Assembly (NCBI GenBank): GCA_016841745.1
Contig: JAENYO010000007.1
Coordinates: 9,408 to 73,407 of the forward strand
From: Acetomicrobium hydrogeniformans
GTDB lineage: Bacteria; Synergistota; Synergistia; Synergistales; JAFGMB01
Length of the DNA: 64,000 nucleotides
Direction: 5' to 3'
Shown: positions 1 through 64,000 of the stretch, in pieces
Layout of the letters: the number at the start of each line of letters is the position of its first letter
Position numbering within the stretch: the stretch's first letter is position 1
Translations under genes and position numbers: made by a program
Notes under the pieces: generated by a model
Told to the model about the DNA's origin: nothing
Databases searched by the model: none
Seen by the model: the letters and a program-made list of their open reading frames with translations, nothing else

Positions 1-53
1 TCCTGGGAGCTAACTACATAGCTTCCATGCTTCCCTATTAGGAGGTTCGGTCA

Positions 54-197
54 ATGACCCTTATATATAGAGGTATAGTGCTATTTGTTCTTGCCCTGGT
101 TATCCGGTGCATATTCAGAGAGAAAGATTTCTGGAAGCAGGCTACAGGAGCTCTTGTGGTCATTCCCCTTATCCTGCGGGTCCTGATGCTCAAGTGA
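54..197 (+). CDS. small hydrophobic protein (47 aa), hypothetical
   Basis: ATG at 54 follows GGAGG (41-45) with an 8-nt spacer, and the frame runs 47 codons to TGA 195-197. Translation MTLIYRGIVLFVLALVIRCIFREKDFWKQATGALVVIPLILRVLMLK has two hydrophobic segments. It is below the ORF-track length cut-off. No homology recognised. Confidence 0.3.
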   Translation: MTLIYRGIVLFVLALVIRCIFREKDFWKQATGALVVIPLILRVLMLK

Positions 198-206
198 GGT
201 GTTCTT

Positions 207-1343
207 ATGAATTATCAAATTAAGGGGAGCAGGGTTACGGCGTGTATTCTGCTGGCTCTGTCCTGCCTTGTCTGTTTTGTTGCGGCGAAAAGTTTCACTT
301 CCATGTGGGTGGAAGAGCGGGTCTATCCCGTAGAAGAATTTCAGCAGAAAAAATTGTCAGATTATTTCTCAGGTATAAAGGGAACACCTGCAGACCAGCC
401 GGTATTCATACAGAAAGGTGAGGAGGAAGGCGGTACGGTCCTTCTTCTTTGCGGAACCCATCCCAATGAACCAGCCAGTAACCTGACCGGGGTTCTCTTC
501 CTTGAGAATGCCAAAGTTGAGAGGGGCAGACTGATCGTGATCCCAACTGCCAATATTATGGGTTTCAGTCATAATGGCCCACAGGAAGGCCATCCCCAGG
601 GCTATTTCATTGAACTAGCTGATGGCAGCAAAAGACGGTTCCCTTACGGTAATAGATTATCCAATCCTATTTACCAGTGGCCTAACCCTGATATTTACAT
701 CCACCCCTCTTCCGGACAGAATCTCTCTGGTAAAGAGAAAAGCAATCTGAACAGGTGTTATCCTGGAAGACCAGACGGTTCGATAACTGAGAAAATGGCA
801 TATGCAATAGTGGAACTTATAAGGAAGGAAAAAGTGGATCTTGCTTTTGACCTTCATGAAGCATCACCCGAATACCCCGTAGTTAATGCCATAGTTGCCC
901 ATGAAAGGAGCATGGAACTTGCGGCAATGGTTACCATGGAAATCGAAGCGATGGGTATTCCTATCAGACTTGAACCATCTCCTAAAAACCTTCATGGCCT
1001 TAGCCACAGGGAGTGGGGGGATTTTACAGACACTATGCCGATCCTTATGGAGACAGGTAATCCAAGCCAGGGACGTCTAAGGGGAAGGACCAATGAAGAC
1101 CTGGTGGTTACTGGAAAGGATAAGTGCTATTCCAGGGCCTTTGACCTTGGTAAACTTTATATCCCCTATGACGGTGATCAACCCCTTTCTCTCAGGGTTG
1201 CCAGGCATACTAACGCAGTAATGCTCTTTATGGAAAATCTTGAGTTCATCAATGAGGAAAAGGGTTTGACCGTTGAGGGTATACCCGACTTTGAAGAAAT
1301 CGTGAAAAAGGGAGTAGGGCATTTTCTGGCGGCATCCAATTGA
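207..1343 (+). CDS. exported M14-like zinc hydrolase (succinylglutamate desuccinylase/aspartoacylase-type family)
   Basis: 378-aa ORF with an N-terminal signal or anchor (ACILLALSCLVCFVAA). GTHPNEPAS contains an HxxE zinc-ligand motif. RBS GAGGTG lies upstream. Family call is by eye only. Confidence 0.55.
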   Translation: MNYQIKGSRVTACILLALSCLVCFVAAKSFTSMWVEERVYPVEEFQQKKLSDYFSGIKGTPADQPVFIQKGEEEGGTVLLLCGTHPNEPASNLTGVLFLENAKVERGRLIVIPTANIMGFSHNGPQEGHPQGYFIELADGSKRRFPYGNRLSNPIYQWPNPDIYIHPSSGQNLSGKEKSNLNRCYPGRPDGSITEKMAYAIVELIRKEKVDLAFDLHEASPEYPVVNAIVAHERSMELAAMVTMEIEAMGIPIRLEPSPKNLHGLSHREWGDFTDTMPILMETGNPSQGRLRGRTNEDLVVTGKDKCYSRAFDLGKLYIPYDGDQPLSLRVARHTNAVMLFMENLEFINEEKGLTVEGIPDFEEIVKKGVGHFLAASN

Positions 1344-1450
1344 ACCAAGGGGACAATTGGTCTTTTGCTGGGGAAAATTCGTACAGTATGTCATGTTAAT
1401 AGCTTTGAACAAAATATTATGTAAATAAATATATTACAGGGGGGAAACTA

Positions 1451-3181
1451 ATGAAGAGATTTACTATTGCTATCGTGTGTTTTTTGTTTTTTATGGTAAG
1501 CGTTTCTTGTGTATTTGCCGCCTCAGAAAAAGATGTCTATGCTAAAAATGGTATGGTATCTTCGGCACATAGGATGGCTTCTCAAGCTGGTATTGAAATA
1601 ATGAAAAAGGGTGGAAATGCTGTTGACGCCGCCGTTGCTACATCAATTGCCCTAAGTGTTGTTGAGGGACACTTTACTGGCATTGGTGGAGGTGGTTTTA
1701 TGACAATAAGAGATGCAGAAAGCGAAAAAGTAACTTTTTTAGATTATAGAGAGATGGCTCCCGCAGGTGCTACAAAGGACATGTTTGACTCTGATCGAAA
1801 AGTGTTCTATCCCTCGAAAGTGGATGCAAAGAAATGGAAGAGTGTAGGTGGTAAGACTGCCGGAGTCCCAGGTTGGGTTTCAGGGATGTTCTATGCATTG
1901 GAGAAATACGGCACTATGTCTTTTGCAGAAGTTGCAAAGCCTGCAATCAGAATGGCTATTCTTGGATGGGAAGTAGAGCCTAACCAGGCATATTGGTATG
2001 AGTATATGGGCCTACCTCTTGTTGATCTTTATAAATCTAAGGACATTCCGTTATTTAATGGAGATTTCCCGTACCAGGCAGGTGAATATATGACACGTAT
2101 GGATCTTGCTAAAACGTATCAGCTTTTAGCTGAAAAGGGTCCTGATGTTTTTTACAAAGGGGAAATTGGGGAAGCTTTTGTAAAAGAAGTTCAGCGACTT
2201 GGTGGAGTTATGACAATGGAAGACCTTGAAAATTACAAACTGTACGAAAGGAAACCGACTACTGGATCATACCATGGTTATAAAATTTTTTCTGCTCCTC
2301 CAGCATCTAGCGGTGGCACACACATAGTACAAGTCTTAAATATACTTGAAAACTTTCCAATGAAAAAATGGACCCCCATATCTCCAGAGCGTCAACATGT
2401 CACTGCTGAAGCTGTTCGACTAATGTTTGCAGATCGTCAAAAATATATGGCTGACTCAGATTTTACCAATGTGCCTCTCAAAGGTCTTGTAAATAAAAAT
2501 TATGCAAAGAAAATAGCTCAACAAATTGATATTAAGAAAACAATGGAATCTGTTCAAGCAGGAAATCCTTGGGAATATGAAGAAAAGAAAGTTGCGAAAT
2601 ACTTTGGAGGGCAGTTGGGTTTAGGTTCAAGTACATCACATTTTTCAGTTGCTGATGCAGAAGGAAATATTGTTGCTTGCACGAACACCCACAACTACGC
2701 TGCAGGTTTTGTTCCAGGGTATGGGGTTATCATCAATAATGAAATGGCAGATTTTTCTTCTGATCCTGAAAGTGTTAATGCGCCTGAACCAGGCAAACGT
2801 CCACTTTCAAGCATGTCACCAACTATCATTCTGTCTCCCAATGGGAAACCTTTTATGACAGTAGGGAGTGCTGGAGGTTGGAGAATCCTGACAGCCCTTG
2901 TCCAGATAATCACAAATGTCATAGACTATGATATGAGCATGGCTGAAGCAATTGACCACCCGCGCCTTTTTACCTACACCTATGATGGTAAGCCGGCAGC
3001 TTATATTGTTGAAGATAAAATGCTGGAAAGTACATTAAAAATTCTTGAGGCCCTTGGGGAAAAAGTTGATGTCCGTAAATTTGGGGATTATTTTGGAACA
3101 TCTCAGGGTATTATTTATAAAAATGGCATGATGAACGGTGGGGCTGACTGCCGTCGTCTTGGAGTGCCAGTAGGATACTGA
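1451..3181 (+). CDS. ggt: gamma-glutamyltranspeptidase (GGT/CapD family), secreted
   Basis: 576 aa with a signal peptide. GGT motifs include GGNAVDAAVAT, GIGGGGF, the autoprocessing region SSTSHFSVAD, and PGKRPLSSMSPT. Confidence 0.9.
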   Translation: MKRFTIAIVCFLFFMVSVSCVFAASEKDVYAKNGMVSSAHRMASQAGIEIMKKGGNAVDAAVATSIALSVVEGHFTGIGGGGFMTIRDAESEKVTFLDYREMAPAGATKDMFDSDRKVFYPSKVDAKKWKSVGGKTAGVPGWVSGMFYALEKYGTMSFAEVAKPAIRMAILGWEVEPNQAYWYEYMGLPLVDLYKSKDIPLFNGDFPYQAGEYMTRMDLAKTYQLLAEKGPDVFYKGEIGEAFVKEVQRLGGVMTMEDLENYKLYERKPTTGSYHGYKIFSAPPASSGGTHIVQVLNILENFPMKKWTPISPERQHVTAEAVRLMFADRQKYMADSDFTNVPLKGLVNKNYAKKIAQQIDIKKTMESVQAGNPWEYEEKKVAKYFGGQLGLGSSTSHFSVADAEGNIVACTNTHNYAAGFVPGYGVIINNEMADFSSDPESVNAPEPGKRPLSSMSPTIILSPNGKPFMTVGSAGGWRILTALVQIITNVIDYDMSMAEAIDHPRLFTYTYDGKPAAYIVEDKMLESTLKILEALGEKVDVRKFGDYFGTSQGIIYKNGMMNGGADCRRLGVPVGY

Positions 3182-3200
3182 TATTTTCCCTTTATTTTGA

Positions 3201-3252
3201 GAGAAAAATCTATACAGGACGGTTGTTTTACCGTCCTGTATAGATTTTTCTC
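3201..3252 (+). terminator. rho-independent terminator / perfect 22-bp hairpin
   Basis: gagaaaaatctatacaggacgg (3201-3222) is the exact reverse complement of ccgtcctgtatagatttttctc (3231-3252), with an 8-nt loop. It lies directly after the ggt stop. Confidence 0.7.
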
Positions 3253-3268
3253 GAGTTCGTCGTAATCA

Positions 3269-3560
3269 ATGGATATAGAAGCTATTGGAATCCCTACCAG
3301 GCTTGAGCTTTCCCCGAAAAACATTCATGGACTGAGTCACAGGGAATGGGGGGATTTTACCTATACCATGCCAATTCTTATGGAAAAGGGAAACCAAAAC
3401 CAGGAAAGTCTGAAGGAAAAGACGAAAGGCGAACTGATAAGAGCGATATGTATGTAAATTTGGCCAGAGGTATTTGTGCGTCGCTGAAATCTTTTCCAGG
3501 TAAATTCCAGAGCACTTATTCCCGGGCAAGATTGAAGAGGATATTCAAGTAAAAGTTCAA
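3269..3560 (+). pseudogene. decayed 3' remnant of an M14-like hydrolase gene (paralog of 207..1343)
   Basis: Translation MDIEAIGIPTRLELSPKNIHGLSHREWGDFTYTMPILMEKGN aligns to MEIEAMGIPIRLEPSPKNLHGLSHREWGDFTDTMPILMETGN of ORF 207..1343. Further C-terminal similarity (GKIEEDIQVK vs GIPDFEEIVKKG) appears only after a frame shift and a stop. The N-terminal ~240 codons are absent. Confidence 0.7.
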
Positions 3561-3586
3561 AATACTATGTTAAGGGAGGTAGGGTA

Positions 3587-5278
3587 ATGAAAAGATTTTC
3601 AGTTTTTCTTATGGTGTTAGTTCTGGTTCTGTCTCTTGGAACAGCGTGTGTGGCCAAGGATCATTCCCCTGTTGATGTAACAGCAAAGCAGGGCATGGTG
3701 GCAGCAGCCAACAGGCTTGCTTCAGAAGCTGGTATAGAGATACTCAAGCAGGGCGGGAACGCTGTTGATGCTGCAGTGGCAACAGCATTTGCGCTTAATG
3801 TGGTTGAGTCTAATGCTTCTGGTATCGGCGGTGGTGGTTTTATGCTTGTAAAGATGGCTGGTTCTGACAAGGTCATAGCTATTGACTACAGGGAAATGGC
3901 TCCAGCTGCAGCTACCAAAGATATGTATGCATCTGCAGAAGCAAAAGAAAAGAATCTCAGCAAATACAGTCCTTTTGCAGTGGGTGTTCCCGGAACTGTC
4001 GCGGGTCTGACATTTGCCCTTGAGCAGTACGGGACAATGACCCTGGCAGAGGTTATGGCTCCAGCTATCCGCTATGCTGAAGAGGGATTCCCTCTTGCTG
4101 AAGTTACAAGCGAGGCGGCCGAAAGTCATTTTGACACTCTCTCAGAACTTAATGATCTTTCCAAAGTAGTATTTTTCAAAGAAGGGCTTCCTGCGGAACC
4201 TGGTACTCTCATCAAACAGCCTGGCCTTGTAAAAGCTTTCAAACTTCTTGCCAGGGATGGAGCAAAGGCTTTTTATGAAGGACCCATAGGCGAGTCCATG
4301 GTAAATCGCATCCAGGAACTTGGCGGCAAAATGACCATGGAAGATCTCAAGAACTACACGGTTGCTCTCCGCGAGCCAGCAGAGGGAACATACAGGGATT
4401 ACCAGATCTATTCCATGTCTCCTCCTTCTTCCGGCGGAGTAACCCTCGTTGAGATCCTGAACATCCTCGAAAATTTCCCCCTTTCTAAATGGGGGCATAA
4501 TACTCCAAGAACAATGCACTATATGACCGAAGCCTTCAAGATGGCATTTGCTGACAGAAGTGCATTCCTGGGAGATCCTGACTTCCTTGATATCCCTCTT
4601 GAAGGTATGACTTCAAAAGAATATGCTAAGACCTTGGCAGCGAAGATAGATTCCTATAAAGCGATGCAGGAAATACCCACTGGAGACCCATCCATGTACG
4701 AGCATCATTCAACAACCCATACCTCTGTGGCAGATGTCCAGGGTAATCTTGTGGCTTTTACCCAGACAGTAAATTACTTCTTCGGTGCCAGTATTATTGA
4801 TCCTGAGTATGGATTTGTGTACAATAATGAAATGGACGATTTTTCAAAGAATCCAGCAAGTGTTAATGCTCCTGAACCTGGCAAACGTCCACTTTCTTCA
4901 ATGTCTCCCTCTATAGTTCTTGATCCGGAAGGGGTTCCCTTCCTTATCGCCGGAACTCCTGGAGCATGGAGAATCATCACTTCCATGGCCGAGATCATAA
5001 CGAATCTTGTTGACTTCGGAATGTCAATTGATGAAGCTATTGAGGCTCCCAGGTTTACCTGCCGGGCCATAGGAGGAAAACCCGATAATCTGCAGGTTGA
5101 ATCCAGGATTCCAGAGTCAACCCTGAGCTATCTTGCCTTCCGTGGGCATGACATAAAGGTCCGTAACGATTATGACCTGTATTTCGGAGGAGCTCAGGGT
5201 ATACTGTTTGACCCCCTGAACGATCTTCTTATGGGTGGAGCAGACTCCAGAAGAGATGGAGCTGCAGTAGGTTACTGA
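3587..5278 (+). CDS. ggt: gamma-glutamyltranspeptidase (GGT/CapD family), secreted, second paralog
   Basis: 563 aa with a signal peptide. Same GGT motifs, including the nucleophile region HSTTHTSVAD and PGKRPLSSMSPS. RBS GGGAGG. Confidence 0.9.
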   Translation: MKRFSVFLMVLVLVLSLGTACVAKDHSPVDVTAKQGMVAAANRLASEAGIEILKQGGNAVDAAVATAFALNVVESNASGIGGGGFMLVKMAGSDKVIAIDYREMAPAAATKDMYASAEAKEKNLSKYSPFAVGVPGTVAGLTFALEQYGTMTLAEVMAPAIRYAEEGFPLAEVTSEAAESHFDTLSELNDLSKVVFFKEGLPAEPGTLIKQPGLVKAFKLLARDGAKAFYEGPIGESMVNRIQELGGKMTMEDLKNYTVALREPAEGTYRDYQIYSMSPPSSGGVTLVEILNILENFPLSKWGHNTPRTMHYMTEAFKMAFADRSAFLGDPDFLDIPLEGMTSKEYAKTLAAKIDSYKAMQEIPTGDPSMYEHHSTTHTSVADVQGNLVAFTQTVNYFFGASIIDPEYGFVYNNEMDDFSKNPASVNAPEPGKRPLSSMSPSIVLDPEGVPFLIAGTPGAWRIITSMAEIITNLVDFGMSIDEAIEAPRFTCRAIGGKPDNLQVESRIPESTLSYLAFRGHDIKVRNDYDLYFGGAQGILFDPLNDLLMGGADSRRDGAAVGY

Positions 5279-5306
5279 TACTTAATTCAGTATTTCCCAA
5301 ATTGAC

Positions 5307-5341
5307 AAAAGGGACGGCCTGGAAAAGGCCGTCCCTTTTTA
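5307..5341 (+). terminator. rho-independent terminator
   Basis: aaaagggacggcc / ggccgtcccttttt hairpin followed by a T run. Confidence 0.7.
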
Positions 5342-5376
5342 AATTATGATAAGAAAAAGGTGTTAAAATCGTTTTC

Positions 5377-6369
5377 ATGAAAGTGAAGAAAGATTACCCT
5401 ATCAAAATAATGGTTACCGGTAGCAGAGGCAAAAGTTCTCTGGTAAGGCTTGTCCATTCAGCTCTTTTGGCAAATGGAATAAAGGCCTATGGAAGAATAA
5501 CCGGTGTTCTTCCCAGGGAACTGACGCCTGATGGACAAGTCCAGATCCTTCGTAGCAGCGGAGGTCATGTGGAGGAGATGAAATGGTGGTTTTCTTCTAT
5601 TCCCGAAGATGTTCAAGCCGTTGTGATGGAAAACAGTGCTGTTTCACCTGATCTCCAGTCCTTTGCCTCAAAATGGTTTTCTCCAGGGGTAACTCTTCTG
5701 TCAAATATCCATCCTGATCACCAGGAAGCATGGGGACCATACGAAATAGATGCTGCCCTTGCCCTTTCAGGGGGTATTGGGCCTGGGGCGAAGGTGATAT
5801 TGGGGCCTGGCCTTGAAAATAAAAAATTCCTGCTGGAGATCCTGGCCTTAAAGAACTGTAAAATAATGATATCCAGGTCGGGGAAAAATGGCCTGGACTT
5901 CAGGGAGAGGAACATCCTTACCGCATCCAGATTATGTGAGTTCCTTCACCTTGATATGGATCTAGCTGAAAGAGCTATGAGGAATACCCCTCCGGACATA
6001 GCAGATTTCAGAGTAATAAGTAGGATAAGCGGTGAACTTGCCTTTGCCTTCTCTGCCAATGATATTGAAAGTACCGGGGAATTATTCAGGCTCCTGGAGT
6101 GGCCATATGAAGAAACGATGGTTCTTTATAACCATAGGAGAGATAGATCCAGCAGGTTGAAGAGTTTTAAGAAGTGGATTCTGGACAATCCCTGGGGATC
6201 AATATGTATGACAGGGGATTATCCTTTTTTCCCATGGACTCTGAAATATTACAGGCGTTCTAAAAACTTGTCTGATCTTTTAACGGTCTCCAGCCTGGGG
6301 ATGCGGGTCTTTGGTTGCGGAAATGTGGCCGGTCTGCCCCTGGAGTTTGTTCTTGGAATGGAGGAATGA
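5377..6369 (+). CDS. pgsB: poly-gamma-glutamate synthase, Mur-ligase-like subunit (PgsB/CapB-like)
   Basis: P-loop GSRGKSS near the N-terminus. The pattern MENSAVSPDLQ ... SNIHPDH parallels Bacillus PgsB ECMAVNPDYQ ... NVLEDH, recalled from memory. It is directly followed by pgsC. Confidence 0.75.
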   Translation: MKVKKDYPIKIMVTGSRGKSSLVRLVHSALLANGIKAYGRITGVLPRELTPDGQVQILRSSGGHVEEMKWWFSSIPEDVQAVVMENSAVSPDLQSFASKWFSPGVTLLSNIHPDHQEAWGPYEIDAALALSGGIGPGAKVILGPGLENKKFLLEILALKNCKIMISRSGKNGLDFRERNILTASRLCEFLHLDMDLAERAMRNTPPDIADFRVISRISGELAFAFSANDIESTGELFRLLEWPYEETMVLYNHRRDRSSRLKSFKKWILDNPWGSICMTGDYPFFPWTLKYYRRSKNLSDLLTVSSLGMRVFGCGNVAGLPLEFVLGMEE

Positions 6370-6374
6370 CAGGA

Positions 6375-6812
6375 ATGTCCTATATGGAACTGTTCGTCCT
6401 GGGGGCAGGGATTTTCTGGGGTATGCTTTATTATCAGAAGACAGGGTGGTCCTGTGGAGGGATAATCACGCCAGGCTTAATAGCTGTAAACATTGCCTAT
6501 CCTGGAGCGATCATTTTTTCACTTCTTTCGGCTGTACTTATATCCATAGTGCTTGAAATAATCGTAAGGCTTTATTCTCTTTACGGGAGGCAGCGGATAG
6601 CACTCGCTATGCTTCTTGCTCTTCTGTTCAGGGGAGGAACTCTCAGGTTGTTTCCCTTCACTTCCCTTTGGATAGGGTGGGTCATTCCTGCTCTTATTGC
6701 TTCCGATATTCAAAAACAGGGACTGTTTAAAACACTTTCCGGAACCCTTTCCATCAGCATGGTTTCCCTCATGTCTGTAGAGTTGCTTCGTGATTTCATC
6801 ATGGTATTCTGA
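6375..6812 (+). CDS. pgsC: poly-gamma-glutamate synthase membrane subunit (PgsC/CapC-like)
   Basis: About 145-aa polytopic membrane protein. YGRQRIA and WVIPALIASDIQKQGL match Bacillus PgsC YGRRKFA and IIVPGLIANTIQKQGL. I chose the start at 6375, 9 nt after GGAGGA; the ORF track extends it to 6315. Confidence 0.85.
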   Translation: MSYMELFVLGAGIFWGMLYYQKTGWSCGGIITPGLIAVNIAYPGAIIFSLLSAVLISIVLEIIVRLYSLYGRQRIALAMLLALLFRGGTLRLFPFTSLWIGWVIPALIASDIQKQGLFKTLSGTLSISMVSLMSVELLRDFIMVF

Positions 6813-7899
6813 GCCTGGAATGGTTTGCAAAATGAAGAATACGAAATTACCATACCTTTATAAAAACAATCTGTTTATTCAAACTAATTCCTGGCTGCTG
6901 TACATTCTTACCCTTATCCTTCTTGTATTATGGTTTATTCCAGGGCGAACCATTCTGACTCCTGATGAAGACCGTTTATGGGAGAGGGTAAGAAGAGCCG
7001 AGGATTTTATTTATGAGTGGAGGGTTTCCAACCTTATGGAAACTGCCTCGGAATATGATCCATGGAAAACGGGACTCATAGGTCTTGAATGGAGTCCAAT
7101 CACTACCACACTAGGCAGTCTTCCCTCGAAAAGGACTGCAGGTGATCCCCGATGGTCTATTGTTGCCGGCAGGTGGTTTGAGAAGTTGGGACTTTCAGAA
7201 GGAGACAAAGTTGCCATATATTCTTCCGGTTCCTTTCCGGGCATGCTCCTTAATGTTCTCTGTGCCGCGGAGCAAAGGAATCTGGAAGTATTCCTTGCAG
7301 TTTCCCTTGGATCGTCCACGTGGGGAGCTAACAGACCGGACCTGTCCTGGCCTGAGATGGAGAGCCTTCTGAGAAAGGGTGGCTTTATCAGTACTGTTTC
7401 ATTTTTCTATACCCTCGGAGGCGGGGGTGAGAATGGTAATGGAATTCCGCCTGAAGGCCTGGATATCCTCGAAAGAGCAGCCGAAAAAGCTCAGGTCAGA
7501 ATAGTGAAGACAAATGATCTGGATGAAATGATCAGATTGAAACTTGACCTGCTGACAGCAAATAAGATAACAGTTCTGGTAAATATAGGAGGCTCTGCCT
7601 CTGCATTAGGGACAGACGAAAACATTTTAAAATTACCTGGAGGGCTTATACGCCCGTCAGAAAAGTCTAATGCAGGGAATGGAGTTATTGCGGGGGCATT
7701 ATCCCATAATATTCCTGTTATTCATTTCCTGAGCCTTAAAGATCTTGGGGAAAGAGTTGGTATTCCATTTGATTTGGAGCCGAGAAAGATGATTAACAAG
7801 AGGGAGAGCCCTTTCTTCTCGTTAACAGGTATTATCGTTTTTCTGCTGGCTATATTGAAATATAAACGATGGGGAAAGGACGATAATCTGTATGGTTGA
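6790..7899 (+). CDS. membrane-anchored poly-gamma-glutamate system protein (third component of non-Bacillus PGA loci)
   Basis: ORF immediately follows pgsC, with an N-terminal and a C-terminal TM segment and a large extracytoplasmic domain. The start is uncertain (ATG 6820 or 6832 also possible). Family call comes from gene context plus architecture. Confidence 0.55.
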   Translation: MISSWYSEPGMVCKMKNTKLPYLYKNNLFIQTNSWLLYILTLILLVLWFIPGRTILTPDEDRLWERVRRAEDFIYEWRVSNLMETASEYDPWKTGLIGLEWSPITTTLGSLPSKRTAGDPRWSIVAGRWFEKLGLSEGDKVAIYSSGSFPGMLLNVLCAAEQRNLEVFLAVSLGSSTWGANRPDLSWPEMESLLRKGGFISTVSFFYTLGGGGENGNGIPPEGLDILERAAEKAQVRIVKTNDLDEMIRLKLDLLTANKITVLVNIGGSASALGTDENILKLPGGLIRPSEKSNAGNGVIAGALSHNIPVIHFLSLKDLGERVGIPFDLEPRKMINKRESPFFSLTGIIVFLLAILKYKRWGKDDNLYG

Positions 7900-9244
7900 A
7901 CCTCAAGAGACGCAACAGGCTAATATGCCGGCACAATATGTTTTTTCCGGGATATGTTTTCTTATCTTATGGGTTCTATTTCAGAATGTTCCAACAACAA
8001 AAGTATTCTATTTTATGAATAGAGCAAGCGAATATGGGGATAGCGGTTACCTGCTTGCTGCCGCAGTTGTCCTTGTCATGGTAAATGCAACCAGGGCGAT
8101 TTCTCTTTATCTCGGCTGGTTTCTTATTGGCGAAGGTACGTCGGAGTACTTTCAAGAGAGATCTTTCTATTCATGGCTGATCCCTCTGATAGCAATTCCC
8201 ATGTCATATTTTCTCTTATCATACATAGGAGGCGGAATAGGACCTCATTTCGGAATTCCGGCTTTCCTGAGTGTTACAAGCGTATTGATCCTTCACTACA
8301 TGACAAGGGAGGTATCAGGCTGGTTCAACAAAGCTGTCGCACTTGCCCTTTTTATTTTTTCTTTTCAATGGTTCGATATAATGCCTTTTCTGACCCTCTA
8401 CGGCGCAGGCTGGGGAGAACTGTCCCTTTCTCTTAAAGGGTTGGCCATACTTATGGAGAGGGAAATGGTATTGAACATCTCAGGTTTTACCCTTTTCTGC
8501 AGCCTGTTTCTGGGAGGGGTTATAACATCAGAACTTCTGGTAGCATATAGTTTCCAGTTAAAACAGATGGTTCTTCTCCGGGAAAATGAAAAGAACCTTG
8601 CCCTTCTGCGGGAAGAGAATATTCGAAGCAGGGGTGCGGTCGAACTCCAGCAGCTTGTGCATGACCTGAAAAGGCCGCTTACTACTATAACCGGCCTGAC
8701 GGATGTGCTCCTTTCTTTGAACGAGCCGAAACATATGGTCAAGCATACCTCTGTGATCGCAAAAGCAGCAGGGAATATGAACGATATGGTTTCGGAAATT
8801 CTTCATGCCCATGCAAGAAGAAAGATCTCAATTTCAGAACTTGTAAATTATACCCTGAATCAGATCAGTCCTTTTGACTGGAAGGAAAATGTAATGATAT
8901 CAGCAGATCAGGAAGTTCTTAAAACTGAAATATCTATTAACCTGGTTCGACTGTCCCGGGCACTTGTAAATCTGCTTGATAATGCCAACAGGGCAGTCAG
9001 CACAATGAAAGATCCAAAGATAGAGATGGATATTTGTGTTGAGAGCAGGTACATCTCCATAATTGTCGCCGATAATGGTTCCGGTTTTGGATCTGAAGGA
9101 TATTCCGAAAAGGGTTCCGGCTGGAATTCAACGGGGATCGGCCTGGGATTTGTAAAGACGGTCATGGAAGATCACAATGGGGAAATGTCAATATCAGATA
9201 CAGTTGATGGAGGCGCTCGGGTTATAATGAGTTTTCCCAGGTAA
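7892..9244 (+). CDS. sensor histidine kinase with polytopic membrane sensor domain
   Basis: About 6 TM segments, H-box HDLKRPLTTI, and ATPase motifs LLDNANRA, DNGSGF and GIGLGF. The start overlaps the stop of the preceding gene by 8 nt (ATGGTTGA). Confidence 0.85.
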   Translation: MVEPQETQQANMPAQYVFSGICFLILWVLFQNVPTTKVFYFMNRASEYGDSGYLLAAAVVLVMVNATRAISLYLGWFLIGEGTSEYFQERSFYSWLIPLIAIPMSYFLLSYIGGGIGPHFGIPAFLSVTSVLILHYMTREVSGWFNKAVALALFIFSFQWFDIMPFLTLYGAGWGELSLSLKGLAILMEREMVLNISGFTLFCSLFLGGVITSELLVAYSFQLKQMVLLRENEKNLALLREENIRSRGAVELQQLVHDLKRPLTTITGLTDVLLSLNEPKHMVKHTSVIAKAAGNMNDMVSEILHAHARRKISISELVNYTLNQISPFDWKENVMISADQEVLKTEISINLVRLSRALVNLLDNANRAVSTMKDPKIEMDICVESRYISIIVADNGSGFGSEGYSEKGSGWNSTGIGLGFVKTVMEDHNGEMSISDTVDGGARVIMSFPR

Positions 9245-9276
9245 AATAGATCATAATCCCAATTTCGGAGGATAAT

Positions 9277-9903
9277 ATGACCCTTCATATAGGCGCCATA
9301 GACGATGATCCTGATATTTTATATACATTGGAGGCAATGGCCTCGACCCAGGGTTGGTACATGGTTACCAGTACTGATCCTCAAACCTGTTTTCAATGGA
9401 TATCCGGTAAAGAGATAGATATCCTTCTTGTTGACTTTCATATGCCGGAAATGAATGGCCTGGAGGTTATCAGAAAAGCAAGGGAATTGTCCGGTGATGT
9501 GGTTCTTATAGCCCTGACCATAGAAGATGACGAAAAACTTGCTTCTGAACTGTTACTTGCAGGGGCGGATGATTTTATTACCAAACCCATACATCTGGCA
9601 GATTTCAAGGCCAGGATAAGGCTCCATGGAAAACTGGTTATTCAGAGACGGTCCATGAACTGGGATGAACGGAAGAAAGGTATCAGCAGTGATACCCTGC
9701 ACAGGGTTTTGGTCTATATACGGGATAGTAGAACTGATATTAACTGTGAAGACGTTTCAGCTCAATGCGATCTTTCTTATGTTACTGCCCACAGGTATAT
9801 GGAGTACCTGTCCAACCGCGGGTTGGTGGTTAAGACAAGTATTTTACAGGATGGGAAACCGGGACGTCCACGGTCATTCTACCGATGGTGTCTAGATAAA
9901 TGA
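9277..9903 (+). CDS. response regulator (REC + C-terminal HTH, CitB/DcuR-like)
   Basis: Acidic pocket DDD, phospho-acceptor in LLVDFHMPEMNG, and conserved T and KP. The C-terminal HTH-like segment is DVSAQCDLSYVTAHRYMEYL. RBS GGAGG. Confidence 0.8.
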   Translation: MTLHIGAIDDDPDILYTLEAMASTQGWYMVTSTDPQTCFQWISGKEIDILLVDFHMPEMNGLEVIRKARELSGDVVLIALTIEDDEKLASELLLAGADDFITKPIHLADFKARIRLHGKLVIQRRSMNWDERKKGISSDTLHRVLVYIRDSRTDINCEDVSAQCDLSYVTAHRYMEYLSNRGLVVKTSILQDGKPGRPRSFYRWCLDK

Positions 9904-9921
9904 ATTTCAGGGGGAAATGTT

Positions 9922-11169
9922 ATGGGGAGACATAGCCTTTTATTTGGGAAGTCCCATGTTGAGTTTGATCTTGAAGGCCCCGTCAATTATCCCAGGGGAG
10001 CTGACTTCAAGATTGATGCCAATACGCCGGCAGAAGCGCTGAAAGACCCACTGGGTTCTCCGGGGCTGGAGGAAATGGCAGAAAGAGTTTCCAGTATAGC
10101 TGTAGTAATTCCAGACGCCACAAGATCCTGGCAGAATGTCAGCCTTATGGCTGAAGCAGTGAGGTTCTCCCTTGGAAAGGTTGAAAGAGTGGACTGGATC
10201 ATAGGTGGAGGCCAGCACCGCCTTCCAACCGAGGAAGAGATCTACCTTCTTCTGGGAAATGCCAGGCGGGAAAAGGATCACCTTTATTTTCATGATTCCA
10301 ATCTTTACGTTGATACTGGACTGGTTACTTCAGGTGGTAATCCTGTAACCCTTCATCGAAAAGTCTTTGAGGTGGAACTGGTAGTACTTATCGGCGGTAT
10401 CGCCTATCACGATCTGGCAGGTTTCAGTGGGGGAAGAAAAGCAATAATCCCCGGTATTAGTGGAAGGGAGTCAATTATCAAGAACCATTCCTTTTGCCTT
10501 GAGAATGGGATTATAGTACCTTCCATCGGATGCGGCAAACTTAAAGGTAATCCTGTACATGAGGATATGATGGAATATGCAGGTTTTGCTATGGCGGGTA
10601 AACAGGTCTTTATCCTCAATGTCATTCCTGATGAAAAGGGTTTACCCTGGCGGTATGTTGCTGGAGATCTTGTCTCAGCCTGGGAAAGAGGTGTTAAGAC
10701 AGCCCAGGAGCTCCAGACTCTATGGGTTCCGGAAAAAGCAGACTGGGCAATTGTATCACCCGGGGGATATCCCTATGATATAGACCTATACCAGGCTACA
10801 AAATCAATAAGTGCAGTTCTTGGGGCTTTGAAGAAAGGTAGTGCCATCGTTATAGTTGCAGAACTCGAGGATGGAAGTGGTCCGGGAGATTATGGTGAAG
10901 TCCTTGAAGTGAGCATGAAAGATCCACGGAGAATCCTGGCTGAGCTGGAGAGAGATTTTACCATTCCGGCCTTCTGTGCCTTTAAACTGGTTCTTGACCT
11001 TAATGCACATCCGTCCATCCTTGTCTCGTCCCAAAGAGGCGTGCCCTTTCCCGGATTGGTATGCAATTCGGCAGGAGAGGCCATCAAAATCCTGAAGACA
11101 AGAGGATTACTGGATGGAGTAGGGCTTATCCTGCCTGCAGGCAACTCTGTGGTACTTCAGAGTAAATAA
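9922..11169 (+). CDS. LarA-like nickel-pincer-cofactor-dependent racemase/epimerase (DUF2088 family)
   Basis: 415 aa. The motifs GGGQHRLPTEEE, YHDLAGFSGGRKAIIPG and IKNH correspond to the LarA catalytic His, the cofactor-tethering Lys and the Ni-binding His regions, recalled from memory. Confidence 0.7.
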   Translation: MGRHSLLFGKSHVEFDLEGPVNYPRGADFKIDANTPAEALKDPLGSPGLEEMAERVSSIAVVIPDATRSWQNVSLMAEAVRFSLGKVERVDWIIGGGQHRLPTEEEIYLLLGNARREKDHLYFHDSNLYVDTGLVTSGGNPVTLHRKVFEVELVVLIGGIAYHDLAGFSGGRKAIIPGISGRESIIKNHSFCLENGIIVPSIGCGKLKGNPVHEDMMEYAGFAMAGKQVFILNVIPDEKGLPWRYVAGDLVSAWERGVKTAQELQTLWVPEKADWAIVSPGGYPYDIDLYQATKSISAVLGALKKGSAIVIVAELEDGSGPGDYGEVLEVSMKDPRRILAELERDFTIPAFCAFKLVLDLNAHPSILVSSQRGVPFPGLVCNSAGEAIKILKTRGLLDGVGLILPAGNSVVLQSK

Positions 11170-11229
11170 AATGGAGGGGCCGTCAAAGCCCCTCCTGTAT
11201 TTCCTTAAACTGTGGTCTAGATGCTGTGG

Positions 11230-11985
11230 TTATTCCTTGAACCATTTAGCCTTCATATTATCCAGTTCACCTGATTTGACCATTTCATCAAGGGCCTTGT
11301 TTACTGCTTCGGTAAAATCTCCTTCATCGAGGTTCATGGCAAGGGCCTTGCCAGAACCTGTTATTTCGTGATCAAAGGCGATTTTGACCTTGCCTTCAAA
11401 GTCCTTCTGTTCGACGAATTTCAGTGCAACTGGTCTGTCCATTAGAGTTGCGTCAGCCCTTCCCAATGCAACTTCCCTTACGCAGTCATCAAATTTCTGG
11501 AAGGGTTTTACCGAAACTCCTTCGATGGATTTAGCGTAAGCGTCCTGAACCGTCCCGAGCTGGGCTGTAACCACTTTACCATTCAGGTCTTCAATATTTT
11601 TGATAGAATTGTTGTCTGCATTGACTATGAAAGTGCTTAGAGATATTTCATAGGGAGTTGAAAAGGAGACCTTTTTTGCCCTTTCTGCGGTGGCACTCAA
11701 GCCCGCAGCTATTATATCGATCTTTTTCGAGAGAAGAGCGGGTATCAGGCTGTCAAAGGGCATATCCACCCATTCCACTTTCTTTCCGATCTTTTCCGCA
11801 ATAGCTTCCATCATCTCGATATCGAATCCCTTAAGGTTATTATTTTCATCTCTGAATTCATAGGGGGGGTAGGTGCTCTCGGTCCCGACTTTTATGACAT
11901 CGTTATCGAGAACACCCGCCCAAGTAGTAACGCCAACAGATAGAATTGCAGTAATCAGTAAAATTATTATATACATCTTTTTCAT
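11230..11985 (-). CDS. polar amino-acid ABC transporter substrate-binding protein (family 3 SBP), orphan
   Basis: 251 aa with a signal peptide. Typical motifs include TYPPYEF, GFDIE, and the SLIPALLSKKIDII..GLS region. No permease or ATPase genes lie adjacent. Confidence 0.85.
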   Translation of the reverse strand: MKKMYIIILLITAILSVGVTTWAGVLDNDVIKVGTESTYPPYEFRDENNNLKGFDIEMMEAIAEKIGKKVEWVDMPFDSLIPALLSKKIDIIAAGLSATAERAKKVSFSTPYEISLSTFIVNADNNSIKNIEDLNGKVVTAQLGTVQDAYAKSIEGVSVKPFQKFDDCVREVALGRADATLMDRPVALKFVEQKDFEGKVKIAFDHEITGSGKALAMNLDEGDFTEAVNKALDEMVKSGELDNMKAKWFKE

Positions 11986-12196
11986 TATAAATTTCCTCCA
12001 GATAAACTAAAGTTAAGTATTATTTTTTATTATAAACAATAATACTTTTTTAGAAAGGATAATGGCTTAAGTCACTTTTGTCAATAGAGTAAAGTGAAAA
12101 ATCAACAGAGGGATGTAAATTCTCTGGTTACAGATTTCTCAATGTTGAGAACTTGAGCGCTTTCTGGTATTTAATTTAGTAAAATGAAAAAAAGAG

Positions 12197-13411
12197 GTGA
12201 CCCCTTTGTACTGGAGCAGTTTATTTAACGTCAGAATGAAAAGACTTAATCCTTCAGTTATCCAGGAGATGATGACTCTTATTTCAAAGCCCGGCTGCAT
12301 CAGTTTTACAGCTGGAGAGCCTTCTATGGATCTTCATCCTCTGGAAAAGATCAGATCTGCCTTTGATGAAACACTTTTCAATGACCCGGAAGTACTAGCC
12401 TATTCGGAACCTTCCGGAGATCCGGGCCTCAGGGCATGGATCTCCTCCTGGCTGGAGAAAAATCAATATGCCGCAAGCAATCCGGGAATGGAGAGGATCT
12501 TTTTGACCAATGGTTCTCAAGCCGGGCTTAATTTTATTTCCCTTATGTTTTTAAAAGAAGGGGATAAAATACTTGTTGAAGATCCTTCCTATACAGAGGC
12601 CATATTGTCTTTCGGAAAGGAAGGGGTGGAATTTCTCCCTGTCCCGTTGAAGGAAGAAGGGCCTGACCTTCAGGTGATGGAAGATTTCCTGAAGAAGAAC
12701 AGGGTTTCTTTTTTCTACTCAATTCCCACCTTCCAGAATCCTTCCGGAAGAAGTATTTCCAAAGAAAGAAAGAGGGAAATCCTCAAGCTTGCAGAGAGGT
12801 ATGATTTCCTGATAGTGGAGGATGATCCTTATCGGGAACTATGGTTTGATTCTCCTCCGCCTGCTACATTCCTGAGCCTTTCCAGAGATGACGAAAGAGT
12901 CATTTACCTTGGCAGCTTTTCCAAGATCATTGCTCCCGGGCTGAGATGTGGATATATGGTTCTGCCGCTTTCCGTTATGAAGAAAGCGGCAGAACTCAGA
13001 GTTGCCCTTGAGATCAATCTTCCCGCCATTATTCATAAGACAGTTCTCAAGGTGGTTGATGACCCTCTTTTTTCTCTGCACCTTGATAATATCAGAAGTA
13101 CATACAGGTTAAGACGAGATAGTATGGTGAAAAATGTAAATGAACTGTTAACTCCCCTGGGATTCAGCTTTTCACCTCCACAGGGTGGTTTCTTTATTTG
13201 GGGAAGTATGAAGGGACTTAATGGGCTGGAATTTTCACGCTATGCAGCTATCAATGAAAAGATAGGTGTAATACCAGGAGAGGGTTTTTTCGTAGGAGCG
13301 GGAGGAGAAAACTATCTGCGATTTTCCTTTGCCCAGGTTCTTGAGGATCAGTCCAGGGAGGGTGTTATTCGTCTCAGTAGAGCCTTGAAGAATTTTGTGA
13401 GAACAGAGTAA
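12197..13411 (+). CDS. PLP-dependent aminotransferase, class I/II
   Basis: SFSKIIAPGLRCGY contains the PLP-lysine motif. NPSGR and the overall fold-type I pattern are present. The start is uncertain (GTG 12197, TTG 12206 or ATG 12236). Confidence 0.8.
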   Translation: MTPLYWSSLFNVRMKRLNPSVIQEMMTLISKPGCISFTAGEPSMDLHPLEKIRSAFDETLFNDPEVLAYSEPSGDPGLRAWISSWLEKNQYAASNPGMERIFLTNGSQAGLNFISLMFLKEGDKILVEDPSYTEAILSFGKEGVEFLPVPLKEEGPDLQVMEDFLKKNRVSFFYSIPTFQNPSGRSISKERKREILKLAERYDFLIVEDDPYRELWFDSPPPATFLSLSRDDERVIYLGSFSKIIAPGLRCGYMVLPLSVMKKAAELRVALEINLPAIIHKTVLKVVDDPLFSLHLDNIRSTYRLRRDSMVKNVNELLTPLGFSFSPPQGGFFIWGSMKGLNGLEFSRYAAINEKIGVIPGEGFFVGAGGENYLRFSFAQVLEDQSREGVIRLSRALKNFVRTE

Positions 13412-13509
13412 AAAGCCGATGTGATGTGAGATAAAGCTGATCTGTTCGGTTATTCATCTGTTCAGATGTATAATATAGTCATGATTCAGATTGGAAAGAG
13501 GAGATATCC

Positions 13510-14169
13510 ATGGAAGGCTGGAGACTTTATGCCGGAGAAATGGTCACTACACAGATCTACTCCAGGGGGATATTGAACACTAACCTTCTTGAAGCCATGA
13601 AAAATATTCCAAGACATATGTTCGTTCCACTTGAATACCAGAGACTTTCCTATTCAGACTGTGCTGTACCCATAGGTTTGGATCAGACTATTTCACAGCC
13701 ATATATGGTGGCTAAAATGACAGACCTCCTGGTACCATCACCTGAAGAGGGAACAAAGATACTTGAGATCGGTACAGGGTCCGGTTACCAGGCGGCCGTC
13801 CTTTCAGAGATGGGAATGGTAGTGAACTCCATTGAGAGGATTGAAGAACTTGGGATCAGGGCACAGAAAGTTCTAAGGGAGCTTGGCTATTCCGCAAAGG
13901 TCCTGGTGTCTGATGGAAGAAACGGGTATGAACCAGATTCGCCCTATGACGGGATCATTGTTACCGCTGCTTCAGACAGGATAGAGGATGCATGGATGAA
14001 TCAGTTGGCCAATGGAGGAAGGATCGTCATACCTCTCAGGATAAAACCGGGTCTGGAACAGCTACTGGTAAGGGTAAAACGGGGTTCTCAATGTCAGGAT
14101 ACATGGTATGATTACTGTCAGTTCGTCCCGCTCTTAAAGGGAGTAATTGTTGATGATCCCTTTTCATAA
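13510..14169 (+). CDS. pcm: protein-L-isoaspartate O-methyltransferase
   Basis: QTISQPYMVA and the SAM motif ILEIGTGSGYQAAVL are present. 219 aa. RBS GAGGAG. Confidence 0.9.
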   Translation: MEGWRLYAGEMVTTQIYSRGILNTNLLEAMKNIPRHMFVPLEYQRLSYSDCAVPIGLDQTISQPYMVAKMTDLLVPSPEEGTKILEIGTGSGYQAAVLSEMGMVVNSIERIEELGIRAQKVLRELGYSAKVLVSDGRNGYEPDSPYDGIIVTAASDRIEDAWMNQLANGGRIVIPLRIKPGLEQLLVRVKRGSQCQDTWYDYCQFVPLLKGVIVDDPFS

Positions 14170-14203
14170 AAAGGGATCTCCGGGTATTGTTAATTATTGC
14201 TTA

Positions 14204-14233
14204 TTGACACAGAGTCCGGGCCCTTTGTATAAT
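14204..14233 (+). promoter_or_regulatory. sigma70-type promoter of the lysA leader
   Basis: TTGACA (14204-14209), an 18-nt spacer, then TATAAT (14228-14233). Confidence 0.5.
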
Positions 14234-14289
14234 AGCCCGCAATCTGGAACACTTTAAGATCTTTCTCGTTTGAATATTGTAAAGGCAAT

Positions 14290-14541
14290 GAAACGGGACG
14301 TCTTAGGACATAATCGTTGACAGAGAAGGATATCCACCGGCTGAAAAATATCCTCAACGAGATCTTAAGGCATAAAGCCCGCGGAGCTGGAGCTGAAAGA
14401 GATTATTCGAAGTAAGCTTCCCGGGTCAGGTCTCCGTAAAAGGGCTTATAAGCGGGATATTCGTAGAATGTCCAAGCAGGGTGGTACCGCGAGATCATAT
14501 ATCAGAGACTCGTCCCTACAGTGGGATGAGTCTCTTTTTTT
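14290..14541 (+). promoter_or_regulatory. T-box leader (tRNA-sensing riboswitch), predicted Lys (AAA) specifier
   Basis: Stem I elements are CAGAGAAGG and CCGGCTGAAA. The specifier loop is TCTTAAGGCATAAAG, with AAA at 14374-14376 followed by a purine. Also present are the box GAAGTAAG, the F-box-like CCGTAA, and the T-box AGGGTGGTACCGCGAG (14478-14493). The terminator GAGACTCGTCCC/GGGATGAGTCTC plus a T-run runs to 14541. Confidence 0.8.
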
Positions 14542-14591
14542 ATGTGATCAGGAAACAGGATTGAAAGATAAATCTGCCGGGAGGTATCTGG

Positions 14592-15881
14592 ATGAAAAGA
14601 AAAAATAATCTGATCTTTGGAGGATGGGATGTAGTCGATCTGGCTTCCCGTTTTGGGACTCCTCTCTATGTCCTTTCAGAGGATGCGATAAGGGACCGGT
14701 GCAGGGAGGTTCAGTCCTGTTTCCTGAAAAAGTATGAAAATACCCATGCTGTCTATGCCAGCAAGGCTTTTCTTACCCTTGCCATGTGTCGCATTCTTGA
14801 AACTGAGGGAATTGGGCTTGATGTTGTTTCGGGAGGAGAGATATACACGGCTGCAAAAGCAGGATTTTCCATGGAAAAACTGATTTTCCATGGAAATAAC
14901 AAATCACCTGATGAACTCAGGTTAGCCCTTGAAAAGGGTGTTGGCAGAATAGTAGTAGACAGTGAGAATGAATATGACATCCTCGAAGGGATAGCAGAAG
15001 AAGTGGAGAGTGAGGCAGATATCCTTTTTAGGGTTGCTCCTGGAGTGGATGCCCATACCCATAAATACATCGCTACGGGACACACCGCTTCCAAATTTGG
15101 CATGCCTGTACTGGGAGATGGAATAACAAGGATTGTCGAGAGGGCAATGACTTCCAGGTTCCTCCATCTCAAGGGGTTCCATTTTCATGTAGGTTCACAA
15201 CTGAAAGATAACATGTCTCATCTTATGGCAGTCAATGTCCTTCTGGATCTGATATCCAATGTCAGGGACAGGTCTGGTTTTCTGACTGAGGAACTTAATG
15301 TGGGAGGTGGTTTTGGAGTCCCCGAGTTACCTGGTGAAGATCCGGTAAAGCTTTCTGATTTTATAGATCCCGTAATGGAGAGGATCATCTCTGGGTGTGA
15401 AGATAGAGGTTTGAGAATACCCCAGACTATCATAGAACCTGGACGGTGGATAGTATCCGAAGCCGGTATTACCTTATATTCTATAGGTTTACTCAAGGAA
15501 ATTCCTGGCGTCATTACCTATGTTAGTGTAGACGGCGGGATGACTGATAACCCCAGGCCGGCACTCTATGGAGCGCTTTATCATGGGGTAGTGGCCAACA
15601 GAATGGATGAAAAAGCTTCCATGAAAGTGTCAGTTGTAGGAAAATGTTGTGAATCGGGGGATGTGCTGATCCGCGACCTTGAAATCCCTTCAATCAAACC
15701 CGGGGATATTCTGGCTGTTTTTAACACTGGAGCATATAATTTTTCCATGGCCAGTAATTATAATCGGAATCCCCGTCCGGGATTGATCCTGGTAAGTGAA
15801 GGAAAGGCTGATATCATAGTGGAAAGACAAACTTATGAAGATCTCCTTAGAGGAGAAACAATTCCTGAACATCTTAAATAA
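14592..15881 (+). CDS. lysA: diaminopimelate decarboxylase
   Basis: 429 aa. Fold-type III PLP decarboxylase motifs include YASKAF, HFHVGSQ, GGGFG and CESGD. RBS GGGAGG. Confidence 0.95.
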   Translation: MKRKNNLIFGGWDVVDLASRFGTPLYVLSEDAIRDRCREVQSCFLKKYENTHAVYASKAFLTLAMCRILETEGIGLDVVSGGEIYTAAKAGFSMEKLIFHGNNKSPDELRLALEKGVGRIVVDSENEYDILEGIAEEVESEADILFRVAPGVDAHTHKYIATGHTASKFGMPVLGDGITRIVERAMTSRFLHLKGFHFHVGSQLKDNMSHLMAVNVLLDLISNVRDRSGFLTEELNVGGGFGVPELPGEDPVKLSDFIDPVMERIISGCEDRGLRIPQTIIEPGRWIVSEAGITLYSIGLLKEIPGVITYVSVDGGMTDNPRPALYGALYHGVVANRMDEKASMKVSVVGKCCESGDVLIRDLEIPSIKPGDILAVFNTGAYNFSMASNYNRNPRPGLILVSEGKADIIVERQTYEDLLRGETIPEHLK

Positions 15882-15933
15882 TTTATCGAGCTTTAAATAT
15901 TTATTTAATTCAAAACAGGGGGGAAAAGAGATA

Positions 15934-17586
15934 ATGAGTGAAAAAACTAATCATCGTGTTATTGTTTTTTCTATGGCTGTCTGTATTGTTCTTGTTTTTG
16001 CGGGAATGTGTCTGGGAGCAGAAGGAGATATGCCGAATTTCGGGGTTCTCTCTTTACTGCCTCCACTTCTGGCAATAGGCCTGTGTATCATTACCAAGGA
16101 AGTGATACCTTCTCTTTTCGTCGGTATATGGGTTGCAGGGACCATGCTTGCAGGCTGGAACCCGATCCTGGGCTTTGGTAAAGCGGTAGAATCACTTTGG
16201 AACAGTCTTGGCGACCCATGGGGAGCCCGGATCGTACTTACAAGTCTTACCATGGGTGGACTTGTCGGTGTCATGAAGGTGGGGGGAGGTATTGATGCCG
16301 CAATACAGTGGATAACCGGAAGGGTCAAAAGTCCAAGGGGAGCCATGTTTTTCACAGAACTTGCAGGTTTTATAATTTTCTTTGAGGATTATGTCAACAC
16401 GGCAGTTGTAGGAACCACTATGTCACCTATTACTGACCGGTACAGGATATCAAAGGAAAAACTTTCCTATATAGTTGATACAACTGCAGCACCTATTGCA
16501 TGTATTGCCGGTATTTCTTCATGGATAGCCTATATGGTGGGACAGATAGGCAGCCAGTTCAATGAACTCGGTATAACTGTCTCTCCATACGTTACTTATC
16601 TGAAATCCATCCCCTTCGTTCTCTATAACATCGTGGCCCTTGTCCTTCTTACTTACGTCGTCTTTTCCCAGAGGGATTTTGGTCCCATGCTTACCGCTGA
16701 AAGACGGGCCAGGAAGACTGGTAAAGTCCTTCGTGACGGGGCCCAACCCCTTGTCAATACAAACGTGGAGGGAACTATTGCTGATAAGAATTGCCCCAGG
16801 AGAGGTATCAATTTTGTTCTTCCAATAGTATTTCTCGTTTCACTCATCTTCCTGATGCTTATCATTACCGGAGGGTGGCCAGAGGTACCTGTAGCCACAG
16901 CAATAGGCGAAGGCAGTAGCTCCAAGGCCCTTGTCTGGGGCGCCTTTGGTTCTGTATTTCTTACCATAGCTCTGTATGGTGTACAGGGGCTCGCTTCAAC
17001 CCAGAAACTGTTTAAGGGATATATGGAAGGCATGATGTCCATATTTGTTGGCACCATAATACTTGTCTTTGCCTGGGGGATAGGATCTTCCATAAAACAG
17101 GTGGGTACTGCGGCATACATTGTCAGCATTGCAGGAGATATCCTTTCTCCGGGTTGGATACCTGTTATAACCTTTATTACCGGAGCGATAATATCCTTCT
17201 GTACAGGTACATCCTACGGAACAATGGGTATCCTGATGCCCATTGTTGTGCCTCTGGTCTACAAGGTTTCCCAGGGTGCAGGTATAGACCCCATGATGTT
17301 CATGATCCCAACCATTGGAGCGGTCTTTGCTGGAGCTGTCTGGGGGGACCACTGCAGTCCCATTTCCGATACCACCATCATGTCTTCCATGTTCAGCGGA
17401 GCTGACCACATGGATCATGTAAACACCCAGATACCATATGCTCTTACTGCAGCAGCAGGTGCCCTCGTGGGATATATAGGGGTAGCAATGGGGCTCCCTG
17501 CAATTGCCAATATTGCCATATCAGCAGTTGTGGCCTGTTTTATCTTCAGGATCATATCCAGGCCTATCGAAGTTTCTGTACCCTGA
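15934..17586 (+). CDS. NhaC-family membrane transporter (LysW-like candidate lysine transporter)
   Basis: Polytopic membrane protein of the Na+/H+ antiporter NhaC type. It lies downstream of lysA in the same T-box-controlled unit. I chose the start at ATG 15934 after GGGGGGA; the ORF track starts at 15835, inside lysA. Confidence 0.75.
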   Translation: MSEKTNHRVIVFSMAVCIVLVFAGMCLGAEGDMPNFGVLSLLPPLLAIGLCIITKEVIPSLFVGIWVAGTMLAGWNPILGFGKAVESLWNSLGDPWGARIVLTSLTMGGLVGVMKVGGGIDAAIQWITGRVKSPRGAMFFTELAGFIIFFEDYVNTAVVGTTMSPITDRYRISKEKLSYIVDTTAAPIACIAGISSWIAYMVGQIGSQFNELGITVSPYVTYLKSIPFVLYNIVALVLLTYVVFSQRDFGPMLTAERRARKTGKVLRDGAQPLVNTNVEGTIADKNCPRRGINFVLPIVFLVSLIFLMLIITGGWPEVPVATAIGEGSSSKALVWGAFGSVFLTIALYGVQGLASTQKLFKGYMEGMMSIFVGTIILVFAWGIGSSIKQVGTAAYIVSIAGDILSPGWIPVITFITGAIISFCTGTSYGTMGILMPIVVPLVYKVSQGAGIDPMMFMIPTIGAVFAGAVWGDHCSPISDTTIMSSMFSGADHMDHVNTQIPYALTAAAGALVGYIGVAMGLPAIANIAISAVVACFIFRIISRPIEVSVP

Positions 17587-17649
17587 GAAGCTCATAAAAA
17601 TACAAAAGCCATTTTAACCGGGAGGCGTTTTTCCGCTTCCCGGTTCTTT

Positions 17650-18648
17650 CTATCCTCTCTGCAGTTTTAATATATCTTTTTCGATGCTGAGTATTTCCTG
17701 TTTCTGAAGGTCAGTAAGATTATCCATGACACTTTTTCTGAAGTCCATGGAATTTTCTTCCCTGTTTTTCTTCCTATCTGCTGTCAGTTCTGTCCAGCCT
17801 ATCTTTCTCCGGTTAAAATAAAGATCGAAGTCAACAAAGCGTTCCCCTTCTTCTGAATATTCAAGGCCCATGAGGGCTCTCTTAAGAACCTTTGGAGGAT
17901 AAAATGTAAGTATTTTCATGGTATAGACCCGAAGTGGCATCAGTATGTGTGCGTAATCCTTGCCCCACCCTTCTCCAATGGTCAGTCCCATCTCGCATGC
18001 TTCAAGGAAAAGCCTCAGGCGCCTGCAGTGAAGCAGATATCTTGAATAACTGTCATATATTCTTATTTCAACAAGATTCCATTCCTTTTCATTGAGACCT
18101 TCGTTAAAGTATGATACGGCTCGCCATTGGAGATGTCTTAAAAGAAGGTGAGGAGGCATGTTAATGTAGAGTATATCTTTGAAATGATCTTCCAGGTATA
18201 GATTCCTGTTAAGGGGTTTATCTGTGAAAAGAACGGCAATACCTTTATCCGAAGTATCATAAAGCAATTCATCAAGCTTACCCCGTACTCCGTTAAAATC
18301 GTTGCCGATCTGCTCAATAATTGGTTCAGGATTCCCGGTTACCCTGAAATGAATGGATCTGGGCAGGAGCCTTACAGTGATGTCTTCAGGAAGATCCGTG
18401 TGGCAATTGAACATGACCTGCATCATTTCTTCAGGAGACCTGTCTACGACAAAGGAGTAGTGGGAGTCCTCTGTTTTCCATGTGGTAGAAAGGAGAACAA
18501 CGGTCTGGTCGGGTTCTGACCTGTTCATGCTTTCCATGAGTCCATATTCCATTAAAGAGAAATTCTTCTTAAGCCATTCCGCAGTTGAGTCTATCTTGCT
18601 GGTCTTTAGAATAAGGCTTCTTGCTCCCTGACGAAGTAGAAAAAGCAA
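17650..18648 (-). CDS. hypothetical protein (332 aa), no family recognised
   Basis: Long ORF with a TTG start 8 nt after GGAG. It is convergent with the transporter gene and shares a hairpin at ~17616-17646. Coding-like composition. Confidence 0.5.
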   Translation of the reverse strand: MLFLLRQGARSLILKTSKIDSTAEWLKKNFSLMEYGLMESMNRSEPDQTVVLLSTTWKTEDSHYSFVVDRSPEEMMQVMFNCHTDLPEDITVRLLPRSIHFRVTGNPEPIIEQIGNDFNGVRGKLDELLYDTSDKGIAVLFTDKPLNRNLYLEDHFKDILYINMPPHLLLRHLQWRAVSYFNEGLNEKEWNLVEIRIYDSYSRYLLHCRRLRLFLEACEMGLTIGEGWGKDYAHILMPLRVYTMKILTFYPPKVLKRALMGLEYSEEGERFVDFDLYFNRRKIGWTELTADRKKNREENSMDFRKSVMDNLTDLQKQEILSIEKDILKLQRG

Positions 18649-18794
18649 GTCATCATCTCCTTGAGGTAATTATGTCATCGGGTATCGATTAAAACAACTG
18701 GATGTAAGATTTTTTCTTCCTGAACTTGATATAATTATCTTTCAGTTCTCCAGTGCACGTACATCCTAAACAGCATCTCAGGGAGTGAGACTTT

Positions 18795-19625
18795 ATGAAA
18801 TTCTGCAAAATACAGGGTAATGGAAATGACTTTATTGTGATAGAAAACTTTCAGTCCAGGCATACTTCTTCTCAGCTGTCAGAAATGGCCATGAAGATAT
18901 GCAGAAGACGTCAATCTCTTGGAGCTGACGGGATCCTGATCCTTGAAGGCTCTCAAAGGGCGGATTTTACCATGCGCCTTTTCAACAGCGACGGCTCCGA
19001 AGGAGAAATGTGCGGTAATGGAGCCAGGTGTATAGCCAGATATGCCTTTCAACAAGGAATAGCTCCGTCGGTAATGTCTTTTGAAACCCTCGCAGGAGTA
19101 ATGGGTGCAACGGTGGATGAACCTTATGTGACTCTCGATATGGGTCGGATAGATCTATCCGGGGCTGTATGGGAGGGGATAATTACAACCTGTAATGGCC
19201 GTGTAAAATATTCATTTCTCAATGTCGGTGTTCCCCATTGTGTTATTTGGACGGAAGATCTTAATGGCACTTCCAGGGAGTATCTTGTAACTCTTGGCCG
19301 ATCCATAAGGAATAACCAGGACCTCTTTCCCCAGGGTACGAATGTGAATTTTGCAGAACTCGCCGGTCCAGGAGATATTAATGTCACAACATATGAAAGA
19401 GGAGTGGAGGATCTTACAGAATCGTGTGGAACCGGTTCCACAGCAAGTGCTATAGTATCGTGTCATCTCTTTGGTTTAACCAGTCCCGTGAAAGTTCATA
19501 ATCCTGGTGGAATAAATGAAGTATTTCTCGATTTTCAGGCTGAAGAGAATTGCTGTAATGCCGGTCTGAAAGGGAAGACAGTTATCATAGCGAAGGGTGA
19601 TATCACACAGGAAGCCCTGGTGTGA
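18795..19625 (+). CDS. dapF: diaminopimelate epimerase
   Basis: N-terminal KIQGNGNDFIVIE, plus catalytic Cys motifs CGNGARC and SCGTGSTA. 276 aa. Confidence 0.9.
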   Translation: MKFCKIQGNGNDFIVIENFQSRHTSSQLSEMAMKICRRRQSLGADGILILEGSQRADFTMRLFNSDGSEGEMCGNGARCIARYAFQQGIAPSVMSFETLAGVMGATVDEPYVTLDMGRIDLSGAVWEGIITTCNGRVKYSFLNVGVPHCVIWTEDLNGTSREYLVTLGRSIRNNQDLFPQGTNVNFAELAGPGDINVTTYERGVEDLTESCGTGSTASAIVSCHLFGLTSPVKVHNPGGINEVFLDFQAEENCCNAGLKGKTVIIAKGDITQEALV

Positions 19626-19636
19626 TCCTTTAAAAG

Positions 19637-20098
19637 ATGCAGACCTTTTTGCCTTATGCTGATTTCAGAAGATCCGCTGCTGTACTTGATATAAAACGAC
19701 TTGGTAAACAGAGGGTTGAAGTTCTTCAGATCCTTAATTGTCTAGATCCCCTTTCTTCCCGTAAAGGCTGGAATAACCATCCTGCTGTAAAGATGTGGCG
19801 GGGTTATGAAACTGCCCTTATACTTTATGGTCTCGTTGTGTGTGATGCATGGATCAAAAAAGGATATAAAGACACATGTTACGAAAAAATATTATTAAAA
19901 CTTGGAACAGATATTTCCAGATCTGACCTTGAAAGATCATTCGTCAAAAGAAGTAGGTTTTTCCTTCCCTCATGGTTCGGCAATGAACCCTTTCATTCTT
20001 CCCATCGCTCGAATCTTCTTAGAAAAGACCCGGTCTGGTATGGTCAATTTGGATGGACCGAGCCTGATGATCTTCCATATCTATGGCCGGTGTCGTGA
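19637..20098 (+). CDS. conserved hypothetical protein (MQTFLPY...RLGKQRVE family)
   Basis: N-terminus MQTFLPYADFRRSAAVLDIKRLGKQRVEVLQIL and NHPAVKMWRGYE resemble a widespread small conserved family I recall only loosely. Function not asserted. Confidence 0.45.
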   Translation: MQTFLPYADFRRSAAVLDIKRLGKQRVEVLQILNCLDPLSSRKGWNNHPAVKMWRGYETALILYGLVVCDAWIKKGYKDTCYEKILLKLGTDISRSDLERSFVKRSRFFLPSWFGNEPFHSSHRSNLLRKDPVWYGQFGWTEPDDLPYLWPVS

Positions 20099-20203
20099 AA
20101 AAAGTTTCAATTTGCGAGATACCCGGGGGAGGTTTGTATATTTGAGTTCAAGTGATAAAATAGCAACATATAAATTACTTTAACACGTCAGGAAGGTGAT
20201 AAT

Positions 20204-23200
20204 ATGTCTATGAATAAACGAAATCTGTATATTATCTTTGCTTTGATCGCCATTGCAGGTTTTGCCCTGATCCTTTCAAGTGTTGACATAGGAGGGGATA
20301 TAGTAAGGGAACAGGCTCGAAAAGCCGTTAACCAGATGCTAAAGGCCGATCTGAAGATCGACAAAATTAAGGGAAATCCCTTTCGGGGTTACGCAATAAG
20401 TGGAGTAACACTTGTCAGAGATGGGGAAACTCTGCTTTCATCCCGCCAGATCTCGGTAAAGCCGAAGGTTCTCTCCCTTATTTCCAGGAAACCCAAACTA
20501 TCCCTGGTGAGGATAGAGGGCTTTGATTCAGATGTTGAAAAGATCAACAGAATAATCAACTTTCTGGAGCTTGAGGGGGGAGATGGAGAAAGCCCGCTTG
20601 AGAAGCTTGAGATAGCTGGCAGTACCGTCAGTTCTCCCTGGGCCATGGCAACAATAAGAAATGTTCTTCTGGATTTCACGGGCAGGCAGATCAGGAGTGA
20701 GATTGACCTCATGCTTGATGATCTTCCGGTCAAGGGCAGTGTGGAGATTCTAAAGAAAGGTAATGATCTGGATCTAGGCAAGCTGGATATTTCTGTTGGT
20801 CAGGGCAGAGTTAAAGCTGAGGGAAAGATCCTTCCCGGTCTGGATGTGCTGGGGCAGATAAGCGAACTGGATGTTGTGCAGGTTCTGGCTTTCTGGCCTG
20901 AAGGGGATGTTTCATCCTATGAAGGATCTTTATCAACATCCATTAAGGGCAGCGGGTCCTGGCAAAAACCGGATCTTACCGGTGAACTAACCTTCCAGGG
21001 TAAAAAACTTGCAGGTTTTCCGATCAGCGAAGCTTCTTCAAGATGGCGTTTCAGGGAAAACAGGCTTGATATAGCAGACCTTGTTGCCAATCCTCTGGGG
21101 ATTCCTCTGAAGGGGAATCTTGCCTTTGTGTTCAGAGATGCCGCTCCTGACATGCTTGTTGATCTTGAGGCTACTTCAGTAAATCTTACATCCCTCAAGG
21201 ATTTTTCTCCCCGGCTTGAGAGTATGGAAGGGACGATTGACAGGGTAAAGATTAAACTTCAAGGGAAGGTTTCCGCACCGGATGGTCAGATACAGATCCA
21301 GTCCCGTCAGCTCAAATTTATGGGATATTCCCTCGATAACTCCGATCTGGGTATAAATATCTCCAAGGGAAATATGCAGATCAAGGGTAAGAGTGAATAT
21401 GACAAGGCACCCCTTAATTTCTCGGGTTCTGTTGCTTCTTTTATGACCTCTCCTGTGGTTGATATCAGGGGTAACCTGAGGTCTTTTAATTTAAAAAGCC
21501 TTCAGCCCATAGTGCCTGTTCTGAAAGTGGTCCAGGCGGAAGGGATGCTGGACGGAGACTTGAGAATTTCGGGCAAAAGTGACAATCCAGAGATCTCGGG
21601 AAAGATCTGGTCCAGGAAGTTAATGGTGAAGAAAGAGGAATTTGCCAGTCCTTCAACTCTCTTCAGGTTCAGTAATGACACTCTGAGTTTTTCTGAAATT
21701 AAAGCTGGATGGAGAGGCGCTTCCCTTTCAGGGGGTGGAAAAATATCTGAACTTTCAACAAAATCAAGGGGAATAGATCTGGAGATCCGGTCAGACGGTA
21801 TGGATAGCAGTTTTTTTGAAAAGTTTGCCCCCATGGTATCCCAATACGACCTCAAGGGGAATATATCAGGTAAAGTCAGGCTTAAAGGCGTTCTTCCTGA
21901 TCCTGGTATAACGATAGATCTTTTTTCCAGTTCTCTTGGCATAATGAAACAGCACAGTTTCTCTAACCTGAGTTTAGTTACTTCATTGCCCCGGATTCCG
22001 AAAAAGACTCCGGAAGATCTTAAACTTTCTCTTTCCGCTTCTTCTGCCAGATTAGCCGAAGTTCCTGTAAAGGATATTATCCTTAACCTGGAGAAAAAAG
22101 GAAATGTCGTCAATATTAATGATAGTAAGGCTTTTATTGGTGGTGGCAGCCTGAATGCTTCGGGTTTGATTAATCTTGCATCAAAGGGCAAGGATCCTGA
22201 TCTGGATCTGATTATAAAGGCTTCTGCTATTGATCTGAAGGAAGTAACCTCCGCTATGAAGGATATTATGCTAATGGATGGTGTTATAACCGCAGAAGTC
22301 ACGGTTAAGGGGCCCCTTTCCGATCCATACTTTAAAGTTACAGGCAGTTCTTCATCCTTTGCTGCGACAGGTATGAAAATGCAGGATCTTTCTGCATCTC
22401 TTGCAGGGAATATGTCTCTTGTAAAGATAGAGAAACTACAGGCCAGGGCCGGTGGAGGTACTGTAGATATATCTGGCCAGTTGAAGCCCAAAGCCTCAAA
22501 TGCAGATCTTGTCATAAAAGGGTCGAAGCTGGACCTTTCGGTGCTTACAGCCGGGTTCCCCCAGGCAAAGGATTTTAACATTACAGGGGAAATAGATCTT
22601 GACTTTAAGGGGCATTTTGAAGAAGGCGGTAATTCCGGTTCTGGCAATCTCTCTTCTCCACAGATAGCTGGCATGGGTATCAAATTTACAGAAGTTGAAT
22701 ATCCCATATCCCTTGAAGGAAACATGCTAACCGCTACTGATGGTAGAGCTAACCTTTATGGTGGTTCTGTAAAAGGAGAAGGTTCTCTGGATATTGAGAA
22801 ATTTAAATTCAGGGAGAGCATTGATGTAACAGGAACCGATTTAGACAGTATGCTGAGGGATGCCTTTGGTCTCAAAGGCCATATTACGGGTAAAGCCCAG
22901 TTATTTGCCAAGGTTGAAGGTAACTTTGCCGGGGGACTTTCCTATAATGGCAATGGATTGTTAAAAGTGGGGGAAGGGGATATATCCGGTTTCAAGGGAA
23001 TAACTCTTGTAGCTGCCCTTCATGGTATGAAATCACTCCGTTACAGATCTGTATATGCCCCCTTTGATCTGGGAACCGGAAAACTGATCCTTAAAACAGA
23101 TACAGAGGTCAAAGCATTTGATGGAGACCCTCTTTACAGGTATCTTAAGGCGGAGGGACCAGTAGGCCCCGAATCCAGGCTGGACCTTTCATGTAAAGGG

Positions 23201-23584
23201 AATTTTAATATCCAGTTGCTTAATGTACTGCTTGGAGGGGCAACTGGTGGTTTTACTGCGGATAAATCCATAGAAGGTTTACTTAAAGGAGTTATACAGG
23301 GTGCTGGAGAGCAGACGGGCAAGAATGATTTCAGGGATGCTACTTTCAAGGTAGGTGGTACCTTCGCGAAGCCAAAGGTCTCTGCAGTGAAAGTCGAATC
23401 TCTTCCAAAGGCAGACTCTCAGCAGCAGGTGCAGAAGGAACAGTCTGTACCAACAGATATAATTCAGAAACCTCAGGAAGTTATGCCGGAACAGCCGCCT
23501 GTTCAGAGTCCTGACGTGCAAGATAAGAAGAATGTTCAAGAACAGATTAAAGATGAGATCCTTAAACAGATATTCAAGCAGTGA
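20204..23584 (+). CDS. giant AsmA/TamB-like envelope protein
   Basis: 1126 aa with a single N-terminal TM anchor. It has long repetitive beta-rich segments (GxIxGxVxLKG-type repeats) and a Q/P/K-rich tail. This architecture is typical of the AsmA-like lipid-transfer / outer-membrane biogenesis family. Confidence 0.6.
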   Translation: MSMNKRNLYIIFALIAIAGFALILSSVDIGGDIVREQARKAVNQMLKADLKIDKIKGNPFRGYAISGVTLVRDGETLLSSRQISVKPKVLSLISRKPKLSLVRIEGFDSDVEKINRIINFLELEGGDGESPLEKLEIAGSTVSSPWAMATIRNVLLDFTGRQIRSEIDLMLDDLPVKGSVEILKKGNDLDLGKLDISVGQGRVKAEGKILPGLDVLGQISELDVVQVLAFWPEGDVSSYEGSLSTSIKGSGSWQKPDLTGELTFQGKKLAGFPISEASSRWRFRENRLDIADLVANPLGIPLKGNLAFVFRDAAPDMLVDLEATSVNLTSLKDFSPRLESMEGTIDRVKIKLQGKVSAPDGQIQIQSRQLKFMGYSLDNSDLGINISKGNMQIKGKSEYDKAPLNFSGSVASFMTSPVVDIRGNLRSFNLKSLQPIVPVLKVVQAEGMLDGDLRISGKSDNPEISGKIWSRKLMVKKEEFASPSTLFRFSNDTLSFSEIKAGWRGASLSGGGKISELSTKSRGIDLEIRSDGMDSSFFEKFAPMVSQYDLKGNISGKVRLKGVLPDPGITIDLFSSSLGIMKQHSFSNLSLVTSLPRIPKKTPEDLKLSLSASSARLAEVPVKDIILNLEKKGNVVNINDSKAFIGGGSLNASGLINLASKGKDPDLDLIIKASAIDLKEVTSAMKDIMLMDGVITAEVTVKGPLSDPYFKVTGSSSSFAATGMKMQDLSASLAGNMSLVKIEKLQARAGGGTVDISGQLKPKASNADLVIKGSKLDLSVLTAGFPQAKDFNITGEIDLDFKGHFEEGGNSGSGNLSSPQIAGMGIKFTEVEYPISLEGNMLTATDGRANLYGGSVKGEGSLDIEKFKFRESIDVTGTDLDSMLRDAFGLKGHITGKAQLFAKVEGNFAGGLSYNGNGLLKVGEGDISGFKGITLVAALHGMKSLRYRSVYAPFDLGTGKLILKTDTEVKAFDGDPLYRYLKAEGPVGPESRLDLSCKGNFNIQLLNVLLGGATGGFTADKSIEGLLKGVIQGAGEQTGKNDFRDATFKVGGTFAKPKVSAVKVESLPKADSQQQVQKEQSVPTDIIQKPQEVMPEQPPVQSPDVQDKKNVQEQIKDEILKQIFKQ

Positions 23585-23588
23585 AAAT

Positions 23589-23642
23589 AGGAACGAAAGA
23601 AGAGGACCCTTCCTGCAGGAAGGGTCCTCTTCTTTCGTTCCT
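23589..23642. terminator. bidirectional terminator between convergent genes
   Basis: Perfect inverted repeat aggaacgaaagaagaggacccttcc / ggaagggtcctcttctttcgttcct around a 4-nt centre (TGCA). Confidence 0.7.
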
Positions 23643-23659
23643 GAAGGGCCGGTTATTTA

Positions 23660-24940
23660 TCAGCTTCCCTTTTCACCAACAAGGGATGGATCCAGGTCAC
23701 AACGCAACTTGATAGCCGGTTTTGATATAACTACTATTCCGGAGTCTTCATCAAGGTGGTATCTCTCCCTGTCATATTGCCTGTCATAACCTATTACGGT
23801 GTTTGCCGGGATCTCATTATTGGAATCTACAATTACTCTGCGAAGCTGACATCCCTCATTGATAATAACATCATGCCCTATAATGCATTCTTCCACCACT
23901 GATTTTGGATGGATTACGCAGTTTCTTGAAAGGACTGATCTGTGAACTACTGCCCCGAAGACACGACTTCCCTCAGAAGCAAGACTTCCCATAATAGAAC
24001 AGATCTGGCCCTTGACTGGATAGAAATATGAAGGCGGGTCGGCATAGGAAACGGTTCTTATGGGCCAATCCGGGTTGTATAAAGTCATTTTGGAATTATG
24101 CTGGAGAAGGTCCATGTGAGTTTGCCAGTAGGCCTTTAAGGTTCCCACATCTCTCCAGTATGGCTCATCTCTACCCGGCAACTGGTTTGCTGAAAAATCA
24201 TATGCAAAAATCCTGCATTTATCGTGCCATTTGGGGAAAATGTCTTTCCCAAAATCGTGGCTGCTTGAAGGATCATGGGCATCTCCGATAACTGTTCTTT
24301 CAAGTATCTCTCTTTCAAAAATATAATTTCCCATGGAAACGTAGCAAAAACCTGGTCTACCTGGTATTTCCGGAGGGTCAGCAGGTTTTTCAACGAAACC
24401 CGTAATTCGATCACTTTCATCTACAGCTATGCATCCGAACTGGGATGCCTCAGCTTTTGGAACAACATTGGCAGTTACGGTAATATCAGCTTCTTTTTCC
24501 ATGTGATAATCCAGGACTTGTCGAACATCCATTTTATATATGTGATCCGCTGCAAAAACACATAACCTGTCTGCATCGTATTTTGTAATAAGGTGTATGT
24601 TCTGAAAAACAGCATCGGCTGTTCCCTGAAACCAGTGTTCTCCACTCCACATCTGGGCTGGAGCAAGGGTTACAAAAAGATCCCTGCCCCTCATAGCACC
24701 GCCGAACTGCCAGCTGCGTTCGATGTGTTCCGTCAGGGACTGGCTTTTGAACTGAATAAGAACATAAACAGAATAAATTCCACTGTTGATAAGGTTTGAA
24801 AGGGCGAAATCAATTATCCTGTACTTGCCCGCAAAATGAACTGCAGGCTTTGCACGGTATTTTGTAAGAGGCATGAGCCTGGTACCTTTTCCTCCTGCCA
24901 GAACGATTCCAAGAACTCGTCCATGTCTTTTTGCCTTCAT
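23660..24940 (-). CDS. glgC: glucose-1-phosphate adenylyltransferase
   Basis: LAGGKGTRLMPLTKYRAKPAVHFAGKYRIIDFALSN signature. 426 aa. Confidence 0.95.
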   Translation of the reverse strand: MKAKRHGRVLGIVLAGGKGTRLMPLTKYRAKPAVHFAGKYRIIDFALSNLINSGIYSVYVLIQFKSQSLTEHIERSWQFGGAMRGRDLFVTLAPAQMWSGEHWFQGTADAVFQNIHLITKYDADRLCVFAADHIYKMDVRQVLDYHMEKEADITVTANVVPKAEASQFGCIAVDESDRITGFVEKPADPPEIPGRPGFCYVSMGNYIFEREILERTVIGDAHDPSSSHDFGKDIFPKWHDKCRIFAYDFSANQLPGRDEPYWRDVGTLKAYWQTHMDLLQHNSKMTLYNPDWPIRTVSYADPPSYFYPVKGQICSIMGSLASEGSRVFGAVVHRSVLSRNCVIHPKSVVEECIIGHDVIINEGCQLRRVIVDSNNEIPANTVIGYDRQYDRERYHLDEDSGIVVISKPAIKLRCDLDPSLVGEKGS

Positions 24941-24984
24941 ATTTCTCCCTCCAATCTGATCTTGCCGAAAATGTGTAATTGAGG

Positions 24985-26475
24985 TTACTTTCCCTCAATC
25001 TTCTGATTGTATATCCGGGAATAAACAGCCTGGTATTCGGGGGCTGAATGGTTCCAGGAAAAATCCATCTTCATTCCTCTATCCCTTATACTATTCCATC
25101 TATTCTTATTTTTAAAGGATTTAAAAGCCCTTTGAAGAGATGACAGCATTGCATGAGATGAAAATTCAGAAAAAACGAATCCAAAACCTTCACTATTACT
25201 GTCAGCATCAAGAACAGTATCGGCAAGGCCGCCAACAGACCTGACAACGGGGACTGTTCCGTACCTGAGGGAAATCAGCTGGGAAAGACCGCATGGTTCG
25301 AAGAGTGATGGCATCAGAAATATATCTCCTGCACCATAAACAAGATGTGCCAGAGGCTCATCATATCCTTTCACAAAAGAGACTTTATCAGGGTATTCCC
25401 TGGTCTTTTTGAAAAGAGCTTCTTCATACGTTTTTTCGCCGCTTCCTAGAATAAATATCCTGCCTCCCCAGTTGATGATCTGTTCAATGCCCTCGAGCAT
25501 CAGTTCTATTCCCTTCTGTTTGTAAAGTCTACCCACCATAGTGATCAGCGGACTGCAGTTTTTTTCCCAGCCTGTCTTTTCAAAAAGCGTTGATCGGCAG
25601 ACCATTTTCCCAGACATGTTCCCCCTGTCATAATTGGAAGGAAGAAAGCTGTCACTTGACGGATTCCAGTAATCTGTATCAAGACCATTAAGGATTCCGG
25701 AAACTTTTGAGATGTTTTGTTTTACGACCCCCTCAAGACCCATTCCCATGGATTTATGAGTTATCTCTGATGCGTAACGGGGACTGACGGTTGTTACTGC
25801 ATGAGATGCAATAATGGCTCCTTTCAGAAGGTTTACAGAGTTATAATACTCAAGGCCCTCCATGTGAAATGCTTTATTCAATCCCCATCCTTCAAGCACT
25901 TCCGGTTTGAGAATTCCCTGGTGGGCCAGATTATGGATAGTGAGAACCGTCCTGTATTGGTTCTGATAACAGCTGAAGTAGGGATGCCATTTCATTGCTA
26001 TAGGAACTATGGAAGTAGACCAGTCATGTAAATGAAATATATCCGGTGTCCATGGGATAGCATTGGAGATCTGAAATGCAGCGAAGGAAAGGAAGATAAA
26101 GGGTAGAGCAGTTGTCTGGTTCAATTCTCCAGGGTATATCCCGGGATCGTTGAAAATATCAGGGTTATCAAGGACATAAACAGGAGTAGTCCCATACTGT
26201 ATTTTCCAGAGCCTGGATGAGTAGACCCGCCAGTTGATTGAAAGGTCTATGTTGCGCCTGATCCTGGTAATTCTGTAATCCATTTTTTCTGCTTGTTCGA
26301 AAACACCTGGAAATGCAGGGATCAGTACCCTGGCATCGGTTCCAATTCTGTTAAGTGCTCCAGGGAGGGAAGATATAACATCAGCAAGTCCACCAATCTT
26401 TGAAAAAGGAGCCATTTCCGGAGCCACATGGAGGACTTTGAATCCTCCTTCTAAATGGTCAGACAAAAAGATCAC
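24985..26475 (-). CDS. glgA: glycogen synthase (GT5)
   Basis: KIGGLADV motif near the N-terminus and C-terminal PSLFEPCGLSQL. The start is uncertain (GTG 26475 or TTG 26466). Confidence 0.9.
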   Translation of the reverse strand: MIFLSDHLEGGFKVLHVAPEMAPFSKIGGLADVISSLPGALNRIGTDARVLIPAFPGVFEQAEKMDYRITRIRRNIDLSINWRVYSSRLWKIQYGTTPVYVLDNPDIFNDPGIYPGELNQTTALPFIFLSFAAFQISNAIPWTPDIFHLHDWSTSIVPIAMKWHPYFSCYQNQYRTVLTIHNLAHQGILKPEVLEGWGLNKAFHMEGLEYYNSVNLLKGAIIASHAVTTVSPRYASEITHKSMGMGLEGVVKQNISKVSGILNGLDTDYWNPSSDSFLPSNYDRGNMSGKMVCRSTLFEKTGWEKNCSPLITMVGRLYKQKGIELMLEGIEQIINWGGRIFILGSGEKTYEEALFKKTREYPDKVSFVKGYDEPLAHLVYGAGDIFLMPSLFEPCGLSQLISLRYGTVPVVRSVGGLADTVLDADSNSEGFGFVFSEFSSHAMLSSLQRAFKSFKNKNRWNSIRDRGMKMDFSWNHSAPEYQAVYSRIYNQKIEGK

Positions 26476-26507
26476 CTCTGTTCCGGATGGAAAGATCTTC
26501 TCTGATT

Positions 26508-28244
26508 TTACATCCCCAGGAATTCGATACCGTAGGCCTGTTCACAATATTCACGGACGACCCTGTGGGTGTTGAAATAACTGGCATTAAGGGCAATGAT
26601 ATTTTTCATCATCCCGATCCAGCCTTCCCTGTCTTTGTAATAAAGGGGGATAACCTTTTCTTCGAGCTTCCTGTAGAGGTCCTCTGCATCTTTTGTTTCA
26701 TCATAGCTTGACAGGAAATTTTCTACCGCCTCCGGTCCGATCGCCCATCCTGTTACTCCTTCGATACAACCTTCAATCCACCAGCCGTCCAGGATCGAAA
26801 AATTTGGGACCCCATTCAGGGCACATTTCATGCCGCTGGTTCCTGAGGCTTCCCTGGGTCTGCGGGGAGTATTAAGCCAGAGATCAACTCCCTGTGTCAA
26901 GAGCGCACCTGTTTCCATATCGTAATCTTCAAGGAAAACAAGGGGAATATTGTCTCCGAGAACCTCAGACAGGCCTATTATCTTCTGAATGATTCCCTTG
27001 CCACCTTCATCTCGGGGATGAGCTTTTCCTGCAAATACGAGCTGGATTTTTCCCGAGGCTATATCCAGTAGTTTGTGAAGGTCGGAAAAAATAAGATCAG
27101 CCCTCTTGTAAGGGGTGGCTCTTCTGCCGAAGCCTATGGTGAGGATATTTTCATCAAGCCTGATGTCCTGTGTATCCTTAATATATGAGATCAGTCTGGA
27201 TTTGGCTGACATATGAGCCTTCCATATCTTGTTACCGGATATATTGACGGACTGTACCATCCTGGCAGGTGCGTTTATCCAACCAGGAATGGATGAATCA
27301 AAGATGAGTTTCATTTCAGGGCTGATCCACGTTCCAGGGTGGACCCCGTTGGTTATTGAATGAATGTCCTCTTTTTGGAACATTTTTCTACTGACTTCGG
27401 CATGTTTTCTGGATACTCCATTAACAAAGGAGCAGTAGCGCATCCCCAATTCAGTCATGGAGACACCTTCCTGAGAAAGCATCTTTCTTAACTGGTTTAC
27501 AATGTTAACGCTCATTACCTTTTCAACCAGTTCGTATGAGAAGTGGTCATGTCCAGCCGGAACCGGCGTATGGGTAGTGAATACACCCCGTTCACGGATT
27601 TTCTGGAAATTTTCAAAACCCTCTTCCCGTAACATTTCCAAAACAAGGAATGCCGCATGGCCTTCATTAAGGTGAAATTTTCTAAGATTGTTAAATCCTA
27701 TGGAACGGAGCATTCTCAAGCCGCCAAGCCCCAGGATCAGTTCCTGACAGAGGCGATATCTTTCATCACCTCCATAGAGGCTGCCGGTAAGGGCTCGGTC
27801 CTTTGGATCATTTCCTTCAATATCAGTATCCAGGAAATAAACTGGTATGGTATAACCAGTATTTCCTGTGATTTCATGTACCCAGACCCTGATCATGATT
27901 TTCCTCTGTTCAAGGGTTATGATTATTTCATTGGGAAGGAGTTCCATCTCTTCAGAAGGATCCCATTCGGCAGGTTTTTCAACCTGCCGTCCATTTATAT
28001 CCAACTCCTGCGTAAAGTAGCCCTTTCTGTAGAGCAGGGTAACTCCCACCATGGGTACTGCCAGATCTGCGGCACTTTTCAAAATGTCTCCAGCCAGAAT
28101 CCCGAGTCCTCCTGCGTATGTGGGCATGTTTGCCTTGATTCCTATTTCCATTGAAAAATATGCAACGGTCCTGAAAATGGGATCAAAGTCCATGATACCC
28201 TTAAGCGATTTTGTCGTGTTAACACCACACTTCATAAGTGTCAT
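26508..28244 (-). CDS. glgP: alpha-glucan phosphorylase (GT35, short form)
   Basis: 578 aa with AYFSMEIG, GGLGILAGD and the PLP-lysine region EASGTSGMK. Confidence 0.85.
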   Translation of the reverse strand: MTLMKCGVNTTKSLKGIMDFDPIFRTVAYFSMEIGIKANMPTYAGGLGILAGDILKSAADLAVPMVGVTLLYRKGYFTQELDINGRQVEKPAEWDPSEEMELLPNEIIITLEQRKIMIRVWVHEITGNTGYTIPVYFLDTDIEGNDPKDRALTGSLYGGDERYRLCQELILGLGGLRMLRSIGFNNLRKFHLNEGHAAFLVLEMLREEGFENFQKIRERGVFTTHTPVPAGHDHFSYELVEKVMSVNIVNQLRKMLSQEGVSMTELGMRYCSFVNGVSRKHAEVSRKMFQKEDIHSITNGVHPGTWISPEMKLIFDSSIPGWINAPARMVQSVNISGNKIWKAHMSAKSRLISYIKDTQDIRLDENILTIGFGRRATPYKRADLIFSDLHKLLDIASGKIQLVFAGKAHPRDEGGKGIIQKIIGLSEVLGDNIPLVFLEDYDMETGALLTQGVDLWLNTPRRPREASGTSGMKCALNGVPNFSILDGWWIEGCIEGVTGWAIGPEAVENFLSSYDETKDAEDLYRKLEEKVIPLYYKDREGWIGMMKNIIALNASYFNTHRVVREYCEQAYGIEFLGM

Positions 28245-28316
28245 CCTCTACTACCTCCTGTTACCTTTTCTCTCCAGTATTCTCCTGTAGAAAAGCGTAA
28301 GATCCGATACTCCTGA

Positions 28317-29834
28317 TCAAGAACCCTCTATATTCAACCTACCGAATATGGCAGTTATTTCATAAAATCTTTCAGCAAGAGAACCTTCCAAATAGGAAGG
28401 GTCTATTCTCCATTCCCAGTTACCTCTGGAGATAGCAGGTCTGTTTGTCCTGGCCCAACTGCCAAGTGCCAGCAGATCCTGCATTGGAATAATACAAGTC
28501 GTTGCAACTGATACCATGGCCATCCTTATCAATTCCCATGATACATTATCGCCATCGGCTAGAGAACCATTATACAGGTTCAGGGTTTGTTTCTGTTTCT
28601 CAGAGAGTTCCTCTTCAAACCATCCCTTTGTGGTGTTGTTATCATGGGTTCCCGTGTAGACTATATTGTTTGGTGTGTGGTTATGGGGGAGATAAGGGTT
28701 GTTTTTCATGTCTCCGTCGAATGCAAACTGGAGTACAAGCATTCCCGGGAGACCTAGTTTTTCCATAGCCTGATCCACGTCAGGAGTTATTACACCCAGG
28801 TTTTCGGCAATGATGGCAAATTCGGTGAATTGTTCAACGAGTCCTTCAAAAAAGGCATTGGATGGACCTCTTTCCCAGTGACCTTTTACAGCTGTATTTT
28901 CACCAGATGGAATTGACCAGTATGAAAGAAAGCCCCGAAAATGATCTATACGAAGAAGGTCGCAGATCCGTCCAGCATGACCGATCCTGTTATACCACCA
29001 TGAAAAACCGTCTTCTTCAAGTTTATTCCACAGGTAAAGAGGATTACCCCAACGTTGTCCATTCTCACTGAAATAATCGGGAGGAACTCCCGCTACAGCT
29101 TGAGGATATCCGGATCGGTCAAGTTGGAAGTATTTTCTGTTGGCCCATACGTCTGCACTATCGAGATCGACATATATGGGCATATCACCAAGTATATCGA
29201 TCTTTTTATGTCTGCAGTATTCGTGAAGGTCTGTCCACTGTTTGGAAAAGAGGTACTGTACGAATTTCAGATAATCCAGTTCCCTTTCAAGAGTCAGCTT
29301 AGCTCTGGAAAGGGATTCCGGATTCCTGTCCCGGAAATCTTCTGGCCATTCATACCAGGGTTTTTCCCGAAAATATCCTTTTAATGCTTTAAAAAGAACG
29401 AAATCATCCAGCCAATAACTGTTCCCTCTGCAGAAACTGCTATAACTCTTTGTATAATTCATTTCTGTTGATCTCTGAAATGCTTCTACAAGGATTTCTG
29501 TTTTAAATTTTTCTACGAGAGCATAATGGACCCTGTCATTTCCAAAGTCTGGTGTATCCAGGAGACTTGCCTTCCTGAGCAGCCCATCTTCAAAAAGCAT
29601 CTGGGGACTAATATAAAGAGGATTTCCGGCAAAGGCCGAAACCGAGCTGTAGGGAGAATTGCCCGTAGCCTGTTGTGTCATGGAAAGAGGCAGGATCTGC
29701 CATACTGATTGGCCTGATTTAGAAAGGAAATCACAGAAACACCTTGACCCGGGTCCCATATCTCCGATTCCAAACCTTGAAGGCAGGGAGAATAGGGGCA
29801 TGAGAATACCACTTCTTCTTTCCTTATGAATCAC
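28317..29834 (-). CDS. malQ: 4-alpha-glucanotransferase (GH77 amylomaltase)
   Basis: 505 aa with RSGILMPLFSLPS, RIDHFRGF and the GTHDN motif. GTG start after GGAGGG. Confidence 0.9.
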   Translation of the reverse strand: MIHKERRSGILMPLFSLPSRFGIGDMGPGSRCFCDFLSKSGQSVWQILPLSMTQQATGNSPYSSVSAFAGNPLYISPQMLFEDGLLRKASLLDTPDFGNDRVHYALVEKFKTEILVEAFQRSTEMNYTKSYSSFCRGNSYWLDDFVLFKALKGYFREKPWYEWPEDFRDRNPESLSRAKLTLERELDYLKFVQYLFSKQWTDLHEYCRHKKIDILGDMPIYVDLDSADVWANRKYFQLDRSGYPQAVAGVPPDYFSENGQRWGNPLYLWNKLEEDGFSWWYNRIGHAGRICDLLRIDHFRGFLSYWSIPSGENTAVKGHWERGPSNAFFEGLVEQFTEFAIIAENLGVITPDVDQAMEKLGLPGMLVLQFAFDGDMKNNPYLPHNHTPNNIVYTGTHDNNTTKGWFEEELSEKQKQTLNLYNGSLADGDNVSWELIRMAMVSVATTCIIPMQDLLALGSWARTNRPAISRGNWEWRIDPSYLEGSLAERFYEITAIFGRLNIEGS

Positions 29835-30005
29835 CGAAAACTCCCTCCTTTCATCTTTGTATTAAAAGGTTAGCATTTTAAAACGAATATAACAACTATA
29901 CTGGAATGTTTTCAGTCTTTCTCGATTAACGGAGTATGGACTCAGACTGCTATAATTCTTGTAGGGACAGCGGGTGTTGCTTCCGCAAGAGGGAGGAGTG
30001 AATAA

Positions 30006-31931
30006 ATGGAGCGTTCTTTATCAGAGGATGGTATTGGAAAGGCCAGCCTGTTTTCAGACCTTGATGTTTTCCTTTTCAGGGAAGGAACCCACTGCAACCT
30101 TTTTGAAAAGCTTGGTTCCCATGAATTAGTCCATTCTGGTTCAAAGGGTACGTATTTTGCGGTCTGGGCGCCAAATGCGGTAGAAGTGTCTCTTATCGGT
30201 GATTTTAATCAATGGAAACAGGGAGAGAATATGCTTTCCTTAAGAAATGACGGATCGGGTATATGGGAGTGTTTTATCCCTGGCATAGGGAAAGGCTCCC
30301 TTTACAAGTACCATATTTGTTCCAGATATCATAACTATTCTGTTGATAAGGGAGATCCCTTCTCTTTTTTCTGGGAAGTGTCTCCCAGAACAGCTTCTGT
30401 TGTATGGGACCTTGAATATGAATGGGGTGATGAGGACTGGATATCCCGGCGTGAAGTAATGAATCTGTCCACCTCTCCAATTTCAATATATGAAATCCAC
30501 CTGGGATCCTGGAGACCCGGAGGCAATGGTTCCGATCCTCTTACTTACAGGGAAATAGCCCCACTTCTTTCAGAACATGTGAAAAAACTTGGCTTTACCC
30601 ATGTGGAATTTCTCCCACTTATGGAACATCCTTTTTATGGTTCATGGGGATACCAGACAGTGGGCTATTTTGCTCCGACAAGCCGCTATGGAACTCCCCA
30701 GGACCTTATGTACCTTATCGACTATCTTCATCAGAAGGGGATCGGGGTCATACTGGATTGGGTCCCGTCACATTTCCCTAGTGACGAATATGGACTTGCC
30801 AGATTTGATGGTACGGCCCTTTTTGAACATGAAGATCCCCGGCAGGGTTTCCATCCTGATTGGAAAAGCAGTATCTTCAATTATGGGAGAAAAGAGGTAC
30901 ATGCGTTCCTTATAAGCAGTGCCATGTTCTGGATCGAACATTATCATGCAGATGGTCTCAGGATTGATGCCGTTGCGTCAATGCTGTATCTGGATTATTC
31001 CAGGGAAGAGGGACAATGGATACCCAACAGGTATGGCGGAAGGGAAAACCTTGATGCCATTGATTTACTGAGAAAACTTAATACTGCCGTTTTTGAGCGA
31101 TTTCCCCATGTTCAGATGATCGCTGAAGAATCAACCTCCTGGCCCATGGTTACCAGGCCGGTTCATGTTGGAGGTCTGGGTTTCTCCATGAAATGGAACA
31201 TGGGGTGGATGCATGACGTCCTGGAATATATGAGCACTGATCCCATCTTCAGGAAGTATCATCACGACAAGCTTACCTTCAGTATCTGGTATGCTTTTTC
31301 CGAGGATTTCCTGTTACCTGTATCCCATGATGAAGTAGTTCATGGCAAGGGGTCTCTTCTTAACAAGATGCCGGGGGATACGTGGAGAAAATTTGCAAAT
31401 ATGAGAGTCTTTTTAGGTTATATGTATGCCCACCCGGGAAAGAAACTCCTTTTTATGGGTGTCGAGATGGGGCAGATGTCTGAATGGAATCATGACGGAT
31501 ACCTGCACTGGGATTTGTTGGACCACCTTCCCCACCAGGGTGTATCTTTATGGATAAGGGACCTGAACAGTTTGTACCGAAATGAAAGGGCTCTTTATTC
31601 TACAGATTATGATCCAAAGGGATTTGAATGGATCGATTTTGGCGATGCGGAAAAAAGTATAATTGCTTTTTTGAGATCTGATGGTAAGTCCCTTATTCTT
31701 ACTGCCTGTAACTTTACGCCTGAGCCTAGATATGAATACAGGATAGGAGTTCCTTATTCTGGATACTGGAGTGAAATTCTAAACAGTGATTCCCATATAT
31801 ATGGTGGAACCGGTCACGGAAATTTTGGAGGCATAGAAGCAGAGAAGATTCAACATCATGGACGGCCCTTTTCTCTTATGGTTACATTACCCCCGCTCTG
31901 CTGTATCATTTTTAAACTTTCAGAGGTGTAG
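30006..31931 (+). CDS. glgB: 1,4-alpha-glucan branching enzyme (GH13)
   Basis: 641 aa with DWVPSHF, GLRIDAV, AEEST and SHDEVVHGK motifs. Confidence 0.95.
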   Translation: MERSLSEDGIGKASLFSDLDVFLFREGTHCNLFEKLGSHELVHSGSKGTYFAVWAPNAVEVSLIGDFNQWKQGENMLSLRNDGSGIWECFIPGIGKGSLYKYHICSRYHNYSVDKGDPFSFFWEVSPRTASVVWDLEYEWGDEDWISRREVMNLSTSPISIYEIHLGSWRPGGNGSDPLTYREIAPLLSEHVKKLGFTHVEFLPLMEHPFYGSWGYQTVGYFAPTSRYGTPQDLMYLIDYLHQKGIGVILDWVPSHFPSDEYGLARFDGTALFEHEDPRQGFHPDWKSSIFNYGRKEVHAFLISSAMFWIEHYHADGLRIDAVASMLYLDYSREEGQWIPNRYGGRENLDAIDLLRKLNTAVFERFPHVQMIAEESTSWPMVTRPVHVGGLGFSMKWNMGWMHDVLEYMSTDPIFRKYHHDKLTFSIWYAFSEDFLLPVSHDEVVHGKGSLLNKMPGDTWRKFANMRVFLGYMYAHPGKKLLFMGVEMGQMSEWNHDGYLHWDLLDHLPHQGVSLWIRDLNSLYRNERALYSTDYDPKGFEWIDFGDAEKSIIAFLRSDGKSLILTACNFTPEPRYEYRIGVPYSGYWSEILNSDSHIYGGTGHGNFGGIEAEKIQHHGRPFSLMVTLPPLCCIIFKLSEV

Positions 31932-31933
31932 TA

Positions 31934-34354
31934 ATGACTATTTATGTATGTGTTCACGGTCACTTCTACCAGCCGCCGAGGGAGAATCCCTGGCTGGAAG
32001 AAGTCGAGATCCAGAGAACTGCTGCGCCATATGAGAACTGGAACGAAAGAATAACGGCAGAATGCTATTCTCCCAACGGAGCTGCCCGTATTCTTGGAGA
32101 AAAGGGTTTGATAACCGCAATCCAGAACAATTATTCCAGGATGAGCTTTAACTTTGGACCGACCCTTCTATCATGGCTGGAAGTGCATTCACCTCATACT
32201 TATGAAAACATATTGAGGGCTGATACAGAAGGTCGGAAGAGATTTTCTGGCCATGGCCCTGCAATCGCCCAGGCCTACAATCATATGATCCTCCCCCTTG
32301 CTTCGGACAGGGATAAAAGAACCCAGATATTATGGGGTATCGCTGATTTTGAAAAGAGATTTAAACGTTTTCCAGAAGGCATGTGGCTTCCAGAAACTGC
32401 AGTGGATCTGAAAACCCTGGAATTCCTTTCAGAAGAAGGCATACAGTTCACCATCCTTTCACCATATCAGGCTTCCAGGATACGTCTTTCAGAAGGTGTT
32501 CCCTGGACAGGTGTAAGGGGAGGGAAAATAGATCCATCCACTCCTTATAGCTGCCAGCTTCCTTCTGGAAGGACTATAGCCCTTTTTTTCTATGATGGAA
32601 GAATTTCACAGGATATTGCTTTCGGCGGATTGCTCAGAAATGGTGAAATGTTTGCTCAACGATTTCTTTCCAGATGGGACAGGAAAACAGGTGAAGGAAG
32701 AATTATTTCTGTCGCGACTGACGGAGAAACGTACGGACATCATCAAAAATATGGAGACATGGCTCTTGCATACTGTCTTGACCGGATAGAAGGAGAAATG
32801 GGAGCTGAGCTTACCATATTCGGGGAATTCCTGGAGAAACACCCCGCCATAAGGGAAGTAGAGATAATAGAGAACAGTTCCTGGAGCTGTGTGCATGGAG
32901 TGGAGAGATGGAGGGGCGATTGTGGCTGCTGTACTGGAATGAACCACGATTGGAACCAGTCCTGGCGTAAGCCCCTCAGGGAAGGGCTTGACTGGTTACA
33001 TACGGAACTGGAATCCATCTTTTTAGACTCCATGAAAGGAAAGGTCAGGGATCCATGGCTCACAAGAGATGAGTATATACATTTAATCCTTGAAAGATCA
33101 AAGGAGAACATGGATAACTTCATCAAATCTCATTCAGAAAGTGAACTTTCAGTTGTTGACAGGGAACTGGTAATGAAATCTCTGGAGATGCAGCGCTCGG
33201 CTATGCTTATGTTTACCAGTTGCGGATGGTTCTTTGATGATCTTTCGGGCATCGAATCTCTCCAGATACTTCGTTATGCTGCTCATGCCATTCAATATGC
33301 CATGGAGATATCTGGAAATAACCTGGAACCAGCTTTCCTTAATTTTCTTGGAAGGGCGAAAAGCAACATTCCGGATCAGGGAACTGGAGTGGAGATTTAC
33401 AGCAATTCTGTGAAACCATTCAGTTTTGACCTTTCCAGGTTGGGAGCACATTACGGTATTCTTTCATTGTTTACGGATGAACCTTCTAACATCTCGATGT
33501 ATTGTTACAAAGTTATTCCACTTAAAGAATTTTCTCTGAATGCAGGTAAAATAAAATTTTGCGGGGGATGCCTGAACATAGAATCAGATATTACCCTTGA
33601 ATCGTGTCGTACCTGGTATGCTTCTCTTGGTCTTGGCGGGCACAATGTACTATGTTCCCTTTCTCCAGATCTTGGAGAAGATGTTTTCAGCAGATTCATT
33701 GAGGAGGTTCGATTATTCTTCAGCAAGGGAAATATTCCTGGCGTTATCAGTACCATAGACGACTATTTTGGTGGCCATGATTATGATCTGGGCCATATTT
33801 TCCGGAATGAACAGCAGAAGGTCTTTAATTCCATAATTCGAGGGGATCTTTTGCGTCTTGAATCTTTTCTCAGGGAGATAATTGAAGATGATTATCTGTT
33901 AATGAATTTTATCTCTTCAGTACAGATGCCAGTGCCTCCCCAGTTTCTTAAAGCTGCAGAAGTTGTCCTCAACTCGGGAATCAGGGAAGAATTTGATAAG
34001 GATTTACCAGATCTCGAGAATATCAGAAATTCCTTCGATACTGCAAAACGATGGAAGATAGCCCTGGATATGGATCTTTTTGAACTTTCTGCTTCAAGAT
34101 GGATTAATAGCCAGATACAGGATCTTGAACAAAATTGTTATGATGTCCCTGTTTTGATAAATTTAGCGGCTTTTTTGAAAGTTATCGGTGAAATCGGTTT
34201 GAAGCCGGATCTATGGTTCAGCCAGAACATATTTTTCAGAATAAAAACTGGTTGTGGTTATGCGGGGCTTGCGATGAATGAAGTTGAGGGGTTTACAGTA
34301 GAATGGAAGATCCATTTTGAGGAACTGGGTCGCCTTTTAAAAGTATTGATCTGA
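31934..34354 (+). CDS. GH57-family glycoside hydrolase with long C-terminal extension
   Basis: N-terminal HGHFYQPPRENPW, a GH57 hallmark. 806 aa. The start is 3 nt after the glgB stop. Confidence 0.8.
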   Translation: MTIYVCVHGHFYQPPRENPWLEEVEIQRTAAPYENWNERITAECYSPNGAARILGEKGLITAIQNNYSRMSFNFGPTLLSWLEVHSPHTYENILRADTEGRKRFSGHGPAIAQAYNHMILPLASDRDKRTQILWGIADFEKRFKRFPEGMWLPETAVDLKTLEFLSEEGIQFTILSPYQASRIRLSEGVPWTGVRGGKIDPSTPYSCQLPSGRTIALFFYDGRISQDIAFGGLLRNGEMFAQRFLSRWDRKTGEGRIISVATDGETYGHHQKYGDMALAYCLDRIEGEMGAELTIFGEFLEKHPAIREVEIIENSSWSCVHGVERWRGDCGCCTGMNHDWNQSWRKPLREGLDWLHTELESIFLDSMKGKVRDPWLTRDEYIHLILERSKENMDNFIKSHSESELSVVDRELVMKSLEMQRSAMLMFTSCGWFFDDLSGIESLQILRYAAHAIQYAMEISGNNLEPAFLNFLGRAKSNIPDQGTGVEIYSNSVKPFSFDLSRLGAHYGILSLFTDEPSNISMYCYKVIPLKEFSLNAGKIKFCGGCLNIESDITLESCRTWYASLGLGGHNVLCSLSPDLGEDVFSRFIEEVRLFFSKGNIPGVISTIDDYFGGHDYDLGHIFRNEQQKVFNSIIRGDLLRLESFLREIIEDDYLLMNFISSVQMPVPPQFLKAAEVVLNSGIREEFDKDLPDLENIRNSFDTAKRWKIALDMDLFELSASRWINSQIQDLEQNCYDVPVLINLAAFLKVIGEIGLKPDLWFSQNIFFRIKTGCGYAGLAMNEVEGFTVEWKIHFEELGRLLKVLI

Positions 34355-34802
34355 GTCGCTGCTTTCAGTGTTTTTGAGGAATGTTCTGTCTTTTCATCAT
34401 AAGGTTTGCCCTGTTCCTTATCCATGTATTCTGAACATACTTTCTTCATAGTTCCTTGTAAAGTCATTCTTATCCGTCTGGTTCTGAAGTAGATATCAGG
34501 GGATTATCCATTGTTGTCCTGGCAGGCAGTTGTCAAAGTGATCAGCCAGCAAACCCGCAATATTTCATGGAACCCTGATCCTGGGGTAACAGTATCTATT
34601 AATTTTAATCAACCTCACAAGACCTGGAATAAGATGTTTTTCCTCGCGACTCTTCGTTTTATGTCATGGATATTCATGAGCCCGGGGTCTGAAAAAAAGA
34701 ATTTTCCCTGTTCCCATCTGCCATCTCTACTCAAGATAGGGGCGTAGTTCTCATTCAACGCAGATCTTTTTATCCCATATCAGCAGGATTGCCTGGATAT
34801 TT

Positions 34803-35192
34803 TCATTGTTTTATCAGCAGATCAGAAAGTAGTTCCTTGATTATCTGGGCATCTTTTTTAAGGATGGAGTCCAGGTTCATTTCTTTTTCATCTGTCTGTA
34901 AAATCAACCGTGCAAACATAAAGCTGGTTTCACAGGAAACAGAAACTATTTCTGACAGGGGAATGGTTTCCTGAAAACCATCGATTATCTTTCTGTAAAG
35001 GAATATAACCTTTCTGTCAGTTAAGACCATAAGCCATTTCCTTTCCTTGTACAGGACAGAGGTCAGGGCCTTTACGATTTCTTCCCCTTCCATAAGCTGA
35101 GGCAAAAAATTCAGTTCAGTCTTGTTCGACCATCTTCGGAAATCCTTTAATCTCAATATTTGTCCTCTAATAGAAGATTCATCAATTGGCAT
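34803..35192 (-). CDS. small bacterial PH-domain-like protein
   Basis: 129 aa. The pattern GEEIVKAL..., LVLTDRKVIFL, and IPLSEIVSV is reminiscent of YokE/bPH-type domains. Weak call. Confidence 0.4.
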   Translation of the reverse strand: MPIDESSIRGQILRLKDFRRWSNKTELNFLPQLMEGEEIVKALTSVLYKERKWLMVLTDRKVIFLYRKIIDGFQETIPLSEIVSVSCETSFMFARLILQTDEKEMNLDSILKKDAQIIKELLSDLLIKQ

Positions 35193-35407
35193 ATCATATC
35201 CTCCTGCTTTATCTGAAAAATAATTTGTTTGAACATAGATGATTATAAGTTAAAATTGTAGTCTTTAGGGGTTAAGTATACTTATTTACAACCTGCTTGT
35301 GGATGGTGTAACTTATGGGGTAGAATGTCTGTATCTGGATTACTAGCTATTAGGATAAAAATATAGCCTGATAAAATTATTCAGGTTCTGTATCAGGGAG
35401 GATAACC

Positions 35408-36178
35408 ATGTATTCTTCCTTTAGGCTTATGATAGCATGGAAAGTTTTCTTCTTCCTTCTGATCTTGTCATTATTATTTATTTGCCCAAGGGAGGTAGCC
35501 GCTATGAATACTGACAAGAGTGTTCTTTCAAAGAAGCCCATTCTTGATGAAGAACTGCCTTTAAAGGTTGAAACTGCGACGTTTGCTCTGGGCTGATTCT
35601 GGGGACCTGATTCCCGGTTCGGGATAATTCCAGGAGTTATACGTACACGGGTGGGTTATTCTGGCGGGACGTTAAAGGATCCCAGCTACCATGATCTGGG
35701 TGACCATACTGAAAGTATTCAGATGGACTTTGACCCCGAAAAGCTTTCCTTTTCTGAGTTACTTGAAGTTTTCTGGGCAAGTCATGATCCTACACAAAAG
35801 GCTTCATCCCGTCAGTATATTTCTATTCTTTTTTATCATAATGAATCGCAGAAACAAAAGATCATCGAAAGTATATCAGAAGAAGAGAGAAAACGTGGAA
35901 GACTTATTCTAACAGAAGTGATTCCCTTCCGTGAATTTTACCTGGCTGAAGAATATCACCAGAAATATCGCTTGAAAATGTTCAGGGAGTTTATGGATGA
36001 ATATTCAAAGATCTTTGTAAGTGATAGAGAACTTACTGATTCGACTGCTGCAGCAAGGCTTAACGGATATGTTTCCGGGATGGGTGATCTTTTACAGCTT
36101 GAAAATGAGATAGACCTCCTCGGTTTATCTTCAGCCGCTCAAGATAAACTCAGAAAGATGGTATCTGCTTCAGAATAG
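35408..36178 (+). CDS. msrA: peptide methionine-S-sulfoxide reductase MsrA, selenocysteine form (in-frame UGA at 35594-35596)
   Basis: ORFs 35408..35596 and 35651..36178 are in one frame. Read-through gives ...ATFALG-U-FWGPDSRFGIIPGVIRTRVGYSGG...FDPEKLSFSELLEVFWASHDPTQ, so the UGA sits exactly at the catalytic Cys of the GCFWG motif. An alternative start is ATG 35504. Confidence 0.8.
35606..35634 (+). promoter_or_regulatory. candidate bacterial SECIS hairpin for msrA
   Basis: cctgattccc-GGTTC-gggataattccagg folds into an imperfect stem. The apical loop GGUUC begins 22 nt after the U of UGA. Folded by hand only. Confidence 0.45.
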
Positions 36179-36256
36179 TAACTTCAAAATGAAAAGGCAA
36201 GGTTTTGAAGCTTCCCTTTTTATTTTAGTTTGCTTAAGGGGTAACGGAGGGATTCA

Positions 36257-37912
36257 ATGGTAGATGAAATGAGGTCAGAAAAGGGATCGTGTAATCTTCT
36301 CACTTCTTTCGATAACCTCTTTAACTTGAAGGATATCTCCGATTTTCGAGGAGAAATTATTCAATTGCTGCGCCCTCTTTCCAGTTCCATCTCTTCAGAT
36401 AATTCCTTTTCTTTCCAGGGACAAATACTTCGGTTTTATGATGAGTTCCTTGAAAGAAGCTACCTTTCAACCATAGTCGAGGAAACAGAAGATATAGTAA
36501 CAATGTTCGATCTAGACCTTAAGCTGCTAACAGCTAACCGGGCTTTTGTAAAGGCTGTCTGGAAACATGATATTACCGAAGTCGTCGGAAAAACGCATGA
36601 AGAGATTTATAGCCCCCATATTGATATGGAGACAGTGAAGCAATATTCATCGGATGAAGCTCTAGCCCAGACTCTCCCGAAGGGAAATTTTATCGAAAGA
36701 GAAAGAAATATTATTTATCCCGACGGAGTGGAAAAATCTTTTCACAGTCGTAAGTTTCCCCTGTTTAACCTGGAGGACCAGGTTATTGCTACAGCAACAA
36801 TTGCGAGGGATATCTCTTCTCTGAAGCTTATCCAGAGGGAGTTAAAGGAAAGTGAGAATAAGTACCGTTACCTTTTTCAGAATGCTTCGGACAAGATATT
36901 CCTGCTTAAAATTCGCGATGATGGTCTTCCCGGTCGTTTTGTGGAAGTGAACAACGCAGCATGCCGTTCCCTGGGTTATTCCAGAAAAGAATTTTTATCT
37001 ATGGCGTTGCGGGATATTGAAGGAATAACCGGTCCCCCAAATATGGAAAAAATAATGAAAATACTCAGAAAAAAGGGAAGGACGACTTTTGAGGCAGACC
37101 ACGTGAGAAAGGATGGGTCAGGAATCAATGTCGAGATAAGTGCTCATCTTTTCCATCTTGAAGGGGAGCCATTGATGCTATGTATATCCCGAGATATTTC
37201 AGAAAGGAAGGAGCGGGAGGTCTTATCCCACAACTATCAGCGTCAGCTCCAGGGGCTGTCATATAGAGTGACTTATCTTGAGGAAAAGACCAGAAGATCG
37301 ATAGCCCACCAGCTCCATGACAATATAGGTCAGGACCTCATTCTCTCGAAATTAAGACTTGAAATGGCCCGCAAAGGTCTCAGTGATCCCGAAACATGTT
37401 CCCATCTGGATGAAGCTTTCCGTAATCTGGAAAATGCCATATCCTACGTTCGTGACATTACCTTTGAATTGAGCCCTCCTGTTCTCTATGAACTGGGCTT
37501 CTCCGCAGCAGTAGAATGGCTGGGCGAAAAACTAGAGAAACAGTCTGGCATCAAAATTTCCTGTCAATTTAAGAATATTCCTTCAGAAATGCCTGATGAT
37601 ATCAAAGCCTTTCTTTTCAGGGCAGTTCGGGAACTGCTGACAAATGTTATCAAACATGCAGAAGCGACAGTAGCTGATGTTTCCGCGACCGTTATCAAAG
37701 GCGATCTCCGGGTATCTGTCAGGGATAATGGAAAGGGTATCCGCAGACTATCTGATCATGAATATTCAGAGAAAGATTACAGTTTCGGCCTCTTCAGCTT
37801 AAGGGAACAGGCCAGAACCCTGGGAGGCTTTTTGAGTATTGGACGTAACAGAAATGGAGGGGCTAGAGTCTCCATTTCTCTTCCTTTGGCTTTAGGAAAG
37901 AGGGAACCATAA
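36257..37912 (+). CDS. cytoplasmic PAS-domain sensor histidine kinase (HisKA_3 type)
   Basis: Two PAS-like segments, H-box HQLHDNIGQDL, and an ATPase domain with NVIKHA and DNGKG. No TM segments are evident. Confidence 0.85.
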   Translation: MVDEMRSEKGSCNLLTSFDNLFNLKDISDFRGEIIQLLRPLSSSISSDNSFSFQGQILRFYDEFLERSYLSTIVEETEDIVTMFDLDLKLLTANRAFVKAVWKHDITEVVGKTHEEIYSPHIDMETVKQYSSDEALAQTLPKGNFIERERNIIYPDGVEKSFHSRKFPLFNLEDQVIATATIARDISSLKLIQRELKESENKYRYLFQNASDKIFLLKIRDDGLPGRFVEVNNAACRSLGYSRKEFLSMALRDIEGITGPPNMEKIMKILRKKGRTTFEADHVRKDGSGINVEISAHLFHLEGEPLMLCISRDISERKEREVLSHNYQRQLQGLSYRVTYLEEKTRRSIAHQLHDNIGQDLILSKLRLEMARKGLSDPETCSHLDEAFRNLENAISYVRDITFELSPPVLYELGFSAAVEWLGEKLEKQSGIKISCQFKNIPSEMPDDIKAFLFRAVRELLTNVIKHAEATVADVSATVIKGDLRVSVRDNGKGIRRLSDHEYSEKDYSFGLFSLREQARTLGGFLSIGRNRNGGARVSISLPLALGKREP

Positions 37913-37913
37913 T

Positions 37914-38573
37914 ATGGCTGCATTAAAGATCATGCTTGTAGATAATCACAGGGTTATGAGAGAGGGTCTTCGCATCCTTATAGATTCTGAAAAGGATATG
38001 AAGGTTATTGCCGAAGCTGATAATGGGAGAGAAGCTCTTTCCATATCAACAAAACATAGACCAGACATAATACTGATGGATGTTATGATGCCTGATATGA
38101 ACGGTATAGAAGCTGCCAGACGGATCCATTCACAATTTGAAACCGTAAGGGTTCTTGCCCTTTCCATGTACGATGATCGTCATTATGTTGCAGAAATGCT
38201 TCGGGCAGGTGCTTCGGGATATCTTCTCAAGGACTGTGCTTTCATGGAGCTTTCGAGGGCGATCCGTACGGTCGCTGAGGGTAAATTCTACCTCAGTCCT
38301 TCCATATCGGGGATGGTAATAGACGAATATATCAAAATGCTTGAAAATGGTGGTGGAGAAGAAACCATTTCTACCCTTACCTCAAGAGAAAGAGAGATTC
38401 TTCAACTGATAGCTGAAGGTAAAAGCACAAGGGATATTGCCACTTCTATAAATGTTAGCGTGAAAACTGTAGAAACGCACCGTTACCATATAATGCAGAA
38501 GATCAATGTCACTTCCATCGCCGAACTGACAAAGTTTGCCATTAGAGAAGGATTAACTTCAGTTTGTGAGTAG
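37914..38573 (+). CDS. NarL/LuxR-family response regulator
   Basis: REC domain (IILMDVMMPDMNG) plus a LuxR HTH (LTSREREILQLIAEGKSTRDIA...SVKTVETHR). Confidence 0.9.
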   Translation: MAALKIMLVDNHRVMREGLRILIDSEKDMKVIAEADNGREALSISTKHRPDIILMDVMMPDMNGIEAARRIHSQFETVRVLALSMYDDRHYVAEMLRAGASGYLLKDCAFMELSRAIRTVAEGKFYLSPSISGMVIDEYIKMLENGGGEETISTLTSREREILQLIAEGKSTRDIATSINVSVKTVETHRYHIMQKINVTSIAELTKFAIREGLTSVCE

Positions 38574-38923
38574 TTACTCTCTAGCTGGAGGTAGTGTTTG
38601 TCCCGAAAAAATATTTTTTCTTGTTAGTGCAGTCTTTGAACATGAAAAATAAGGTTTTTTTACTTCCCTATTCAGAATTTCCCCGATTTCATACTGTTCA
38701 GTGTGAAATTATACTGAAAGTCCATCACCTTTTCCCTGAATTCGAAAATGCCTTTCTCGAAGCAGGATCTGGTTATATCCTGCTTCGAGGTTAGAGTACT
38801 TTTCTTTCTTATGAATCAGTGCTACATGGAAGTCTTTTCCTATTACAAAATATTTCCAGGAGGACTACTGTTCTGAAAAATATGATCGGCGAGAGATTCT
38901 TTTTGAGGGAGGAGTTGAACAGA

Positions 38924-39088
38924 ATGGAAAAGATAAGAGATTTGCTAAGGCAGAAAAGATTTCTGGAAGCTTCGGAAAAGGCACTGGAAATGAACAGTTC
39001 CGAATGGGAAGCCATGTATATTAAGGTGCTGGTAGAACTGAACAGGGAAGAGAAAAGAACGAGTGAACTCTCTCTCAGGAGTTTCTAG
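38924..39088 (+). CDS. small hypothetical protein (54 aa)
   Basis: ATG 38924 lies 9 nt after GAGGGAGGAG and is followed by a terminator at 39121-39151. No homology recognised. Confidence 0.3.
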   Translation: MEKIRDLLRQKRFLEASEKALEMNSSEWEAMYIKVLVELNREEKRTSELSLRSF

Positions 39089-39120
39089 TCTTTACGTCTT
39101 ATGCAATTTTATTACGATTG

Positions 39121-39151
39121 AAAGGGAGGGGCTTTGTTCCCTCCCTTTTTT
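39121..39151 (+). terminator. rho-independent terminator
   Basis: aaagggaggg / ccctcccttt hairpin followed by a T-run. Confidence 0.6.
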
Positions 39152-39301
39152 ATGGATCAATGGCGGATAAAATTCAGCATCTTACGTGAAAAAGGCCTAT
39201 CTTTTCCTCCTTTGTCCTATTGTATTTATATACTGCCCCGTGAGTATCAAAAAGAGGTATATCAGGCATTTCTTTCTTTTAAAACAACCTGCCAGCATTC
39301 T

Positions 39302-39625
39302 TTAAAGTTCAGGGACATGTTTTTCCATGATCTGTTCTCCTCCGGAATAGACAGGCATAAAATCAGTAATTCTAGCTATTCCGGATCCTGTTCGGAAAGT
39401 TGTTGTAAGGATGTTGGTCTGAGGTATATATTTAGAATATGAGTCCCAGTCTTCAAAGGGATGGAGAGAGAATGATCCCCCTTTCCGGTCATCCAGGATC
39501 GCCCCGAAAACACTTGGAGAATCGATGAAAGTTAGACAGAGCCAGTCAATAGACCCATCGGAATCAATAAGGGCTACTGTATGAAGATCTACTATAACGC
39601 CGTAATTCGATATTGGTTTATACAT
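39302..39625 (-). pseudogene. N-terminal fragment of a GH15 glucoamylase/trehalase-like gene
   Basis: 107-aa ORF. YGVIVDLHTVALIDSDGSIDWLCLTFIDSPSVFGAILD..GGSF matches the conserved GH15 N-domain start. Full-length enzymes are ~600 aa, and no GH15-like continuation appears in any frame downstream. Confidence 0.55.
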
Positions 39626-39837
39626 TTTATTTCTCCCTGTTTCATGCGGAGAGCATCTTGCTCTGCCTGTTCGCTATAACACTTTGATAAACAGTTCTTT
39701 ATTGTTTCGTGTTAAAAGAGTAGAATTAATTATGGATTACCCGGGAAGAATATTTCCAGATTCTTTGCTGATTTCTTTTTGGGGGGACCGGGTATTTTCA
39801 TAGAAAATGCCTGGTATTACTGAGAGGAGTGATATGT

Positions 39838-40893
39838 ATGTTGCGATTCAGGAAGAGCGTTTCTATGGTAGGTCTCGTGGTGTTTCTGGTTGCGATCTCT
39901 GCAGTGGCGGTGTGGGCTGCTCCGATGGAACTCAAGATGTCCTACAATGGTCCTGCCGATGCCGAGAACAACGCTGTACACCTTTTTGCGAGCAATTTTA
40001 AGAAATTTGTGGAAGAAGGTACAGGCGGTGAAGTGGATATAAAACTTTTCCCTGACAGTCAGTTGGGCAACGAAGAAGAGAGAATGGAATTGCTCATGGA
40101 GTCGGGAATGAACCAGCCTATCATAAATGTTGCTTCCTATGGTGGGATAGCTCCTGTCTTTCCCGAGATGTATGCTACGAACGTGCCTTTCCTGTTCAAC
40201 AGCTACAAGGCTGCCCATATTTTCTTTGACGAGAGTGCCTTTATGGTAAAGGCACAGGATGAATTCCACAAAAGAACAGGTGCCTATCTTCTGGAGGTTA
40301 TTGAAGAAGGAGGATTCCTTGCCTTTACAAATTCGAAGAAAGAAATAAAATCACCTGCTGATTTTAAAGGGTTGAAATTCAGAGGGATGGCAGAAGATCA
40401 AGTAGCCCTGTATAAAGCATTTGGAGCCAGTGGTACCCCCATTCCCTGGACAGAACTTTACATGGCTTTGAAAACGGGAGTTGTTGATGGACAGATGAAC
40501 CCGGCCATGTACATCAAGATGGGAAGTCTTTTTGAAGTTCAGAAATTTCTCACCCTTGCCAATATCCAGTATTCAGACCAGTTCCTGGTTATAAATGGCG
40601 CTGTTCTGGATTCACTGACCGATTCCCAGAAAAAGGTTGTTAAGGACGCCTCGAGAAAGGCCAATGCCATAAACAGGACTACCATGGAAAGCCAGGATTC
40701 TAAAGACATCCAGTTCCTTGTGGATAACGGAATGTTGGCATATTCTCCGAATGAAGAGGAAATGAATGCCTTCAGAGAACAGGGTCAACCTGCCTATCTT
40801 GAGTGGCTGAAGGATAAAGTAGGCGAGGATTGGGTTGAACTCTCCCTGGAATGTGCGGTCACCGCAAACAAAAAGGCAGGAGAAGGCAAATAG
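39838..40893 (+). CDS. dctP: TRAP transporter substrate-binding protein (DctP family)
   Basis: Signal peptide and typical DctP-family layout. I chose the start at ATG 39838, 9 nt after GAGGAG. Confidence 0.85.
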   Translation: MLRFRKSVSMVGLVVFLVAISAVAVWAAPMELKMSYNGPADAENNAVHLFASNFKKFVEEGTGGEVDIKLFPDSQLGNEEERMELLMESGMNQPIINVASYGGIAPVFPEMYATNVPFLFNSYKAAHIFFDESAFMVKAQDEFHKRTGAYLLEVIEEGGFLAFTNSKKEIKSPADFKGLKFRGMAEDQVALYKAFGASGTPIPWTELYMALKTGVVDGQMNPAMYIKMGSLFEVQKFLTLANIQYSDQFLVINGAVLDSLTDSQKKVVKDASRKANAINRTTMESQDSKDIQFLVDNGMLAYSPNEEEMNAFREQGQPAYLEWLKDKVGEDWVELSLECAVTANKKAGEGK

Positions 40894-40898
40894 CCGGT

Positions 40899-41390
40899 AT
40901 GGGTAAAAAGACTGCTGTCGATCTCTGGATCACAAGACTGGAACGCCTCAGCGCCTGGAGCGCTGGGGCGCTCCTTGTTATCAATGTGGGAGACATTCTG
41001 CTGGGCATCTTCTGCCGCTATGTGCTGAAAAGTTCCATTATCTGGACGGAGGAGGTTGCACGGTTTTCCCTGGTATGGCTTGTACTTATGGCTGCGGGAG
41101 GCGCCTATTATCATGGTGATCACATGGTAATTGATTTTGTTGTTCCGAGACTTCCCCGGTTTTTACAGAAAATAATAGATTATTTCAAACTGGCCCTCTC
41201 TATCTTTATCCTGGGGCTTATGATCTGGCTTGGTCTGATGAATGCAGTTAAGATCTGGCACATGAAGACCATGGCTCTTGGTATCCCAAAGACCATACCC
41301 CTCATGTCTGTTCCAGCAGGTCTTGCCCTTCTCCTTGCAATCTTCCTTCTTCTGCAATTCAGATCACGGAAAGCGGGGATATCAGAATAA
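40899..41390 (+). CDS. dctQ: TRAP transporter small permease (DctQ family)
   Basis: 4-TM protein of ~163 aa with the W(T/S)EE motif (IIWTEEVARF). I chose the start at ATG 40899. Confidence 0.8.
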   Translation: MGKKTAVDLWITRLERLSAWSAGALLVINVGDILLGIFCRYVLKSSIIWTEEVARFSLVWLVLMAAGGAYYHGDHMVIDFVVPRLPRFLQKIIDYFKLALSIFILGLMIWLGLMNAVKIWHMKTMALGIPKTIPLMSVPAGLALLLAIFLLLQFRSRKAGISE

Positions 41391-42679
41391 TGGCTCTTCT
41401 AATGCTGGTCCTATTCTTTATGCTTATGGTAGCAGGAGTACCCCTTTATCTTTCCCTTCTTTCAGCAGCTTTTGCAGGTATTGCCTATCTCGGAGACTGG
41501 TCTCTTTTGCGGATAATGTCTCAGCAGTTTTACGGAGGAATGGATATTTTCTCGCTTATGGCCATACCCTTCTTCATACTTGCGGGTATCCTGATGAACA
41601 GGTCCGGCCTTACTGACCGGCTCCTCGATTTCAGCCGGCTTCTTGTGGGTTCAGTCCGTGGAGGGCTGGGTTACGTTAATGTGGTTGGCGGAATTATCCT
41701 TGCAGGAGTTAACGGATCTGCTGCGGCTGATGCTTCTGCCCTGGGATCAATATTGATCCCTGCTATGGTTAAGGATGGATTTTCTCCTGCGTATTCAGCG
41801 GGTCTTACTGCCAGCAGTTCTCTTATTGGACCGATCATTCCTCCCAGTATTTTCATGATCATCTATGCGACTATGACGAATACGTCCATAGGGGGTCTGT
41901 TTGCTGCAGGTATGCTTCCCGGACTGGTTCTTGGACTTGCCTTCATGGGCATGAACTGGTATTACTCCCGGAAATATGAAGTGCCCATCTCAGATTTTGG
42001 CGAAGTCCGTAAACAGGCAAAACAGATCCTTCTCCGCTCTACGGCTGCGTTGATCGCACCAGTGATAATAATTGGCGGTATTGTTACGGGGATAGTAACT
42101 CCCACCGAGTCAGGTGCCCTTGGAGTTGCATATTGTCTTGTTGCCGGTTTTTTCTATACAAAAAAACTGGATCTTGGAAATCTTGGTTATTCGATCTATG
42201 AAACTGTACGACTTACAAGTTCCATATTTCTTATTATGGGAGCAGCTACTGTAATAGGGTGGTTACTCAAATGGGAACAGATACCCCAGAAGTTTGCTTC
42301 CATTATTGTAAATTCGGGTCTTATTCATAACCCATGGTTATTGATGATAGTCCTGAGTGCAGTTATCTTCCCGGTGGGAATGTTCATGGAGGAAGTGTCT
42401 ACCCTTACTCTTCTTACTCCCATATTTGCTCCACTTGCTGTTAAAGCAGGTATTGATCCCCTGCATTTTGGTATCGTTATGACCTTGAATGTCACGATTG
42501 CTCTTATCACACCTCCAATGGGTGCGTGTAATTATATCGTTGCTGCAGTTGGCAGAGTAAAGCTTGGTGATGTCTTTAAAGTGATATGGCCCTTTATCGG
42601 AGTAGCAATGTTCGTCCTGCTGGTGATAATAACTTTTCCCGCGATAACGACCATTATTCCGAAATTGCTAAATCTCTGA
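41390..42679 (+). CDS. dctM: TRAP transporter large permease (DctM family)
   Basis: 429-aa polytopic protein. Its start overlaps the dctQ stop. Confidence 0.9.
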   Translation: MALLMLVLFFMLMVAGVPLYLSLLSAAFAGIAYLGDWSLLRIMSQQFYGGMDIFSLMAIPFFILAGILMNRSGLTDRLLDFSRLLVGSVRGGLGYVNVVGGIILAGVNGSAAADASALGSILIPAMVKDGFSPAYSAGLTASSSLIGPIIPPSIFMIIYATMTNTSIGGLFAAGMLPGLVLGLAFMGMNWYYSRKYEVPISDFGEVRKQAKQILLRSTAALIAPVIIIGGIVTGIVTPTESGALGVAYCLVAGFFYTKKLDLGNLGYSIYETVRLTSSIFLIMGAATVIGWLLKWEQIPQKFASIIVNSGLIHNPWLLMIVLSAVIFPVGMFMEEVSTLTLLTPIFAPLAVKAGIDPLHFGIVMTLNVTIALITPPMGACNYIVAAVGRVKLGDVFKVIWPFIGVAMFVLLVIITFPAITTIIPKLLNL

Positions 42680-42682
42680 AGA

Positions 42683-43465
42683 ATGAAAGAAGGTGTAACC
42701 GTGGAGAAGGTGAAGCATTTGTTCTCACGTCCCATTCCCCAAATGGCAGGATGGAATTGGGATGCCGCTCGCCGTATCCCTATTGAGGACAATGGAGAGG
42801 ATCTGGTCCCGGTAAGTTTATTACCGGAAAAGATCCTTGTCAGGAGTGAGTATTTTATTCAGGGTCTTCGTGGAGCGATGCCGGAGTGTTTTCTTCGCAG
42901 AGGTGCGTTTCTGAAGCTGGCGGAGGCATCGGAAAAACTGCCCTCAGGCTACAGGTTTGTTATATTTGATGGATGGAGATCCCCATATCTCCAGAAAAAT
43001 CTTTTCCATATCCTGAAAGAAGAGATCGCAGGGGCTTACCCGGATCTTTCTGAAGAGGATCTCAAATCGAGGGTATGTCAGTATGTTGCTCTGCCTTCGG
43101 TATGTTCGGATAGTCCATCTCCCCATATAACTGGAGGAGCTGTAGACCTTAGTATTGTCAATGAGCAGGGTCTGCTGCTCAATATGGGATCCGGGTTTGA
43201 CGATACTTCAATTCTTTCCGAAACATGTTACTTTGAGAAGCTTGCCGGGAAAAGCAGAGAACTGTCTCGGGAAGAAAATGAAATTATCCGGAACAGGCGT
43301 TTTCTTTTCAACCTTATGACAGATGTTGGATTTACTAACTATTCCGACGAATGGTGGCATTATGACTACGGTAATCAGAACTGGGCCTGGGCAATAGATA
43401 TGGACTCACCCGCTATGTACGGAAAGATCTATCCTGAAATGAGATGGAAAGGAGATTTTCAATAG
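42683..43465 (+). CDS. ddpX: D-alanyl-D-alanine dipeptidase (VanX/DdpX, M15D family)
   Basis: Motifs FDGWRS, SPHITGGAVDL (SxHxxGxAxD) and EWWHYDYG are present. The start is 4 nt after the dctM stop. Confidence 0.8.
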   Translation: MKEGVTVEKVKHLFSRPIPQMAGWNWDAARRIPIEDNGEDLVPVSLLPEKILVRSEYFIQGLRGAMPECFLRRGAFLKLAEASEKLPSGYRFVIFDGWRSPYLQKNLFHILKEEIAGAYPDLSEEDLKSRVCQYVALPSVCSDSPSPHITGGAVDLSIVNEQGLLLNMGSGFDDTSILSETCYFEKLAGKSRELSREENEIIRNRRFLFNLMTDVGFTNYSDEWWHYDYGNQNWAWAIDMDSPAMYGKIYPEMRWKGDFQ

Positions 43466-43648
43466 TATAATCCACCAAGGTCCGATTTTTAAGGAGAAAG
43501 GATGACTGAAAGATCATCCTTTCTCCTTTCTTGAAGCCTGTTATAATAGTCCGAGTAGTTGCTTCCCGAAAGAGTTTCTTAAAGACAGAATCTATTGTTT
43601 TCTGCGATTAGTTATCCTCCCGATGGAAGGTTCAGGTGAAAGACTATT

Positions 43649-44608
43649 TTGAAAAAAATCGGTGTGCTCTACGGCGGAGAAGGCTTCGAGAAAGAAGTTT
43701 CTCTTAAAAGCGGAGGATCTGTTATCAGCGGCCTTTCCCAGGCCGGTTTTGATGTCCGCCCCTTCCTGATAAGTAAACCGGCAGAATTGATCAAATTGTC
43801 AGATGATGAAAAGCCTGATCTTTTCTTTATCGCCCTTCATGGGAGCTGGGGAGAGAACGGTCAGATCCAGGCTCTTCTTGATCTTATGAATATACCCTAT
43901 ACAGGGCCCGGTTATGAAGCCTGTGCTCTTTCCATGGATAAATGGGTTAGTAAAAGCATCTTCAGGATAAGTGGAGTGCCCGTTCCGGATGGATGTATCA
44001 TTCCTGCAAATGCTTACTCCAGAGAAAATCCCCTTCCTTCTGGTCTTTGTCCGTCGCCTTTTTCAGGAAAGGTCGTAGTCAAGCCAAACTCATGTGGAAG
44101 TACAGTGGGTGTAAGCATACTGGATCATGGAGAAGAGATGATCGAAGCGGTTAATTTTGCTTCCAGGTTTTCCAGGAATGTTCTTGTGGAAGAGTATATA
44201 GCCGGAAGGGAACTTGCAATAACGGTAATAGAAAGAAGAGGGAATATCGAGGTCCTTCCTGTTGTTGAAATTGTTCCCAAAGCAGATTTTTACACCTACG
44301 AGGCGAAATATAGCAGTGGGAAAAGTGAATATCTTGTTCCAGCCCCCCTGGAAGAAGGGGAGCTTCAGTCTGTAATCGAGGCAGCAAGGAACGCTTTTCT
44401 TGCCCTTGGGTGCAGGGTATATGCCAGAATAGATATTCGACTTCCCCACAGTGGAGAACCCAGGGTCCTTGAAGTGAACACAGTACCGGGAATGACTTCA
44501 ACCAGCCTTGTACCAAAAGCTGCAAGGGCCGCGGGATCAGGCTTCCCGGATTTTCTAAGGTCCCTGGTGGAGGAATCTTTTTTTCTCCGAAAACCTTATA
44601 TGTACTGA
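43649..44608 (+). CDS. ddl: D-alanine--D-alanine ligase
   Basis: 319 aa with an ATP-grasp layout. It has IGVLYGGEGFEKEVSL, ALHGSWGENGQIQ and EVNTVPGMT motifs. TTG start. Confidence 0.9.
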   Translation: MKKIGVLYGGEGFEKEVSLKSGGSVISGLSQAGFDVRPFLISKPAELIKLSDDEKPDLFFIALHGSWGENGQIQALLDLMNIPYTGPGYEACALSMDKWVSKSIFRISGVPVPDGCIIPANAYSRENPLPSGLCPSPFSGKVVVKPNSCGSTVGVSILDHGEEMIEAVNFASRFSRNVLVEEYIAGRELAITVIERRGNIEVLPVVEIVPKADFYTYEAKYSSGKSEYLVPAPLEEGELQSVIEAARNAFLALGCRVYARIDIRLPHSGEPRVLEVNTVPGMTSTSLVPKAARAAGSGFPDFLRSLVEESFFLRKPYMY

Positions 44609-44624
44609 TCCTGCTGATGTGAAT

Positions 44625-45329
44625 TTATTTGAGAAAGTACAGGGCCAGGATGAAAGATACAACCAGAGCTGGAAGCATGTTCATTATTCTCAGTTTTTTA
44701 ATCTCCAGGATATTCAGGGCAATACCTATCAGGATTATCCCCCCGACACCGCTTATCTCGCTTATTACGGCCTCTGAAAGTATGTCCTTTAAATAGAATG
44801 CAAAGAACGTTATGCATCCCTGGTATATCAGAAGGGGCAGGGCAGCCAGTATTACCCCCCCCCCGAGGGAAGACGCCAGGGTTAAAGATGCAATCCCATC
44901 GAGGAGAGATTTGGCTATCAGAAGGTTCGGAATACCTCCCAGACCTTCTTCGATGGCTCCAAGGACCCCTAGAGATCCGGTGCAATACAAGAGAGAAGCA
45001 GTAATAAAACCCTCTCTGAATTTAGTTTTTTCTTTAACAGGATCTGCATTTTTCAATGAAAGCCCGGTAATTCTTTCATCTATTTTTAATGTTTCCCCTA
45101 TAATAGAACCAGCAACAATGCTGAATACCATGATAAGCATGTTATTGCTTGACAGGGCCATTGAAATACCTGCTGCAAGGGTGAATAATCCCAAGGCCTG
45201 AAAGCATATGGTGTTAAACCTTTCGGATAATCGTGAGTTAATGGCCAGTCCGAACAAGCCTCCCAAGGTAGCCGCAGCCGTGTCCAGAAGGGTCCCGAAG
45301 GCCGGGATATGTAAAAGATAGTCGTGCAA
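44625..45329 (-). CDS. DUF554 (YdfK/YqgA-like) membrane protein
   Basis: The sequence parallels B. subtilis YdfK as I recall it (GTLLDT..., SLLDGIASLTLASSLG, LIYQG). I chose the start at TTG 45329, 8 nt after GGAGG; the ORF track extends it to 45413. Confidence 0.7.
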   Translation of the reverse strand: MHDYLLHIPAFGTLLDTAAATLGGLFGLAINSRLSERFNTICFQALGLFTLAAGISMALSSNNMLIMVFSIVAGSIIGETLKIDERITGLSLKNADPVKEKTKFREGFITASLLYCTGSLGVLGAIEEGLGGIPNLLIAKSLLDGIASLTLASSLGGGVILAALPLLIYQGCITFFAFYLKDILSEAVISEISGVGGIILIGIALNILEIKKLRIMNMLPALVVSFILALYFLK

Positions 45330-45565
45330 ATTTTCTTCCTCCTGTGTTATCTCAATGGAAATGATCGTTTTCAATTTGTCGAGGAAACAGTCTAGCACAG
45401 ATCCTGATCCCATACAATCTCCTTGGTTAGTCAGACACCATTATGACATGATATACTACAGAAGTGGAGGCAGGATCATCCTTCCAGATATGCTTTTCAA
45501 ATCCTGCTAGATGCACCGAGGCTATTGTTAACCTGGAGAAGGGGGGGAGGAAATTGAAACATTAC

Positions 45566-45922
45566 ATGAAGGTGGAATGTCCAATTTGCGGAAAGATAAC
45601 TTATGGAAGGGAACAGGGACAATTTCACCAGGGATGCGACCATTTTGAAAGGGTTGATGTGAAAGAGTCTGTGGTTCTCTTTGTGAATGATTTCGGAGAA
45701 GAATTGCCGGTAGATCTCAGCGCGGTCGGAGATAGATGTCTATCCTTCAACTGTCCTATCTGTAATGAACAGCTGGATGCCTGTATCCGGGAAGCTGCAA
45801 AGGAATACAAGATAGAGGGCAAGTGTCCCCATTTCGAGGAACTTAAAACAGATGAGCAGGGGGTTATGCTCGCCTATTTTATTGATGATGAACAGAATCA
45901 GAGGTCCATTAAACTGGTCTAG
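45566..45922 (+). CDS. small zinc-ribbon-like hypothetical protein
   Basis: Two CPIC...C..H-type clusters (VECPICGK...GCDHFE and FNCPICNE...GKCPHFE). It is followed by a terminator hairpin at ~45961-45990. The start is uncertain. Confidence 0.4.
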   Translation: MKVECPICGKITYGREQGQFHQGCDHFERVDVKESVVLFVNDFGEELPVDLSAVGDRCLSFNCPICNEQLDACIREAAKEYKIEGKCPHFEELKTDEQGVMLAYFIDDEQNQRSIKLV

Positions 45923-46101
45923 TTCAAAGTGCTATTCCAGCTGAGGTTTTAAGTGATGTAGAAAAGAGGGTCCAGGGACCCTCTTTTCCTTGTGTAGTGA
46001 GGGTAAAATAATGCAGTACATGTTACCATTAAAAAATATATCTCTGTTTATGCTTTTCATCGGCAACTCTCTCTATTTTTCGAAAGGGGCGTATTGAAGG
46101 A

Positions 46102-47682
46102 ATGAAAAAGATCCTTACGTTACTGGCAGTTCTTGCACTTTTATGTACTGGAGCTTTTTACATGTTGTTCAAGCCCGTACCCGTTACACTTGTTACGGAA
46201 GATTTCATTCCTTCGAGGGTAGAGGGAGATAATACTTTTCTGCTGTTAAAGATAGCTGACTCAGGAGCTTTTACCGGTCCTTTAGTCCATGTTACAGACT
46301 ATTTCGCAGAGAAAATGTCGAAGACTGCAAATACTACATCTTCAGAAACAGTTCGGGATCTGCGATTCCTGAGAGACTGTATAAAAGAATATTCTCCTGC
46401 TTTTGGTGAATCCAGGGTCTTTTTTTCAGCCAGACCGGGAGGTCAGATGCCGGAAATCAGTCTTTACGGAGTCTGCGCAATAAGGGAGAAGGAACCAGAA
46501 TCTATCTTGAATTCTCTTTTTGATCAGATATCCTCGAAGACTGATGATCTTTCAGTAATTCCATATAGCGCGGACCTGGGCGAGGATGTGCTCCCCCTCT
46601 ATCAGATCTTTGATACAACTACTGGAATGACCTTATCTATAGCTCTTTTCGGGACAGACCCGGTATTTCTTCTTTTTTCTTCTGGAACTGAAGGGCTCCG
46701 AGATATGATCGCAGCAGCTGCTGACCCTTCTGGGAAATTGGAGATTCAAGAAAAACTGACGGAAATGAACAGTATTTACCTATCCCTGGATACTTCGATG
46801 TTCAAAGTATTGCTAGAATCAGAAGGTGTGCATTTTTTTTCTGAAAAGCCAGTTATTTTAGAGGTCTCTTTCCAGAAGGATAATGAAGGATGGATGATCA
46901 GATCACATTCAAATGTTGCTGAAATATTTATGTCTGAAGAACAACGTGAGTCCTACCAACCTCTCAAGGGCATTCCAGAATTTCCGGGAGGAGGGCAGGT
47001 TATAGGTTTTATCCATGGGAGGACTTCCGGTCTTGACGCTTCAAGGATAGAAAACATGCTGAATGATCCCAAGGCTTCAGAAGCAAGGCTTGGGATGGAA
47101 TATTTTGAGAAACTCTACGGTATAACCCTGGAGGATATCGTTGATCTCTTTGGAGGCACTCTTTCTCTGGTCCTTGGGGGAAGGTCCTTCAGTCCTTTAG
47201 GTGAAATCCCAGGGTTTTATGTCATGTTTCAGCCTGAAAAGGAGGGTATTGCCGAAAAATTCATGTCAATTGTCCCTTTGCTTAATTTACCCTTGCCTGT
47301 AAATCAGATCGAAATTCCAGAATGGGAGAGGGTTTATGGAATTGATTCTGTAATGCGCTTTACCCTTGCCAGCAGGAATAAACAGCTTCTGGCAGGAGTC
47401 CTTGATCCTCAGCAGCTCTCTGTAGTTTTGGAGATTCCTGAAAATCTGAGTAGATTTGTGAAGGGAGATAGTTACGGTATATTAGCCCTTTCTGTTGGAA
47501 GGCTTGAAGAAGAGCTTGTGGAACTATCAAAAAGAATGGGACCCATAATGCAGAATGATACGATCGACAACGACATTAAAAAGTTTCGGGAGGTCCTTGG
47601 ACATGTGGATTCCTTTATTGCCAGGGGAGAATCCCTTTATGATTCTTTTCTTAAGATCCTTATAAATCAGGAAAGGGAGTAG
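46102..47682 (+). CDS. exported/anchored hypothetical protein (526 aa)
   Basis: N-terminal signal or anchor MKKILTLLAVLALLCTGAF. No family recognised. Confidence 0.5.
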   Translation: MKKILTLLAVLALLCTGAFYMLFKPVPVTLVTEDFIPSRVEGDNTFLLLKIADSGAFTGPLVHVTDYFAEKMSKTANTTSSETVRDLRFLRDCIKEYSPAFGESRVFFSARPGGQMPEISLYGVCAIREKEPESILNSLFDQISSKTDDLSVIPYSADLGEDVLPLYQIFDTTTGMTLSIALFGTDPVFLLFSSGTEGLRDMIAAAADPSGKLEIQEKLTEMNSIYLSLDTSMFKVLLESEGVHFFSEKPVILEVSFQKDNEGWMIRSHSNVAEIFMSEEQRESYQPLKGIPEFPGGGQVIGFIHGRTSGLDASRIENMLNDPKASEARLGMEYFEKLYGITLEDIVDLFGGTLSLVLGGRSFSPLGEIPGFYVMFQPEKEGIAEKFMSIVPLLNLPLPVNQIEIPEWERVYGIDSVMRFTLASRNKQLLAGVLDPQQLSVVLEIPENLSRFVKGDSYGILALSVGRLEEELVELSKRMGPIMQNDTIDNDIKKFREVLGHVDSFIARGESLYDSFLKILINQERE

Positions 47683-47784
47683 CTAGGGTCAAAATAGGAC
47701 GGTTATGCATGAAACAGTCTCTTCAGAGTCTTTATATAATATCTCTGGTAAAATTAGTCCCGGTAATAAGAACTATCACATATT

Positions 47785-48291
47785 ATGGAGGTGCCTTTTT
47801 TGGTTCTGATACTTAAATGTCTTTTCCCCATGCTTCTATGGGCCTGGATCCTGTCGAGTTCTTATCCCCGATATGTCGTACCGCGGGTGCAGTCTGTTCA
47901 TGATATTGCTGAAAGCCTTGAAAAAAGACATGCTGAAGGGGATTTACAGGGACCTCTTCCTGGGATAGCCGCAGGTTCCCTGAGGGTGGTGCTTTCCCTG
48001 TCACAGATTTATGTTCTTGGGATATGGTCCGGTTACTGTGTTTTAAGGGTTATCCGATATACTCATCTCCCCGGGGCAGAGCATAAATGGATCATTCATG
48101 TGCTCGCATTTTTTATTTGTGAAGGTGCATTAGGGGTGATTGCTCATCGGGAAACATACAGGGGTATTCTTTCCATCCTGCATTCAGCCATGGCAATGGG
48201 AATGTTCGTAATGTTTTCTCTCAATCCATATATGATGGCACCGGTTTATCCATGGCTTATAAGAACGATGGGGATCCAGGGATTGTTGTGA
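47785..48291 (+). CDS. hypothetical membrane protein (168 aa)
   Basis: Four or more hydrophobic segments. No family recognised. Confidence 0.4.
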   Translation: MEVPFLVLILKCLFPMLLWAWILSSSYPRYVVPRVQSVHDIAESLEKRHAEGDLQGPLPGIAAGSLRVVLSLSQIYVLGIWSGYCVLRVIRYTHLPGAEHKWIIHVLAFFICEGALGVIAHRETYRGILSILHSAMAMGMFVMFSLNPYMMAPVYPWLIRTMGIQGLL

Positions 48292-48507
48292 TACAAAGGG
48301 TATGATCGATCTATTTATTATTGTTTCCCATAAGCACATAAAAACTTATACAGTTGACTTTGATCTGACCTTTATCTATTACAAAGCCCTTGTCCGGATC
48401 TTATATTACGCTGTATGAAGAAGAATTGCCGATCATTCCCCTATGCTGTCGGCTACATAAAAACGGATAGCCTTTTTGTAGATTTGTAATCTGAATTCTT
48501 CCGGGGA

Positions 48508-49203
48508 TTAATGAAATACTTTCAACTGTTTCATTGCCTCATAGATATGTTCCCTGGCGAGTTCTTTTGCCGTTTCACTATCCCTTGCCTCTATGGCAAT
48601 TACCATTTGCTGGTGTTGCCGAAGGATCTTTTCTGGCCATTCCAGGTAAGGGAAAAGCCTTCTCCTGCTGTTCCCGATATATTTTTCCATAACTGCAGAA
48701 AGCCCTTCATATACACGAGATAATAATTTATTGTTGGCAGAATCGATTATCAGAGTGTGGAGAAGGGAATCCCAGTGTGCTCCTTCGCCCTCATGGTCTT
48801 CTCCATTAAGGTGGATCCTTTCAAGCTGATGTATGCACTCCCTGAGCCTGTCCAGTTGTCCTGTTGTTCTTCGTTCTGCTGCCAGGCCTGAAGCAGGGAT
48901 CTCCGTAAGGAGGCGCATTTCCATTAGTTGCTGCATCATGTCTTCAGGCCAGATACTGATATTTCTTAACCCGCTGTCAAGATCAGCAAGATCTATTTCC
49001 CGGATAAAGATACCCTCTCTTCCATGCATTTCAATGTAGCCAAGACATTCAAGGGTCACAAGCGCCTCCCTCAGAAGGTTTCTGCTTACTCCGAGCTGTT
49101 TTGAGAATTCTCTCTCAGGAGGGAGTTTGTTTCCCTTGATTATTTTGCCTTCCCGAATCAATTCTGTAATTTGTTCAACAAGTATTGCTCTCTTGGATTC
49201 CAT
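48508..49203 (-). CDS. GntR-family transcriptional regulator (FadR/FCD subfamily)
   Basis: N-terminal winged helix (LPPEREFSKQLGVSRNLLREALVTLECLGYIE) plus an all-helical C-terminal domain. RBS GGAGG. Confidence 0.85.
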   Translation of the reverse strand: MESKRAILVEQITELIREGKIIKGNKLPPEREFSKQLGVSRNLLREALVTLECLGYIEMHGREGIFIREIDLADLDSGLRNISIWPEDMMQQLMEMRLLTEIPASGLAAERRTTGQLDRLRECIHQLERIHLNGEDHEGEGAHWDSLLHTLIIDSANNKLLSRVYEGLSAVMEKYIGNSRRRLFPYLEWPEKILRQHQQMVIAIEARDSETAKELAREHIYEAMKQLKVFH

Positions 49204-49231
49204 GTTTGCCTCCTGAAGAATGGAAGGATCC

Positions 49232-49294
49232 TTGTCTATTTTTGTATATCATACTATAATTTAGTTTAAGTTGGTAGTACCTTGGTAGGACCAA
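49232..49294 (+). promoter_or_regulatory. promoter plus candidate GntR operator of TRAP operon 2
   Basis: TTGTCT (49232-37), a 17-nt spacer, then TATAAT (49255-60). This is followed by TTGGTAGTACC-TTGGTAGGACCAA (49271-49294), which contains GT-N-AC cores typical of GntR/FadR operators. Confidence 0.4.
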
Positions 49295-49317
49295 CAAAAA
49301 GGAGGATGATTCGGATA

Positions 49318-50292
49318 ATGAGAAAAGTAATCAGTGCGATCTTGCTTAGTGCTCTTGTTGTTTCTTTATTCAGTTCAATGGCCTTTGCTGTTACAACTAT
49401 CAGGCTTGCCCATGTTGTAAATGAGAAGGATGCCTTCCATCAGTGCGCATTAAAGTTCAAGGAACTGGTCGAAGCTGGTAGTGACGGAGAACTGAAGATT
49501 ACCATTTTCCCCAATGCAAAACTTGGAGACGAGAGAACACTTCTTGAAAGAATGAAACTTGGAGTTGTAGATGCTGGAATCATAACCGGTGGTCCCATTA
49601 TCAATTTCATGCCCAGCTTCGGTGTATTTGACCTGCCCTTTATTTTCAGCAGTCCCGAGCATGCTTATAAGGTTCTGGACGGTCCAGTGGGTCAGCAGAT
49701 GTTGAATGACATGGAACAGTTTGGCTGGAAGGGCTTGGCATACGGGGAAAGGGGTTTTCGCAATCTGACCAACAGTAAGAGGGAAGTCAAGACTCCTGAA
49801 GACATTAAAGGACTCAAGATACGCCTGATGCAGAACCCGGTTTATGTTGATTCATTCAAGGCTCTTGGTGCAAATGCAGTTCCCATGGCCTGGACAGAAG
49901 TACTCACAGCTCTTCAACAGGGTACAGTTGACGGCCAGGAAAATCCCCTCAATGTTATTGTTGCCTTCAAACTTTATGAAACTCAGAAGTACCTATCCAT
50001 CACAAGGCATGCTTATGCACCCAATGTCATAATGGTCAGCATGAAAACCTGGAATAAACTTTCTCCTGAACAGCAGACCCTGGTTCAGGAATCTGCCCAT
50101 GCCGCAGCTGCATACAACCGTAAACTCGATAATGACAATGCGGCAGAATGGCTCCAGTTCCTTAAAGATCAGGGAATGGTGGTTACCCAGCCCGATCTTG
50201 CCGCCTTCAGAGAGGCTGTGAAGCCTGTTTATGAAAAATATCAGGATAAGTTTGGTAAAGACCTGATCGATTCCATACTCAACACAAAGTAG
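49318..50292 (+). CDS. dctP: TRAP transporter substrate-binding protein (DctP family)
   Basis: Signal peptide and DctP-family layout. I chose the start at ATG 49318, downstream of AAGGAGG. Confidence 0.85.
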   Translation: MRKVISAILLSALVVSLFSSMAFAVTTIRLAHVVNEKDAFHQCALKFKELVEAGSDGELKITIFPNAKLGDERTLLERMKLGVVDAGIITGGPIINFMPSFGVFDLPFIFSSPEHAYKVLDGPVGQQMLNDMEQFGWKGLAYGERGFRNLTNSKREVKTPEDIKGLKIRLMQNPVYVDSFKALGANAVPMAWTEVLTALQQGTVDGQENPLNVIVAFKLYETQKYLSITRHAYAPNVIMVSMKTWNKLSPEQQTLVQESAHAAAAYNRKLDNDNAAEWLQFLKDQGMVVTQPDLAAFREAVKPVYEKYQDKFGKDLIDSILNTK

Positions 50293-50309
50293 GAGTCTCA
50301 GAGAAAAAC

Positions 50310-50813
50310 ATGAATGAAAAAGAAATGGACAGGGGCGAGTTGAAAGGCTCGCCTCTGCTTAAATTAAGCGACAAACTGAATCATATCAGTGAAGTTGTCC
50401 TGTTCTTCCTCATGGTGGGCATGATCGGGATCACTACACTGCAGATATTCTGCAGGTTTTTTCTGGATGCCCTTATCTGGTCCGAGGAGCTTACACGATT
50501 TATGCTTGTGGGCGCCTCTCTTCTGGGAGCAGCTATAGCCTTTAAAAGAGGATCTCACATTGCGGTGACCTTTCTGGTTATGAAACTTCCTGCACCGGTC
50601 CGAAAGCTTGTAGCCCTGCTGGTCCAGTTAATTGGAATAGCTTTTTTCATTATTGTAGCCTATTACGGGGCGATCCTTATGCACAGTGAGTCTTATCAGA
50701 CGACTCCTGCCATGGGGATCTCCATGAAATGGGTATATATGATGTATCCGCTGATCGGTGGGATTATTCTGATCCATTTAATATCCGGGATCAGGGAAAT
50801 CCTCAGGAGGTAG
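50310..50813 (+). CDS. dctQ: TRAP transporter small permease (DctQ family)
   Basis: 167 aa, 4 TM segments, with the IWSEELTRF motif. Confidence 0.8.
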   Translation: MNEKEMDRGELKGSPLLKLSDKLNHISEVVLFFLMVGMIGITTLQIFCRFFLDALIWSEELTRFMLVGASLLGAAIAFKRGSHIAVTFLVMKLPAPVRKLVALLVQLIGIAFFIIVAYYGAILMHSESYQTTPAMGISMKWVYMMYPLIGGIILIHLISGIREILRR

Positions 50814-50819
50814 AGGAAA

Positions 50820-52109
50820 ATGGGCTGGATTCTTGCAGGTTCCTTTTTCTTTTTTCTATTACTGGGAGTTCCTATAGGTCTTTCCATAGGGGTTTCCGCA
50901 GTAACAGTGTTGATTATCAGCGATATCCCACTGGAAATGGTTCCGCAAACCATGTTTGCCGGAAATAATTCTTTTGCCCTTGTTGCTGTCCCCTTCTTTA
51001 TTCTTGCGGGAGATATCCTTGCAAAGGGAGGGATATCCGAGAGGATCGTAGCATTTGCAGAAGCGACTCTCGGCAGGATACGGGGAGGCCTTTCCATCGT
51101 TTCGACAGTAGCGTCCATGTTTATAGCAGCTATTTCAGGGTCAGGAGCTGCCACCACTGCTGCTGTAGGGACTGCCCTGCTTCCTGATCTGGAAGAGATG
51201 GGGTACGATGTTGACTTTTCTGCTGCTTTAATAGCAGCGTCGGGAACCATAGGTGTGGTTATTCCCCCGAGTGTTCCCATGGTTCTTTATGCAGTAATAG
51301 CTGGGGAATCGGTGGCCAAACTTTTTATGGGAGGAGTTATTCCGGGGATCCTTATGGGACTTGGGCTTATAAGCCTTGCCATCTATGTTGCCCGGAAAAG
51401 GGGCTATCCAGCCAGTGAAAAGGTAAGCGGCAAGGAGAAATGGAACCGCTTTGTAAATTCACTCTGGGGGCTTATGACACCTGTAATAATCCTTGGTGGT
51501 ATATTCTCCGGAGTCTTTACTCCATCAGAAGCTGCAGCCATAGCAGTTGATTATTCCCTATTGGTGGCTTTCTTTGTATACAAGACAATGGATCTTAAAA
51601 AACTTTACAAGCTTGTGATCAATGCAGGTGTAACTTCTGCACTGATCATGTTTATCATCGCGACAGCAAAGCTATTTGGATGGGGACTTGCCTTTTATGA
51701 AGTGCCCGAGGCTGTCGCAAGTGCATTTCTTGGAGTCGCAGGAGGAAACCGGTTCTTTGTATACCTTATGATAATCATAATAGTCCTTCTGGCTGGAATG
51801 TTCATGGAAACTGCGTCAGCTCTCATAATTCTCACACCTATATTCCTGCCGACAATAAGTCAGTTGGGAGGTAACCTTATCCATTTCGGAGTTATTATAG
51901 CCATAGGTCTTGCAATTGGAATGGCGACTCCACCTGTTGCTATAGATATATATGTTGCCAGTGCTATAACGGGTCTATCCATGGAAGAGATCAGTAAACC
52001 CATAATTCCCATGGTCCTTGTCCTGATAGCAGTTCTGCTCCTTGTTACATATTTCCCGTCTATAGCACTATTCCTTCCAAAACTTTTCTGGGGAGCGGCT
52101 GGAGTCTAG
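50820..52109 (+). CDS. dctM: TRAP transporter large permease (DctM family)
   Basis: 429-aa polytopic protein, a paralog of 41390..42679. Confidence 0.9.
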   Translation: MGWILAGSFFFFLLLGVPIGLSIGVSAVTVLIISDIPLEMVPQTMFAGNNSFALVAVPFFILAGDILAKGGISERIVAFAEATLGRIRGGLSIVSTVASMFIAAISGSGAATTAAVGTALLPDLEEMGYDVDFSAALIAASGTIGVVIPPSVPMVLYAVIAGESVAKLFMGGVIPGILMGLGLISLAIYVARKRGYPASEKVSGKEKWNRFVNSLWGLMTPVIILGGIFSGVFTPSEAAAIAVDYSLLVAFFVYKTMDLKKLYKLVINAGVTSALIMFIIATAKLFGWGLAFYEVPEAVASAFLGVAGGNRFFVYLMIIIIVLLAGMFMETASALIILTPIFLPTISQLGGNLIHFGVIIAIGLAIGMATPPVAIDIYVASAITGLSMEEISKPIIPMVLVLIAVLLLVTYFPSIALFLPKLFWGAAGV

Positions 52110-52146
52110 CCCCTTTCCTGAAATATTCTGAATGGAGGTTGAATCT

Positions 52147-53811
52147 ATGATGAAAAGTGACAATGCAAAGAAAGGTCCAGAAAGAGCACCTCACAGATCC
52201 CTTATGAAAGCAGGGGGATATACGGATTGGGAGATAGAACGTCCATGGATTGGTGTGGTTAATGCCTATAATTCTATCATTCCAGGTCATACCCATCTGA
52301 ACAGAATAACTGAAGCTGTCAAATCAGGGGTCTATGCCAGCGGAGGCCTTCCTCTCGAATTTCCAGTGATCGGTATTTGTGACGGTATCGCAATGAATCA
52401 TGAGGGAATGAAATTTTCCCTTCCCAGCCGAGAGCTTATCATGGATTCTATAGAGGTAATGGCAAGGGGTCATGCCCTTGATGCTCTGGTTCTTGTTACC
52501 AACTGCGATAAAATAATTCCAGGTATGGCCATGGCGGCTGCCATGTTGAACATTCCGGCTATCATAATCAGCGGCGGGCCAATGCTTGCTGGTATTCACG
52601 GCAAGAGGGATATTGATCTCAGTACGGTATTTGAAGCTGTTGGACGAAGGGTAGTTGGAACCATATCGGAAGAAGAGCTGAAGGAAGTGGAGAATTGTGC
52701 CTGTCCCACCTGCGGTTCATGTTCAGGTATGTTTACAGCTAATACAATGAATTGCATGATGGAAGCCCTGGGTTTTGCCCTCCCTGGAAATGGAACAATT
52801 CCTGCCGTTTTTGCAGAAAGGGAAAGACTGGCAAAAGATGCGGGAAGAAAGATCATGTATCTGGTGGAAAACAATATCAAACCGAGGGATATTCTTACAA
52901 AAAAAGCTTTTGAAAATGCAGTTGCGGTAGATATGGCCCTGGGTGGTTCTACAAATACAGCTCTTCATCTCCCTGCAATTGCCCATATGGCAGGAGTGGA
53001 TCTGACTCTTGAAAAGCTTGATGAAATAAGTAAGAAGACACCCCATCTCTGCAGCATGAGTCCAGGTGGTCCTTATCATATTCAGGATCTTTACTTTGCC
53101 GGAGGGGTACAGGCGGTGATGAAACGTCTTTCCGGAAATGGTCTTATTCATATGGATATTCCTACTGTAACGGGAGAAAGTGTAGGAACGAACCTCGAAA
53201 AAATAAGAGTAAAGGACGATGAGATTATTCGACCCCTTAACAATCCCTATCACGAAACAGGAGGTATAGCAGTTCTCAAAGGGAATATTGCCATTGAGGG
53301 CTCAGTTGTAAAACAGACAGCTGTTGCTCCTGAAATGCTTGTTCATAAGGGGCCTGCCCGGGTTTTCAATAGTGAAGAAGATGCCAGCAGGGCTATTCTC
53401 GGGAAGGATATCAGGGAAGGTGACGTTATCGTTATCCGTTATGAAGGGCCAAAAGGCGGACCTGGAATGAGAGAGATGCTTTCTCCCACTTCCTCTCTTG
53501 CCGGTATGGGAATGGACAAGACAGTTGCACTGATAACGGATGGCAGATTTTCCGGGGCTACAAAGGGTGCGGCTATAGGACATGTTTCTCCGGAAGCAGC
53601 CGCAGGCGGCGATATTGCCCTTATTGAAGAGGGAGATATTATAGAGATCAATATCCCTGCTGGGAAACTGAACGTACTTATCTCTGAAGAAGAACTTTCC
53701 AGGAGAAGGTCAGTATGGGAGCCTTATCAGAACAATATGGAAAGTCCCTTCCTCACCAGGTATCGAGAATTTGTCACTTCCGGTGCCAGAGGAGCGGTGT
53801 TCAAAGACTGA
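52147..53811 (+). CDS. ilvD: IlvD/Edd-family dehydratase (dihydroxy-acid dehydratase-like)
   Basis: Motifs [43 protein letters not shown] and TDGRFSG are present. I chose the start at ATG 52147, 8 nt after GGAGG. Confidence 0.85.
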
Positions 53812-53904
53812 TCTCACCTGTTTCAATAACAAGTAAAGAGGAAACCCCTTCCTTCTTTGTCATGGGCCTGCCGGTTTATCGGCAGGCCTCGCTTTTCCAG
53901 GTCA

Positions 53905-55230
53905 TCAACCCAGGATGGCAACTGGTATATCTTCCCATCTTGTGGTGTAGAAGGGAGATCTGAAGGCACTCTGCATTGTCCAATTCTGTTGAATTCCTGC
54001 TGAAGCAAGTCTGATACTGTTCTTTCCGTATTTTCTGTTAATCTTGTCAGTTGCATTCATGAGCCTTTCATGTTTTTCATTCAAATTGCCCGTTTCAAAG
54101 AGTCCAAGTTGGAGTTTGTTATCCTGAATAATACCTGAAAGGATAACTCCTGATTTTTTATAAGTGTACCCGGTACGGTATATTCTGCTCAGAATTTCGC
54201 AGGATCTTCTAACTATAAGAGGAGTATAGGATGTAGGCGTTACTAGGTTTATAGTGGCAATATTATGATATTGGGGGTCATTCCTGAAGGGATTGGTCTG
54301 CAGGAAAACGGATATCCGGGCTGCACACGACCTCTGTTCTCTCAGTTTTTCAGCGGCCCTGCTGGCGTATTCCGTTACCGATTCCACAAGTTCTTCAAAT
54401 TTTTTTACCTGTCTACCAAAAGATCTTGAAACAATGATCTGTTTTTTGGGAGATAAGGTGTCCTTGATGGATATACAGGAAATTCCTCTCAATTCCCATA
54501 CAGTCCTTAATCCTTCTATGGTCATATGTTTTCTTACCCAATCATCAGAAGCGTATTTAAGTTTACATGCATCTGAAATTCCATTAAAAAAAAGTTTCCT
54601 GGAATAGGCTTTACCTACTCCCCATATATGTTCCACGTCTATTCTTTCCAGCATTTTATCTACATCCGGATGGTTGCTAAGATCACATACTCCATTGAAA
54701 AGGGGATATCTCTTTGCCAATCCGTTTGCCCCTTTAGCAAGGGTTTTTGTTGGTCCTATACCTATGGAAACGGGAATTCCTGTCCATCTTTTTACCTTCT
54801 GCCGGATATCCCGGGCATATTTATCCAGGTTGAACCGGGACATGGTACTAAGACGCAGAAAAGCCTCATCTATGGAATATACTTCCACCTCCGGGCATCT
54901 TTCAGCCAGTATGTCCATGACCCTTTGAGACATGTTGTCGTATAGGGTATAGTTGGAGGAATAGGCTACGACATCGTTTTTCTCAAAGAGGTCCCTGCAT
55001 CTGAAAGCCGGTTCTCCCATCTTTATACCGAGAGCCTTGGCTTCTTCGGATCGTGCTATAATGCAGCCATCATTGTTGGAGAGTACGACGACGGCTTTTC
55101 TTTCTATGACTGGGTTGAAAACCCTTTCGCAGGATACATAAAAATTATTACAGTCTACCAGCGCAAATATTTCATTTCTGGATTCCTTTATCTTTTTGAG
55201 GGATGTATTATCCATGCTATTACCCCCCAT
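53905..55230 (-). CDS. umuC: Y-family DNA polymerase (UmuC/DinB-like)
   Basis: N-terminal ALVDCNNFYVSCE, SNNDGC, and SIDEAFL motifs. 441 aa. It overlaps the upstream umuD-like gene. Confidence 0.85.
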   Translation of the reverse strand: MGGNSMDNTSLKKIKESRNEIFALVDCNNFYVSCERVFNPVIERKAVVVLSNNDGCIIARSEEAKALGIKMGEPAFRCRDLFEKNDVVAYSSNYTLYDNMSQRVMDILAERCPEVEVYSIDEAFLRLSTMSRFNLDKYARDIRQKVKRWTGIPVSIGIGPTKTLAKGANGLAKRYPLFNGVCDLSNHPDVDKMLERIDVEHIWGVGKAYSRKLFFNGISDACKLKYASDDWVRKHMTIEGLRTVWELRGISCISIKDTLSPKKQIIVSRSFGRQVKKFEELVESVTEYASRAAEKLREQRSCAARISVFLQTNPFRNDPQYHNIATINLVTPTSYTPLIVRRSCEILSRIYRTGYTYKKSGVILSGIIQDNKLQLGLFETGNLNEKHERLMNATDKINRKYGKNSIRLASAGIQQNWTMQSAFRSPFYTTRWEDIPVAILG

Positions 55231-55529
55231 AGAGAGTTTACATGATATGCTGCGGGATCAGCAGATAGTCGGGAAAAGAGCTCTATTGTCAGTTTCTCAC
55301 TGGAACAGGAAACCACAAGGTCTCCTTCTTTCGGTGTAAGGCTTCGGTCTACTATCAGGATGTCCCCTTCGTAAATACCAGTAATATCACTGTATTCACC
55401 AACTGCCTTCAGAAAAAAGGTAGCAGAAGGATTGCTTATAAGAAGATCGTCAAGATCGAGTTTTTTCTCCCTGAAATCATTTGCAGGAGAAGGGAATCCG
55501 CTTGTTATCATTTTTTGCACACAACCCAT
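55188..55529 (-). CDS. umuD: UmuD-like S24-fold protein (apparently non-cleavable, UmuD-prime-like)
   Basis: GFPSPANDF...LDLDDLLISNPSATFFLKAVG...GDILIVDR aligns with E. coli UmuD residues ~25-90, from memory. It lacks the N-terminal arm. Confidence 0.7.
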   Translation of the reverse strand: MGCVQKMITSGFPSPANDFREKKLDLDDLLISNPSATFFLKAVGEYSDITGIYEGDILIVDRSLTPKEGDLVVSCSSEKLTIELFSRLSADPAAYHVNSLWGVIAWIIHPSKR

Positions 55530-55639
55530 ATGGAAAATATTTATATTTACTTATAGTTTACAATATATTTTTTTGTAGTCAATATTATCCATATGAGTTG
55601 AATGGGGAAAAATAAAAAAGGGACGTCCTGAGACATCCC

Positions 55640-56734
55640 TTAAAAATCTATCCTTGAAAGGATATCGTCAATTTCCTGGAAGGTTATATTGAGGGGGGGG
55701 AGAAACCTTATCCCGCCACTGGTGACATTAAGAAGAACTTTTTCTTCGAAGGCTCTTTTTTTTACCATGTCCGGGTTTTCCGTACCGGCTCCTATCATGA
55801 GACCCCTTTCCCTTACCTCTGTTACCCATTTAAGTTTCGAAAGGCCCTCTGATAAATATTTACCCTTTCTCCGAACTTCCTCTAGAAAGACAGAGGTAAT
55901 TTTTGAAAGAAAAACCATGCCAGCTGATACTGCAATCGGGTTTGGTGCAAAGGTTGATCCGTGGTCTCCCATATCAAAAGGGGCAAAATTCAGAAAAATA
56001 GTTGCTCCAAGAGGCAGTCCCCCTCCAATAGACTTACCTATGGTAATAATATCGGGTTCCAGGCCATAACCCTGGTAGGAGAAATAGTTTCCTGTTCGTC
56101 CCAGTCCGGCCTGTATTTCGTCAGTAACAAGGATAAATCCCTTTTCTTTATGGAGTTCCATGACCGTTTGGGCAAGGTCATGGGGAATCGGAAGAACTCC
56201 GCTGTTACCCTGGATACACTCAAGAAAAAGGCCGGAAATAGTATTTTCTGATGCAAATTTACGTAAGGCATTTTCGTCAAGAGGAAGAAATACTGTATCG
56301 GGAAGAAGGGGTTCAAAGGGTAACCTGATCTTTTCACTATGGGTTATGGATAAAGCACCTGTGGTTCTCCCGTGGAAATTACCTTTAAAAGATACTATTT
56401 TCCCCTTCTTCCTGCACTTTTTTATGGCCTTTAATGCGGCTTCCGTTGCTTCAGTTCCGGAGTTTGAAAAATATACACAACCCTGCCCTCCGCTGAAATT
56501 CAGAAGGGTCTGAGCCATTACTGGAACCTCAGGATCGAGAAAGTAGTTTGAAAGGTGAGCATATTTCCTCACCTTGGAAACTATTGCCTCTACTACTTCA
56601 GGGTATGAGTGTCCCAGGTTCATTACACCAATACCGGCAAAGGTATCGAGAAATATTCCTTTATCGGTATGGATCCGTATTCCCTCGGCTTTTTCCACGG
56701 TAAGATCATAGGGAGAGTATATCTTTGCCTCCAT
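55640..56734 (-). CDS. class III PLP aminotransferase (ArgD-like; candidate N-acetyl-LL-DAP aminotransferase)
   Basis: Motifs SGTEATEAALK, DEIQAGLGRTG and TFAPNP are present. It is the last gene of the dap operon, with a TAATG overlap with lysC. Confidence 0.75.
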   Translation of the reverse strand: MEAKIYSPYDLTVEKAEGIRIHTDKGIFLDTFAGIGVMNLGHSYPEVVEAIVSKVRKYAHLSNYFLDPEVPVMAQTLLNFSGGQGCVYFSNSGTEATEAALKAIKKCRKKGKIVSFKGNFHGRTTGALSITHSEKIRLPFEPLLPDTVFLPLDENALRKFASENTISGLFLECIQGNSGVLPIPHDLAQTVMELHKEKGFILVTDEIQAGLGRTGNYFSYQGYGLEPDIITIGKSIGGGLPLGATIFLNFAPFDMGDHGSTFAPNPIAVSAGMVFLSKITSVFLEEVRRKGKYLSEGLSKLKWVTEVRERGLMIGAGTENPDMVKKRAFEEKVLLNVTSGGIRFLPPLNITFQEIDDILSRIDF

Positions 56735-57948
56735 TAATCTGCCTCCAGTAAACCGAATTCTTCTGCAAGAACTTTCACTGCTTTTTCTGATTCATCCTTA
56801 TGAAGCAGAACGGATATTTTGATTTCCGAGGTAGTAGTGGCAAGCATTTTTATTTTATCTTTACTGAGGGCTCCGAAAAACCTGCCAGCTACGCCCGGTG
56901 TTGACTGCATCCCAACTCCTACTACGGCTAGTTTGACGACATCCTCATTTGTACCGAATTTCCATCCTTCTATACCTTTAAGGGTCTCATTGAGAGTTTT
57001 TCGGACAATTTCATAGTTTCCGGAAATAAAGGTGAAGGTCAGGTGAGAATGCCCGTTATCGTTGACTGCCGATATCATATCCACATTAACCTCATTCGCA
57101 GCAAGATCGATAAATATTCGGCTGATAAGGCCAGTATCGTTGGGAATATTACTCAGAGTCACCTTCATCTGGTTGGGGTCAGTTGTTATTCCTGTAACAA
57201 CGGGTTGCTCGAGCCATTCGGGTATATTGTTCACCAGGTAAGTCCCCCTTTCTTCTGAAAATGTTGATGCACAATACGTTTTCACGGAATACTTCTTCGC
57301 GATCTCAACTGCCCGGGAATGGAGGACTCTGGCTCCGGATGAGGCCAGTTCCAGCATTTCATCATAGGTTATATATTCAAGTTTTCGAGCTGAGTGCTCA
57401 ACCCGGGGGTCACAGCTGTATACTCCAGCCACATCACTGTAAATTTCGCATGAAGTGCCCATTTTTGCCGCAATTGCTACAGCCGAGGTATCAGATCCCC
57501 CCCTGCCTAGAGTTGTTATCTGACCTTCGTCAGTAATACCCTGAAATCCGGTTACTACTACAACGTCGTGTGTTTCAAGTTCCCGTTGTAACTTTGAGAG
57601 CTTAAGATCCTTGATCCTGGCGTTATTATGGGTTTTAGTAGTAACCATCTCAAGTTGAAAAGCATTGTAGGATATGGCAGGGACTCCAGTCCCGTTCAGA
57701 GCCATTGATAAAAGAGAAGCAGAAACCTGCTCTCCAGTGGATAGCAGCATATCCATCTCTCTTTCCTTGGGGTTTCCCGATATGGAATATGCAAGATCGA
57801 TCAGCTGATTAGTTGACTCACCCATTGCTGATACAACAACTACAAGCTTTTCTCCCTGTTGAACCCTTACTTTTATCTTTTCAGCTATATTCCGGATCTT
57901 TTCAGGAGTTGCCATGGAAGATCCGCCATACTTCTGGACAATCAACAA
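56734..57948 (-). CDS. lysC: aspartate kinase
   Basis: N-terminal IVQKYGGSS, TLGRGGSD and C-terminal ACT repeats. 404 aa. Confidence 0.9.
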   Translation of the reverse strand: MLIVQKYGGSSMATPEKIRNIAEKIKVRVQQGEKLVVVVSAMGESTNQLIDLAYSISGNPKEREMDMLLSTGEQVSASLLSMALNGTGVPAISYNAFQLEMVTTKTHNNARIKDLKLSKLQRELETHDVVVVTGFQGITDEGQITTLGRGGSDTSAVAIAAKMGTSCEIYSDVAGVYSCDPRVEHSARKLEYITYDEMLELASSGARVLHSRAVEIAKKYSVKTYCASTFSEERGTYLVNNIPEWLEQPVVTGITTDPNQMKVTLSNIPNDTGLISRIFIDLAANEVNVDMISAVNDNGHSHLTFTFISGNYEIVRKTLNETLKGIEGWKFGTNEDVVKLAVVGVGMQSTPGVAGRFFGALSKDKIKMLATTTSEIKISVLLHKDESEKAVKVLAEEFGLLEAD

Positions 57949-58010
57949 GAACCACCTCTTGGTCTGTTTGCTGGAGGCCCTATTCGACCTCCAGCGCAGC
58001 GATATGGAGA

Positions 58011-58709
58011 TTAAAGATTTCTAAGGTCTTTGACTATCTGTGTTTTATCTGAAGTCTTTGCGTCGACCTCTTTGATCACTTTGGCCGGTGATCCAGCTAC
58101 CACACTGTATTCCGGAACATCTTTTGTTACGATGGCTCCAGCAGCAACAACAGAACCCTTTTTGACTCTGACACCCTCAAGTATCACCGCATTGGCACCA
58201 ACGAGAACATTATCTTCTATTACCACAGGCTGAGCGCTGGGAGGCTCTATTACTCCTGCCACAACAGCACCGGCACCTATGTGACAGTTGCGGCCTATCA
58301 TGGCTCTACCGCCCAGGACGGCATTCATGTCGATCATGGTGCCTTCCCCTATGACACTGCCGATATTTATAACTGCCCCCATCATTATCACAGCACCCTT
58401 ACCTATTTCCACCATATCTCTTATGATCGCGCCTGGCTCAATGCGGGCCTCATATTTAGTCAGATCGGCAAGGGGAAGAGCTGAATTTCTGGCCTGTACC
58501 TGGATGTCCACTTTATCGATGGAATCAGAAAATCTTTCTAGAAGGAATACGATTTTCTGGTAATCTCCGGTCAGGAGTCCGAATGTCTCCGTACCCATAA
58601 AATCCAGTCCATCCCAGTCTATCTCTTTGAGGTTCCCCTGTATGAATACCCTTGCGGATGTCTTTTTTTCTGCTTGACTTATCATTCTGATTATTTCTTC
58701 AGCTCGCAC
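58011..58709 (-). CDS. dapH: tetrahydrodipicolinate N-acetyltransferase (DapH-type hexapeptide transferase)
   Basis: 232 aa. The N-terminal domain resembles B. subtilis DapH, followed by left-handed beta-helix hexapeptide repeats. GTG start. Confidence 0.8.
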
Positions 58710-59341
58710 GAAAGAACCTCCTCAAAAGAATAGAATCCCCTTTTTCTCTGGCTTACGAATTCTGCAGCCTTAAGTGCTCCAAGGGCAAAAACCCTTCTGG
58801 AGAGAGCCCTGTGAGTGAATTCAATAACCTCACCCTCATTGGCAAAAAGAACAGAGTGATCTCCAGGGATCCCCCCAAGTCTGAGGGAAGAAATGCTGCA
58901 ATCTCTGCCTGTTGCATCTTTGAGGAGAATAGCTGTTCCTGAAGGCGCATCCTTCTTCATTATATGGTGACTCTCTGTCATTTCCATGTCCCAATTCTCC
59001 AGGTAAGTGGAATATTCCCGAAGGATCATCTTTAAAATATTGATCCCCATGGAAAAATTGAAGCTCTGAACCACTGAAACGGTTTTTCCCAGTTCCCTCA
59101 GCATCCCAAGTTGTTCTCCGGAAAGGGCAGTGGTGCCAATGACCAGTCCTGAATGGTTTTCGCGGCATAATTCAATTGTTCTCGGTGTGACAGCGCAGGA
59201 TGAAAAATCCACAATAACATCGGGTGAGCTGTCCAGCCACTCTTTTTCTTTGTCCAATGTCAGGCTGAGCATATGGTTTCTAAAAACAGACTGAATTTCA
59301 AGTCCCATCCTTCCCGATGAGCCTATGAGACCGTATTTCAC
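58691..59341 (-). CDS. dapB: 4-hydroxy-tetrahydrodipicolinate reductase
   Basis: [10 protein letters not shown] dinucleotide motif and [15 protein letters not shown] signature. I chose the start at GTG 59341, which overlaps the dapA stop as GTGA. Confidence 0.85.
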
Positions 59342-60222
59342 TTTGTAACACCACACTCGGTCATGGCCGCTTCGATCTTTTCCATGGCTGTTCCTGATGC
59401 AGGAACAAGGGGGAGTCTCAGTATATTTTCACAGAATCCAAGACGGCTCACTGCATATTTGACAGGGATAGGATTTGTTTCAACAAAAAGATCTCTCATG
59501 AGCGGGAAGAGATCCATATGCAGTTCTCTTCCTCTTGTAATATCACCTTCAAGGGTCGCGTTTATCATTGCGGAAGTTTCAGCGGGCATAACGTTTGAAA
59601 GGACTGATATTACTCCGTCACCTCCACTGCAGACCAGGTGGAATGCCTGATCGTCATTTCCTGAAAAAATCCGGAAATCAGGTCTGGTCTTTCTGATCTT
59701 CCGTATCAGGAGATCTACCTGGATCATGTCCCCGGAGGCTTCCTTTACTGCGACGATATTATCGATCTCGGAACATCTGACCACTGTATCCGGAAGTATA
59801 TTACTACCGGTTCTTCCTGGTACGTTATAAATGATGAGAGGGCCCTTTATGTTTTCTGCTACTGCTCTGTAATGCTGGAAAAGGCCTTCCTGGGTGGGCT
59901 TATTGTAATAGGGAGTGACTACCAGTACTCCATCTGCACCCAGGTCCAGTGCCTGTCCGGACATTTCGATAGTATGGTTTGTCGAATTAGATCCAGTTCC
60001 CACTATTATGGGAACTCTTTTTCTGGCTGTCTTTACTGCAAAGGAGATGATATCCGCTCTCTCTGAAGTGGTAATGGTGGGAGCTTCGCCTGTCGTACCA
60101 AGAACGATAAGTGCATTTACACCATTCCCGATCTGGAAATTAATGAATCTCTCCATGTTTTCAAAGTCAACTTCTGTCCCCTTAAAGGGAGTTACGATAG
60201 CAGTTCCTGTTCCTCTGAACAT
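59338..60222 (-). CDS. dapA: 4-hydroxy-tetrahydrodipicolinate synthase
   Basis: [21 protein letters not shown] and the active-site KEAS region. 294 aa. Confidence 0.9.
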
Positions 60223-60276
60223 TGATTGTTCCTCCTTTTCTCGATTTAACCAATAATCTTTTGATGGAACATTTAT

Positions 60277-61251
60277 CTAAGCAGGGTTATTGAGACGAAG
60301 ATGTTCTTTGAGTATCCTGACTGCATTAGTAGCTGCACCTACTCTTATGTTATCAGCAATATTCCACATCAGGAACCTCCTGTTGTCAAATGTTCTTACC
60401 CTTGATACGTAGGTCAGATCTGTTCCCGCTACCTCCAGAGGAGTTATCATTTCTTCGGAAAGAACAACATCTTCACTATTTCTTAAGGCCTCATGTATTT
60501 CCTCAAGTTCAAAGGGGTCACGGGTTTCTACAAAGATCGATTCTGAATGTCCATATTCGACGGGAACCCTTATAGTAGTAGGCCATATTGAAATGTTACC
60601 GTCATCAAGTATCTTGCGTGTTTCATCTACCATTTTCATTTCTTCAGTACTGAAACCATCAGCCATGATATCTCCTATCTGCGGGACAAGGTTTCTATGG
60701 ATCTGCTTAATGAATGCAGACGATTCTATGTTGCCTTTTTCCTGAAATTCCAGTTCAATTATGCCCTTTCTTCCCGCTCCGGAAACTGCCTGATAGGTGC
60801 TTACGACAATTGTTCTTATACCGAATCTTTCATGGATCCTGTAAAGTGAAAGGACCATCTGTATGGTGGAGCAGTTTGGATTTGCAACAATCCCCCTGTA
60901 TCCCCTTAGCAGATTCCCGTTTATTTCAGGAACTACCAGGGGAACATCCTGATCCATTCTAAAAGCAGAGGAATTGTCGATCACTACAGACCCGGCTTTC
61001 GCTGCAATCGGTGCGAATCTCCTTGATGCTGATCCTCCGGCTGAAAACAGCACATAGTCAAACCCTTCCTTCAGGATTTCTTCCGTCAATTCCTTAACCC
61101 TGTAATTCTTGCCATTAAAGAGGATTTCCTTCCCTTCAGAACGGGCTGAGGCCAGAAAAGCTATTTGCGAAGGGAGGATCCCCATCTCCTGAAGAACCTG
61201 CGACATCATTCTACCCACTTCTCCCGTTGCACCTGCCACTGCTATTCTCAT
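60277..61251 (-). CDS. asd: aspartate-semialdehyde dehydrogenase
   Basis: MRIAVAGATGEVG, the NPNCSTI active site and the SGAG motif. 324 aa. Confidence 0.9.
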   Translation of the reverse strand: MRIAVAGATGEVGRMMSQVLQEMGILPSQIAFLASARSEGKEILFNGKNYRVKELTEEILKEGFDYVLFSAGGSASRRFAPIAAKAGSVVIDNSSAFRMDQDVPLVVPEINGNLLRGYRGIVANPNCSTIQMVLSLYRIHERFGIRTIVVSTYQAVSGAGRKGIIELEFQEKGNIESSAFIKQIHRNLVPQIGDIMADGFSTEEMKMVDETRKILDDGNISIWPTTIRVPVEYGHSESIFVETRDPFELEEIHEALRNSEDVVLSEEMITPLEVAGTDLTYVSRVRTFDNRRFLMWNIADNIRVGAATNAVRILKEHLRLNNPA

Positions 61252-61271
61252 AACTCATATCAGCTCCTTAT

Positions 61272-61552
61272 AAAAATAAAGACCCGTCCCTGTGAAGGGA
61301 CGAGTCTGGATAAACTCGCGGTACCACCCGACTTGAATTTCTGAAGAACCAGAAATTCCGCTTTGAGCCCTTTAACGGAGGCTGAACCGGGATCTTACTT
61401 CAGGAGTTTTGAATCCCTTTCAGAACCAGCTCCACAGGTTTTGGGCCTTCAGATAACATCGGGGACCCCTTTCAGCCGGTGAGTATCCCTCTCTGTCGAT
61501 GTTTACAACCTTTCAAGCGCCCTGCTTCTTCGCTTTTCCTATTATTATTACT
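61272..61552 (-). promoter_or_regulatory. T-box leader, promoter-distal copy (adjacent to asd), predicted Lys (AAA) specifier
   Basis: On the minus strand: CAGAGAGGG, CCGGCUGAAA, and specifier loop UCUGAAGGCCCAAAA with AAA at 61442-61440 plus a purine. Also GAAGUAAG, F-box CCGUUA and T-box GGGUGGUACCGCG (61329-61317). The terminator is AGACUCGUCCC/GGGACGGGUCU plus a U-run. Confidence 0.8.
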
Positions 61553-61819
61553 AAAAAAAGGCCCGTCCCTGTGAAGGGACGAGCCTGGATAAACTCGCGG
61601 TACCACCCGACTTGAATTTCTGAAAAACCAGAAATTCCGCTTTGAGCCCTTTAACGGAGGCTGAACCGGGATCTTACTCAGGGAGTTTGAAATCCCTTTC
61701 AGAACCAGCTCCACAGGTTTTAGGCCTTCAGATAACATCGGGGACCCCTTTCAGCCGGTGAGCATCCCTCTCTGTCGATGTTTACAACCTTTCAAGCGCC
61801 CTGCTTCTTCGCTTTTGGT
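61281..61819 (-). repeat. direct tandem duplication (2 x ~260 nt, 279-nt period) comprising the two T-box leaders
   Basis: Manual alignment of 61281-61539 with 61560-61818 shows about seven differences, including a compensatory pair in the terminator stem. Confidence 0.85.
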
Positions 61820-61855
61820 AGTGTTCAATAACTGACAAGATACAGAATTCAATTT
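61553..61855 (-). promoter_or_regulatory. T-box leader, promoter-proximal copy, predicted Lys (AAA) specifier
   Basis: Same element set, shifted by 279 nt. AAA is at 61721-61719 and the T-box at 61608-61596. The terminator AGGCUCGUCCC/GGGACGGGCCU is followed by UUUUUUU. Confidence 0.8.
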
Positions 61856-61861
61856 TCGGAA

Positions 61862-61890
61862 ATTATAAAAGAGTTAGACCTTTTTGTCAA
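61862..61890 (-). promoter_or_regulatory. sigma70-type promoter of the asd-dap-lysC operon
   Basis: On the minus strand: TTGACA (61890-61885), a 17-nt spacer, then TATAAT (61867-61862). Confidence 0.5.
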
Positions 61891-61936
61891 CCTGGTTACT
61901 ATATTTTTTTCAGAAATAGCTCTATCGTTCATATAT

Positions 61937-62485
61937 CTATACGTATTTCCTTATCATATCCAATCCTTTCCTGTACTTCGGCGGGATATTTTCTGAAGCC
62001 GGATATCCCAGGCTGAGCAGAAGATCTATCTTTATATTTCCTTTAAGTCCCAGCTGTTTTTTTACTGACCCTTCATTGAACCAGCCAAACCAGCATGTAC
62101 CCAAACCCATTTCTGTTGCCTGAAGAGAAATATGCTCACATGCGATTCCTATATCCAGAAGGCTGAACTGGACTCCTCTGAAAAGGCCTCCAAGTCTTGC
62201 TGTATATTTTGATGGTTCCGTTATAACTGTAATTATTACTGGTGCTGTTCTGGCAAAGGCGTTCATGGAAAAGGCTCCTGAAAATGCTGTTTCTGCTAGA
62301 GGTATGCTTTTTTCATATCCCATGGATATCATAAAGAACCACGGTTGAGAATTACAGGCAGAAGGTGCAAATTGTGCTGCTTCCATGCATTTTTCAACCA
62401 TTTCTTTGGGTACTTCCCTGTGGATGTATTTTCGGACGCTGTATCTATGTTTCACGAGATCCGTGAAATCCATTATTTTATCCAA
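61937..62485 (-). CDS. nitroreductase-family protein
   Basis: 182 aa. RYSVRKY near the N-terminus, APSACNSQPW, and C-terminal LGYP are typical of the NADH oxidase/flavin reductase nitroreductase fold. Confidence 0.8.
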   Translation of the reverse strand: MDKIMDFTDLVKHRYSVRKYIHREVPKEMVEKCMEAAQFAPSACNSQPWFFMISMGYEKSIPLAETAFSGAFSMNAFARTAPVIITVITEPSKYTARLGGLFRGVQFSLLDIGIACEHISLQATEMGLGTCWFGWFNEGSVKKQLGLKGNIKIDLLLSLGYPASENIPPKYRKGLDMIRKYV

Positions 62486-62491
62486 TCCTTA

Positions 62492-63193
62492 TCATGGCGC
62501 TTTGTAGATAAGGAGCAAACCAATGATAAGAAGGATTACTCCAAAAACGTAATTCATTACAAGGGTAAACCTGGATTTTTCATCAAGCTTCATGAATCCT
62601 GAAACAAAACCGACAGAAGTTCCGGCTGTAACGAGAACGGTACAGTTTCCAAGAGCATACATCAAAACCAGCAAGAAACCAAAATAGGGATTGACCGTAG
62701 CAGCTTTCATTGCTATCACCAGCATGGGAGCCAGGTATGCAAATGCACATGGACCAATGGCCATCCCGGAAAGAGCCCCAAGCAGAAGAGCCCCAAGAGG
62801 GCCTTTATGTTTGTATTCTTTCATCCCGGCCTGTTTGAACCATGGCATATCTATCACTTCGAGAAGGTGAAGACCGAAGAGGAAAAAGACAGTCGCGACA
62901 AAATAATTGGAGTATCTGCCAACCTCCGATAAAAGGCTTCCTGCAGAAGCTATAACTACACCTACAAGGGCTACATTCACAAAAATACCCAGGGAAAACC
63001 ACGAGGATATAACGAAAGCATTTTTCATGCCTCTGGTTTCCTGGGATTCTATGTATCCCACCACAATGGGTATTGTTACAAGACTGCAGGGGCTCAGCAG
63101 CATACCGAAAACCCCCCAGATATAGGATGCCAGGAGGGCTAAATAACCAGCCCCCTGTAATGTCGTATATACTTTACTGACGAGCTCTATCAT
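62492..63193 (-). CDS. ccdA: CcdA/DsbD-family thiol-disulfide electron transfer membrane protein
   Basis: 233 aa, ~6 TM segments. Two conserved Cys sit in TM helices (LSPCSLVTIP and IGPCAFAYLAP). The start overlaps the upstream stop as TAATG. Confidence 0.8.
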   Translation of the reverse strand: MIELVSKVYTTLQGAGYLALLASYIWGVFGMLLSPCSLVTIPIVVGYIESQETRGMKNAFVISSWFSLGIFVNVALVGVVIASAGSLLSEVGRYSNYFVATVFFLFGLHLLEVIDMPWFKQAGMKEYKHKGPLGALLLGALSGMAIGPCAFAYLAPMLVIAMKAATVNPYFGFLLVLMYALGNCTVLVTAGTSVGFVSGFMKLDEKSRFTLVMNYVFGVILLIIGLLLIYKAP

Positions 63194-63603
63194 TAAGGCT
63201 GTTTCCCTTCTTCTTTAAGTTCAAATCCCAGCTCCTTCCATTTTTTCAGAAGCATTTCTTCGGTCATTACACCTTCATGTCTGTAAAGTTCATTTTGTTC
63301 CGGATCCAGAAATATCAAAGTAGGTACAACTCTTATAGAGTATTTTTCTGCTTCTTCAGGTTGTTTCCAGAGGTCTATCATATTGATTTCCACACTTCCC
63401 ATGTATCTTTTCTGGAATTCTTCCAGAATCCCTTTCATTTCCCTGCAGGCAGGTCAGGTCGCAGTTGCCATATCAAGGAGGACAGGAAGTTTGCCATTTG
63501 CAACTACCTGTTGTTCCACCTCGTTGCTATTTTTGAGCATAAAAGTTGCTATTATTGCTATTCCAAGGATCGATAGAATTATGATCTTACGCATTTTTCC
63601 CAT
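63193..63603 (-). CDS. membrane-anchored thioredoxin-like protein with UxxC (selenocysteine) redox motif, in-frame UGA at 63456-63454
   Basis: ATG 63603 follows GGAGGAAGG. An N-terminal anchor (IIILSILGIAIIATF) is followed by ...LPVLLDMATAT-U-PAC-REMKGILEEF..., continuing in frame into track ORF 63193..63438 (VVPTLIF, typical cis-Pro Trx fold). Confidence 0.75.
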
Positions 63604-63925
63604 GTTCCTTCCTCCTTTTCTCTACGACGCAGAACCATTATATAATATACCGTTTAGGCATATATATCCAGATAACTGTTTACTATGCAAAATTATATCT
63701 TCTACGCGAATATCTAAATAGAGGATAATCGTTGACCTCTGTGCTTTACCGGGCAATAATTATTCTATGGTAATAGTCTAGTTTCACCAGTATCGTATCC
63801 TTGTTCCTACAGGATCGGAAAGGATAGTATGATAATACTATTGAGTAATTGGTCAGTTATTCGTTAATATTACATATTCTTTTAACGATTGATAAAATAT
63901 GGGGAATGTTTTCGGAGGTTTTTAT

Positions 63926-64000
63926 ATGATAGCGCAAAAAATAATTGAGTTATCGGAAAAATATTGTGATGAAATAATCAGGATTCGCAGAAAGATTCAC
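63926..64000 (+). CDS. 5' end of a probable M20-family amidohydrolase (partial, runs off window)
   Basis: ATG 63926 follows GGAGG. MIAQKIIELSEKYCDEIIRIRRKIH resembles the ...IxxRRxxH(xxPE) N-terminus of M20D amidohydrolases. Only 25 codons are visible. Confidence 0.35.
   Translation, partial: MIAQKIIELSEKYCDEIIRIRRKIH

What the first reader, a model, noticed from the sequence alone, without database searches (positions are those of the whole stretch)
63193..63603. Thioredoxin-like gene with U-P-A-C motif hidden by an in-frame UGA
- **Missed N-terminus:** the ORF track reports only the C-terminal 81 codons (63193..63438). Extending upstream in the same frame reaches ATG 63603 with a GGAGGAAGG RBS.
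- **Sec position:** the only interruption is TGA at 63456-63454, which lies exactly where a Trx-fold CxxC starts (...DMATAT-U-PAC-REM...).
- **Architecture:** an N-terminal membrane anchor suggests an extracytoplasmic reductase.
- **Second case:** together with msrA this is the second UGA-at-redox-Cys gene in the window, so the organism very likely decodes Sec.
- **Possible SECIS:** a perfect 6-bp hairpin CUGGAA-GAA-UUCCAG lies 31-45 nt after the UGA (63426-63412). I am unsure whether it is the SECIS element.
Basis: partly seen in the sequence, partly recalled or inferred. Interest (0 to 1): 0.7.

Follow-up and report, generated by a model that had tools for sequence, protein, structure and literature searches.

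The report
Membrane-anchored selenocysteine thioredoxin beside CcdA
A small thioredoxin-like gene in a Synergistales bacterium very probably uses an in-frame UGA to place selenocysteine at its active site, so annotation pipelines cut it in half; it is a convincing but fairly ordinary new member of a well-known class of bacterial selenoproteins.

Summary
Window 63603..63193 (-) is one 136-codon frame with a single TGA (63456-63454) at the first position of a thioredoxin CxxC (T-U-P-A-C). The same in-frame TGA occurs in 34 related loci (23 distinct sequences, 33-93% identity). It is never TAA or TAG, and 87 related loci have TGC/TGT there. The sequence upstream of the TGA evolves as coding sequence in this frame. 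TGA is an ordinary stop for 21 of 51 window ORFs, so the code is not reassigned.

A conserved hairpin, GGGAUUC-UGGAA-GAAUUCC (63432-63414), fits the published bacterial SECIS geometry. It shows two compensatory pair changes and frozen synonymous sites (Leu CUG and Phe UUC in 17 of 17 sequences).

The protein has an N-terminal membrane anchor. Its stop overlaps the start of ccdA, and that linkage holds in 28 of 29 Sec loci. It is most likely an extracytoplasmic selenol/thiol reductase recharged by CcdA.

The window's msrA also carries U at its catalytic Cys position. Sec machinery could not be checked. Verdict: a new member of a known kind, mis-annotated as a truncated "thioredoxin family protein" in public MAGs. 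Interest is modest.

The parts
63193..63603 (-). Full coding sequence of the thioredoxin-like selenoprotein (136 codons including U50; stop TAA at 63195-63193)
   Evidence: Single frame with one TGA. Pfam PF00085 4.3e-13 and PF13098 1.2e-11 over residues 31-121, both above their cutoffs. Orthologs keep the same frame.
63607..63615 (-). Shine-Dalgarno sequence GGAGGAAGG, 3 nt before ATG 63603
   Evidence: Read directly. No comparable conserved SD precedes the internal ATG 63438.
63535..63585 (-). N-terminal membrane anchor (residues 7-23, IIILSILGIAIIATFML), preceded by K3/R5/K6
   Evidence: Hydropathy 2.21 over residues 7-25. Every Sec and Cys homolog has an N-terminal hydrophobic segment. The AlphaFold model of ortholog P0002 has a helix at residues 2-38.
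63454..63456 (-). UGA codon 50, read as selenocysteine; first (nucleophilic) position of the U-P-A-C redox motif
   Evidence: TGA in 34 loci, TGC in 69, TGT in 18, never TAA/TAG. Aligns with the first Cys of the CxxC in solved thioredoxins, e.g. 2L57 TDT-CPYC.
63445..63447 (-). Cys53, the resolving cysteine of U-P-A-C
   Evidence: Invariant in all Sec and Cys forms.
63414..63432 (-). Conserved SECIS candidate: stem GGGAUUC (63432-63426), loop UGGAA (63425-63421), stem GAAUUCC (63420-63414); the loop starts 28 nt after the UGA
   Evidence: 98.3% of cells paired across 17 distinct sequences and 2 of 7 pairs compensatory. Synonymous sites frozen: Leu CUG and Phe UUC in 17 of 17. Fits the bSECIS geometry rules.
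63412..63426 (-).
   Evidence: The most stable register in this window (-7.8 against -6.7 kcal/mol). Only 75.5% paired with no covariation across relatives.
63322..63324 (-). Pro94 of V-P-T, the cis-proline loop of the thioredoxin fold
   Evidence: Invariant R/x-V-V-P-T-L. Aligns with the I/V-P-T loop of solved thioredoxins.
62492..63193 (-). ccdA (DsbD_TM family, 233 aa). Its ATG shares one base with the TAA of the selenoprotein gene. Cys36 (SPC) and Cys149 (GPC) are present.
   Evidence: PF02683 1.4e-16. 1-nt overlap TAATG. CcdA is immediately downstream in 28 of 29 Sec loci.
61937..62485 (-). Nitroreductase-family gene, third gene of the unit in this lineage only (accessory)
   Evidence: PF00881 1.5e-28. 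Present in L001 and L004 but absent in L007, L117 and L118.
35504..36178 (+). msrA with UGA (35594-35596) at the catalytic Cys position (G-U-F-W-G): a second candidate selenoprotein gene in the window
   Evidence: TIGR00401 121.9 bits against a cutoff of 108.1 with U->C.

Best explanation
The gene encodes a 135-residue, membrane-anchored thioredoxin-fold selenoprotein. The ribosome reads UGA codon 50 as selenocysteine. This is directed by a small stem-loop inside the coding sequence (7-bp stem, loop U-G-G-N-N, starting 21 nt after the UGA), which is expected to bind SelB carrying Sec-tRNA(Sec). The product has a U-P-A-C active site at the N-terminus of the first helix of a classical thioredoxin domain. 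That domain is tethered by one N-terminal transmembrane helix, most probably on the outer (periplasmic) face of the membrane. The next gene, ccdA, is translationally coupled. CcdA would carry reducing equivalents from cytoplasmic thioredoxin across the membrane and reduce the selenenylsulfide U50-C53. The selenolate then attacks disulfides or other oxidised groups in envelope proteins. Shown here: the conserved in-frame UGA, the Sec/Cys pairs, the fold and active-site register, nucleotide-level constraint on the hairpin, and the CcdA linkage. Inferred: actual Sec insertion, topology, electron flow through CcdA, and the substrates.
For: - Frame and motif.
- The Pfam Thioredoxin match crosses the UGA.
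- 16 of 17 database homologs are 77-82 aa truncated calls starting at the same Met, each preceded by a 47-56 aa ORF ending 15 nt upstream.
- Translation across the gap gives U-P-[AS]-C in 23 distinct sequences at 33-93% identity.
- A syntenic full-length CPAC ortholog exists (P0002/L007), and 78 distant relatives have C[IVM]PC.
- The codon at the site is TGA 34, TGC 69, TGT 18, and never TAA/TAG.
- Upstream of the UGA there are 0 in-frame stops in 22 x 44 codons, against 54 and 80 in the other frames, and third-position differences dominate.
- TGA ends 21 of 51 window ORFs, including ccdA.
- Hairpin: 98.3% paired, two compensatory pairs, and register slides fall to 8-67%. Leu CUG and Phe UUC are fixed in 17 of 17 sequences, while other invariant residues use 2-6 codons.
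- bSECIS-type hairpins with E <= -5 kcal/mol occur in 18 of 23 Sec forms and 3 of 85 Cys forms. The rules are from PMC13188914.
- U50 aligns with the first Cys of the CxxC in solved thioredoxins.
- The P0002 model (pLDDT 81.7) places that Cys at the start of helix 1. It superposes on thioredoxins at about 1.5 A, including periplasmic TrxP of B. fragilis.
- CcdA linkage.
- msrA has G-U-FWG in the same window.
- 13 of 14 sequenced Synergistetes use Sec (PMC5029168).
Against: - No selA, selB, selD or tRNA-Sec was found in the window or in the related loci held. The rest of the genome could not be searched.
- The stem lies in conserved codons (G-I-L-E-E-F), so the protein sequence forces most of the pairing.
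- Whole-region folding energy is not significant for single sequences. The window gives z = -1.15 against dinucleotide shuffles and z = -0.85 against synonymous recodings.
- The hairpin-only energy (-6.7 to -8.7 kcal/mol; -3.9 to -4.1 in L090/L093) sits around, and mostly just short of, the -7.5 kcal/mol rule.
- Group B is GC-richer, which could by itself favour AUC over AUU at one of the two 'compensatory' pairs.
- Topology, the CcdA partnership and the substrates rest on gene order and analogy only.
- There are no expression or proteomic data.
Confidence: 0.85

Rival explanations
1. The TGA is a real stop. The locus encodes two separate products: a 49-residue membrane peptide and an 81-residue thioredoxin fragment starting at MKGILEEF, as current gene callers annotate it.
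For: Gene callers in several sources, including two NCBI MAG records, call exactly these two ORFs. An ATG lies 4 codons after the TGA in every sequence. TGA is a common stop in this genome.
Against: The 81-aa piece lacks the CxxC and strand 1 of the fold, so it could be neither redox-active nor stable. The four codons between the TGA and the ATG (P-A-C-x) are conserved as protein while their synonymous sites vary. The spacing is always exactly 15 nt and in frame. No conserved Shine-Dalgarno precedes the internal ATG. That Met is the conserved K-M of the thioredoxin CGPCKM helix and is also present in Cys forms. Cys orthologs are continuous.
Confidence: 0.04
2. The gene is a pseudogene, or the TGA is an assembly or sequencing error in an ordinary Cys-thioredoxin gene (TGC/TGT to TGA).
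For: A single base change converts TGC/TGT to TGA. The window comes from an uncultured lineage, and its nearest genome match is a MAG.
Against: The same TGA appears in 34 loci from independent assemblies and samples, covering 23 distinct sequences down to 33% identity. Both flanks are under purifying selection and no other stop or frameshift is present.
Confidence: 0.01
3. The UGA is read through, but not as selenocysteine. It could be near-cognate Trp or Cys insertion, or a lineage-wide reassignment of UGA, giving a W/C-P-A-C protein.
For: Sec machinery was not observed directly. UGA read-through and reassignment exist in some bacteria (general knowledge).
Against: 21 of 51 ORFs in the window end in TGA, so there is no reassignment. 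The aligned residue in 87 loci is Cys, the standard partner of Sec. A conserved stem-loop with an invariant UGG loop at bSECIS distance is under nucleotide-level selection, which simple leaky read-through would not need. A second UGA sits at the catalytic Cys of msrA, a known Sec/Cys family. The phylum is selenoprotein-rich.
Confidence: 0.05
4. The functional SECIS in this organism is the reader's hairpin (63426-63412, loop GAA, 33 nt after the UGA), not the conserved register.
For: In the window sequence it is the minimum-free-energy hairpin (-7.8 against -6.7 kcal/mol). It also fits the bSECIS rules, with G first in the loop and a 33-nt spacing. The window has a G.U wobble in the conserved register.
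Against: Across 17 distinct relatives it is 75.5% paired. Three of its six pairs are broken in 4-11 sequences, and there is no compensatory change. It cannot explain the frozen CUG and UUC codons in lineages where it cannot form. The two registers are mutually exclusive.
Confidence: 0.12

Closest known systems
Sec-containing thioredoxin (UxxC; PF00085), for example the experimentally studied form listed in the PMC13188914 inventory (its ref. 84, Kim et al. 2015)
   Same: Thioredoxin fold. Sec replaces the first, nucleophilic Cys of the CxxC. Passes the PF00085 gathering score. The SECIS lies inside the coding sequence.
   Different: This protein has an N-terminal membrane anchor and is coupled to ccdA. 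Its motif is U-P-A-C rather than a WCGPC type. It scores only 49 bits on TIGR01068, whose cutoff is 96.8. It is therefore not an ortholog of cytoplasmic TrxA.
'Thiol:disulfide interchange protein' selenoprotein family (PF13098, UxxC; PMC1794560, PMC13188914)
   Same: UxxC in a Trx-like domain. The window protein also passes PF13098 (1.2e-11, 45.3 bits against a cutoff of 27). Found in anaerobes.
   Different: That family was described from Deltaproteobacteria (Geobacter, Syntrophus). I could not obtain a member sequence to test orthology. The papers read do not mention CcdA linkage.
CcdA-fed extracytoplasmic thioredoxins: Etrx1/Etrx2 of Streptococcus pneumoniae (PMC3914529); ResA and StoA of Bacillus subtilis and TrxP of Bacteroides fragilis (these three from general knowledge plus structural hits 3hxs/3hyp)
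   Same: A Trx-fold reductase tethered outside the cytoplasmic membrane and encoded next to a CcdA/DsbD-type electron transporter. It works like these systems.
   Different: All of those use Cys-x-x-Cys; this one uses Sec-x-x-Cys. The anchor is a transmembrane helix, not a lipid. The domain is a minimal classical thioredoxin rather than the TlpA/ResA type. The substrate is unknown: no msrAB or cytochrome c maturation gene lies in the operon.
PDB 2L57 (uncharacterised thioredoxin-like protein)
   Same: The best solved-structure match by sequence (8e-11). T-D-T-CPYC aligns with T-A-T-UPAC, and VPT-x-FLD and Y-x-H-x-G are shared.
   Different: It is a Cys protein of unknown function, and no anchor is present in the solved chain.

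Membership tests
Bacterial selenoprotein gene (UGA decoded as Sec) | In-frame UGA conserved among orthologs, with protein-level conservation on both sides | tested here: met
   34 loci and 23 distinct sequences. 0 in-frame stops upstream, against 54 and 80 in the other frames.
Bacterial selenoprotein gene (UGA decoded as Sec) | Cys-containing homologs with Cys aligned to the UGA (Sec/Cys pair) | tested here: met
   The syntenic CPAC ortholog L007, plus 86 further TGC/TGT loci.
Bacterial selenoprotein gene (UGA decoded as Sec) | bSECIS stem-loop: 3-9 nt loop, 4-16 bp stem, G in the first two loop positions, 16-37 nt from the UGA (PMC13188914, Fig. 2 legend) | tested here: met
   7-bp stem, loop U-G-G-A-A (N1-G-G-N-N2 with U/A able to pair), 28 nt spacing. 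All 23 Sec forms meet these rules. Covariation and synonymous constraint support it.
Bacterial selenoprotein gene (UGA decoded as Sec) | bSECIS free energy <= -7.5 kcal/mol | tested here: inconclusive
   Hairpin-only energies: -6.7 (window, conserved register), -7.2 to -8.7 in most relatives, -3.9 to -5.1 in L090/L093 and group C. 6 of 23 pass strictly. The published rule applies to the whole element, which I did not model.
Bacterial selenoprotein gene (UGA decoded as Sec) | selA, selB, selC (tRNA-Sec) and selD present in the genome | not testable with these tools
   None in the 64 kb window or the held loci. Indirect support only: a second UGA-at-Cys gene (msrA), and 13 of 14 Synergistetes use Sec.
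Bacterial selenoprotein gene (UGA decoded as Sec) | Selenium physically incorporated at the UGA position | not testable with these tools
   Needs 75Se labelling or mass spectrometry.
Thioredoxin fold (Pfam PF00085 / PF13098) | Score above the Pfam gathering threshold | tested here: met
   PF00085 49.6 bits (cutoff 23.5) and PF13098 45.3 bits (cutoff 27), with U->C.
Thioredoxin fold (Pfam PF00085 / PF13098) | CxxC at the N-terminus of helix 1 after strand 1, and a cis-Pro loop before strand 3 | tested here: met
   Alignment to solved thioredoxins. In the model of ortholog P0002, C71 sits directly before helix 72-87 and V-P-T before strand 116-120. Superposition is 1.5 A rmsd over 86 columns. 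The structure is a proxy, not the window protein.
Cytoplasmic thioredoxin TrxA (NCBIfam TIGR01068, NF006898) | Score above the curated equivalog cutoff | tested here: not met
   49.1 bits against 96.8, and 31.8 against 138. The N-terminal anchor also argues against it.
Named Trx-like selenoprotein families in NCBIfam (SaoT NF040730, HUIPC-motif NF047660, VPGUxxT NF041383, TsoB NF045694, PDO_seleno_TRX TIGR02187) | Score above the curated cutoff | tested here: not met
   No hit to NF040730, NF047660 or NF041383 at E <= 1e-3. TsoB scores 22 bits against 805 and TIGR02187 24 bits against 185. The same holds for group B, group C and distant Cys forms.
'Thiol:disulfide interchange protein' selenoprotein family (PF13098, UxxC) | Orthology to the described members (for example WP_011366075.1) | not tested
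   Only the shared Pfam domain and motif type were checked.
CcdA / DsbD transmembrane electron transporter (neighbour gene) | PF02683 above its cutoff and two membrane-embedded Cys, each preceded by Pro | tested here: met
   60.9 bits against 27.1. Cys36 in SPC and Cys149 in GPC.

The most novel reading that the evidence does not exclude
This family would be the first described selenol-based arm of the CcdA/DsbD envelope-reducing pathway, in which CcdA reduces a selenenylsulfide rather than a disulfide in an exported partner. The family would also have switched between Cys and Sec at least three times. One step is a gain in the ancestor of the Synergistales groups A and B. A second is an independent gain in group C, which has a differently placed SECIS (CAGAU-GGU-AUCUG, loop 17 nt after the UGA). 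The third is a Sec-to-Cys reversion (L007) that still carries a decaying SECIS; such reversions are said to be rare in bacteria.
Probability: 0.4. Interest if true: 0.45.

Novelty: new member of a known kind. Interest (0 to 1): 0.3.

Why it matters
Practical value: the gene is split into a 47-56 aa ORF and a 77-82 aa "thioredoxin family protein" in every source where a gene was called, including two NCBI MAG records. No NCBIfam model covers the family, so a dedicated model would correct many records.

Biological value: it adds an envelope-facing, CcdA-coupled selenoprotein to the selenoproteome of Synergistota, a phylum already known to be selenoprotein-rich. It also offers a compact, well-sampled case of a SECIS embedded in conserved codons, with Sec and Cys sister genes for comparison.

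It does not change what is understood about Sec decoding or thioredoxin chemistry.

Tried and rejected
- **Rfam.** No family matched at gathering thresholds anywhere in the window. A permissive scan of 63150-63650 gave only chance-level lncRNA hits. Nothing in Rfam release 15 matched this hairpin at either threshold.
- **Whole-region folding energy.** The comparison with dinucleotide shuffles and synonymous recodings is too blunt. Single sequences are not significant; only the Sec-versus-Cys comparison is (Mann-Whitney p = 0.0026). I replaced it with pair counts, synonymous-codon entropy and rule-based hairpin scoring.
- **Sec machinery.** There are no tRNAs in the window or in 15 related loci. 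No SelA, SelB or SelD domains occur in 30 window ORFs.
- **Existing full-length annotation.** The window's exact 81-aa fragment exists only on one 1.1 kb Logan contig, so the source genome was not identified.
- **Exported msrA as substrate.** A hydrophobic in-frame stretch lies upstream of msrA. I dropped the idea because a strong AAGGGAGG site sits just before the ATG at 35504, downstream of that stretch.
- **My first regex classification of loci** was too strict and was replaced by tblastn mapping.
Full report
**1. The observation**

On the minus strand, 63603..63193 is a single 136-codon frame with one internal stop, TGA at 63456-63454 (codon 50). The context is LLDMATAT-U-PAC-REMKG. The mechanical ORF list splits it into a 49-aa ORF (63603..63454) and an 81-aa ORF (63438..63193). 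GGAGGAAGG lies at 63615-63607, 3 nt before the ATG. With U written as C, Pfam Thioredoxin (PF00085, 4.3e-13) and Thioredoxin_2 (PF13098, 1.2e-11) both pass their gathering scores. The match covers residues 31-121, that is, across the UGA.

**2. Is the UGA conserved and coding?**

A protein search returned 17 homologs. Sixteen are 77-82 aa truncated calls starting at the same Met. One (P0002, 156 aa) is full length with C-P-A-C. On the contigs that carry the truncated calls, a 47-56 aa ORF always ends exactly 15 nt upstream. Translating across the gap gives ...T/G-U-P-[A/S]-C... in every case.

Scans of reference genomes and metagenomes added more loci. Over 121 loci the codon at this position is TGA in 34, TGC in 69 and TGT in 18. 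It is never TAA or TAG.

The 23 distinct Sec-form sequences fall into three groups:
- **Group A:** Synergistales type, MKGILEEF. It includes the window and a complete Synergistales MAG chromosome, OY762654.1, which is 93% identical over all 136 codons.
- **Group B:** GC-richer, MARILEGF.
- **Group C:** distant, 33-37% identity, with UP[AS]C.

Seventy-eight distant relatives from Verrucomicrobiota, Planctomycetota and other phyla all have C-[I/V/M]-P-C.

In the 44 codons upstream of the UGA there are no in-frame stops in 22 sequences, against 54 and 80 in the other two frames. Third-position differences dominate, at 2140 against 1439 and 1018. The stretch before the UGA is therefore translated in this frame.

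TGA is the ordinary stop of 21 of 51 ORFs in the window, including the adjacent ccdA. The genetic code is therefore not reassigned. A pseudogene, an assembly error, or two independent genes are each excluded or very unlikely.

**3. The SECIS**

Across 17 distinct group A and B sequences, however, it is only 75.5% paired, has no compensatory change, and has three pairs that are often broken.

The conserved element is an overlapping register: stem 63432-63426 (GGGAUUC), loop 63425-63421 (UGGAA), stem 63420-63414 (GAAUUCC). The evidence for it:
- 98.3% of cells are paired.
- Two of seven pairs change on both sides (G-C to C-G in 6 sequences, U-A to C-G in 5).
- Sliding the partner by 1-3 columns drops pairing to 8-67%.

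The stem lies in the conserved codons G-I-L-E-E-F, so I also looked at synonymous sites. At invariant residues elsewhere in the gene, 2-6 codons are in use (entropy 0.8-2.35 bits), and five other Leu columns use 3-4 codons each. Inside the hairpin, Leu is CUG in 17 of 17 sequences and Phe is UUC in 17 of 17. Ile is AUU or AUC in perfect step with its A or G partner. The loop U-G-G is invariant even though the residue encoded by the next codon varies among E, A and D.

The geometry fits the published bacterial SECIS model: a 3-9 nt loop, a 4-16 bp stem, a G in the first two loop positions (pattern N1-G-[G/U]-N-N2), and 16-37 nt from the UGA (PMC13188914). Here the stem is 7 bp, the loop is U-G-G-A-A, and the spacing is 28 nt. 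Hairpins meeting these rules with E <= -5 kcal/mol occur in 18 of 23 Sec forms and in 3 of 85 Cys forms.

Weak points:
- The hairpin-only energy is mostly just short of the -7.5 kcal/mol rule (-6.7 in the window).
- Whole-region folding energies are not significant for single sequences.
- The higher GC content of group B could contribute to one of the two 'compensatory' pairs.

Group C has a different hairpin, (UA)CAGAU-GGU-AUCUG(UA), whose loop starts 17 nt after the UGA. Rfam has nothing that matches.

**4. What the protein is**

By sequence, U50 aligns with the first Cys of the CxxC of solved thioredoxins, and V-P-T aligns with the cis-Pro loop. The best match is 2L57 (TDT-CPYC).

The window protein with U->C could not be submitted for structure prediction. 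The syntenic Cys ortholog P0002 was modelled instead, with mean pLDDT 81.7. The model shows a long N-terminal helix (residues 2-38), a low-confidence linker, and then strand-helix-strand-helix-strand-strand-helix. The first Cys sits directly before helix 1. The domain superposes on classical thioredoxins at about 1.5 A over 86 columns, including the periplasmic TrxP of Bacteroides fragilis.

Residues 7-23 of the window protein are strongly hydrophobic (mean 2.21 over residues 7-25). Three basic residues precede them, which favours an N-in, domain-out orientation. Every homolog, Sec or Cys, has such a segment.

**5. Context and mechanism**

The stop TAA overlaps by one base the ATG of a 233-aa DsbD_TM/CcdA gene (PF02683, 1.4e-16). 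That protein has Cys36 (SPC) and Cys149 (GPC). CcdA is immediately downstream in 28 of 29 Sec loci. In the Cys-form loci it is adjacent in 44 of 85 and lies within about 4 kb on the same strand in most of the rest. A nitroreductase-family gene follows in the window's lineage but not in others, so it is accessory. A consensus promoter at 61890-61862 and T-box leaders mark the start of the next transcription unit.

The best-supported mechanism is an extracytoplasmic Sec-x-x-Cys reductase. Its selenenylsulfide would be re-reduced by CcdA using cytoplasmic reducing power. This is analogous to the CcdA-Etrx system of pneumococcus (PMC3914529). The substrates are unknown.

**6. Does the organism decode Sec?**

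The window's msrA (35504..36178) has TGA at 35594-35596 in G-U-F-W-G. With U->C it passes the MsrA equivalog model (121.9 bits against 108.1). MsrA is a listed Sec/Cys family. Synergistetes are described as a selenoprotein-rich phylum in which 13 of 14 sequenced organisms use Sec (PMC5029168).

No Sec machinery lies in the 64 kb window or in the held loci. The rest of the genome could not be searched. This step remains inferred.

**7. Comparison with known families, and novelty**

Sec-containing thioredoxins (PF00085, UxxC) and a 'thiol:disulfide interchange protein' family (PF13098, UxxC) have been in bacterial selenoprotein inventories since at least 2006 (PMC1794560, PMC13188914). The window protein shares their fold and motif type.

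It fails the curated cutoffs of cytoplasmic TrxA and of every named Trx-like selenoprotein model in NCBIfam. So do its group B, group C and Cys relatives. That explains why NCBI records name only a truncated 'thioredoxin family protein'. I could not test orthology to the described 'interchange protein' family. The papers I read do not mention CcdA linkage for any selenoprotein family.

A neighbour-joining tree (about 100 residues, no support values) nests the Cys form L007 inside Sec clade A, next to L118. In L007 the hairpin has one mismatch (GGCAUUC...GAAUUCC). The tree places group C apart, among Cys forms. This suggests two gains and one loss of Sec, but it needs a proper phylogeny.

**8. 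Verdict**

It is a new, currently mis-annotated member of a well-known kind of selenoprotein, in a phylum where such proteins are expected. Interest is modest. It lies in the annotation fix, the CcdA coupling of a selenoprotein, and a clean example of a SECIS superimposed on conserved codons.

Noticed in passing
window 61293-61818 (-), promoter 61890-61862 (-): Two tandem T-box leader matches (RF00230, 62.4 and 62.0 bits, E about 5e-13, full model length, below the gathering score of 93). Each ends in a near-identical terminator hairpin (61586-61559 and 61307-61280). A perfect TTGACA-17-TATAAT promoter precedes them. They sit upstream of the asd-dapA-dapB-dapH-aspartokinase operon, which suggests tRNA-sensing control of the lysine/DAP pathway. 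The gathering-threshold scan missed them. The specifier codon was not examined.
   Followed up: partly
window 35504-36178 (+), TGA at 35594-35596: msrA with selenocysteine at the catalytic position (A-L-G-U-F-W-G). AAGGGAGG lies just before the ATG. A candidate hairpin UCCCG-GUU-CGGGA has its loop 20 nt after the UGA (-5.5 kcal/mol). Conservation in relatives was not checked.
   Followed up: partly
L007 6211-6285 (JGI 3300000504) compared with L118: The only Cys (CPAC) form inside the Sec clade keeps the hairpin sequence with a single C.U mismatch (GGCAUUC-UGGAC-GAAUUCC). This is consistent with a recent Sec-to-Cys reversion and a decaying SECIS.
   Followed up: partly
L104, L105, L108-L110 (metagenome contigs Ga0316601/Ga0316603): A distant Sec-form group (UPAC/UPSC, 33-37% identity) has a different, closer hairpin: (UA)CAGAU-GGU-AUCUG(UA), with the loop 17 nt after the UGA. 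It may be an independent acquisition of Sec in the same family. The organism was not identified.
   Followed up: partly
L013 9989-11239 (Sedimentisphaerales MAG): Here the Cys-form thioredoxin domain is fused to a C-terminal extension of about 290 residues that is rich in Cys pairs. In many Verrucomicrobiota and Planctomycetota loci, one or more genes separate the Trx gene from ccdA. These were not characterised.
   Followed up: no
window 1451-3181 and 3587-5278 (+): Two tandem gamma-glutamyltranspeptidase paralogs (PF01019, 2e-147 and 9e-165).
   Followed up: no
window 23660-34354: A glycogen metabolism cluster: glucose-1-phosphate adenylyltransferase, starch synthase, a phosphorylase-like gene, 4-alpha-glucanotransferase, a branching-enzyme-like gene, and a GH57/DUF3536 protein.
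   Followed up: no
window 6790-7899 (+), 17650-18648 (-), 46102-47682 (+): Three sizeable ORFs (369, 332 and 526 aa) have no Pfam match at E <= 1e-5.
   Followed up: no
window 63931-64000 (+): A divergently transcribed gene starts here (GGAGG, then ATG; MIAQKIIELSEKYCDEIIRIRRKIH...) and runs off the window end. From synteny with L001 and L004 it is probably the M20 peptidase/amidohydrolase. The roughly 330-nt gap to the selenoprotein gene should hold both promoters; only weak sigma-70-like matches were found.
   Followed up: no
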